A stretch of 55,176 bases of DNA, the filler included, from Streblomastix strix (lineage: Eukaryota): the NCBI GenBank assembly GCA_008636045.1. It is 3 parts of 3 records of this genome, joined end to end, with 100 filler letters (N's around TTAATTAATTAA, not from the genome) between each part and the next. Parts side by side here need not be neighbours in the genome. Positions count along the whole stretch, not along the records: positions 18,440 to 36,760 come from SNRW01000617.1; 2 more parts are not named here. The stretch is one strand, 5' to 3'. Under the pieces are notes generated by a model. It ran no database searches and was not told the DNA's origin. It saw nothing but the letters and a program-made list of their open reading frames with translations. This document shows positions 1-55,176 of the stretch, one piece after another. How positions within the stretch are numbered: the first letter of the stretch is position 1; each line of letters begins with the position of its first letter. The translations under genes and the position numbers were made by a program.

Positions 1-10898
<10,898 letters not shown>

Positions 10899-11985
10899 AA
10901 CCAATAAAATAATAAATGAGAAAATGAAAGAAAGATTTGATATTAAGTTTCAAATACAATAAATGAATATTAAGATAGTATAAATATCAAATGCTCTCAA
11001 ATATTTTTTTTGCGTAATTAATTTGTAATAGTATATGTTTATATTAGATAGTAATTTTTTATTTAATTTTATTTTTTATTATATAAAAGTATATTCGGGA
11101 TATATTTAATAGAAATGAATTAATGAATTCAATGTGGAATAATTTATTTTAAGAATACTTTTATTTCTTCGAACTCTCCTAAATAATAGAAACAATTTTC
11201 ATTGCTTTCATTTTATTAATTATATCTTGTTTCTTTTTTTAAAGTAATAATGTTGTCTTTTTTAATTTATTATATTGAATTATAATTTTGAATGTGCAAG
11301 TTGATGTTTTAGATTTTTGAATAGATATTTCTCTCCTTCGATTTTTAATCGAATTATTTTATGTAATTTTTATTTTTTAACATAATTTTTTTATAGACAA
11401 AGATATTTTTTTTTGATTATAAATTATTCAAATCATATAAAGAAAGCTAATTAACAAATGAGTGAAGTGAAATGATCTTAAGATGAAATAAGAAAGAATA
11501 TAATATTAATGAACATTATAATCCTGAAAGAACAATTTAATATTTAATTATATTTAACATTGTTAATTGTTTATTTTTCATTTCCCTCTTAACAAACTTA
11601 ATAGTTCGGATTCTAATCAGGAATGTTATTATATTTCTTTTATTTATATTTTAAATTTCATCTTTAATCTATAAAATCGTAGAATAATAGATATTTTATA
11701 TACTTTTAAAGATAGAAAAAAGAATAAGGACATTTTAAATTTATTATTATCCTTTAAATTTTATTGTCATAATTTTTTTTATTTTTATTTAATATGGCTT
11801 TAATAAATAATGTTCATTTATGAGCAAATTATAAAAAATTGGTTATGTTCAGAGAAACAAATGTTAATTATTTGTCTTTTTATTATCCAAAGTCAAAGAA
11901 AAAATTGTATTGTTTGACGTGGCAGTTATCCTTCACATTACTCTTTTATTATCTTCAATTATGACTTAAATTCAGAGCTTTGACT

Positions 11986-13014
11986 TCAATTGTTTTCATT
12001 GACTAACCTCTCTATTGCTGTATTTATATTGTTATTTGACCTTTACAAATAGAATAGGCTTTGAATGTAAATATAAATAATCAGAGTATAAATACCACTC
12101 CAAAGCAGTCCTTGCACGATCTGGAGTGTATCCCATCTCTATCAATTTGTCATAGTTGTCTTAGAGAGCAGGGTTCATTGCACCTCTATTTGAATATATT
12201 AGAATGAGTATGTCCATATTAAATGTGTAATCATACTATTTGGGGTTGGGCTGTGGCTTTGGTTGGGCTTTTGGTTGGTTCTTCATAAATATGTCTCTAT
12301 TCTAATCTTCTAAAAGTCTTAATCTGCAATTTTTATAATAAAAATATAACTAATTAAAATTAAATTTATATACCGCTCTTTTTCAGCGTTTTACTCCTAT
12401 CTTCTACGGATTTAATCCAACTCATTATCTTCTTTTTCTTTTTACTTCTACTATTAAACCTGTCGCCTAATGAAAAATAGAATATTGTTAAAGGTTTCAA
12501 AATGAAGTATATTAATTGATGATAATAAACAAACAATGCTTTTTCCTCAAGTTCACGCTCCTCATCAGTCGGAACAAATATCACTTAACCTGATGGACTT
12601 ATTTTTTCATCGGGCTACAAGCGAAACGAATGGTAATAATAAAATGAACATGAAAAAAGAATGTATATATAAAACAAATTTAATAAGCATAAATTATAAG
12701 CAAAAATAAAAAAAATAAAAGAAATACGTTTCTAACGCTTATGATAACTACGCTCTTATTTTTCTATAATTATTTAGATTCAATAAATTATATTTAGATA
12801 AAATATTATATTTTAGGCACACTATTCCGGCGTCTTGAAGTGTTGTGTCACCTTCTAATACTCTTCCACAAAAAACAACGCGCTGGTGTTCTATTGGAAT
12901 CTAACGCTATATGTTAACCTTCTACATGATAATTTCCACCTTCATATTATCAGCAGTCTCAATTTCAACTGGATCCTTGTTCTCAATCTTCGCTGTAAAT
13001 TTGATTGTTGTCAT
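11986..13014 (-). CDS. UBL-UBA domain protein (ubiquitin shuttle-like, Dsk2/Rad23-type architecture), multi-exon
   Basis: N-terminal ubiquitin-like domain MTTIKFTAKIEN...IPIEHQRVVFCGRVLEGDTTLQDAGI, a coiled-coil/QP linker, and a C-terminal UBA domain DKLIEMGYTPDRARTALEWSNNNINTAIERL; TGA at 11986-11988; several short GT-AG introns. Confidence 0.85.
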
Positions 13015-13295
13015 TGCGCTTTTGGGAAATGGGAGAATAAAAGACCAGCAGTCTATTAAAAAAATTGATTTTGTTTAGTTATCTTTGTATTAAAATTATT
13101 ATATAATATATTTATATCGTTTACTACCAAGCTCAGACCATATAATAGCTAGATTGCCATTTATTATTTTATTTAACTTTTTCTGAGCAATCGTCAATAA
13201 AAATCATATTTTATTTAATTAACTTTAATATAAAATAATATTTATAAAAAGATTCATAAAATAAATATTAAAATTATAAATAATAAGGTGAGAAA

Positions 13296-14071
13296 ATGAG
13301 CGGAGCACTGGGCGTGGCAGACGAACTGATAGCTCTTGCTATTCTATATCCTGGATTGGTATAGAAAGCAGAAAACACTCATCCAAATATTGTTGAAGTA
13401 CGAAACCGCGTGTATTCAATTATTTACAAAATCGCGCTTATTCTTGCGAACTACCCGGCAGAAGCTCCACGGTGTGAAACTATTATTTATATATTTTAAT
13501 TTGAACATAATAAAATTGCAGTATTGAATTATCGGAGGTCTTGGGGGCGCCAACAGAAATTGTGAAAAAAATCGAGGAACTTGCAAATGAAGAAGCCAAA
13601 TCGCGAGTGGGAGAGCTGATGCTATGTGATATTGTAGATGTATGAAAACTTTAAATACAAAAATTATTATTTGTTTCTCCAGTTTGTGCAAAATTAATTT
13701 GCTGCTATAGATAAGGCAAAGGATGAAATGAGTAGATGTGAAGGTCAGAGTTGCTCATCATGCTCAAAATCGGTTAATTGTGTTGAAGAACTTTTGGAGT
13801 CTGTTACCGATGAAGATGCATAAGAAACAGTGGCTGCTGGATTTGGTCCTTTTGGAATTTAGAATTATGAGCTTCAAAATAGTGGATAAAATATTACCTA
13901 GCATTTGTCTGTGGAAGAGGCATAGCGCGTTGGGATTAAACAATCAATTTAAAGTAAAGAAGGTTTATCACCATTTGATCCCCATAAAGGTTTGACAATT
14001 AAATTAGTGTTTGAATATGAGAATATTATTCAGTACTTATTTTTGTTTTGCTTTTGTTAGAGATTTGGTGA
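13296..14071 (+). CDS. RWD-domain protein with a Cys-rich segment; last exon uncertain
   Basis: ADELIALAILYP...NYPAEAPRIEL...EEAKSRVGELMLCDIVDFVQ shows the RWD hallmarks (E..AL..IY, YPxxxP, G.xM). Introns at ~13472-13521 and ~13640-13682, and probably ~13990-14060. Confidence 0.7.
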
Positions 14072-14386
14072 GATTAAGAAACTATAATTTAACATTGTGA
14101 TATTTTTTGAAATTCATTATATGTAATGTGCTCACTTCATACAGTACCTGTTGAATAAATATATAATTGTGTTCTACAAAGTTACTGAAAAGGGAGTTTA
14201 AAATGAATTGAAAAAATTTGACAGGCGCTACAGTATAAGATGGCAAACATGGCAATAACAACTGTATAATAAGAGATTATAAACAGCCCATCAGAACGCC
14301 GGGGCGCGCTCGATGGTCGGTCAAACAAACATCATCGGCGAACAATTTATTCTGCGGGACTTGATCACAAAAAAAATCGCTTATCA

Positions 14387-14872
14387 ATGGCAACGCCTGC
14401 AAAATTCACATTGGTATCTGGAGATGGTGTCAAGTTCACAGTGGAGTACGATGTTATCGTATAGTCGTAGCATCTGAAGGAGCTGTTGACGGTAGCGCAA
14501 CCTGACGAGGATGTAGCGCTGGACATGCACAGTGTAGACTTACGTGAGATCTTACGATATTGCGAGTACCACAGCAAGTCAGATTCTGGAGCATCAAAGG
14601 CTCCAACTAAGGATATCCAGGAGTGGGATCAAAATTTCATAACAGAAGTTACGAAGGACCAAGAGCAGCACCTGCGACTTGTGGTGGCTGCTGATAGATT
14701 GACAATTGGTGGTTTGTTCCGTCTGCTTGTAAGACAGTTGGTTGCAAAGCTTCATAACAAGACGTCTGAGGAGATACGCAAGGAGTGGAACATCGCTGAT
14801 GATCTGAGTGCAGAGGAGAAGGCGCAAGTCCTAGAAACCACAACATGGCTGTATCCAAAAGAGCACAAATGA
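14387..14872 (+). CDS. SKP1: Skp1-family protein (SCF adaptor), intronless
   Basis: The ORF-track protein extends upstream through two TAG=Gln codons to the ATG at 14387: MATPAKFTLVSGDGVKFTVEYDVIVQSQHLKELL...LREILRYCEYH...WDQNF...LVVAADRLTI.GL...KTSEEIRKEWNIADDLSAEEK. Confidence 0.93.
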
Positions 14873-15106
14873 TCAATATATTGTATTTGGTGAAGCACAC
14901 ACGTCACCCCCGCAGTGGGATTTTTTTCTTTGTTGACCCTCCAGCGCTGGCTGCTGGTGCTCGACAGCAGCAGGCCTGTGGCCATTGTATCAATTAACTG
15001 AATAAAAAGTAAATAATTCATATTCATTGTATTTGTTATAATACGTTACAGGTGAAGTGAAAGATAGAAATAATTTTATTTGTTTTCAAATAATTTGCGT
15101 TTACCA

Positions 15107-16060
<954 letters not shown>

Positions 16061-16627
16061 AGGAACGAATTTAACAAATAATTTATTAAATAAATAAAAT
16101 ACAAAGAATTAAAAGTATAATAAAGTATAGTAAAAATATATATTGAAGATGGCAGCAATTATTATTAAAAAATTTGTATATTATATTACCGAAAAAGATT
16201 CTTTGAAATGTATTATTGGTTAATTGAGTTGTAATTGAATAAAATATAATTAATTTAATTAATTCATCAATTTTTTAAACCATTTGTTTAAGATTTTCTG
16301 TTTATTAGTTAGCAATACTAGGAAAATTAATATAAAATAAATTAATCCTAATTAGTGGATTTGTTTCGAATTTTGAGTTTAAAATTAATAAATTTTAATT
16401 CTATATAATATAAATATACAAATAAATACTAGATGGTTTTGTTAGAATAAATTTAAATATCATGCTGTTGTGTTATTTAAGATTTATTATTAAACGCATT
16501 TCCTCTATACTCATAGTTTGAATATTAAATATTTGTACGTTAGATAATCAGAAATGTTATATACTAATGATATATTTATTTAAAAAGTTGAAATGATTTA
16601 AAAATTACTTATAAAAAGCAATTTTCT

Positions 16628-17440
16628 TCATATATTTCTGAAAAATGAAGTCACCACTTCTTCTTTTTTTTGGGGTTTCTTAATCTTGGGTGGAGGAGGG
16701 GTGTTGGAGTTCTCTCCTTAATTACAGGTGGACTAGGAACTCGTGTGGAGAGTACTGGAAAATAATCTAACATTAGTTCACAGAGAACATGAAATTCCCG
16801 ATATGACGATGCAACAAACATCAGTCTTGTCATCTTCAAAATCAGTTAAAAGAGTAGTGAGTGTGATATTACTATAATAATAGGGGAAAAAACCTTTGCC
16901 CAATTTTGATCCAGCCACTTTCTACCAGTCCGCATCATAAAATGTACAGCAGGGACAAGAGGATATTGTGGTTTAGCTTATGGTCTTGGATAACTTTCAG
17001 ATGCAATGCATGGAAGTAGTTATGTGAAAAAGAAAAGTGCTCCACATTTAAAAATTAAAATAAATAATATAAAATTATTAATAATAATAAGTAATGAAAA
17101 TAATTACTATAAAACAAAATAAAGCTTATAAATTATGCAAAAGAAAATAAACACTTGAACAAGATTATTGAAATAGATAGTGAATATGATGAATGAATGT
17201 GGATATTGAAGTAGATTAGTGATGTACGTTATTGTGTGCTATTCTTGAATGTATGGCAATCTCCTTTTTCACTTAACTACTCATGATTGACGGATAGTAT
17301 GGACATTAAAGGAAAATGTTAGTAAAATTCGATGAATAGGAATGAGAAACTGAGTTGGGAATTGAATGACTTATGAGTTTTCTCAGTGTTCTCGCACTCT
17401 AACTTCTCTGAAAATCCGAAATGCAACTGCAATATTGCAA
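16628..17440 (-). pseudogene. Multi-exon hypothetical gene with a Pro/Lys-rich C-terminus and a probable frameshift
   Basis: GC-richer exon-like blocks bounded by AG/GT (e.g. FFTQLLPCIASESYPRPQAKPQYPLVPAVHFMMRTGRKWLDQNWAK). SPPVIKERTPT continues as PPPPKIKKPQKKEEVV only after a frame change near 16700. Confidence 0.35.
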
Positions 17441-17534
17441 CTGAATGGAAAAATAATTAGAAAAATATTATTGTTTACTTCAACTAACTCAACTAACTAG
17501 TCTATCATTGAGTTTAATATTTGCACCATTTTTG

Positions 17535-17810
17535 TCATATTTTTTTAATGATTTCGTTAGTTGTTATCAAATCATTAATATTCATAAATAATTTTTTAAG
17601 CCTTTTGAATAATAATAATTGCACATCATTAACTTTTGAAACATAATCAGTTTAATTTTATTTATATCTGATTCTTGCATTTTTGCGCTGTTACCTAGCA
17701 GAAATAGTTGCCTACTCTTTATCTGTGTATTCCTTTGGACATCATTGTTTAGTTGAAGTTATTTATTGTTCAATTTGTGATGATTCGTTGGTTGTCTCAA
17801 TAGTTTCCAT
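17535..17810 (-). pseudogene. Small basic ORF with an internal TGA, possibly a decayed AT-hook (KRGRPKKY-like) protein of a viral or mobile element
   Basis: METIETTNESSQIEQQITSTKQ*CPKEYTDKEQATISARQQRKNARIRYK; lies directly downstream of a helicase relic on the same strand. Confidence 0.35.
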
Positions 17811-17889
17811 TTATTAAATGATAAAAAATTAAAAAATAAATAAATAATATTTTGTTTTTATTTAAATCACTGATAATTTTTTTATTAAA

Positions 17890-18339
17890 CTATTGCCAAT
17901 CATCAGTCATTAGTTAATTTTTGTCTTCATATATTTAATCTTCATCTTATTTTTATTCTGAAACTAAATCGAATTGTGCATAATATTCAGGTTTAAGAAT
18001 AAAATACAATTTCCTAGTCCTTTGTACAGTTTTATATTTTTTATCGCATTTTGCTATAAGCGATATTTCATATATTTTCAATTTTGTACTGTTTGGTTTA
18101 TTTCATAATGCTTCAGAACATAATATCACTTATTTGAACTTATAATAATCATTTGCAATCACTTTTTCCACAGGTGATAAACACGCTCTTATCATATCTA
18201 TTTTTGGTTATGCCATTAGAATGTCCATAACATCAAATTTAGATATATCACATTGCATAAAAAATATAAATAAATTATCATAAAATTCTTTATTCATATT
18301 TGAACATAATTTGTTAAAATATTATCTATCTCCTGAATA
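17890..18339 (-). pseudogene. C-terminal remnant of an SF3/D5-like primase-helicase (second endogenous-virus relic), cut by the linker
   Basis: GDRQYFNKLC...FYDNLFIFFMQCDISKFDVMDILMAQPKIDMIRACLSPVEKVIANDYYKF aligns by eye with MTDAKKQLLNVSRTPVDDIIIQNYKKF at 36862; in-frame TGA at 18103-18105. Confidence 0.65.
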
Positions 18340-18439
18340 NNNNNNNNNNNNNNNNNNNNNNNNNNNNNNNNNNNNNNNNNNNNTTAATTAATTAANNNNN
18401 NNNNNNNNNNNNNNNNNNNNNNNNNNNNNNNNNNNNNNN
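18340..18439. other. Artificial assembly linker/gap (N44-TTAATTAATTAA-N44)
   Basis: Exactly 100 nt, with the six-frame standard-code stop spacer centred in Ns; identical to 36761-36860. Confidence 0.97.
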
Positions 18440-18670
18440 GAATCAAGTGCAGCAGCAGAAGAAGTAATAGAAGATTCGAGTGAAGAAAAAGAAAAAGAAA
18501 GAGAATCACCTGCAAAGAAGAGGAAGAGAGATGAAGCATAACATACACAGAAAAAAGGAAAAACTTAATAGATTGATTAAGAAGGTGTAAAAAGAAAAAG
18601 AATAAATGTTGATGATGATGAAGATGATAGCGACGTAAAGATTATGTTAAAATAAGAATTACAATATTCC
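18440..18670 (+). CDS. 3' fragment of a charged low-complexity protein with an NLS-like segment; partial, end uncertain
   Basis: ESSAAAEEVIEDSSEEKEKERESPAKKRKRDEAQ...KRKRINVDDDEDDSD directly after the gap. Confidence 0.4.
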
Positions 18671-21559
18671 CAATAAATAGTTATTGTGAAGTTATTTAAA
18701 ATATTTATATATTAATAATTATTTCCTGTATTTTTGAAGTTTACTAACATTTGTTAATAAGTATTTCATAAATTTACGTAAAATTTAATAAATTCTATTA
18801 TTGCAATTTATCGTACTATTTAAGTTTATTTACAATTGTTAATGGATTCTCATTATAACTATTTAATTTTAATTAAAAAATTTCAATAATTGTAAATATT
18901 TAAAATATAATTTAATTTTTTTTTATTTTTTATTTAAATAATTAAATTTTTTAATAATTTTTTAATTAAATTAGATTGTTTTTTGCAACAAACTTTTTAA
19001 TTACTATTTTTTAATAATAGAGCTAAATATCTAATATTTTTTCTTTATATTTTCAGATTAGATAGGAAAAATAAATTAGTTTAATATTAATTTCAGTATA
19101 TGTATATAACATAACGTAAAGATAATTTAAGAATAAGTTATAAAATTATTTGAATTTATGATTAGTATTTTTTGAAAAATTTAAATTAATGGATAAATTT
19201 TAAAAGATTTTATTAAATTGAAAGAAAATGATACTTAAAATCCAAATGAGCTTCACAGCTTAATTTATCGTATTAAATAATACTTTTCTTTAAGATTTGA
19301 AAGTCCATTTAACACGTTTTATGTTTAATAACTGATCTTGGAAATAGTAGGAACAACAATTGGTAATATGAAAACGTGTACTTTAACCACTAAATGAATA
19401 AAAAAAATAATTCGGAAGGAGAGACGTAGCAGATTAAATAAGTTATAAAAAAATCCTTGTTTGATGAACCAAAGAAATATTCAATAATTTAAAAAATGAA
19501 CTCAAAAAAAGGTAATTAGAACGTGCAACCATAATAGCAAATAGGTAATGTTCATTAAAATCAATAATAAGTAAACACGTTTCATCTTCCACTTAAAGGT
19601 AAAATTGTATTGGGGAAAATGCTATTAGTGCGTTTTATTTATCATACTATTAGAATTATATGATTGATATTTTGGGAAAATCCAATCTCCGAGAACTTAT
19701 AATTCCATTAATAAAATTTAATAATTTTAATATATATAAGAAAATTTTAACAAGCACAAAAAATATTCTATAGGGCGTTATTGGGAAATTTAACTATTAA
19801 AATCAAATTTTAAAAAAATTGAAAATAGGTTTACAGAAAAGTCGATTTATAAATGTATTAGATTTTATAATATTCTATTTTATAAGCATAATTCAATATT
19901 AATTTTTCATTAAAATTACATAAATTTTTAATCTCTGTAAAACTCCCGATACAATTAAAATATTTCAAAATTTTTTTCAAAAATGAGTTGAAATCTCCGA
20001 TAATTTGTAACTTCATAAATATATATACATTTATAATATATAGATATATCTAGTAATTAAATATTTTGAAGATCGTATAGCTGATTCTTTAATAATTTGA
20101 TTTTTATTTATATTTCAGCATTTTAATGTAAAATATCCAATTCTGTTTATTATTTTAGAAAAATTTAACTATATTCTAAATATAATATTTATTTAAATGT
20201 GATTAATTCATTATTAACTTATTTTGTTTTCTATTTATATTAAAACAGCAATTTCAAACATTATTTGAGTATTTTCTCTCTAAATATTATTTAATTATTA
20301 TAAAATTTACTTTTTATTATTTTTTTTTCTTTTTGTACCTATATTTTTGTTATTAATTTGTAACTGTTGCAATTGAGCTTAAATCATACAAGAGATAATA
20401 AATTTTAATTTTTATTTCTTCTTTTATACCATTTTTATTAATTATTAATCATTTATTATTATTGTATTTTATAGAAAATACTTACTCTTTACCGCATTCA
20501 TTATTACCAATACTGATTTAGGGAGTAATGCAAACTTGGAGAGGAATCGTTTAAATGAAAATTTTTTTTTGATTTTCATCATTTTTATTTGCATTTCAAA
20601 CAGATATACATATTGTGATGTTATACGCCTTTCTGTCAGATGTTTTTTGAGCTTGTATATCTGCACTTACTATGAATTATTCACTAGTATTTTTATTTTA
20701 CTTATAATATGTAATTTTATTTCTCTTTTAAACTGATTTAAATATAGAGAAAGTTTTCTTTGATAAGAAGGAAATTTTAAGATTCAAAATTATGAGTTAA
20801 TTTAATAGATTGAAAGTAGATAATATATAAAATCAAATAGAACTTTATTTGTGATTCATTTAGTTTCTATTAATATTTCAAATATTTTAAATTTTATGTA
20901 ATTTTTACATTCCCAAGATTTGTACCATGTCTATAGCTCGAATTAAAATGACATTCACAAGTTATATCTGTGCTTTTGGTGTTAATACGTTAGGTATTTA
21001 TTTTTTTAATAATTAATATATACTTATTCTACTATTATTATTTTGAATTAAATCAGAAATATTAATCAGATTTAATTTATTTAAAAGCAGATCATTTGCC
21101 GTAACAATGAGGAATATAATTAAAGTAGCGATGACTGAAATTTTTGATTATATTAATGGTAAATTGTGAGATATACTAAAATTAATTGTTAATATATTAT
21201 GATTTATTTAGAATTTATTTTAATTTATCACATACAAATTTATATATATTAATAAAGACTGATGAACCGTCCAACAGCAGTTGAGTTATTAGACTCTGTT
21301 CTGATATGTTTCTCTTCAGAGATTGAGAATGTATAGTTATAAAATTTTATTTTCTTTTTTTATAAATAATAAGTTATTAATTATATTGAAAATATTCAAA
21401 TTAATTTTTATTTAAAAACATATTTTATGATCAATATGAAGAGTTTATCATTCCTAAAATACAAATATTAAATGAAATAAATTATGAGGATTAAAATGAA
21501 GTTTTGGATAAGGATGTTTTTTAGTGCCTGAATCATTATTTATTGATTTCTTTAATTTT

Positions 21560-22729
21560 TCATTATAATTTGATTGTAGTTGGCATTATAGCTGGAAGTT
21601 CATCATGTTCAGCATCTTGAATATCGCTACTATTCTTTCTGAGTGTTGTAAATATCTGTGATGGTTCTCCACTATCTTGTGTTCCAAATGGACATGTTGA
21701 TCTAGTTAATAGAACTTTAAAGTTCTTAGCTTTCAGATCTTGTGATGTGCTACTACTCTTACTTCTAGACTAACTGATATTCACGGTTGATTCTGATTTA
21801 TAAATTCCTCTAGCAACAACTTTAACTGTATGATCGATACTTCTTCCAGAATTTATTTTATTAGAATAACCTAATATTTGTATATATCCAACTCCTTTCT
21901 CATGATCATACCCATATCCATATCCTAAGTAATATCAATCACATGTTTTTACTCTTACATCATCTATCTTTTCAAATTCTATTTATTTCTTCTGTTTCAT
22001 CTTCTTCTAATGTGTTTTCTGGTGCAAATGTAGCATATTCATCTTTTTATTAGAATTCAGTAGTATAATTTCATTCATCCTAAGTATATTCATTTATTTG
22101 TTTATTTCTATGAAATAATTCATCTCATTCTAAATGAAAAATAAGATATTTACTTTGTTCTTCATTAATTTTAGTGAAGATAGGAACAACTTCAAATGAA
22201 TAATTTACAAATCTTGGAGAATATATTTGTACTCGAACTATTTCAGTTTTTATATCTTTATCATCATTTAATTTTAATTCACTTTTAACTTTTATTATTC
22301 CGCAATCATTAGATCCATATATCCAAGTACTTACAATTGTCTCTCTTTCCATAGCTCTTTCTTCAAATATAACTGTTGATCCTTATGTACATTCGACATT
22401 CTTTTTCATTATAAAGTATTAAAATTTATTATGAAAATACTTATAAAATACGCTATCTTTATCAATTTACAGATTTAATAATTCTTGACATGAATATCAC
22501 ATCCATCTAATACAGAAATAAAAGATCTGATAACATAGACTTCTGCTTTTCTGAATAAGAGTCCAGATCCGATGAATTTGCACAAATCTTTCCCATCTTT
22601 TGAATCTATTAGTATGATATCATCTATTTGAGGAATATCCTCAAGATGTATAATTTTCGAATTAGTATTTTGACCTTTTGATTTAGCAACAGCTCATGAT
22701 GCACTTGAAGGATAAAGAAGTTTCATCAT
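21560..22729 (-). pseudogene. Degenerate hypothetical protein gene with several in-frame TGA codons and a frameshift
   Basis: Long coding-like reading that includes ORF 22125-22352 and YLGYGYGYDHEKGVGYIQILGY, interrupted by at least four TGAs and a shift near 21980; family not recognised. Confidence 0.45.
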
Positions 22730-23111
22730 TTGTGCGTTATTGATAATTTGGACTTTGACACGTTCAATTTCAGGTCTTTTCTACTTATATTAAGACAATT
22801 GTTACAAAGAATTTTCTTAAATCTTCTTCAACAATTTTTAAAGTAACTATTCTAAGGGTAACGGAACTATATATTGAATATATTAATGTGTTTTGGGGAT
22901 TATATTATCTATTATAAATAGTGATTGTTTTTATTGCACTATCATCCGCTGACCACCAATCAAATCAAGTTCTAACATTTTTCTTTAAATCTATGTTTGT
23001 CTTTGAATGGAATGTAATTATATGTGAGCTATTATCTCAATTCATTCTCTTTGAGGCTATAAAATTCTGTTTATATCTAGTGTGGAAAGGCATATTAATG
23101 AAAAAGGAGTT

Positions 23112-23552
23112 CAGTAAAATCCGGCTAATTCGCACTACCATCGGCGAAAAAAATGCGAGTGCGAATTAAGTTAATTCGCACTTTTATAAGTAAAAAAAAT
23201 CAAAGATTTTTTTTTTAAATTTCAAAAAATAACTATTTTTTCGATTTTTTTTAAAACTAAAAAAAAATTCTTTGTATTTTTGAAAATTTTATGTATGATA
23301 TTGTATAAACAGTAAATTATAATAATAAACTTTAAATATTTACATTAAATATTAAAATTTTCATAATTAATTTAAGAAACAAAATTTATTTTTCTAAATT
23401 TGTTAGGTTTTAAGTGCGAATTATAAAATTTTTATGCGAATTATCTATAAGAAATTAATAGAGAAACAGTGACATTTCCTCAAATAATATAATAGTGCGA
23501 ATTATACATATAGTGCGAATTAACCGGTGTGCGAATTTACCGGATTATACTG
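23112..23552. mobile_element. Non-autonomous TIR DNA transposon (MITE), Tc1/mariner-pogo-like, 441 bp
   Basis: Left end CAGTAAAATCCGGCTAATTCGCAC versus reverse-complemented right end CAGTATAATCCGGTAAATTCGCAC. Right flank TA, left flank TT. About 8 copies of AATTCGCA(C)/(G)TGCGAATT near both ends; AT-rich non-coding interior. Confidence 0.85.
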
Positions 23553-24885
23553 TATCAGTTTTCCAACTTTCAGTTCTTTTCAAAAATCTAAATATTTTTC
23601 TAAATTATAACATTAAAATTTAAAAATATTATATTCCATTGATAATATACATGGAATATTTAGAATTTTGATAGATGAATCAAAAAATTAATAATTTCAA
23701 TTAATTCTGAAAGAAGTGGAATAAGATATTGAAATAGGAGGAGGAATTGAAGAGATTGAAGCAAATTTATTTCATTCAATTGAATTAAGCATTGATGAAA
23801 TAGGATATAATTCACTTGAAGCAAAGAGGAAAATATTGAATATTAATTTGAACTAAACAAACATTATAAGCAAATAAATTATAATATTACCTTATGTATT
23901 TGACGGTAATATCAATTCAAAACCATATTGAAAATAAAAAGAAGATAGGAGGAAAGAATTAATATAAATAAATATTATTGAAAGGAAAAATTTATGATAA
24001 TAACAATGAAAAATAAATGATGAAAAGGATTTAAATGATTAATAATTAATAAATAATGAATTTTAGAAAGAATTAAATAATTCAGAATAAAAATAATTTT
24101 GAGTTAATTGAAGATAACAGAAAATTTATTCAAATTTTTTGTTTCTATTTTTATTGTTAAAGTCATTTTTTTCCATTTTTGTTTAAACGAGTGAAAATAA
24201 ACTAACAAATAATGATTTCAACAATTAATATTGTATTTTCTCCCCATCTTTTTATAGTCACAAGAAAAAGTAAGGTGAATAATAATCAAAGGAATTAAAA
24301 GAAGAAATATTTGAGAATGTGGAAGAAAAAGGTCTAAATGATGAAAATGAAATTATACTTTACCATATTAATATAAGAAATGTATAAGGTGTATAATAAC
24401 TGGCTTAATTGCTTAAAAATAGTGAAAAATGAATAAAGATGTTAATACTTTGATCATGAATAAGATTTTTTAACATATTGTGTTGACCGTTTATCTTATT
24501 GAGTATCTTATTGTAAATATTTTCAAATATTTGTTTAATGAAATAAAATTAAAGTGCAAAATTTATATAATAACCTGATTAAAGAGGAGATAGACATGAA
24601 AAATAAACTATGTATATTTCTTCTACAATATGAATACCAATATTAAAATAAATAATTTTATTTCTAACAAAAATATATTTTAGCCCTATTTAACTTTAAA
24701 TTATTAGATATGATATACAAATAAAGCCATATTTACATTCTAATAATTCAGCAACAAAAATCACAAAAATTGGGAAATGCAACCGTGAATGTTAATTATA
24801 TTTGTTATTTTTTCAATTTAATTTAATTTTACATATAACTTATTTGAAGAAAAATTAATTAATCTTTCCTTATAAAGGCCCATCG

Positions 24886-26474
24886 ATGAGTGATGACTAT
24901 ATCTTATTCCAACCAGCTCTACGATAGTATAAAAGGAGGTTCTATTGCTTGGCAGCATTCTGCATTAATTCATTCATGCGATGTTTTGAATTAGCACTTT
25001 TAAATTCAGCTCCAAACTCAACATTTTAGTACTATAAACTTGCTGGAATTGATATGGAAAAAATAAATCTCATCCTTTCAATTGGTATGTGAAATATTTA
25101 CCGTTTCTAAAGCTTATCACATTCTTAATTTTCACAGGTGCATTAAGCTACGAGTTATTTGTATTCCTGATGATGTACCTAGACACACGGTGGAACAATC
25201 TTCGCTATTTGACACTGTTGTCATCATTCGCACTTTTACTCAGTTGTATAATAAGAATGTTTCCAACCTGGTTCCCAAATATTCTAATGCCACATGCATT
25301 CCCCTTTCTGCTTGTCGGATCAATCTTGAATCAGCTTGGATCGTCTTTCAGCTACTCAACATCATCACTGATCAGCGCTAAATGGTTCAATTCACAGGAA
25401 AGATCGATAGCAACTGGAATTTCGTCGTAATCTGGTACAATTGGAATCGGCTTTGCGTTTCTTCTGATTCCATTCATAGCTCCATAAGGGAAATACATCC
25501 CTATAATCCTCTACATTGATCTTGGACTCCAGTTTTTGTGCACAATCGCGATTTTGTTGTATTTTCCAGCAAATCCTCCAATTCCACCTTCTTATTCAGA
25601 ATAGTATAGAAGAGGGAATTTCATTTCAGATGCACCTTCACCACAAGATTCACATTCACCAGAAAATTAGTAAGGAAATTACTATCATTAATAAATCAAT
25701 AATTCTGAATAAATAGCATAATAAATCACTTCACCAATAACACAACCAATTCCAATTCAGCCAAAGCCAATCCTTTCAATGAAATAATCTTTGAAGCTAC
25801 TTTTGTGTCCCGACTTCATCAATCTATGCTTATTCTCAGGATTATAAGCAGGATGCACACAAGCTTGGGCTGACAACATTACATATTTCTACACAACTGT
25901 TGGATATTAATAGAATATTGGGGGCATATTCTCATGCATGAATATCTTCACATCAGCCATTGGTGGATTTGTATCTTCAGTTCTCTACGAGAAGAAATTC
26001 AAAAAACACGAAAAATTGCTTCTTTTCCTCATTTTCATTCTCGGAATCATTTTCCAAGCCTTCTTCATATTTGCACTTCCAATTGTCAGTATTCATTCAC
26101 AAACAAGAGATCCACTAATCAAGATTCCACTTTGGTTGTTCTCAACAATGATTATTCTAATTGGCTTCTTACAGGGAGCTCCTTTTGGTGTGATATTCGA
26201 GATTGGAGCTGAACAAACTTTTCCAGCATCTGAAGCATTTTCAGGCGGCGCACTTACTGCTGGTATTAATTTCTTCTATTTTGCTACTCTACTGGTGTTT
26301 GCAACAGTGCCACTTGGTTATCGTACAATAATCACTGTTGGCATTGTTGCAATATCGACTGTCATGCTGATGTTTCTGAGAGTTAACAGGAAGAGGCAGA
26401 ATATTGAAGATATTGGAGAAAGGAACAGCCTTATAAAGAGTGATAAAGAAGGATATAATGAAACAATTAATTGA
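24886..26474 (+). CDS. Major facilitator superfamily transporter, FLVCR/SLC49-like
   Basis: QYKRRFYCLAAF N-terminal motif, SAKWFNSQERSIATGI...GIGFAFL, FEIGAEQTFPASEAFSGG and many hydrophobic helices. One intron at 25085-25137; ORF-track pieces join through TAA/TAG=Gln. Confidence 0.88.
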
Positions 26475-26962
26475 GATTTCATTCTATGCATGGACTAGTT
26501 CTATAATTATATTTTGAATATTCGAATCAGTACTTAATCATTGTGTTGTATTGTATTGTTAATTTTGAGTTTTCTTAAGTCCCTAATGAAGAACATGATA
26601 AAATCGTTGGGGATCTTTAATAACGAAAGCAAAGCAGTATAATACATAAAGAGTTAGCAATTTAACAATTATTAAAATTTTGCATTTTTAATTGTGAAAA
26701 AATAAACAATTTATTCAGTAACAATTTGAAAATATATTTTGACTTTAAATTTACAACAAGATTTTCTCGATTAATGTATGACAATTTTAAAGTTATGCAT
26801 GATAAATGCATTAAACAGTGAATTACTGTGATAAATAATCCTATTACGAATATTAAAACATCAAGGAAAAGTACTAATTTAATTCAAAAAATTAATCAGG
26901 TTGTAACGCCGCGCACACAAAATATTTTTATTTAATTTATTAATTTTTATTATAGAAACATA

Positions 26963-27858
26963 ATGGAAGACGAAGAAGATACACCAAAATAGTTCAAGGT
27001 CATCTTCATCGGCGATGGTGCAGTGGGAAAAACTTCGATAATTCTACGCTTCACACAGGACTACTTCGACCCAGACCAACGCTATAAACAGACTATTGGG
27101 TTAGATTTCTTTGTCAAGCATCTATAAATAAATGGTATGCCATTTTTTGTTTTGAGTATGGCTTGCTTATTTGATGTAAATTTTTTCCTATTTTTGCAGA
27201 TAAAACATAGGTCTCATTGTAATGTTGGGATATTGGAGGATAAACTATTGGCCAGAAAATGATCTAAAATTACATTAGAGGCTCAAATGCAATAGTTCTT
27301 ATTTACGACATAACCGTGCAAAGTTCATTTGACAATCTTGAGCGCTGGATGTCTTTTGTAAACGAAGTTTTCGCGGGGAAAGACAACAAGCCATACCTTG
27401 CACTTGTTGGAAATAAAAGTATATAATACTCATTTAATATTTTATAATATCTTTATACAATCATTATTAAAAATTTTTTCAAATTTACATTAGCTGATCT
27501 TGGGTATAAGCGGGTAGTAAAACTTGATGATCATTCGCGTTTCGCAAACAAATATGGGATGAAATATTTCTTCATGTCAGCGAGAACAGGAGACAATGTG
27601 AATGCTGCTATGCTGAAGATCGCGAGTGATTTGGCAGGAGTGAAACAGACAATTGTTGAATTGGAAACAAGCACTGTATGAAATTTATTATTATTAAATT
27701 ATTCAATAAATGATTCTTTTTATTTAATTTATTTTCAGTCATAAGCAACAGCTACAATCCAACGATTTGGTGAAGCAGATGCAAATGAATAAGACGGAAA
27801 AGATAAAGAAGTTGATAAGAAGAAAAAGAAGAAAAATGAAGATTGTTTAATTCTTTGA
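26963..27858 (+). CDS. RAB28: Rab28 small GTPase, 4 exons
   Basis: GDGAVGKTS, YKQTIGLDFF, the diagnostic WDIGGQTIGQKMIQNYI (Q from TAA), VGNK and SARTG motifs; polybasic tail plus CaaX CLIL* with TGA at 27856-27858. Confidence 0.92.
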
Positions 27859-28016
27859 TATGAATTTTATTCTAATAAACATTCATGATAATATTTAATA
27901 AAATAATATATAACAATACTATATGAGTTAGATTTTTGCACTCATTGTTTTATTAATACTGAAAAAATATAATCTAAAAGAAAAAATTGAAATGATTTTT
28001 GAAATGATAGATAATA

Positions 28017-31000
28017 TCAGTTATCAGAATCTTCTTATTGATTCTCTTCATCATTATTTGATTAATTATCATCATTTTCTGACTCTTCTTATTCTTATTC
28101 TTTTATATCCATTTCTTATTCACCTTCTGATTCATCCATATCTTATTCTTATTCTGATTCATCCATATCTTATTCTTACTCTTACTCTTATTCCTTCTGC
28201 ATCTAATTCACACAATCCCAGACTCTTCCACAAGCAGCTTTCAGTTTCCCAATGACCTGAATATTCTTCATCCCCAATTCCTCTCCAACTCGATACAGTG
28301 GTCCATATTCCATCTAAGCGGATTGAATTCCTTCCTTTTCTTGATCATCTCCATTCAAACCACTTCCACTACCTTTCTACAAACGAACTACTCCAATATG
28401 CTTCAGAAATCCTAATGCACTGTTTGAGTTACTCAATAGTTTCTATTAGTTTTATCTTGCATCACCAGCTCTTAAACCAGCTTCTAATAGTAGTTGTGCT
28501 TCAGGATGTGTGAGACCACATGGAACACGACCTGTGAGGAGAAGAAGCGCAACATTAGGAAAAAGATCAAACACAAACAGAAGCCCCAAATTACCTGCTG
28601 CAAATCTCTGTAAGCGATGCAAGTCATATGGTGAAAACATTTCAGTTGGTGAATAATATTGATAATAATTATATTATTATTAATCATCATCATCTTATTA
28701 TTATTATTATTAATCTATTTATATACTAATATTATTATCAGGTTAAGGAATTGGTGGAGCAGGACTTCCTAAGAATCTTCTTCCATCTGGATCAATCAGT
28801 TGTATGGCTAATTATGAGGAGATTGGAATGTGCGCATATGGAATCAATGAAAGAAGACGGTGGCAGAAACGAGAGAAACTTCTTTCAATCCAGGAATTGC
28901 GCTGTGATATGGTGAGTTTAGTTTAGAGTGAATTATTGATAGGTTATTATTATTCAGATTATAATTCAACTTCTTCTTCATCGTTTTCATCATCTTCTTC
29001 TTCAGTTCGAATTGGTTAGGCAAAACAACATATCCATCTTTCATATTCTGTTGTACAAACATAGCTTTTAATGTTTCTATTTTCAATTCCATTTAATTAT
29101 TTATTTTCTATTATTTTCTATTCATCATCTTCTTCAATTCTTCTTCTTTTCTTTCCTTTTGATTTTATTATTTAATTCTCTTCTTTTATTCCCATTTTCT
29201 CCTTAATTAGCTTTTCTGCTTCTTATTCATCAGAAAATTCTTATTCTTATTATTTTCTTTTCAATTTACCATTATCAGATGTTTAATTGAATTAATTATT
29301 CTATAAATTATCATTGGTTAAATTATTAGATGTTTATCCATGAAGCAAAACAGGAGTCATTTTGCATTTGAGCCAAAAGTTGCAGATCGATTCGGCATCA
29401 TCGTATTCAAATACAACAGAAGTAAATATGAAATCAGCATTTGGAGGAACAATACGAGATATTGGTGATAAGAATGGAGCTTTTGATGGCAAATATGAAA
29501 TTAATCTTTTCTTATTATTAAGATTCTCTATTTAATTTTAACTATCATTTGAATCAACATTTAATAATTCGCCTCTGAAGAACTGTCTCAATTGTTTCAC
29601 AGCTTCCAAACCATATCCAACTCCGCGGACTTCAGGATGTGTGCAGATCTTCTAAATATGAACCATTCTTTGGTTCTGAAGTTGTTCATGTTCGCTTAAT
29701 AATATTGGGAGTTTGGATTTGAATGATAATTGACGATTGTTTGATGACTAATATGAAATGTTTTGTATTTATTATTATTTATTATTTGATTAGTTTGAAT
29801 TACTGATTGTTTCAACTGATACGCGAATAACACACATGATTTCTCCAGTTCCAAGTAATTATTCTGTATTATTTTCATCTTTATCTTCATCTTCTTATTC
29901 ATTTTAATTTTCATTTTCATTATTTTATTCTTATTGATTAATTTATTTCTTCTTTTGTGTTTGAAATCTTTCTCCGATCAAAGCAAAGTAAAGATCTTCA
30001 TTTTCATTAGTTTCTATATTTTAATCATTTATATTAATTGATGAATCATTTTCTTTCTTTTTTTATTAAATATTTTATTTTTTCCCCAAAATTTCTTATA
30101 TTTCATTTCCTGATAAATTTCTCTCATATCCACGATATATTGCAAAGAATCGTGCAAGAAATAATTCTTCTTATTCTGATTATGATCTGATATTATTCAA
30201 TTTATATTCATTATCATCATCATTTGCTTATATTTATTTATTTTTCTTATTATTAATATTTTCATTCAATTCAACTTATCCTGTTTTCTGAAGTGAATTA
30301 TTTGATTCGTTCTGTTTAAATGTGTGAAATAGAGGAAGTTTCATAATATGCATAGCTGACGGATTCAATAAATGAAGTGTGCACAATTCTGGAGGTGGAC
30401 AGGCTAAACATCTGTGCGTTTACATCATCAATTAAAGTGTTTAATGTGAAAATTATGATTATTATTATGATTATTATAAGTTCGTTTTATTATTTATCTT
30501 TTCATTGTTCAATTAATAATCAGTCAAAGGCGACCACGTAAAGAAGAATAATTGAGCCAAAATCGAACAAATTGGATCAGATGGATTCATTTATGGTGGT
30601 TTTTATAGCACAGCTGTTATAACTCCACTTCCTTTGCCATTCAAACTAAACAATCCATTTTCATCTGAATTACTCAAGAAACTCGAATTCTTCTTATATT
30701 TCCTACTCTCATTATTATATCCATTATTTCTCCCATATTTAATACCTTATCTCTTCATACCAAACTCGATCGAATTTCCGCTCAGTTCAGAAACAATCTA
30801 TTCAGCAACATGAAGACAGCATCCTTCATTCCCACCAAGATCCAATGGAATAATCGATAACTTTGCTTATTGTGATGTCTGTATGGCTTAATTACGGTAT
30901 TAACTTCTTATTAATAAGTCATCACTGCAGAAAATAACCAAATCGCAGACATGAGCCAATTATAGTTCAGATGGAAGTAAGAATTGAACCGTTTGTTTGT

Positions 31001-32444
31001 GTGAGTGGAAAATGTCTATTCTGAGAACTCTGGGATTGTTTATTATTGGATGTTTAATTAGTTGGGCTATTTTTTATTCGGGTTCTCTTTTTCTTTTAAC
31101 TTTTGTATTTGAAATATCAGTTATTTAATCATTATTAATATCATTACTTGTTTATTATTCATTTTCATCATATTATTATTATTATTATTATTTCTGCATA
31201 ATAATCGTATAATCCCTTCCTTCAATATAACCAAGTGCATCAAACCCCTTTACACATCCAGCGAAAATCGGTTCAGCTTCTTCAGCTGATTATCCAACAA
31301 TACAGATTGATGGGAGACCCAATGCAACAGCTGATGCAACTGAGATGCCAAAAATAAATGATCTGTATTATTAAGCTGAACAATTAGATGGAGCTGATAC
31401 AACTATTATTTGAGAAGTGGATGATGTGTTTTGTTTGGGTAAATGTATAGTTGCGAGAGATGAAGTATTCACTGGTGTTGGAAGCGAAGATCTTTGGGTC
31501 AATGCATCAAATATCAGAAGAAATGCTTTTGTTTGATCTAATGCAAAATCAGGTGTTATTGATGAATTGAAATGTTTGTTGTTTATTATATTATCTTCTT
31601 AATCCAAAATATTTCTTTCTTTAGATTCAATAATTCCTTCACAGAGTAATTTCAAGAGAGGTTCAATAATATCAACCCCAGAGAATGAATCAATAATTTT
31701 ATGAAGCTCATCTAATATGCGTTATTGTGATGAATTTATATTTTGTGATTTTTGAATTGGTAATTCGGATTAATTTGAAAATGTTTGATTTGATTAATTT
31801 TATTCAGATTTTGAGTTTGATTAGTAAATTAATGAATTTGGAGAAGATAAAAGAAGATGGAGCATTCTTGAAACATCTGGGGTAAGATGGTTTGATTTAA
31901 AATCAATGTTAATAATGATGATTGAAAATTAATCAGATTATACAATTGTTCTGATAAGTAGATCTGCATTTACATTGAAAATTCCCTAAATGAATGATAA
32001 TAATAAATAGAAGTTTAAATAAAATAAATATTAAATTTATACAGAAATTACGCAAATATTGTCTGGTTTAGAATTTAAATATTCATTATAGTAGTTTTCA
32101 AAGTTGATTAATCGAGCATGAAACTTTTTCTTTATTCGTTCTTCATGGGTCTAAGATCTGAAATATATAAATAAAGCAATATTTTATAATTATTAATAAA
32201 ATTTACTATACTGGGACAAGTTTGAGCGCAAAATAGAAACTCTGGGTGCTATCTTCTTCTCTTTGAAAAACGTAGAAGCTTGTGAAATCTAAATTAATAG
32301 ATAAAATATAAAATCAATAATCATATTGAGCAAATAAAAGTTAAAATAAACAATTTTGACTATGCTGCCATGATCTAGACTTCCAACAACGCATTTGTAT
32401 CCTTAACTCCAGCATCGTTAGAAAAGAGGATTGAGATCAGTCAT
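28017..32444 (-). CDS. Highly divergent NAT10/Kre33-like RNA cytidine acetyltransferase homolog with degenerate helicase ATP motifs
   Basis: Collinear NAT10-like blocks: GISVASAVALG...KGFDALGYIEGRDYTII, RIDIFHSHKQTVQFLLP, CPPPELCTLHLLN, ELFLARFFAIY, KICTHPEVRGVGYGLEAVKQLRQFFRG, NFWLKCKMTPVLL and FSPYDLHRLQRFA. Three 5' introns, long Q/N insertions and an acidic tail ending at TGA 28017-28019. Confidence 0.82.
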
Positions 32445-32637
32445 TTCTAATTAAAATTTAACAAATAAATATTAGTGTTCGAAGAAAAATATATTTTAAA
32501 ATAATTAAATGATCTTTCTGCTGCGAAATATTTCACTTTAAAAATAATGAAATATTTCGTTATATTGAATAATAATGATTTAAAATATTATATAATCTGA
32601 TAATAAAAATACATATAAATTATTTAAAATAATTATT

Positions 32638-33841
32638 ATGAAGTTCAAAAATCCAGGAAGCCTTGGAAACAAGCTGGAAAAATTAAAAATGTATATAACA
32701 GGACTTTTATAATAATTCACAGAGTATAAAAGATTCTACAGAATTTTTTATTTTTAATTAATAAATATATAGATTGCATTTTTATGGTCAATTTCGTATT
32801 CGGATATTTAAACAACATTGAACATGTATTTCGCAATGATAATAATTGTATTGAGCTCTTGTAGTACAGCATAAATTTTCAGATAAAGTTACATAATTGG
32901 TGCAGATGGATGATGGTACATATTTTACAAGTGTAATTAATGTTACATCTGTGCATCTTACAATTCATGGTAATTATTAAACCGATATTTAAAGATATTA
33001 AACTTCTACTCGACCTTTATTTTTTGGTAATTCTGCACGTATTTCTCTTCGCAAGCTGAGATTTATGTCAGACGATTATCTTGTTACAAGAATTGATAAA
33101 GATTCTTAGTTGATTTTCAAAGATAACACGGTTGTTGGCACAACAAGTGGTGGGGAATTGCTTTGAAATTGATGGTGGAAAACTTTTTCTCATCAAATTA
33201 AAACTTGATTTTGTGAATATTAAACAATAGAAAGTCTCAAATCTTGTAAAATTTAGTGAACATGGTGGATATTTAGAAGTACGTAAGACATACCTTGAGG
33301 GTATAACAGTAGGAGGAGGTAAACCACTTTTTGGAGATGAAAGAGCAACTGGTATATCAATTAATAACTGCTAATTCAAACATGTACAAATTGATAAATC
33401 TGAAGTTGCTAATAAAGCAGATACTATTATTGGATCTACAAATGTGAATATAACCAGTTGCGCATTCATTGATGTTGATAATGCACTTATAGGAGGCATT
33501 GCCAATGGTCTAAACCAGAACGGGAAATTATCTGTAATAGGATCAACATTCAAAAACTGTATTAACACACAATATGCAATAAATACAACAAGATAATATT
33601 CAGATCGAGATAATATCATAACAGGAGATGCTGAATTTGATGATACCAATTGGAAAGATTGAAGTACGTTAAATGCAGTACAAGTTATTCACAGAATGCA
33701 GAAGGTGGTTCAATTTATATCGAAGGTGGGATAAACATTGCGAAAGAATTAAAAATCATTTCATCAACAGCAGAAATTGTACATACATCAATTTCAGACT
33801 GTTGTTTTGTTGAAGATGAAAATATTTGCTACTTTTATTGA
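32638..33841 (+). pseudogene. Fragmented beta-helix (pectin-lyase-fold/Pmp-like) repeat surface-protein gene
   Basis: Repeating I.NC.F / S.F.NC motifs (ISINNCQF, ITSCAF, GSTFKNC) and GGSIYI; multiple frameshifts and TGAs. Confidence 0.5.
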
Positions 33842-33849
33842 ATTCTAGT

Positions 33850-35694
33850 AGTTTTCGGCATTGATTAATGTTGTTTAGCCATCCTTCTATCACTCCATCA
33901 TTCTCTTCTAGGTTTCCACCACCAGTTGCAAGGGCTGATGAAAGAAAAGAAATATATCTTTCTTATATAAGTTGTTAATATAATTATAAGCTTTGACTAT
34001 CTTGAATTGCTCCAAAACATCTTAAGCTTGATTTCTTTAGATCTATTTATTCTTATTCTAAGTTAATATTTTGTTATTAATTTTATATTTGTTTATACAT
34101 GGCTATGATAGCTGTGATGAAGTTTAATTATTTTAATGTATTTTGTCCATAGAAGAAATATTTCCATAATAAAGCAGAGAGAAGTTCAAGGGATGACGAA
34201 ACAAGCTTTGGAGATTAATTAATGATTAATTAATGGTTTAATATTATATTATTGTGAAGTAAAAGTGATTACTTATATTCATTTATTAAAGATGTGATAT
34301 GTTGGATGATTTTATTATCTTTAATTATTTATAGATATTTACTTGGATAACAGTTATTACTAATAATAACATCTCTCAGTCTTTCAAATACATTCTAGAG
34401 TAATTTTAAAATAGTAGATGAAGGTTAAATTGCAATCCTTAATGGGCAATTGAGTTCAGGACGGCAATTGATATGTAGAAGAGGAGTTATGTTTTTCATT
34501 ATAAGGTCTTATATTGAAGTTGGATAATCATTAGGATTAAAGTTTCGAAATTATTTTATTATTTTAATTAATTTTATTCCTTATTTTATTTCTTTTTCTA
34601 ATATATAATTATTTTATTGATCTTTCAAGTCTTTGAGTGAATTCAAGAAATATTTTAAATTTTTATCCAACACCTAAATATATGGTTTAAGATTATGCTT
34701 ATTATAATTATCATTAAAATCATCACAAATAACATTGATATTGGTTAATTACACAAGTGAATCTGAATATTGTTATTTATTATTCATTTCTTCATCAACT
34801 TTTAATTAATAGAAGGCTTTCATTTTATTCATAAATCCTGATTTGATCATGTTTAGACGAAAAGTTTTTTATTATTAACTTTAGTTTATATTGTCAATTA
34901 AATGTTCAATTATATTTATCAAGATCTTTTAAATATTTTAATTGAAGAATGCAATTCGATCAATTATGAATAAAAGTAATTCTTCATCAAATATCTCAGT
35001 AATTTCATTAATATCTTTCTTCTATAGATCAATGAAAATTTATTATAAATTATTTCCTTTTACTTTATCTGATATTAATTTAGATTATATTATTTGAGTT
35101 AATTTATTTTTGGTTTCATTTCTTTCGGGAGAATATTCATTGTGATTAGGAATAATACTTGCTTTGTCTCGTATATTTGAATTATCTTAATTCGGAACCC
35201 TACTAGAAAATTAGTTTTGATTGACTTGCTTCAAATGAAATTCTATTTAAATAAAAATAATAAATAAATAAATTATTTACAATTGAAATATTATTAAAAT
35301 ATTAAATTATTAATTTAAAATAAAATGAGAATATCACACTGTTTATTATATCATTTTCAATTCTTTTATCCTTAATCAATTATTTTTCTTTTATTTCTTC
35401 CTTTATCTAAATTCGAATTTCGGATCCATCCAAAATAAATTTATCATATTTCTTCATTACTTTCAATGCTGTTTCGTAGTTCACCATCATTGCATATCCA
35501 CGCCCAACTGAAACTCCTCCAATGGACTCTATTCTCACATAACCTCTAAAAAATATTAACAGAAGTATTTAATTTTTAGAATAAATTAAAAATCATGAGT
35601 CATACACAGCTCCAACTGTCTCAAAAAGAAGCCCAATCGTCTTCGCAGTAGTCACTTTATTCAGATTGGTGATGATTAAAGTTGCAGATGTCAT
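33850..35694 (-). CDS. N-terminal RRM domain followed by a long helical/low-complexity region; possibly frameshifted near 34190, 3' end uncertain
   Basis: MTSATLIITNLNKVTTAKTIGLLFETVG (RNP2-like) and VGRGYAMM...YDKFILDGSEIRIQ (RNP1-like); introns at ~35547-35606 and ~35245-35340. Confidence 0.6.
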
Positions 35695-36760
35695 CTATTA
35701 TCTAATATATGCAAAATAAAAATAATTTTATAAAACAAGAAATTTTCGGGAATTTAACTTTAATTCAATTATGAGTTTATTGATGAAATTTGTGATTAAA
35801 AATGAAAGTTTTATAATATATTATGATATTACATTTTATTAAACAGGAGTGATAGTTAAACGTTCAGTAGCAAATAATGCAAAAATTCTTGTAATAATAA
35901 TAAAGGGACATGAAAATTTAAGCGGTATGCTTCGAAATTCCATGTAAATATTTCATTATTTTCATCCATTTATACTTTTTTTGCAAATTAACTATTAATT
36001 TTTCTCATTTTATATATGTGACAAAATTTTAAAATTTTAATATATTTTGAAACATTCATAATTTTGTTAATTTTAATGAATATTTTAATGAATTTTTATT
36101 TGTAGATTGTAAATTGTCGTTATTTTATTTTAATTGCTAATAATAGAAATATATAAAAAACTGGAGTTGTCGATATTTTTGTAAATTAATATTAAGTAAA
36201 TCTTCATTATTCAGTTTATTACCATCTTTCTTTCACTTGTTCTCTGCAGTTATCTTCATAAGTAGCCGTATAGCTATAAAAACGAAAGGGTATAATATAA
36301 GATCGTCTTCATTAACAAAATTCTTATCTACTCTGTACTCAGTTTTTGTCAATGATGCTTATTTCTTTTTCTTTTTTTCTTCATCTGTTCAACTCACTAT
36401 GTCATCTTTTACTCCTCAATCAGCTAACTTTGCTCTAACTGACTTGAATGCCAACTTTCTGTACTCAATGCAGACAAGTTCAATCATTTTCCATTTGTTT
36501 TGTTTTTTTGACAGAGATATTATTATGAAAATGAAATAAAGTATTTAATAAAAAGTACATGATTGAAAATATAAAATTGAATGCATAAATTAAATAAATA
36601 AAGTAATAAAACCCAATTAATGGGTTTCATTTAACCCAGTCGCCTTTATAAGGCTCCATTCTTTATTTAGAATATATTAATTGGTGAAATGTGTTGGATC
36701 GCACAAAATTTTTTGCCATAACAAGGGGACCCGATGGACGAAGGTGACTTAATTCAACAT

Positions 36761-36860
36761 NNNNNNNNNNNNNNNNNNNNNNNNNNNNNNNNNNNNNNNN
36801 NNNNTTAATTAATTAANNNNNNNNNNNNNNNNNNNNNNNNNNNNNNNNNNNNNNNNNNNN
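36761..36860. other. Artificial assembly linker/gap (N44-TTAATTAATTAA-N44)
   Basis: Same 100-nt construct as 18340-18439. Confidence 0.97.
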
Positions 36861-36861
36861 T

Positions 36862-36946
36862 ATGACTGATGCAAAGAAGTAACTGTTAAATGTTAGTCGA
36901 ACACCAGTAGATGATATCATTATCTAAAACTATAAGAAATTTAACT
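36862..36946 (+). pseudogene. Inverted C-terminal fragment of the viral helicase
   Basis: MTDAKKQLLNVSRTPVDDIIIQNYKKFN on the + strand, abutting the minus-strand helicase body. Confidence 0.65.
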
Positions 36947-38450
36947 TTCTCCATTAAGAATTGATCTACATTTATAAACAACATATCTTCTATCATTTGC
37001 TTCAATTTTTACTGGAAAAATGTTATTTGAAACGAATATAAAATTAACTACATTCTCAGCATCACGATGAGGTTAATTTTTTTCAATTATTTTAATCGTA
37101 CAATCAGTTTCGATTTATTTTAAACGTTCATTATTTGCTCGTTTATCCTCTCCAAAATTTGTCATTTTATTGGCAATAATCAATATTTTTCCTTCAACTA
37201 TTCGATTAAAATATCTTGTTAATTCTTTTATATTTGTACAATTTTTACAGCTGTAGCCTACCATGAGCTCGCATAAAACATCTGCAAATCGGTTCTTACC
37301 AATGCCTTAATTTCCTTTCAAAATAAATGTTGACTCGATCTTTTTTTTGCATTTTGAAGTACATAAGCTATCCAATTAATTAAAAAGTTATATAATTTTT
37401 CATCGCCTGAACAAAAAACGTTTAAAACAAGGTCTATATATTATTTTATTATATTTTTATCATATTTTTCAAGTAGCTCATATTTTCATCCTTAAAATAG
37501 TGAGAAAATTTACTGCTCTTTTTCTTTAAATTTTATACATTATATGCAAAATAATGCTATAAATTTTTCGAATATATGCCATACAATTATTTATTTTTAC
37601 AATCTTTCCATAACATCATTGTTTCTAAATCATCAGATATACCCGCTTTTGTTTTATTATCTAATATATGTCTTTTTGTATAAACTTCATATGCTTTGAC
37701 AATTAAATCCATTCTCGACTCCACAAATCGCATAACTTTTGTCAAATCTGATATAACTTCTTCATCTTTTGTATATTTCTTTTTTCTTATATCAACAAAA
37801 TTAATATCATCATAAAAATCAATATCAAATATTTATATTTCTGTAATATTTTTATTTTAATTGTTTGATTCTCTGAGCTCTGGATGTATTACATTTTCAT
37901 AGTATTATTTTTTTATGACATTTAATTATTTTTTATAATTTTAATCTGAATTTTTTTTATCATTAAATACTATCTTTTTCTTCTCCCATTATTCTATTGC
38001 ATTAATTGTTAAGTTTTAGCTTTCTTTAATATCTTCATAAGCTTAATCAATCTCTTCTTCATTAAGCCCAAAATTAATTAGTCCATTATGTCTTGAAAAC
38101 AAAGTTAATAAGCTTATTTCATTTTCTATTTTTTAAGCATCGTTATGAATCTCTAATCCTTCTATACATTGAATCAATAGCTCTGCATAATTTCGTGATA
38201 ATTAAATGGTTCCTTCTTCAGATATATAAGGTATTTCTTCATCAACTTATTACTTACAGGTCGATGCCTAATAAATCCAATATACACTCAAGAAGAACCA
38301 TAAATGATTTAGATTTATAATTATTTACATCAATATATTTTTATATTAAACTTTCACTATTTATTTATTCTCTAATTGTTGAACCAACTTATACTATCCA
38401 ATATTATTTATTATTAATGCAACAAAACAAATCAATATCGAAATTTTCAT
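36947..38450 (-). pseudogene. SF3/D5-like (DUF5906-type) primase-helicase, frameshifted
   Basis: LYNFLINWIAYVLQ...FILKGNQGIGKNRFADVLCEL (Walker A, ~37292-37315), ILIIANK (Walker B region, E to K), NFIFVSNN (motif C) and KIEANDRRYVV (Arg finger); several frameshifts and an in-frame TGA at 37486-37488. Confidence 0.85.
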
Positions 38451-39211
38451 TTTTATAAATTTTAATTTATGAATTATTTTAATATTATAACCGTATAAAT
38501 TACAATATAAATCTAGTCCTCCATGAGCTGTTTAAATAAATCCAATTTATTCAATTATTTAGCTAAGTCGCTTAATTGCTTAATCTCTTTTTTATTTTTT
38601 TTATTCTTCATTTAATGTTTTATTTATATCAATATCTATAATTGCTAACTCTTAACATTTTGCAATATCTATAGCCTATCCTGATTTTTATCCAATATTT
38701 TTATTTAATTGAAATTTATCATAAATATATATATCAGTTGTTATATCTCTAATTCTATTACTTAACGTTTTAGTCTAAATTAAATCAAATTGTTTATATA
38801 ATTGATTATTTTTTTAACTGTTTTATTATGATTTCAAAGCATCAATTTCTAACAAATTTGAACTAAATGAATAGTTAGTAGTTGGATTCTTATTACCTGC
38901 CATTTCTTACATCTAAAAAAAAATTGGATTTAAATAAAATAAACTCATTTATTTTTAAAATAAGTTTATTTATTTAATTATTTAATTTTGTATTTTACAC
39001 AGATTTAATTATACTAGATATTGGCACATTGGCATATTGGCAGCTATTTTTAAGAATAATTGAAAATATCCTCAGGGTATGGGCACCTTGATCACTTTAT
39101 TGTCATTCACTATTCATATCAATTCTTCGTGCCAAAATCATGAACTTTTGATTGACATGAATTAACGGTTTTATTTTACGAGAATAATTAATTATTTTTT
39201 TTATGATTAAA

Positions 39212-41130
39212 ATGAAAGGCCCTGCAATTCCAGAAGTAGAACCATCATTCGATAAGGAAATTGATCCATTTAAAATCTATTTCAGGTTTAAGTTATTATA
39301 TTTGAACGCCAATTTTGTCAACTAGGCATAGAAGTTCAATATTTGAAGAAACTTTAACTCCAGACTCATCAATTTGTCGTTGGCTGTTGGATATCATAAG
39401 TGAAGATGAACATGAGGTTAAAATATCAGCACATTTCGTATTATCTGAAAATTAATTGATTCAGGTAGTTCTTTACATACTTAATAACCCTGAAAATTAA
39501 GTTTAATTGAGTATAAAGGATGAAGGATGTCGTGATAGGCTTTGCAGCGATTTGAGTTAAACATTAAATGAGATATTGAATGGGAATGTTAACATATTTA
39601 CTCTAGACGTCAAAAAAGTAAATATATTAAGAGATAGATATAAAATTTGTTTATAAAATATAAGAAAAATAACAAATATTTTAGATTTAGGTGAGATTAC
39701 AAGTAAAAATATTAGTGCAGTATCTAAAGGATTAATGACAGTTATAAATAAAATTTGATGCTGTTAATAAATTATATTTATTTTTATAAAATGAATGGAG
39801 ATTTACATATGCTTGATGTTGTTTTAAATCATGATTAAGTACTTTATGGTTCTAGTAGATATAAAACTATTGATTTAATTAATTATTTATTTTTATTGAA
39901 TATAAACGTCGAACGTTTATTTCGATTAAAGATTGTTTGACGCAGCCTGATTATCCGACTTACCAGAATTATATGCATATCTCAAAGAACGTTATCTTAA
40001 GCCAATTGGTGAGCTACAACAACCTGTTCCTATTGGAGAACAAACTCTGCAATAGCAGGAGAAAAATAATGATTATATTATCTATGCATCAAATGAAGTG
40101 TTCGAACTACCAGTGTCGAATACAATAACGAAACTGAATTAAAATTCGTAATTAAGGCGATAAAGTTTCTTAGAATCCAGTGATTCAGACCTATAATTAA
40201 TCGTTTATGGCGATTGAACTACGCAAAAGGTTTCATATTCAACAACATGTCTATTTCCAAGTGGCTGTTAATAGAATGAATATTTATTTAAAAGATATTC
40301 AGTTGAAGCAAGACAAAAATTCGGTGATTAAGTGATTACATTAGTTGGAACCGACGCATCTAATACATACAATATATTTTGCTATATTGACTAAAACGGA
40401 CCGTATATTATCAGCTCTCAATAACTACCTTCAAATACTGCACTTATGCTTAATATAACTTGTTATAAATAATAAGAATCTTCAAAAAATAAATTATAAT
40501 ACCAATAAGGATGGAAAAAATGACATTATGGACACGTGGAATGTTAATGGAATGGTTAATTTGAAGCATAATCGTATGTCCAAGAAACAGTGAAAAAATA
40601 AACATATTTAATCGATGTGGGAGTGTAAGGATTAAATAAAACTAATTATTTGAACAGTGAAATAAAACTAGTGGATGAATTAGCGATATATAAAGCAGAT
40701 AGAGCAACATATTTTATTAAAGACGAGCCATTTATCACATACAATTTTGGAACAAAATAGGAACAATTAGGCGCTAAATATGAATCTTAATAAACAGTAC
40801 ATAAATTATTCTCGACATTCAGCAAAAAACTCTATTACAAAATACGAAATATATGCCTATTCATGTTAAATAATAAACGTTTTCTGCAATGTGTTTGCTC
40901 AAAGATACGTATGATAAATCGTCAGCTGTTTAAGTGGCAGTTAGTGGATAATTAAATATGTATGATTGCGAATTTTAATGAACGTATGTGTTTGATAATT
41001 ACACCAATGAATCCGCATCTAATAAAGCATTGCTTCAAGATGTAGAATCACACAACGATGAAGTAATAATGAAACATGAAAAATAATTAAGCTAATCACA
41101 ACAAACACAATATACGATAACAAATGTATT
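39212..41130 (+). pseudogene. Cluster of degenerate intronless ORFs of unknown function within the viral element
   Basis: Coding-like stretches starting MKGPAIPEVEPSFDKEIDPF (39212) and MNGDLHMLDVVL (39791), broken by TGAs and frameshifts and separated by short T-rich spacers. Confidence 0.4.
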
Positions 41131-41148
41131 CAATTAATTTATAATTAA

Positions 41149-43047
41149 TGATTTTTTCCTTCATCAGCATGTAAAACATTCTATATCGTTGATGATGGCA
41201 CTTGCAGAGTTTTCGTATTCAACTTATACTTCGAATCAAAAGGTTTGCAAAGGAGAATATAAGATGTAGGTCGTATTCCTGATTCTATATTACCTGGAGA
41301 TGGTAAAAGTTTAGGCTTCCCTGCGGCTGTATATAGAACAAAGGGCGGAAGATAGAATAATTTATAATGAAAGACACACATTTACAACAAGCAGGAACTA
41401 TTGAAGAAACATTGTTAGGTAATGCGGTTGTTCCATTCACTAGTGATGGAGAACATTATTATTCTATCCAGGAAATTAAACAAGAATTAGAAATGCCAGC
41501 GTTGTTTGATAAGGAAATAATTATAAGTTTATCAGACACTAACCATGACATCACAAAGATATAAAATTCGTTCTTGTCGGTAGTTCTAACAGCTAATATC
41601 TAACTTGATGATAAATTTGATAAAATTAAAGAATCATATAAAAACGGATTGGTTCTATTTATAGGTCTCAAATCATGTTCAAATCTTATTAGAAAATACA
41701 CCATCTATCATAGAGGTAAAACAATTGATGGAAGTCAATAGAATGACGCAACAACCGAATCATGTATTTATATTATAATTAAGCCAAAAAGTCAGAAAAA
41801 TAATAGAAAACATATTCATTACTTGTATGAGAATATTAATAAATTTGATACTTCAGCATGTAGCTCATATATAAGTATGCGAGAGATTGAAGAACTAACA
41901 AGAAATAAAACATCTGTTCCATATACAAATCCAATTCATTTCAGAGTTAGTATTCCTCTTGAGGACCTCCTGATATTTTCTGCATTCACTGATTATCCTA
42001 ATGGATTGTTTGTTGATTTAAAATAAAATTCAAAATTAATCCTCATGCATTTGTTTTCTGTCAGGTGAATCCAATTATTTCAATAGCTAAATATGATATA
42101 ATGAATAAAGATGAGTTATTGAGTTGTAATCAATAGAAGTTAATGGATATTGATTTGATGTTCAGAAATTGGAGCTTGACATTCTAATATACAAAATAAT
42201 TTACATAATTGGGATGCACTGCTGACTTGATTACAGGACTACATTCGGAACCACTAACTGAATCAAGATTGAAGGACTTAGTATGCAACATCAAACCCGT
42301 TACCATGAGCATAAAAAATTATGTCATTACCGAAGTAACGGCTAATATGACAAAATATAATAATACTGACGCATGTCTTAATCGAGTCCATTAATTCAAC
42401 TGCTAATGTTCATTTGTTGTCCTAGCCCAAAGAATAGAAATATTGCTATTTCCAACATCTGCTACATTAACTGGAATATGAACATCATAAAATACTCAAC
42501 TGTCTCACGTAATCGACTTCTGTGTTCTATTTCCGAAAGATGTTAGAGCAACAACTTGCTTTGAAAATCCTTGCTACTAGGACATGCAAGTAACCACCTG
42601 CGGCCGCAACTTTCCAGATATGCCTATGAATACGCTTGACCAATAATTCTTCTAACTACAACTCAATGCTTCAAATCTTGACCTGTTATTCGATGCCTCT
42701 GATGAATTCGAGGATGCTTTGACAGCACCAAGAAATACAGCTACTAAAAGATAAAATCCTCACTCTGATTTTACAAGCTTTTTGATAACATTTTAAAATG
42801 ATAAAAACAGCAATGGAGCATTAACTTTAAATACAAAAGACACTCAGAATTAAAACACTTCCGTCGAACTCAGAGAGGCTCAAATATAACAAGGAGCAAC
42901 AGATTCATACTATAATGTTGATACCAGTGGAAAGAGACAACCACCTCAAATTCTATGCACGGTTCATGATACATTTTGGTTGTTCTTACCCGCTGAGGGT
43001 GGGAGCTGTTTATATGATTAAACCATTTATTTGATGAAATTATTTGA
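41149..43047 (+). pseudogene. Putative double-jelly-roll major capsid protein (about 600 aa), inactivated
   Basis: Joining ORFs 41367, 41823 and 42209 through TAA/TAG=Gln gives beta-rich blocks in the order expected for DJR capsids: NLIRKYTIYHRGKTID, FRVSIPLEDLLIF...DLK/IKFKINP, LSHVIDFCVLFP and MQVTTCGRNFP. Frameshifts at ~41360 and ~42023; TGA at 42479-42481. Confidence 0.62.
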
Positions 43048-43904
43048 TCACTTAGTTCTTGTAACAATTGAACCATTATTTGAAAACATTTTTATTTTTT
43101 TATTTCTATATAAAACGAACATCTAAATATTAAAACAGATAATTAAATATCTCTTTAGTTATTTTTTTTTATTTTATTTTATAATATATGGCTTCAAATA
43201 TGACATCAGCATAAAACTTAAAATATTACACTTTAACATAAAATGATGGAGTTGTAATCGGAGAAAACGGATAAAATGGAGTTGGTTTTGCATTACTTTA
43301 TGCGTTTGTAAATTCTGATAATTAAAGAAAAATAATATTCTGCTAATGTAATTGTTCAAACTAAGGCATTAATGAGAACATAAGCGTTCATAGTTCGATG
43401 GTTCAAGAAGAATAATATTTCGATTAATTTGTTGGCTATTGCAATGAATAACGAGTTTATAAGCCTTTCATCTAATACTCGCACAACAGATATTTATATA
43501 TATGGTTTCGTTGGAACATAGAGTTATTGGACAAAAATTTTTTACAATTAAAATTTTTTCTCAAATTGATGCTGGAATATTGAAAAGTCTAGGAACTATT
43601 TTTTGTTGGTAAGCTGACGCGTATATTTTTGTTTAAATCTTCAGGACGTGCAAGGAGGAGAAAATGCCCCCTAGAATGTTGATGTGAAAAAGTACTAGCT
43701 GGTTTTCTAGCCAGCGCATTGACGTGGATATTTTTGAACGACTAACTTTCTGGCTCAAAAATGAGCCAGCACATTCGTCGCACCCAAAAGAGCAAGACAA
43801 TTAAAACTAATTGATGTTCAAATCAAGGTTCGGCAGAAATACAGCCAACGAAAAATAATTATTTTATTTTTTATTTAAATCTAACTCTTTTTTTTACATA
43901 TTTA

Positions 43905-44759
43905 ATGATACAAGTTAAAGCTACTGCTAAGACTTCAAATATCGATATTCGTTTCGTTGAAGGTTCATATTTTGGCTTAAAATTACTTATTAAATCAAAT
44001 GATAATTATTTCAATGAAACGAAATTATGTGAAAAATATGATTAACAATTCAGATAATTATAGAGACTGACGTAATGGAAGGAATATTTGAAAGCAGAAA
44101 TGAAGGAATTTGACTCCGTGTGAATTCTCTCGGCCTAGTGAGTGTATGCAATTGATATAGGATTTGATAACGAATATAAAGATTATTATTTTCATCAAAT
44201 TTTAATTAATTATAAAGCAATGTGGATATTACAATAATATGCAATATATATTCGTAAAATAATGGATGCAATTAATAAACGTAAATAAGTCACATATTAA
44301 GAAGCGTGCCAATAAGATGATTAAATATCCATGGCATATATTGCATACGAACAAGTTTAGTTAATAATTGAATAATTAAAAGTAGTAATAAATTATAAAG
44401 ATAGTGAAATAAATCAATTGAAACCAAGAGCAGTACCATAAGGCAAAGAAGCTGCTTATGTTCTTACAGTTTAATATATAGAGGTTGATGATAAAAATAA
44501 AACAATATTAAATGTTCTTTGAAGAAATAAGAAATGAATTAGTCACAAATTGATGTAAAAATTAAAAGACGTGTTATTATACAATGTTTAGGAATGTATT
44601 GCTATGACCAAAAATGAAGCTATCAAAGAATATTTAAATAAAAATATAGAAGGTATTTAAATTAAAGGAACCATATATACATTCAATGATAGTCTTACTG
44701 ATGATGTCATAAACAAAATAAAGGAATACATGATTACATAACTTGAACAGCAATTATGA
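43905..44759 (+). pseudogene. KilA-N domain protein with a DUF3627-like C-terminal region
   Basis: EGSYFGLKLLIKSNDNYFNETKLCEKY...WKEYL, YYFHQILINYKAMWILQQYAIYIRKIMDAIN and LKPRAVPQGKEAAYVL; four internal TGA stops. Confidence 0.8.
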
Positions 44760-45628
44760 ACAATAATTTAATTTATTTTTGCAGGAATAAAATTGGTAGA
44801 ATCTTGTTCGACAACAGAAAAAATAATAAATTCTCAAATTAATTTTTTTCAAAATTATAAATAGAAACGGATGAATAAGAAGAAATACCACTCTAGGAGG
44901 AGGTCGAAGGTTCGATTAACGGACATAACTATTTTGAGAACTTAACCGATTTCAAATAATTTATTTCCCAAAATTTATAATAATTATCTAAACTATCAAC
45001 GTAAAAACTAAATAAATTATATAAATTTTAAAAAATATAGAAATCAAAAAGTGTGGTTTTGACTTCACTACAAGTTTTGGTTTCACCAACGATCCTATAA
45101 CTAAATATTTTTAGCATTTTATTTTTTTAATTGAAATTCAATTAATTTTTGCTAAGTATTAAAATTATATGTGATTAACAAATAAATGATTTACATAATA
45201 TTATAAATTAAATTAAATCTGCAACATAACATAATATAACGAAATTCAACAATCAATTAAAACGCGCCATAATACTGTGATTCATTAACTGCTCGTTATT
45301 TAAATTTCACTTATTCTATTCTTCATGCATTAAATTGAATTCATTTCAATTAAATGAAACTGCAATAGAATGATTTTTACAAATGGGTGAGGTCTAATTT
45401 AATAAAATAGATAGTTTTTTGAACATCTTCCGAAGTTCTTGTTTATATACTACTTATATCTACTATAATAAATATTAATTAAAATAATTATTATACTTTA
45501 AATGTAATTTTTGAATTATTTGTTTTAGATCACACAATTTTACTAATTTTCTTAAATATTTACAATTTGTACATTATTCCAAGTTCAATTTTAGTTTTAT
45601 TTTTAACCACAAATTCAGAATTAACAAT

Positions 45629-46193
45629 ATGGCTTGGGTATTTTCACCAGTATGACGTCTATTTTCTAATATTATAGGTTAATAAAATCATAATTAATTG
45701 TCTTCTTTCTTTTAGAATGCAATTAATCAGACTTGGAAAGAGACAGTATTATCTTTATATTTTATTTTGATTATAATATTTCTTACAAAATCGGATAGGT
45801 TTGGAAAGAAGACTCTTAATCATAAAAGAATAAAGCAAAATTAAAAGATCTTTATGTGTGCAACTATTCATTTATTTTCGTTCAAATTTTTATTTTGAAT
45901 ATGAAATGCAGGATAGGAATGAAAGAGAGGATGCCGATTTCATGGAGACTGTGAGAGAGAGGATGAGTTCTCCTCCAAAATCATTCACATATTCGCAATT
46001 CAGAGGAGGAAGAACTCGTTTGTACGGTGTAGTCCCTGGGTATACTACAACAAATATGGGTTTGCTTTCATTGTGTTATTTAGCAATTGACTTAATAATT
46101 AACCGCATATTAACCCATTCAGAATATGGAGCTTTGGATCCTGAAGTTCCACAGGGGAAAACATATAATCACAAATTTGTTCCATATCGCTGA
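45629..46193 (+). CDS. Small multi-exon hypothetical protein
   Basis: Short exons flanked by GT/AG, including DRNEREDADFMETVRERMSSPPKSFTYSQF...TTTNM and EYGALDPEVPQGKTYNHKFVPYR*; 5' exon structure uncertain. Confidence 0.5.
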
Positions 46194-46367
46194 GGATGAA
46201 CAATTGTCGGAGTTCTGAAATACTCATTCAAAACAAATTCATGATCATCTTCTATTGATAAATAGTCTTTTATTGCTATAAACAGTCTTATATTGTAAGT
46301 CTATACTATTAATAATAATTCATAAACTAATAAATATAAATAATTTAAAAGATGTAAAATATTTATG

Positions 46368-47347
46368 TCACTATTCTTATTCTGCTTCACCTTCAGGATT
46401 AAAGACTAAACCCTTTATTTAATATTCATAGTAAATATAATTGATAAGTGATAATATAGTAGAGTAATGTAATACCTGCAATTCTGGTGTGCTTGACAGA
46501 GGAAAATAAGCCTGATCAATCTTGAATCCTTTTTACTTCCTCTCGTCCCTTGTTTCCCACTCAGTCTCGTGGTCCCCACCCATTCTCTCGCAATTTGGGC
46601 AGTTGTAATGAGCTTACCATTGGCCACATCCACATTTCTTGCAGAACTTGGATACACCAGGTGAATGCTCTTCATGAGTGTGACCACATTTGCATTTGGC
46701 TCTCCATTTAGTTACATTGAAGTCTTTGCGTCTTGGTAACCACCAATCTCCAACCTCTGAATAATATCAATATAATTAATTATTATCTAATCTGAGTAAC
46801 AATTATTACCTTCTGGTCTCATTGGAACAAACTCGAATCTTTTGCACTCACATGTGTGACATTTAGTAGATGCACCCTTCCTTGCACATGGATTCTTGTC
46901 ATGATCAGCAAAGAAGTGTCCACAGAAACATTTGCATTTGGGTCCAATTCTACTACAGAAGTCCAGAGCATGTGGATTCTCTTTAGTTGGTGCTTCTACA
47001 GGTCGAGTTTAACATCTCCATACTCCATATATTCCTGATTCTAATGACCATTCAGCTGCATCTTATTCTCTATCCATTAGGAACCTAGCTCCAGGGGCTG
47101 GTCCAAACTATCTCACTGCATCCTCTATAGTAATACTCCCTGGTGCCTATAAATTCGACATTATAAAGGCTTATCCTTTTGCTGTTGGTTTCCTTCGACT
47201 CTCCATTACAGTAATTTATGGCCCTCTCACTCCTACCTTTGCACGGCCTTTGGGGGCAGCAACAGCTCCTCGTTATGGAAGAGCAAGTTCCTACTCGGTA
47301 CCAAATTGTTAAGCATTTGAGCGTGGTTTGGGAAAAGGTTTATCCAT
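46368..47347 (-). CDS. FAM221: FAM221-family (DUF4475) Cys/His-rich protein, 3 exons
   Basis: CSRIGPKCKCFCGHFFADH...CECKRFEFVPMRPEEVGDWWLPRRKDFNVTKWRAKCKCGHTHEEH...CPNCE...DHETEWETRDERK; TGA at 46368-46370. Confidence 0.85.
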
Positions 47348-47874
47348 TAAGTTCTATAAGATAAAAAATGATAATTATTGTGTATTATTTGATTATTTTT
47401 TTAATTAAATTGGTTTAAATTAAAATAATATCGTCAAATTAGCTCAATTTCAAAATAAAAACATTTTGGGTATGTGTTATTTTAATAATTTCAATATATT
47501 ATAAATGAGTCATTTTATGAGATTAAAATAATGTATTGATTATTATAAGTTGTAGAAAGATTAGAAAAAATTTATTTTAATTAAAATGATTATTATGATT
47601 TAATTTATGTGATGTGGCTCGGACATAATAACTCGATCAATCAAAATTTTTTGTAAATTTCTAATTCGGTTAATATTTGTGTATAATTTGAGTTGGAAGA
47701 TATATACAATACTGCTGTTTCATACTTAATACTGATCTGCTGTTCGAATAAATAGAGAGTGATAAGAAAATCACAGAACAACTAATAAAATTAATAAAAT
47801 AAAAACAGATGGCAATTCTTTAAACACAATATTTTAGAATATGTTAATATATTTTTATTAATCAATTCATAAAC

Positions 47875-49630
47875 TCATTCGTTTTCATCTTCGGCAAAAA
47901 CAGTTCGGATAGTTTTCTTTGGTTCTTCATCCATCCGAGCTCTTTTCCTTGACCTTCCTTCCTCACTATCATCTCTATGATCGCGATTACCTCTGCCACC
48001 TCTTCCCCTTCCCCTACCACGCCCACGACCCCTGCCCCTCCCTCGGCTATTTGATCTTCCTTTTCCTTTATCACCAGAATCCAAAGATTCCAATTTCTTT
48101 TCACTCACAACCTTCCAATGAGCTTTTTCTTCTTCACCTTAATATAAATAATAGAAATTATTAAATTAATTTAAAAAAATAAAATATTTATATATTATTT
48201 TCATTGTTAGTAATAGATAATTATAATATACCACTAATAGCCTCTACTATAGGAAGAATTCCTTCAAATAAGTTTTCAGCACTTTTCTCCTTATCAGAAA
48301 TAGATGTCAAAGCTCTATCACATCCTTCTTTAGTTTTATATCTCACAATACTTAATAAGATACATTAATATAAGTAAATGAATCAATATATAAACTATAT
48401 ATTATAATACCCACTCTATTTCTCTGTTTCATTGTCAAAATCAACTCTGGCTGTTTCTCCAAAATGAGCAAAATAATCTCTGAGCTGAAGAACCAAAGGT
48501 CTTCCACGATTGTTTGGATCTTAATTTGGAAGACCACTGAAGCGCAACAGACAACCATGAGGATAATCTTAATGAATATAATAGGAATAATAAATATGAA
48601 TTAATGAATATATATAAATATAAATAATACTGGTTACAAGATCTTCAAATTCTTTTCTCCTCTTATTATCTTCTTCTTCCTTCACTTTTGATTCAACTTT
48701 ATCTTATTCATCTTCTTCCTCTATTTCATCTCTCTTTCTTTTTTTAGGTTTTCCTCTTTTCTTACTTTCTTCTTCATCATATTAATCTCTATTTAATAAT
48801 AAATAATGAATAATAAATTATGATATTATTATTAATATCATACACAGTCAATATAATGAGTTGAACTCCTTTCAATTCTTCTCCTTCTTTTGCTTTATTC
48901 AAAGTATATTTAGGCTTTTCTGGTGCAGAGATGATTTTATCTGCACTTTCTTTGTTTTTGAAAACAATAAATGCGCTCCCCTTAATATATAACATATATA
49001 TATGTACAATCCAAGAAGTAAAATAATTAATTCAAACTGTAAAAGCCTTAGAATGAATATCTCTTCTCATTCTAACTGCACCAACTTCACCAAATTAATT
49101 GAAGAATGTTTCTACTTCTTCCATTGTGGCTTCTTTCGGTATTTATTTCTATTCATTATAGATATGATATAAAGAATAATATAAAGAATAATGATATATT
49201 ATTATTCAGTGTCATACAACAAATATTGTTCTTGTATCAACTTCATTCTCATCTGGTGCAGTGTCTATACGCTTAATTTTCTTGCCATCTTCAGAAACAG
49301 TCAATAATTCTGAAGTATTAAGAGCATTCACTACAACTGATGCATCTTTGGTCAATGTTGCTAACTTCTTAAATGTGAGAAGGACACTTATATCAACCCC
49401 TTTATTTAATAAAAAAATGATAGAAGTTAATTCAATAACAAAAACATACATCCTTCTTATGTCTTCTTTATTTCATTTTTCAAGAACTTATCTCGGGGCA
49501 AATTATCATTGGAAAAGTAGAATTCTAATTTTGAAATAGGTTGAAAAAATTAGAAATAAAAATGACATGTCGAACCGATTTGTTTTTTGATTGCTGCCAA
49601 TGTTTCTTCACTTGTAATTTGAGAAGTCAT
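47875..49630 (-). CDS. La autoantigen-like RNA-binding protein (La motif, RRM, second RRM-like region, RG repeats)
   Basis: IKKQIEFYFSNDNLPRDKFL, VDISVLLTFKKL...LLTVSEDGKKIKR, RNP1 FTGSAFIVF and C-terminal RGRGRGRGRGRGRGGRG; many short introns. Confidence 0.92.
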
Positions 49631-50928
49631 AGCTTAAAAATATGTAAAAATAAATATATTAAAATGCTAAAAATTATTTTTCATTGAGTAATGCACCATT
49701 TATCAATTTAGATATTTAAACGGTGTCAAATTGTTAGTTTTGATATTTGAATAATATAAATTTCATCTTAAAAGCAGTATATAAACTTTTTTATTAAAAT
49801 AATTATTGCAAAAAATGATTCAAGTGTTTGATGTTGGTGTAGTGGTGGATTTTTTAATTTTATTTGTTTGTGAGGTCAAAATTGAATTAATTACAATTTA
49901 TAGCTCTTAAAATTGCATGAAAAGCCATATTTTAATTAATAATAAGTTCATATAATAAAAATATAACCAAGTATTGCAATATTTACGTAATGTTAATTTC
50001 TTTTAATTTTTACTTTCTTTGTCAAAAGCTTTTTAATCTTGTTATTAATGTTCAATATTTACATATATAAATTATTTAAGACCAGTGAAATACATTCAAT
50101 AAAAAATAACAATGGCTGTCAACAGATACATTTTCTATTCAATGTTAATTCTTCAATCGTTCTCCAAATGGATGAGTAGCCAAACTGTGCAAGAATAAAT
50201 AGGAAGAAATGAAAGTAGATCAAATCTATATTCTAATAAACGAGTAAAACAACTATGTTAATCTCATTAAAAAGCATAAGAATCGCTTTTTAATGTATTC
50301 TAAATTTAATATTCTTTAGACATTGATTAAATGATGGAAATAATACTAAATATAATATCCACGATTTGTTTCGAGAATAGAAACAATGAATACGAACTCT
50401 GGAGATGTTTTGCCACCTGAAAAAAATCAGGGTATGGGTCCGGCTATAAACTTTTTGGCTCGTTTTCCTCCCTGCGCATCTGTTATTTGCATTGTTATTA
50501 TACCTATATTTTATATATATTGATATTATCAATTAATTTTAATGAGAACATATCAAAAATACTCAAAGAATACAGATGAAAAACACATATTTCTCTTTAA
50601 TTCTCATAATCATTTTTTCGCCTAACCATCTATTAATTCAAATAAATAATTATAATTTTATGAATTATTATGATAATTATTCATCCTTTGCAACACAATT
50701 CAAATTCATTATAAAGTAATTCCAGCGATTTACTTTGAATCCATCAAATATTAATAGCTATGGCTTGAATCAACACTTTTAAATATTTCTATAAAAAATA
50801 TGCATAAAATATATTTACATAATTCTTATAATTATATTTTTTCAACAATTTAATAAAGTCTAAAGTTTTATTTATTCATATTTTTTTTATCATGATATTT
50901 TTCTATTTTTTAGATCAAAACAAATCAC

Positions 50929-51488
50929 ATGGATTTTCAAGATGGATAGTTTGAAACAATTTAATATTTTATATTATTATTTTATAATTATTATTTTTGA
51001 AATAATTTAGATATGGAGAGAACAGATCGAGTTCATTTTGGCACACAAATCTCTGTGCTTGCAAATCGAATTGTGAAAAAGTTGAATGTATAAAAATTCC
51101 CTATTAAAATTTTTAAATTACATTTTTTGTTTTAATAAATTGTCAGGGAGTGGAATCTGCTGTCCATGGGTTTAAACGATGAGAAATATGACTCGAGTAT
51201 TTCCAAAAGAGTACAGCCCTGGTATAGGATTAGGCTGCCAAAGCCTATGTTGCTTCAACTGCTTTGAATATTCTGTAAGAAAACAGTTGTCTTTTGCTAA
51301 TGGACTTGAATTCAGCAAGGGAAGTGCCTGCTGCATTTCATGTTTCTGCCACCCTTGTGTAGCTTGGTAAGGTGTATAATATTATTTTTATTAATATTTA
51401 TTATTTATATTATTGACTGTCAGATGCATATGAAATTAATGTACGAGAAGAGTTGAAAAAAACAACAACGTTTATGGAAAGTGTATGA
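50929..51488 (+). CDS. PLAC8-family Cys-rich protein, multi-exon; start uncertain
   Basis: WHTNLCAC...GICCPWVQ...CCFNC...VRKQL...CCISCFCHPCVAWQDAYEI; the conserved Q is encoded by TAA; TGA at 51486-51488. Confidence 0.82.
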
Positions 51489-51735
51489 TCCTAGAGCAAA
51501 AAACATTCATTGAATATGATTGATAAACAAGATCCACTTCATTATAAATTTTAACACATCACATACAAGTAATCAAAGGTTATATTTCTACTTATTGTTG
51601 ATCTATTATTTTAGTGTATTTGTGAAGGATAAATAAAATATATTAAAAATAGGCTATTCATTTAAAAATATTTGAAATTTAACACAGATATGAGAAAATA
51701 ATAAAGTTAATGATATCATATACAAAACAATTATA

Positions 51736-52710
51736 TCAATTACAAAGTACGATAAGTCCAAAATAACTTCCAATTAGCCTCATTTTCATGTCATATCTCG
51801 CATTTATATCTCCATCTGTTTTAGCAGCTGTCTAACTACCCCTAGCATCAATTCTTGATCTATTCTTAATCATACTATCAAATATTGGTGATATGTGAAA
51901 TGGGGACTGTTATATTCCTTTTATAATCTCAGTGAATGAATAGTCCTCAATCATCTGCATGTATCTGGCACTGCTCTATCCACCTCCTGGCTAACTACTG
52001 TCATCATTACTCGATGTTTACAAGAATCTAAGAGCTTATTCTAATTCAGATTCACTTGATTATTGACTTTATTCTGGTGGAGATGAATCTGAGCTCTTTA
52101 ATAGGGATTATTATTTAGGAGGTGATAATAATGGAGATGAAGATTATTAACTCATTGGAGATGAAGAACCCATTGGAGATGTTGATCTTCCTAACCCTGA
52201 TCCTCCTTTAGATGAACGAGGTAATTAATTTGAATGAGATGGAGAAGATCCAGGTTGAATAAGAGATAATGAAGATGATCTCAAATGATCGAGATTGTGT
52301 TTGAATCTTGGTGAGAGAGATGCTTATAGAATAATCATATTGGATCCACTGAATGGGAAATATTCTCCTGATGCAAATAACTTCCCAAATTCTAAATTAT
52401 CATATTTAGTTAATATATGCATAATAAGTAATATATATATAAATATATAAATATATATATAACACACCAGTAGCAATGACAGTAGACTTCCAAGCAAGAG
52501 CAGCATCCTCAAATCTCTCTCCACCAGCTATTATCTATCTACTTACTGGACATGGATGCCATAGAATTGGAGACAATGGGAGACTGGAATTTGATTTCTT
52601 CACTAAAGTTGATGATGAAGAAGAAAGAAGAGTGTTTATTGGCTCTTCAACTTCTGATGACTCTCTTTTAATTCCTGTTTATGTTTAGTCATTGAAACCC
52701 CTTTAAAGTG

Positions 52711-52795
<85 letters not shown>

Positions 52796-54771
52796 TAATA
52801 ATAATAAATAGTCTTTAATAATAAAAGTTATTTATCAAGCATACCAAAGAAATAGATTCCCACGAACTATAATTAATAATATATAGAATGAATATTAAAA
52901 AGATATTAGTATTTATATTTATATATTTATAAAAGAATAAAATCTTATAATTAAACCAGTAACAGCTGCGCAATGATCTCCTCCTGCCATAATCTTAAAT
53001 ACAGGTTCTTTATAATCTACTAAGCTTCCTGAAGATCCTCTATTCTTATTACCTGAGCAAAAGAATTCAGGGTTAATTAGTGTGGGAGTACAAAGATACT
53101 CAGTTCTCTTTCCTTTAAGTCCCAATCCAAGTTATCCAGACTCTGGTATTGATGTTGATAATATTGATTGATATATATAGTAATATTCAATTAATGCATA
53201 AACATACCATTATCTCCACATGCATATACATGTCCAGTTTCAGTTAGGAACAATGAATGTAACCATCCTCCTGCAAAGTAGATTACTTTTCCTTCATCTC
53301 CATTCTCTTTAAGTGAAATACCAAATTTATACTTATATTTATATTGAATTTAATCACTTGAACCTTCAATTGGTTCGCGTAATGTTATTTCAATTGGTTA
53401 ATCAATCTTCCCATATTTCTTATCAATACCAAGTTATCCTCCTCCATTATCTCCAAAGACAAATACAGCTCCATTCACTTAAGATTATTAATAATTTATT
53501 ATAAAATATAATAAATTAATTATTGATTATACAAATTAAGATATTATGTTCATACTCAATATAACAGCTGTATGATAATATGCAGTACTGTATGTGCGTA
53601 TTGGAGAAGGACCATATGAGCTCTACACAAGACCATCATCAGAAGAGAACATTGGTATCTATTTATATTATTTTATTAGTATATTTATTATCATATGAAA
53701 TAAAACACTTAATTATTGTATAACATTAGTTTGCAGACCTTTTTCCATGGCTATTTCACTTTAGTATGAAGACCAGTTTTAGAAGCGCCTAGAATAAACA
53801 TTACCAATGTTTATAAACATATAAATATATTTTCAACCAAAGAAGCTATCATACATTATCCATAATTATTTGTGCCCCATGTGTACAAATGTCCTTTGAC
53901 CGAAAGGGCAATGAAATGACCCTCACCGGCCTTTATATTCTTAAATTTAACTTCTTTCTTCTTTCCTTTTTCTTCGTCAAATATCTTCACCTCACTAAGA
54001 TCGCATTCTGTTTCACTAGGAGCGGACATCCACAGACTACAATCATCACGAACCACTGCTACTACCTTACCTTCTTTTTATCCTGTATGGATATTGAAAA
54101 GAAGAGTATAATAATAACATGTTATAATAAAATTAATTAATACCGTTTTCATCGTATGACATGCAGATCGCCACAGCTAAAATTTTATGTTATTACTATG
54201 AAGAGAGAAAATGAACCCAAAATTTGGCTTGTGGCATGAATATTATTCCTTCAGCGTATGCTAAATATATAATAAATAAATAAAAAATAATTCTGAAAGG
54301 GGAAATACAAACAATCTGGTTGCATTGTTGTTTTTGACTATTTGCGAAGGCGTTTCTTCGGTAATTGTCCTATAAGAATAAAAATATTATTTATATTTAT
54401 CGTCAAGATTATATTTATAATACATGCCTCGATAAGATTTACTTGGTGCACAGGGACGTGGAATTGATTATAAAAAATCAATTTCTGACCAATCCGTACT
54501 AGAACTAAAATATTAAATTTTTAATAATTAAAATTATATAAAAATGTAGTTACATTCAAACTATATAACTACACTACTGGCTAGTTGGTCAGCAGCGAAA
54601 GAATTAATCCAATAATTTAATATCAAAATTACTTAATCATATTAGCATATATTTCTTAAAAATATTGTGTGGATGTTAATCCAATCACATAAAAAGCACC
54701 AGATCAACTTAACTACGAGAAATACACTCGAAAAAAAAATAAAAAAAAATATCGTAACAATATTTATCCAT
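51736..54771 (-). CDS. RCC1-repeat (beta-propeller) protein, highly intronated; termini approximate
   Basis: IKAGEGHFIALSVKGHLYTWGTNNYG, AGGWLHSLFLTETGHVYACGDN...GQLGLG and IMAGGDHCAAVT...GNLFLWGFNDQTQTG; Ser/Pro-rich C-terminal region. Confidence 0.85.
52711..52806 (+). repeat. (AAT)n microsatellite inside an intron of the RCC1 gene
   Basis: Lies between a GT donor (~52843) and an AG acceptor (~52701) on the minus strand; the flanking exons join as GNLFLW|GFND. Confidence 0.85.
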
Positions 54772-54895
54772 AACACAATTATATATTCAAAACATTATTC
54801 TTATTTTTATTAAAAAAAATTATAAATATAAAAAATTTAATAAAATTTATAATTGTTGCATTAGTCGAATATTTTTGTAAAAAATCCCATAAACA

Positions 54896-55176
54896 ATGAA
54901 ACGTGCAGACACACCACATCCAGGCCGATAGAAGGACGAACAGATACGTAAGAACATTAAATTCTTTCTTCTAAGTTCAGAAATGAGATCAGTAACTGAT
55001 ACCTACTCCCGCATCATCGAAACATTGTACGAATTCCCTGGAAGAGTACGAATTATTTCTGAGGTTCTTGGAGTCTCTACATAACAAGTTTATTCTGCAG
55101 CTCGTGCACATTGCTTTGGACTCAAATGGATCACAAAGGGCTAGGTTGGACATGCGTTGCTTCTTTCAGAATCTGG
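54896..55176 (+). CDS. 3'-partial ORF with an HTH-like segment, possibly a pogo-type transposase N-terminus
   Basis: MKRADTPHPGRQKDEQIRKNI...VRIISEVLGVSTQQVYSAARAH...GQVGHALLLSES; open to the window end; no catalytic domain visible. Confidence 0.4.

What the first reader, a model, noticed from the sequence alone, without database searches (positions are those of the whole stretch)
28017..32444. NAT10/Kre33 homolog that has lost its ATPase motifs but kept the GNAT acetyl-CoA loop
The domain order of NAT10 is retained end to end. The invariant Walker A TAARGRGKS is replaced by VSAPSNCSAQQYRS (~31360-31405), Walker B VIDEAA by VIFCSDD (~30918-30940), and the SHYKNSPNDL motif is unrecognisable. 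GNAT motif A persists as THPEVRGVGYG, although the following Arg is Glu. The ORF appears intact over ~4.4 kb, which implies selection. NAT10 needs ATP for ac4C formation and sits as a dimer in the 90S pre-ribosome. This copy could be a pseudo-enzyme partner in a heterodimer, a structural ribosome-biogenesis factor, or an ATP-independent acetyltransferase. These functional options are inference.
Basis: partly seen in the sequence, partly recalled or inferred. Interest (0 to 1): 0.75.

Follow-up and report, generated by a model that had tools for sequence, protein, structure and literature searches.

The report
Oxymonad-wide dead twin of NAT10
Gut flagellates called oxymonads carry a second, conserved copy of the RNA-acetylating enzyme NAT10 that has lost its ATP and catalytic residues but kept its CoA loop and dimer-forming tail, so it likely works as an inactive partner subunit of the normal enzyme.

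Summary
Read with TAA/TAG = Gln, window 32444-28017 (minus) is an intact NAT10/Kre33 homolog, with three predicted in-frame introns giving 1417 aa. Walker A, Walker B, motif III and the catalytic His-Tyr pair are lost; each is 96-100% conserved in ordinary NAT10s. The GNAT CoA loop and the C-terminal RNA-binding/dimer domain are kept.

It is not a one-off. Equally degenerate orthologs, all labelled 'hypothetical', exist in Monocercomonoides exilis (MONOS_9520), Blattamonas nauphoetae (BLNAU_8781), Streblomastix strix and one unnamed metagenome protein. They form one clade (100/99). A published orthogroup table lists a separate NAT10 gene in each of the three named species, so this is a lineage-wide pseudoenzyme paralog.

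Most likely it heterodimerises with the active NAT10 through the tail domain. A model of an ortholog with frog NAT10 scored 0.66 against 0.00 for controls, but may recall solved NAT10 dimers. ATP-independent RNA acetylation is unlikely. I did not retrieve the oxymonad canonical sequences, and expression is untested. No paper on it was found.

The parts
28017..32444 (-). NAT10/Kre33 pseudoenzyme paralog gene (TAR=Gln code; 1475 codons unspliced, 1417 aa after three predicted introns)
32289..32351 (-). predicted intron 1 (63 nt, GT-AG, GC 0.14, in frame)
   Evidence: the ortholog aligns across the join; the public gene model P0006 makes a join here too
32158..32211 (-). predicted intron 2 (54 nt, GT-AG, GC 0.11, in frame)
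31986..32042 (-). predicted intron 3 (57 nt, GT-AG, GC 0.11, in frame)
   Evidence: gapless match to canonical NAT10 across the join
31533..31535 (-). Q-motif Gln (Ct Q261, adenine contact), retained here and in M. exilis
   Evidence: 149 of 149 in ordinary NAT10s; position worked out
31359..31400 (-). degenerate Walker A: both Gly lost, Lys to Arg, Ser kept, loop lengthened
   Evidence: G 156/157, G 155/156, K 156/156 in ordinary NAT10s
31194..31367 (-). retained helicase core block after the P-loop (residues 360-417), the best match to Kre33
31086..31103 (-). basic cluster in a helicase insertion; M. exilis has one at the same place; possible nuclear signal (inference)
30918..30938 (-). degenerate Walker B: Asp-Glu replaced by Cys-Ser
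   Evidence: D 155/157, E 154/157 in ordinary NAT10s
30822..30848 (-). motif III: Ser-Thr lost, G-x-acid-G kept in 3 of 3 orthologs covering it
30108..30128 (-). site of the catalytic His-Tyr (Ct H548/Y549), replaced by Glu-Arg
   Evidence: His 153/160, Tyr 154/160; essential in PMC13433802
29610..29651 (-). GNAT motif A / CoA pyrophosphate loop retained (Thr, His-Pro, Gly-Tyr-Gly); the R637 position is Lys
29139..29159 (-). second basic cluster, in a GNAT insertion; also basic in M. exilis and P0010; possible nuclear/nucleolar signal (inference)
28215..28892 (-). C-terminal helical RNA-binding / dimerisation domain, strongly conserved across the paralog clade
   Evidence: Pfam tRNA_bind_2 in 4 of 4 orthologs that cover it

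Best explanation
This gene is a conserved oxymonad paralog of NAT10/Kre33 that has lost the ATP-binding and catalytic residues but kept the fold, the CoA loop and the dimer-forming tail, and it likely pairs with the cell's ordinary NAT10 as an inactive subunit. SHOWN: intact gene, loss of motifs, retention of motif A and tail, one clade across oxymonads. SHOWN FROM A PUBLISHED TABLE ONLY: a separate NAT10 gene in the three named species. INFERRED: (1) It cannot hydrolyse ATP or acetylate cytidine. (2) It docks tail-to-tail on active NAT10. [quoted passage not shown] (3) The heterodimer would fill the two Kre33 positions of the 90S pre-ribosome and/or act on tRNA-Ser/Leu. (4) The kept CoA loop is either structural or still binds (acetyl-)CoA.
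For: Motif losses at positions that are 96-100% conserved among 179 other NAT10-family sequences. Walker A is lost in 2 of 2 orthologs covering it; Walker B and His-Tyr in 3 of 3; motif A is kept in 3 of 3; the tail in 4 of 4. H548/Y549 substitutions abolish activity and ATP is absolutely required (PMC13433802). Orthologs: MONOS_9520 (E 2e-49), BLNAU_8781, P0010 and further S. strix models; the best ordinary NAT10 scores E 8e-14. Each left-out member scores higher on the paralog profile than any ordinary NAT10 does (4 of 4), and higher than on the canonical profile. Clade support 100/99. The published orthogroups separate NAT10 (q2001571: MONOS_12166, BLNAU_3603, st24721) from q2010514 (MONOS_9520 plus three Streblomastix models). 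st24721 has a DUF1726 hit; the window protein and its public model P0006 have none. AlphaFold2 of the Blattamonas ortholog: mean pLDDT 66.7, tail above 90; its top Foldseek hits are Kre33/NAT10 chains. Complex model of the Blattamonas ortholog with frog NAT10 (GNAT plus tail): score 0.66, best of 3 controls 0.00, runs agree in at least 81% of contacts, partner pLDDT at least 60; the mark was reached by 51 of 78 solved complexes and 2 of 108 mismatched pairs; the interface is tail-tail plus tail-on-GNAT. The CtNAT10 dimer places the partner's RNA-binding domain at each active site, and its dimer residues are about 90% conserved. Catalytically dead Kre33 supports yeast growth, so a non-catalytic role exists.
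Against: The oxymonad canonical NAT10 sequences were not retrieved (none named among 92 hits, many unnamed; 0 of 10 looked up), so their motifs are unverified. The complex model used a frog stand-in and an ortholog, not the window protein, and may pass from memory of solved NAT10 dimers. It cannot tell hetero- from homodimer, and close cousins of true partners also pass. 32 of the 37 rows behind the AlphaFold model were ordinary NAT10s, and the model of the window protein itself failed (pLDDT 37). The N-terminal domain is barely recognisable (0-2 bits), so 90S contacts there may be lost. Long branches can group falsely (warns). The His-Tyr alignment in M. exilis and Blattamonas is gappy. An invariant CoA loop is more than a bare scaffold obviously needs.
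Confidence: 0.58

Rival explanations
1. Division of labour without mixing: the dead paralog forms its own homodimer and does the essential scaffold job in the 90S pre-ribosome, while ordinary NAT10 does the acetylation separately.
For: Catalysis is dispensable for yeast growth while the protein is essential. The tail carries clade-specific changes (the conserved Asp-Tyr-His replaced by hydrophobic residues; a conserved C-terminal helix) that could favour self-pairing. Basic clusters suggest nuclear location.
Against: The tail still models onto an ordinary NAT10. rRNA acetylation is guided inside pre-ribosomes in yeast (PMC12848939, abstract and passages), which needs an active copy there. The Walker A mutant K289A does impair pre-rRNA processing.
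Confidence: 0.2
2. A repurposed CoA-binding protein: an ATP-independent protein (lysine) acetyltransferase or acyl-CoA sensor that no longer acts on RNA.
For: The His-Pro and Gly-Tyr-Gly of motif A are invariant in 3 of 3 orthologs while every RNA-specific catalytic residue is gone. The window protein also keeps the equivalents of CoA contacts T640, G648, G650 and S726, with Lys at R739.
Against: S651 is Leu/Thr/Lys, and S726 is not kept in all orthologs. No conserved new catalytic base was identified. The whole helicase and tail architecture is kept, which a stand-alone GNAT would not need.
Confidence: 0.14
3. Oxymonads have lost ac4C altogether and all their NAT10 copies are structural.
For: The sequences of MONOS_12166, BLNAU_3603 and st24721 were not seen. 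No THUMP/Tan1 annotation was found in the readable part of the orthogroup file, which is truncated.
Against: Those genes cluster with Giardia, Trichomonas and other metamonad NAT10s, and BLNAU_3603 and st24721 carry KEGG NAT10 labels, whereas the degenerate copy falls in a separate group.
Confidence: 0.05
4. A decaying pseudogene or assembly artefact.
For: No expression data. The public gene models at this locus are fragmentary (P0006, P0009).
Against: 1417 codons without a stop or frameshift, while only 22-24% identical to ordinary NAT10; orthologs in three genera.
Confidence: 0.02

Closest known systems
Eukaryotic NAT10/Kre33 RNA cytidine acetyltransferase (PDB 9AYM, 9B0I, 9J3C; 90S chains in 7SUK, 6KE6, 7MQ8)
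   Same: Domain order, helicase core, GNAT motif A, helical RNA-binding/dimer tail; best match by sequence, profile and fold.
   Different: No Walker A/B, no motif III Ser-Thr, no catalytic His-Tyr, R637 not kept, DUF1726 not detectable, many low-complexity insertions; it exists beside a second NAT10 gene. NAT10 is described as a symmetric homodimer and the sole eukaryotic ac4C writer.
Enzyme-pseudoenzyme RNA-modifying heterodimers: ADAT2/ADAT3 (Tad2/Tad3), TRM61/TRM6, METTL3/METTL14 (recalled, no call)
   Same: A homo-oligomeric enzyme duplicates; one copy loses catalysis and keeps the interface and RNA-binding surface.
   Different: Different folds and chemistry; those pairs are pan-eukaryotic and proven, this one is oxymonad-limited and unproven.
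Inactive paralogs in small-subunit biogenesis, such as Tsr1 (Bms1-like) and Rcl1, and trypanosomatid 'prozymes' (recalled, no call)
   Same: Dead enzyme folds kept as scaffolds or activators, in the prozyme case in one protist lineage.
   Different: Unrelated families; none involves NAT10.
Bacterial TmcA (PDB 2ZPA)
   Same: Same ancestral helicase-GNAT architecture (Foldseek E 1.8e-5).
   Different: An active monomer; the window protein has the eukaryotic tail and is far closer to NAT10.

Membership tests
NAT10/Kre33 family (homology) | Collinear helicase, GNAT_acetyltr_2 and tRNA_bind_2 domains | tested here: met
   Pfam 2.4e-11 and 6.2e-7, helicase 0.13; hhalign 99.3% over 589 columns; profile of 57 NAT10s 156 bits
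NAT10/Kre33 family (homology) | N-terminal DUF1726 domain | tested here: inconclusive
   No Pfam hit; 0-2 bits on a 4-sequence profile, with one short gapless match after splicing
Active NAT10/Kre33 enzyme | Walker A GxGKS | tested here: not met
Active NAT10/Kre33 enzyme | Walker B Asp-Glu (Mg ligand E390) | tested here: not met
   ligand role
Active NAT10/Kre33 enzyme | Catalytic His-Tyr (Ct H548/Y549) | tested here: not met
   Glu-Arg in the window; also lost in both named orthologs; essential
Active NAT10/Kre33 enzyme | Arg637 | tested here: not met
   Lys / Ser / His in the three orthologs; Arg in 163 of 166
Active NAT10/Kre33 enzyme | GNAT motif A CoA loop (G648, G650) | tested here: met
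   3 of 3 orthologs
Active NAT10/Kre33 enzyme | ATP- and acetyl-CoA-dependent ac4C formation | not testable with these tools
   needs an assay
Pseudoenzyme subunit of a heterodimer | An active paralog in the same genome | tested here: inconclusive
Pseudoenzyme subunit of a heterodimer | Conserved under selection despite catalytic loss | tested here: met
Pseudoenzyme subunit of a heterodimer | Physical association with the active paralog | tested here: inconclusive
   Model passes (0.66 vs 0.00) with a stand-in partner and possibly from memory of solved dimers
Pseudoenzyme subunit of a heterodimer | Expression and nucleolar location | not testable with these tools
   needs RNA-seq and localisation

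The most novel reading that the evidence does not exclude
Oxymonads have turned the universally homodimeric NAT10 into an obligate enzyme-pseudoenzyme heterodimer. The dead subunit lends its RNA-binding domain to the single live site, takes one of the two Kre33 positions in the 90S pre-ribosome, and uses its conserved CoA pocket to couple ac4C formation or ribosome assembly to acetyl-CoA in a cell without mitochondria. It would be the first natural NAT10 pseudoenzyme and a ready-made test of why NAT10 is a dimer.
Probability: 0.3. Interest if true: 0.8.

Novelty: new variant of a known kind. Interest (0 to 1): 0.66.

Why it matters
NAT10 is essential, but its catalysis is not essential for yeast growth. 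Why it is a dimer, and whether the two copies do different jobs, is open (PMC13433802 discussion). A dead paralog kept across oxymonad genera, a group dated to about 100 million years (abstract of PMC10703272), is a natural half-site experiment. Residues it keeps mark the non-catalytic functions; residues it drops mark catalysis. M. exilis can be cultured (PMC12308965, search listing), so the prediction is testable. It also gives an identity to genes now labelled 'hypothetical' in three genomes.

Tried and rejected
Standard code: no long ORF. Word-index searches with the window protein found only 2 ordinary NAT10s each and missed orthologs that the index-free search later found, so those blanks carry no weight. 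Two JGI metagenome scans confirmed 0 of 592 and 0 of 609 pattern matches. The search of NAT10s of 1221 aa or more gave 92 hits, none named as an oxymonad, and 10 name look-ups gave none. Sequencing runs: no RNA holder listed, which is no evidence either way. No reads were laid, so allelic variation and splicing stay open. AlphaFold2 of the window protein on a 5-row alignment failed (pLDDT 37) and was not used. ESM Atlas gave no usable hit for the M. exilis ortholog. NCBIfam: 0 families for 6 proteins. Rfam: 0 matches on the gene's contig. Gene neighbourhood is uninformative: the window is three unlinked contigs, and the neighbours on this contig are a Rab GTPase and an MFS transporter. Earlier scan notes: nothing on this gene; the 8 shown of 20 NAT10 notes concern archaeal TmcA pairs or a snoRNA. 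A block-by-block identity table among the orthologs was not obtained, so statements on which domains are best conserved are read from alignments and Pfam scores. Rejected: Arg-to-Glu after GYG as a sign of lost function. Literature: 0 papers hold oxymonad + NAT10, Monocercomonoides + NAT10 or Monocercomonoides + Kre33; listings showed no NAT10 pseudoenzyme paper. Subscription journals are not covered. The supplement of PMC6759080 could not be read, PMC6765251 is not held, and the annotation sheet of PMC10703272 is truncated; any of these could mention the gene.
Full report
1. The gene is real. The window is about 20-35% GC and has almost no long ORFs in the standard code. With TAA/TAG read as Gln, the finding is one open frame from ATG 32444 to TGA 28017. 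The frame has 0 internal TGA against 31 and 96 in the other two plus frames of the spliced CDS, and 0 of 2000 shuffles were stop-free. Three in-frame GT-AG segments near the 5' end (63, 54, 57 nt; GC 0.11-0.14) resemble introns in the neighbouring Rab genes. Removing them gives 1417 aa and improves the match to the M. exilis ortholog's N-terminus from E 5.5e-5 to 1.9e-11. The DNA is held by a termite-gut run. Among oxymonads the TAR=Gln code is reported for Streblomastix and an unidentified lineage from a wood-roach (PMC13002328, passages), and the nearest named proteins are S. strix models at 71-80%. A Streblomastix-like oxymonad is therefore my inference. The window is three unlinked contigs joined by spacers; the gene lies on 18440-36760.

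2. It is NAT10 by descent. Pfam GNAT_acetyltr_2 scores 2.4e-11, tRNA_bind_2 6.2e-7 and the helicase 0.13. 6 of 7 PDB matches are Kre33/NAT10. hhalign gives 99.3% over 589 collinear columns. Identity to ordinary NAT10s is only 22-24%.

3. What is lost and kept. I aligned 179 other NAT10-family sequences to a profile and counted residues where present: Walker A G 156/157, G 155/156, K 156/156; Walker B D 155/157, E 154/157; motif III S 156/160, T 157/160; His 153/160, Tyr 154/160; R637 163/166; F326 155/158. The window protein has none of these. Its Walker A keeps Arg-Ser in register but no glycines, Walker B is Cys-Ser, His-Tyr is Glu-Arg, R637 is Lys and F326 is Gly (Ct numbering mapped by hand and sections 8-9 of PMC13433802). 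That paper found no activity for H548 or Y549 substitutions and an absolute ATP requirement. A review passage gives the same picture for yeast K289A, H545A and R637A (PMC6770127). Kept are the Q-motif Gln, the block after the P-loop, G-x-acid-G of motif III, motif A (Thr, His-Pro, Gly-Tyr-Gly) and the tail. Glu two places after GYG also occurs in 7 of 171 ordinary NAT10s, so it is not a sign of loss.

4. It is a conserved paralog. An index-free search of 1.84 billion representatives (residues 230-1415 of the unspliced frame) gave 91 hits. Above all ordinary NAT10s stood the window's own fragments (P0006, P0009), M. exilis MONOS_9520 (E 2e-49), S. strix models EZS28_001511 and EZS28_022009, an unnamed JGI protein P0010, and B. 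nauphoetae BLNAU_8781. Those named are all 'hypothetical'. They share the pattern: Walker A lost in 2 of 2 that cover it, Walker B and His-Tyr in 3 of 3, motif A kept in 3 of 3, tail kept in 4 of 4. The Blattamonas model lacks the N-terminal half and P0010 covers only the C-terminal part. In leave-one-out profiles each member outscored every ordinary NAT10 (245 vs 74, 285 vs 86, 110 vs 74, 88 vs 78 bits); the last margin is small. IQ-TREE on 29 rows and 212 confidently aligned columns gives one clade at 100/99, bootstrap not fully settled. FastTree on 61 rows agrees but warns of long branches. The orthogroup table of PMC10703272 (supplement rows) places MONOS_9520 and three Streblomastix models in q2010514. 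It places different genes, MONOS_12166, BLNAU_3603 and st24721, in the NAT10 group q2001571 with Paratrimastix, Trimastix, Giardia and Trichomonas. So each of the three species has both kinds. BLNAU_8781 was not found in that table, so the absence of Paratrimastix and Trimastix from q2010514 is weak evidence for an oxymonad-only distribution. I did not obtain the canonical oxymonad sequences; their activity is assumed from annotation and clustering.

5. How it most likely works. CtNAT10 is a dimer held mainly by the tail domains, and each active site is flanked by the partner's RNA-binding domain. The tail and the CoA loop are what the paralogs visibly conserve. AlphaFold2 folds the Blattamonas ortholog's GNAT and tail confidently (mean pLDDT 66.7, tail above 90; 32 of 37 alignment rows were ordinary NAT10s), and Foldseek returns Kre33/NAT10 chains first. 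A complex model of that ortholog with frog NAT10, folded without alignments, scored 0.66 against 0.00 for the best of 3 controls; runs agreed in at least 81% of contacts and partner pLDDT was at least 60. This mark was reached by 51 of 78 solved complexes and 2 of 108 mismatched pairs. The contacts are tail-tail and tail-on-GNAT, and include R584, D600 and P603, which are nearly invariant across alignment A8 and present in the window protein. Because NAT10 dimers are solved, this shows that the interface is still compatible, not that the pair forms. I put the heterodimer at 0.58, a separate structural homodimer at 0.2, a repurposed CoA-binding or protein-acetylating role at 0.14, lineage-wide loss of ac4C at 0.05 and a pseudogene at 0.02. 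That it is dead as an RNA acetyltransferase is about 0.9.

6. Novelty. Enzyme-pseudoenzyme pairs are a known kind among RNA-modifying enzymes (ADAT2/3, TRM6/61, METTL3/14; recalled). I found no report of one for NAT10 (with the limits given under Tried and rejected). It fails membership as an active NAT10 on four defining features and passes as a NAT10 homolog. Verdict: new variant of a known kind, interest 0.66.

Papers seen: PMC13433802 (abstract and sections 7, 8, 9, 10, 13); PMC10703272 (passages and supplement rows); PMC6770127, PMC9226516, PMC13002328, PMC11109946, PMC8994135, PMC12848939 and 10.1101/175547 (passages); PMC8767320 (supplement search, 0 hits); PMC12308965 (listing only).

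Noticed in passing
window 18340-18439 and 36761-36860: Artificial spacers (44 N, a 12-base all-frame stop, 44 N) join three unlinked contigs of about 18.3 kb; genes across them are not neighbours.
   Followed up: yes
P0008, P0011: S. strix has further copies of the dead paralog (71% and 80% identical fragments; three models in orthogroup q2010514). These may be different genotypes in the sample or recent duplicates. P0011 lacks 26 residues after motif A.
   Followed up: partly
window 28017-32444, public models P0006 and P0009: The public gene model at this locus is a mis-spliced 280-aa piece, plus a 62-aa fragment, which explains why the gene was not recognised.
   Followed up: partly
window 23120-23545: A roughly 425-bp element with inverted ends and repeated short motifs, MITE-like by eye.
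   Followed up: no
window 37194-39035 (-), 41367-43246 (+): ORFs without a convincing Pfam match. The first has a primase-polymerase-like motif pattern and the others may belong to an integrated DNA element; both impressions are from recall and untested.
   Followed up: no
window 26963-about 27930 (+), 25170-26474 (+): An intron-bearing Rab GTPase converges tail-to-tail on the gene, and an MFS transporter lies beyond it; TAA stands at the conserved Gln of the Rab switch motif, which supports the code.
   Followed up: partly
window 227-10898, 14240-14872, 15314-16030, 46169-47347, 52600-54890: On the other contigs: a very long IQ-motif protein, Skp1, a second Rab, FAM221 and an RCC1-repeat gene.
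   Followed up: no
P0054, P0073, P0137, P0164, P0190: Five long NAT10s from other lineages miss one Walker motif by pattern match; they could be gene-model errors or independent partial losses.
   Followed up: no

Follow-up and report, generated by a model that had tools for sequence, protein, structure and literature searches.

The region 36861-45102 very probably represents the right-hand portion of a Polinton-like dsDNA virus, in a copy that is integrated and dead and the double-jelly-roll capsid gene of which is predicted from an intact paralog. The window, i.e. the whole stretch of 55,176 nt from the termite-gut oxymonad Streblomastix strix that was analysed, consists of three contigs of ~18.3 kb each (1-18339, 18440-36760 and 36861-55176), joined by two identical artificial 100-nt spacers, N44-TTAATTAATTAA-N44, one at 18340-18439 and the other listed in Table 1. 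Because the contigs were joined by these spacers, position 36861 is a contig start without a left flank, and the left end of the viral region is the end of the contig. Membership in the Polinton-like/Maverick-Polinton group is supported in the broad sense, according to the definitions in the available text of three sources (10.64898/2026.10.13.758929, PMC6431247, PMC2836005); the genes of the strict sense, encoding pPolB and a retroviral-like (rve) integrase, would lie off the contig.

The element was read with genetic code 6 (TAA/TAG = Gln), which is also the code of the host. TAA or TAG is found at 19 of 557 capsid codons, opposite which Gln is the commonest or joint-commonest residue in five environmental homologs. 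The GC content of the element (27.2%) does not set it apart from the flank (28.4%).

A sequence-only reading had proposed an SF3/D5-like helicase oriented divergently from a capsid block, a KilA-N gene, frameshifts and TGAs that mark a dead copy, and the host genes FAM221 and La beside the element. All of these were recovered (Table 1): the helicase on the minus strand and the capsid block on the plus strand, the lesions as real features of the sequence, and both host genes to the right of the element.

Table 1. Features of the viral region and its surroundings (positions of the window)
Feature	Position	Strand	Remarks
Artificial contig spacer	36761..36860	.	100 nt; non-biological; element cut here
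Later piece of the primase-helicase gene (profile positions 658-685), in opposite orientation	36862..36942	+	Profile match
Putative primase (AEP-like) fused to SF3/NrS-1-type helicase; pseudogene	36944..38912	-	DUF5906, NrS-1, motifs
ORF-A	39212..39758	+	1 frameshift; common to another S. strix copy
Stub of repeat-rich fibre-like gene, first 30-37 codons	39791..39901	+	~950-codon gene in other copies
~470-codon ORF directly upstream of the capsid gene	39909..41313	+	2 frameshifts, 4 stops
Predicted double-jelly-roll major capsid protein, Metamonada group; pseudogene	41352..43024	+	Fold of paralog, homologs
Small ORF, ~125 codons	43188..43569	+	1 frameshift near 43367; highly repeated in reads
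KilA-N protein with C-terminal extension	43905..44759	+	TGA stops at 44121, 44139, 44520, 44535
Candidate for the right terminal repeat; non-coding and highly repeated	44834..45102	.	Ends ...ATAACT at 45102 (end inferred)
Host gene FAM221 with introns, in the single-copy flank	46169..47443	-	PF14753, 25.7 bits, cut-off 25
Host La-domain/RRM gene, intron-containing	47875..49531 (approximate limits)	-	La E 2e-8, intron-split; RRM_1 E 8e-7

The capsid gene

A single capsid-like protein at 41.1-43.0 kb had been proposed. This stretch contains two genes, since 41131-41313 is the end of the upstream ORF and the capsid gene starts only at ~41352. The capsid gene lacks an ATG at the homologous start, has a frameshift near 42019 and is interrupted by a TGA at 42479-42481. 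The intact paralog P0009, identical at 403 of 557 positions (72%), was used in place of the broken window copy for prediction of the fold. The resulting model had a pLDDT of 92.6 and a pTM of 0.91 when based on an 89-row alignment, drawn from the best 150 of the 541 relatives that a profile search of a representative library had revealed at E<=0.001. The deeper alignment was needed, as 33 S. strix sequences gave a pLDDT of only 38.6.

In a Foldseek search with the P0009 model, the capsid of PBCV-1 (E 3.4e-13) and that of Sputnik (E 4.0e-13) were found, and the matches listed, among them those of an iridovirus and mavirus, were all double-jelly-roll capsids. Structural alignment with VIA-align superimposed the model on PBCV-1 over 344 residues (Z 20.4, rmsd 4.2), followed by the iridovirus (Z about 20), faustovirus, ASFV, poxvirus D13, adenovirus hexon and PRD1. 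As modelled from the paralog, the S. strix capsid family is thus shown to be a double jelly roll, and the capsid-like nature proposed for the window protein was upheld by way of this fold.

Sequence searches of Pfam, PHROG and PDB yielded no recognised match to the capsid protein, and scans of IMG/VR and JGI contigs revealed no relatives of it. Homologs of the capsid fragment were S. strix proteins in 75 of 75 cases, with identities of 34-84%. A quick tree was calculated from 66 rows, consisting of the window copy, 19 S. strix and 46 environmental sequences, with partial sequences left out. The window copy fell within a 20-row clade formed by S. strix only (SH-aLRT 100), with an end branch of 0.19 compared with 0.03-0.13 for the five nearest rows. 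Homologs and tree together assign the window capsid to the S. strix capsid family, i.e. to Metamonada (MMN) capsid cluster 40.

The putative primase-helicase

The element carries its own replication gene, a probable primase-SF3 fusion. The helicase part matches DUF5906 on the minus strand at 36920-37399 with 62.5 bits (cut-off 27.6), resembles the structure of the NrS-1 primase-helicase (6k9c, E 8e-27) and also resembles phage primases in PHROG. The N-terminal part is likely a primase, as suggested by DxD and His motifs typical of archaeo-eukaryotic primases, which are kept in 44-46 of 48 relatives. The label is given as likely because the match to the pRN1 ORF904 primase is weak (E 0.13). The window gene is disrupted by 4 frameshifts and 1 stop. 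Two residues are also missing from it: a conserved His found in 46 of 48 relatives, and the Glu of Walker B, present in 48 of 48.

At ~36943 the gene is inverted, with a loss of ~35 codons, such that a later piece of it lies at the contig start on the other strand. Amplification chimeras typically show an inversion of this kind, accompanied by a short loss; the one at the contig start may be such a chimera or a real rearrangement.

The primase-helicase has relatives in S. strix, in Monocercomonoides exilis and on many metagenome contigs (69 matches). Among viral contigs, scans with the helicase revealed 2 loci, both distant; among metagenome contigs they revealed 7, and the 2 close ones, L003 and L004, are short. 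In L003 the helicase relative (49%) is located directly downstream of a Pox_A32 ATPase gene (27.6 bits, cut-off 22.8). None of 16 S. strix helicase models lies on a contig that agrees in length, as compared by eye, with the contig of any of the 75 capsid models; as both lists are small samples, this speaks neither for nor against a co-occurrence of helicase and capsid elsewhere. A second helicase fragment was observed at 17.9-18.3 kb of the window, on the first contig.

The remaining genes and their order

ORF-A is identical to P0074 at 72 of 109 positions and had no match in Pfam or PHROG. The fibre-like gene that follows is represented only by its stub, the remainder of its ~950 codons being absent from the window copy; its paralog P0056 matches a tail fibre family, PHROG 10305 (E 5e-4), and phrog_5004 (E 8e-28). 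The 470-codon ORF is probably structural, a candidate spike or single-jelly-roll minor capsid protein, as judged by its position. It had no match in Pfam or PHROG, BLAST of the ORF detected no internal repeat, and in Atlas it led to phage fibre and receptor-binding proteins, all of them sub-threshold. KilA-N was recognised with 41.3 bits (cut-off 23.8) when TGA was read as X.

Support for the order of the genes was obtained from other copies. In P0074, a fused S. strix gene model, ORF-A, the fibre gene, the upstream ORF, a small gene and the capsid gene follow one another, and several fused S. strix gene models contain the same neighbours in the same order as the window copy. Two genes of other copies are absent here. 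One is the main part of the fibre gene, to which 9 of the ~340 proteins compared have a match; the other is an ~80-codon gene that follows the 470-codon ORF and precedes the capsid gene, matched in 23 of these proteins and without a match in the window.

A search for pPolB, A32 ATPase, protease and integrase yielded none of them in the six frames of 36861-46200; the left part of the element lies off the contig. Rfam gave no match in the same interval. Neither the hairpin-rich segment 43570-43850 nor the terminal region folds better than shuffled sequences (z 0.09 and -0.38).

The host junction and the coherence of the element

Two termite-gut DNA runs, designated X1 and X2, contain the region. 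X1 is possibly the source sample, so that its support is not independent. Summed contig depths in X1, which are not copy numbers, ranged from 3,600 to 172,000 between 36861 and 43605 and from 366 to 1,650 between 43606 and 44315, rose again thereafter and were 19-114 beyond 45381; X2 displayed a weaker version of the same contrast between element and flank. On a finer scale, X1 depth fell from 15,320 (45042-45093) to 168 (45094-45145) and then to 17.7, and the step at 45094-45145 marks the end of the repeat. The terminal ATAACT, which is located within the 52-nt bin in which the repeat depth ends, agrees at 5 of 6 positions with ACTACT, the 3' end motif of Mavericks according to the available text of PMC8097293. 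A search of the window, including the surroundings of the helicase fragment at 17.9-18.3 kb, revealed no inverted partner of the right terminus. Mavericks/Polintons in the strict sense have inverted terminal repeats with ends of the AGT/ACT type and a target-site duplication of 6 bp; of the S. strix element, one end lies on the contig.

An exact 679-nt contig of X1 covers 45043-45721 and crosses the right end into the single-copy flank, and overlapping X1 contigs with at most one difference extend from the right junction into FAM221. The right end of the element thus joins single-copy host DNA without a gap at ~45102. The element is multi-copy, intronless and integrated, the last based on the right junction alone. 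Of the proposal that it is integrated and not a contaminant, the part concerning the FAM221 side was established; a left flank is absent, and the integration is documented on one flank only.

The main rival is a composite origin, in which the capsid block, the primase-helicase and the KilA-N block are derived from two or three elements that were nested or piled onto each other. The window helicase shares up to 66% identity with environmental proteins, more than the 47-62% seen with most S. strix paralogs (one has 76%). The depth is uneven, and its dip at 43606-44315, before KilA-N, may mean that the KilA-N block was inserted separately. Moreover, Trichomonas Mavericks are often nested or concatenated, according to the available text of PMC12289875. 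Arguing against a composite are the absence of host-like DNA and introns between the viral genes, a depth that exceeds that of the host throughout, and the occurrence of primase, KilA-N, tail-repeat and capsid genes within one element in TvMav3 of Trichomonas vaginalis. A composite origin is unlikely, and a single decayed element is the preferred reading.

Decay of the copy

Every viral gene of the copy is broken by frameshifts, stops or deletions. The lesions number at least 9 frameshifts and 10 stops, in addition to two losses the size of a gene; 2 of them, the KilA-N stops at 44121 and 44139, were compared with reads. It might be argued that both the junction and the lesions arose as artefacts when a repeat was collapsed during assembly, with the real copy either free of lesions or not integrated at this site. 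The inversion at the contig start resembles an amplification chimera and would fit this explanation, as would the warning, in the available text of Bellas et al. 2023 (PMC10120064), that short-read assemblies of such elements can show false stops. However, an exact X1 contig at the flank-like depth of 14.3 carries both KilA-N stops, at positions where related contigs read otherwise, which answers the warning for these two lesions. Together with the exact contigs that span the junction at single-copy depth and the large number of lesions, this makes an artefact very improbable.

Weaker still is the assumption that the viral gene cluster was domesticated and is now expressed as a spliced gene of the host. 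It is suggested by the public model P0135, which joins the C-terminus of the capsid, pieces of the 43.2-kb ORF and of KilA-N, and host-side exons at 45.6-46.2 kb. Yet P0135, like other S. strix models, is put together from tiny pieces in several frames of decayed genes, and the long branch of the window capsid is what decay predicts, such that domestication is hardly conceivable. Among the public gene models of S. strix there are thus false spliced proteins composed of dead viral genes.

In the most plausible model, the intact ancestor would have had a linear genome replicated by a primase-SF3 helicase of its own, whether or not aided by a protein-primed polymerase. The major capsid protein would have formed an icosahedral capsid, probably decorated by the fibre and spike proteins and filled by an A32-type ATPase, and an integrase would have inserted the genome into host chromosomes. 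The polymerase, ATPase and integrase, none of which was seen, would be encoded beyond the end of the contig. After insertion beside FAM221 the copy decayed. We infer the mechanism of replication, packaging and integration by analogy with the families named, and likewise the exact terminus and the roles of the unassigned ORFs.

Comparison with known systems

The window copy is confirmed as a real, decayed member of a published group, and the finding is largely known. According to the available text of Bellas et al. 2023 (PMC10120064), the Metamonada group was defined from the capsid of a T. vaginalis Maverick and includes S. strix, for which Table S4 gives 820 capsid hits, all in one cluster, compared with 6 in M. 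exilis. The S. strix elements use the host code, and one S. strix capsid was confirmed by comparison of its fold with that of Sputnik. The window copy shares with MMN cluster 40 the host species, the capsid family and code 6. The confirmed capsid, EZS28_010462, starts like P0010 and P0012 when compared by eye, and it has the structural match to Sputnik (3j26) in common with the P0009 model. The text of the paper that was available counts the capsid genes without a gene map for S. strix, and the window copy is a decayed, truncated member of what was counted. The only papers found on Polintons or endogenous viruses of Streblomastix or oxymonads were Bellas et al. 2023 and one review. In the literature searched no gene map was found; one could lie in the supplementary data of Bellas et al. 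or of two 2026 preprints (10.64898/2026.06.19.733378 and 10.64898/2026.10.13.758929). Since the capsid family had already been reported at hundreds of copies in S. strix, the main addition is the gene layout.

The description of the element as belonging to a little-characterised lineage is therefore only partly appropriate: the capsid family and its hits are published, but the Metamonada elements were left ungrouped in the former preprint (10.64898/2026.06.19.733378), as far as its available text shows. On its own the copy is a fossil; it gains a modest importance from the Metamonada group, which is among the few groups of Polinton-like viruses still unplaced. The gene layout, the 541 capsid relatives and the related helicases of Monocercomonoides and metagenomes provide material for placing it.

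The closest described element is TvMav3 of T. vaginalis, for which the available text of Sullivan et al. 2025 (PMC12289875) gives a capsid (DUF4106), primase, KilA-N, tail-repeat protein, pPolB, integrase and ATPase. The likeness consists in the primase (present in 92% of TvMav3 copies), KilA-N (82%) and the tail-repeat protein (55%), and the capsid clusters of S. strix and T. vaginalis are related, with ~32% identity (Table S5 of PMC10120064, as available). Unlike TvMav3, in which pPolB (74%), c-integrase (83%) and A32 ATPase (91%) are found, the S. strix contig, itself cut, carries none of these genes. The gene order also differs, in that the TvMav3 capsid gene adjoins the terminal repeat, and the S. 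strix capsid has no DUF4106 match in Pfam.

A primase-SF3 fusion together with a double-jelly-roll capsid is common to the S. strix element and the Polinton-like viruses with an AEP-SF3 module described in the 2026 preprint, the available text of which states that pPolB and primase-helicase modules are often swapped (10.64898/2026.06.19.733378). One may tentatively go further, on rather doubtful ground, and regard the S. strix elements as an oxymonad Polinton-like lineage, recoded with its host (TAA/TAG = Gln), endowed with a primase-SF3 helicase in place of pPolB and with two fibre/spike genes, intact copies of which would still form particles in the termite gut; such a lineage would be of another kind than the Trichomonas Mavericks, which bear pPolB and with which it has the capsid in common.

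Another element on contig 1 and the surroundings of the contig 3 copy

The end of contig 1 carries a C-terminal fragment of a second primase-helicase gene, distinct from the contig 3 copy; it is interrupted by a TGA and followed by a decayed small ORF and then by a host gene. The fragment is part of another element, truncated by the contig end. Read in code 6, positions 2-10895, 14222-14869 and 15317-16459 of this contig are ordinary host genes. We take the first to be a very long gene rich in Gln/Asn, the second to be Skp1-like and the third to encode a Rab-like GTPase.

Two genes, KilA-N and the primase-helicase, have the word TTTTATTTAAATC approximately 15-25 nt 5' of their start, and its third occurrence is close to the helicase fragment on contig 1. 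Because the DNA is so AT-rich, this recurrence may be due to chance.

The stretch 43570-43850 is non-coding and GC-richer, with short hairpins; its folding did not exceed that of shuffles. In other copies, back-jumps of ~160 nt at this stretch reveal a tandem duplication.

An open frame between the element end and FAM221 converges on the FAM221 frame and touches it; a family search with this frame yielded no match. The public gene model P0135 joins the capsid C-terminus to scraps from two other viral genes and to host-side exons. Similar chimeras are common among S. strix gene models, and all are likely annotation artefacts.

Coordinates of the features described
Feature	Position	Strand	Details
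P0135	42584-46190	+	spliced model, 306-aa protein
Second primase-helicase fragment	17938-18339	-	profile positions 617-751, 103 bits
Decayed small ORF	~17815-17400		next after fragment
Open frame	45834-46193	+	119 codons, without TAA/TAG
TTTTATTTAAATC	43869-43881	+
TTTTATTTAAATC	38927-38939	-
TTTTATTTAAATC	17856-17868	+
Metagenome contigs	L003:2-2875; L004:2-2042		standard code

Relatives of the helicase occur on two metagenome contigs, L003 and L004, where A32 ATPase, helicase and HNH nuclease genes are consecutive. The L003 helicase lacks the primase domain. This gene row is a fragment of a related element from another host.
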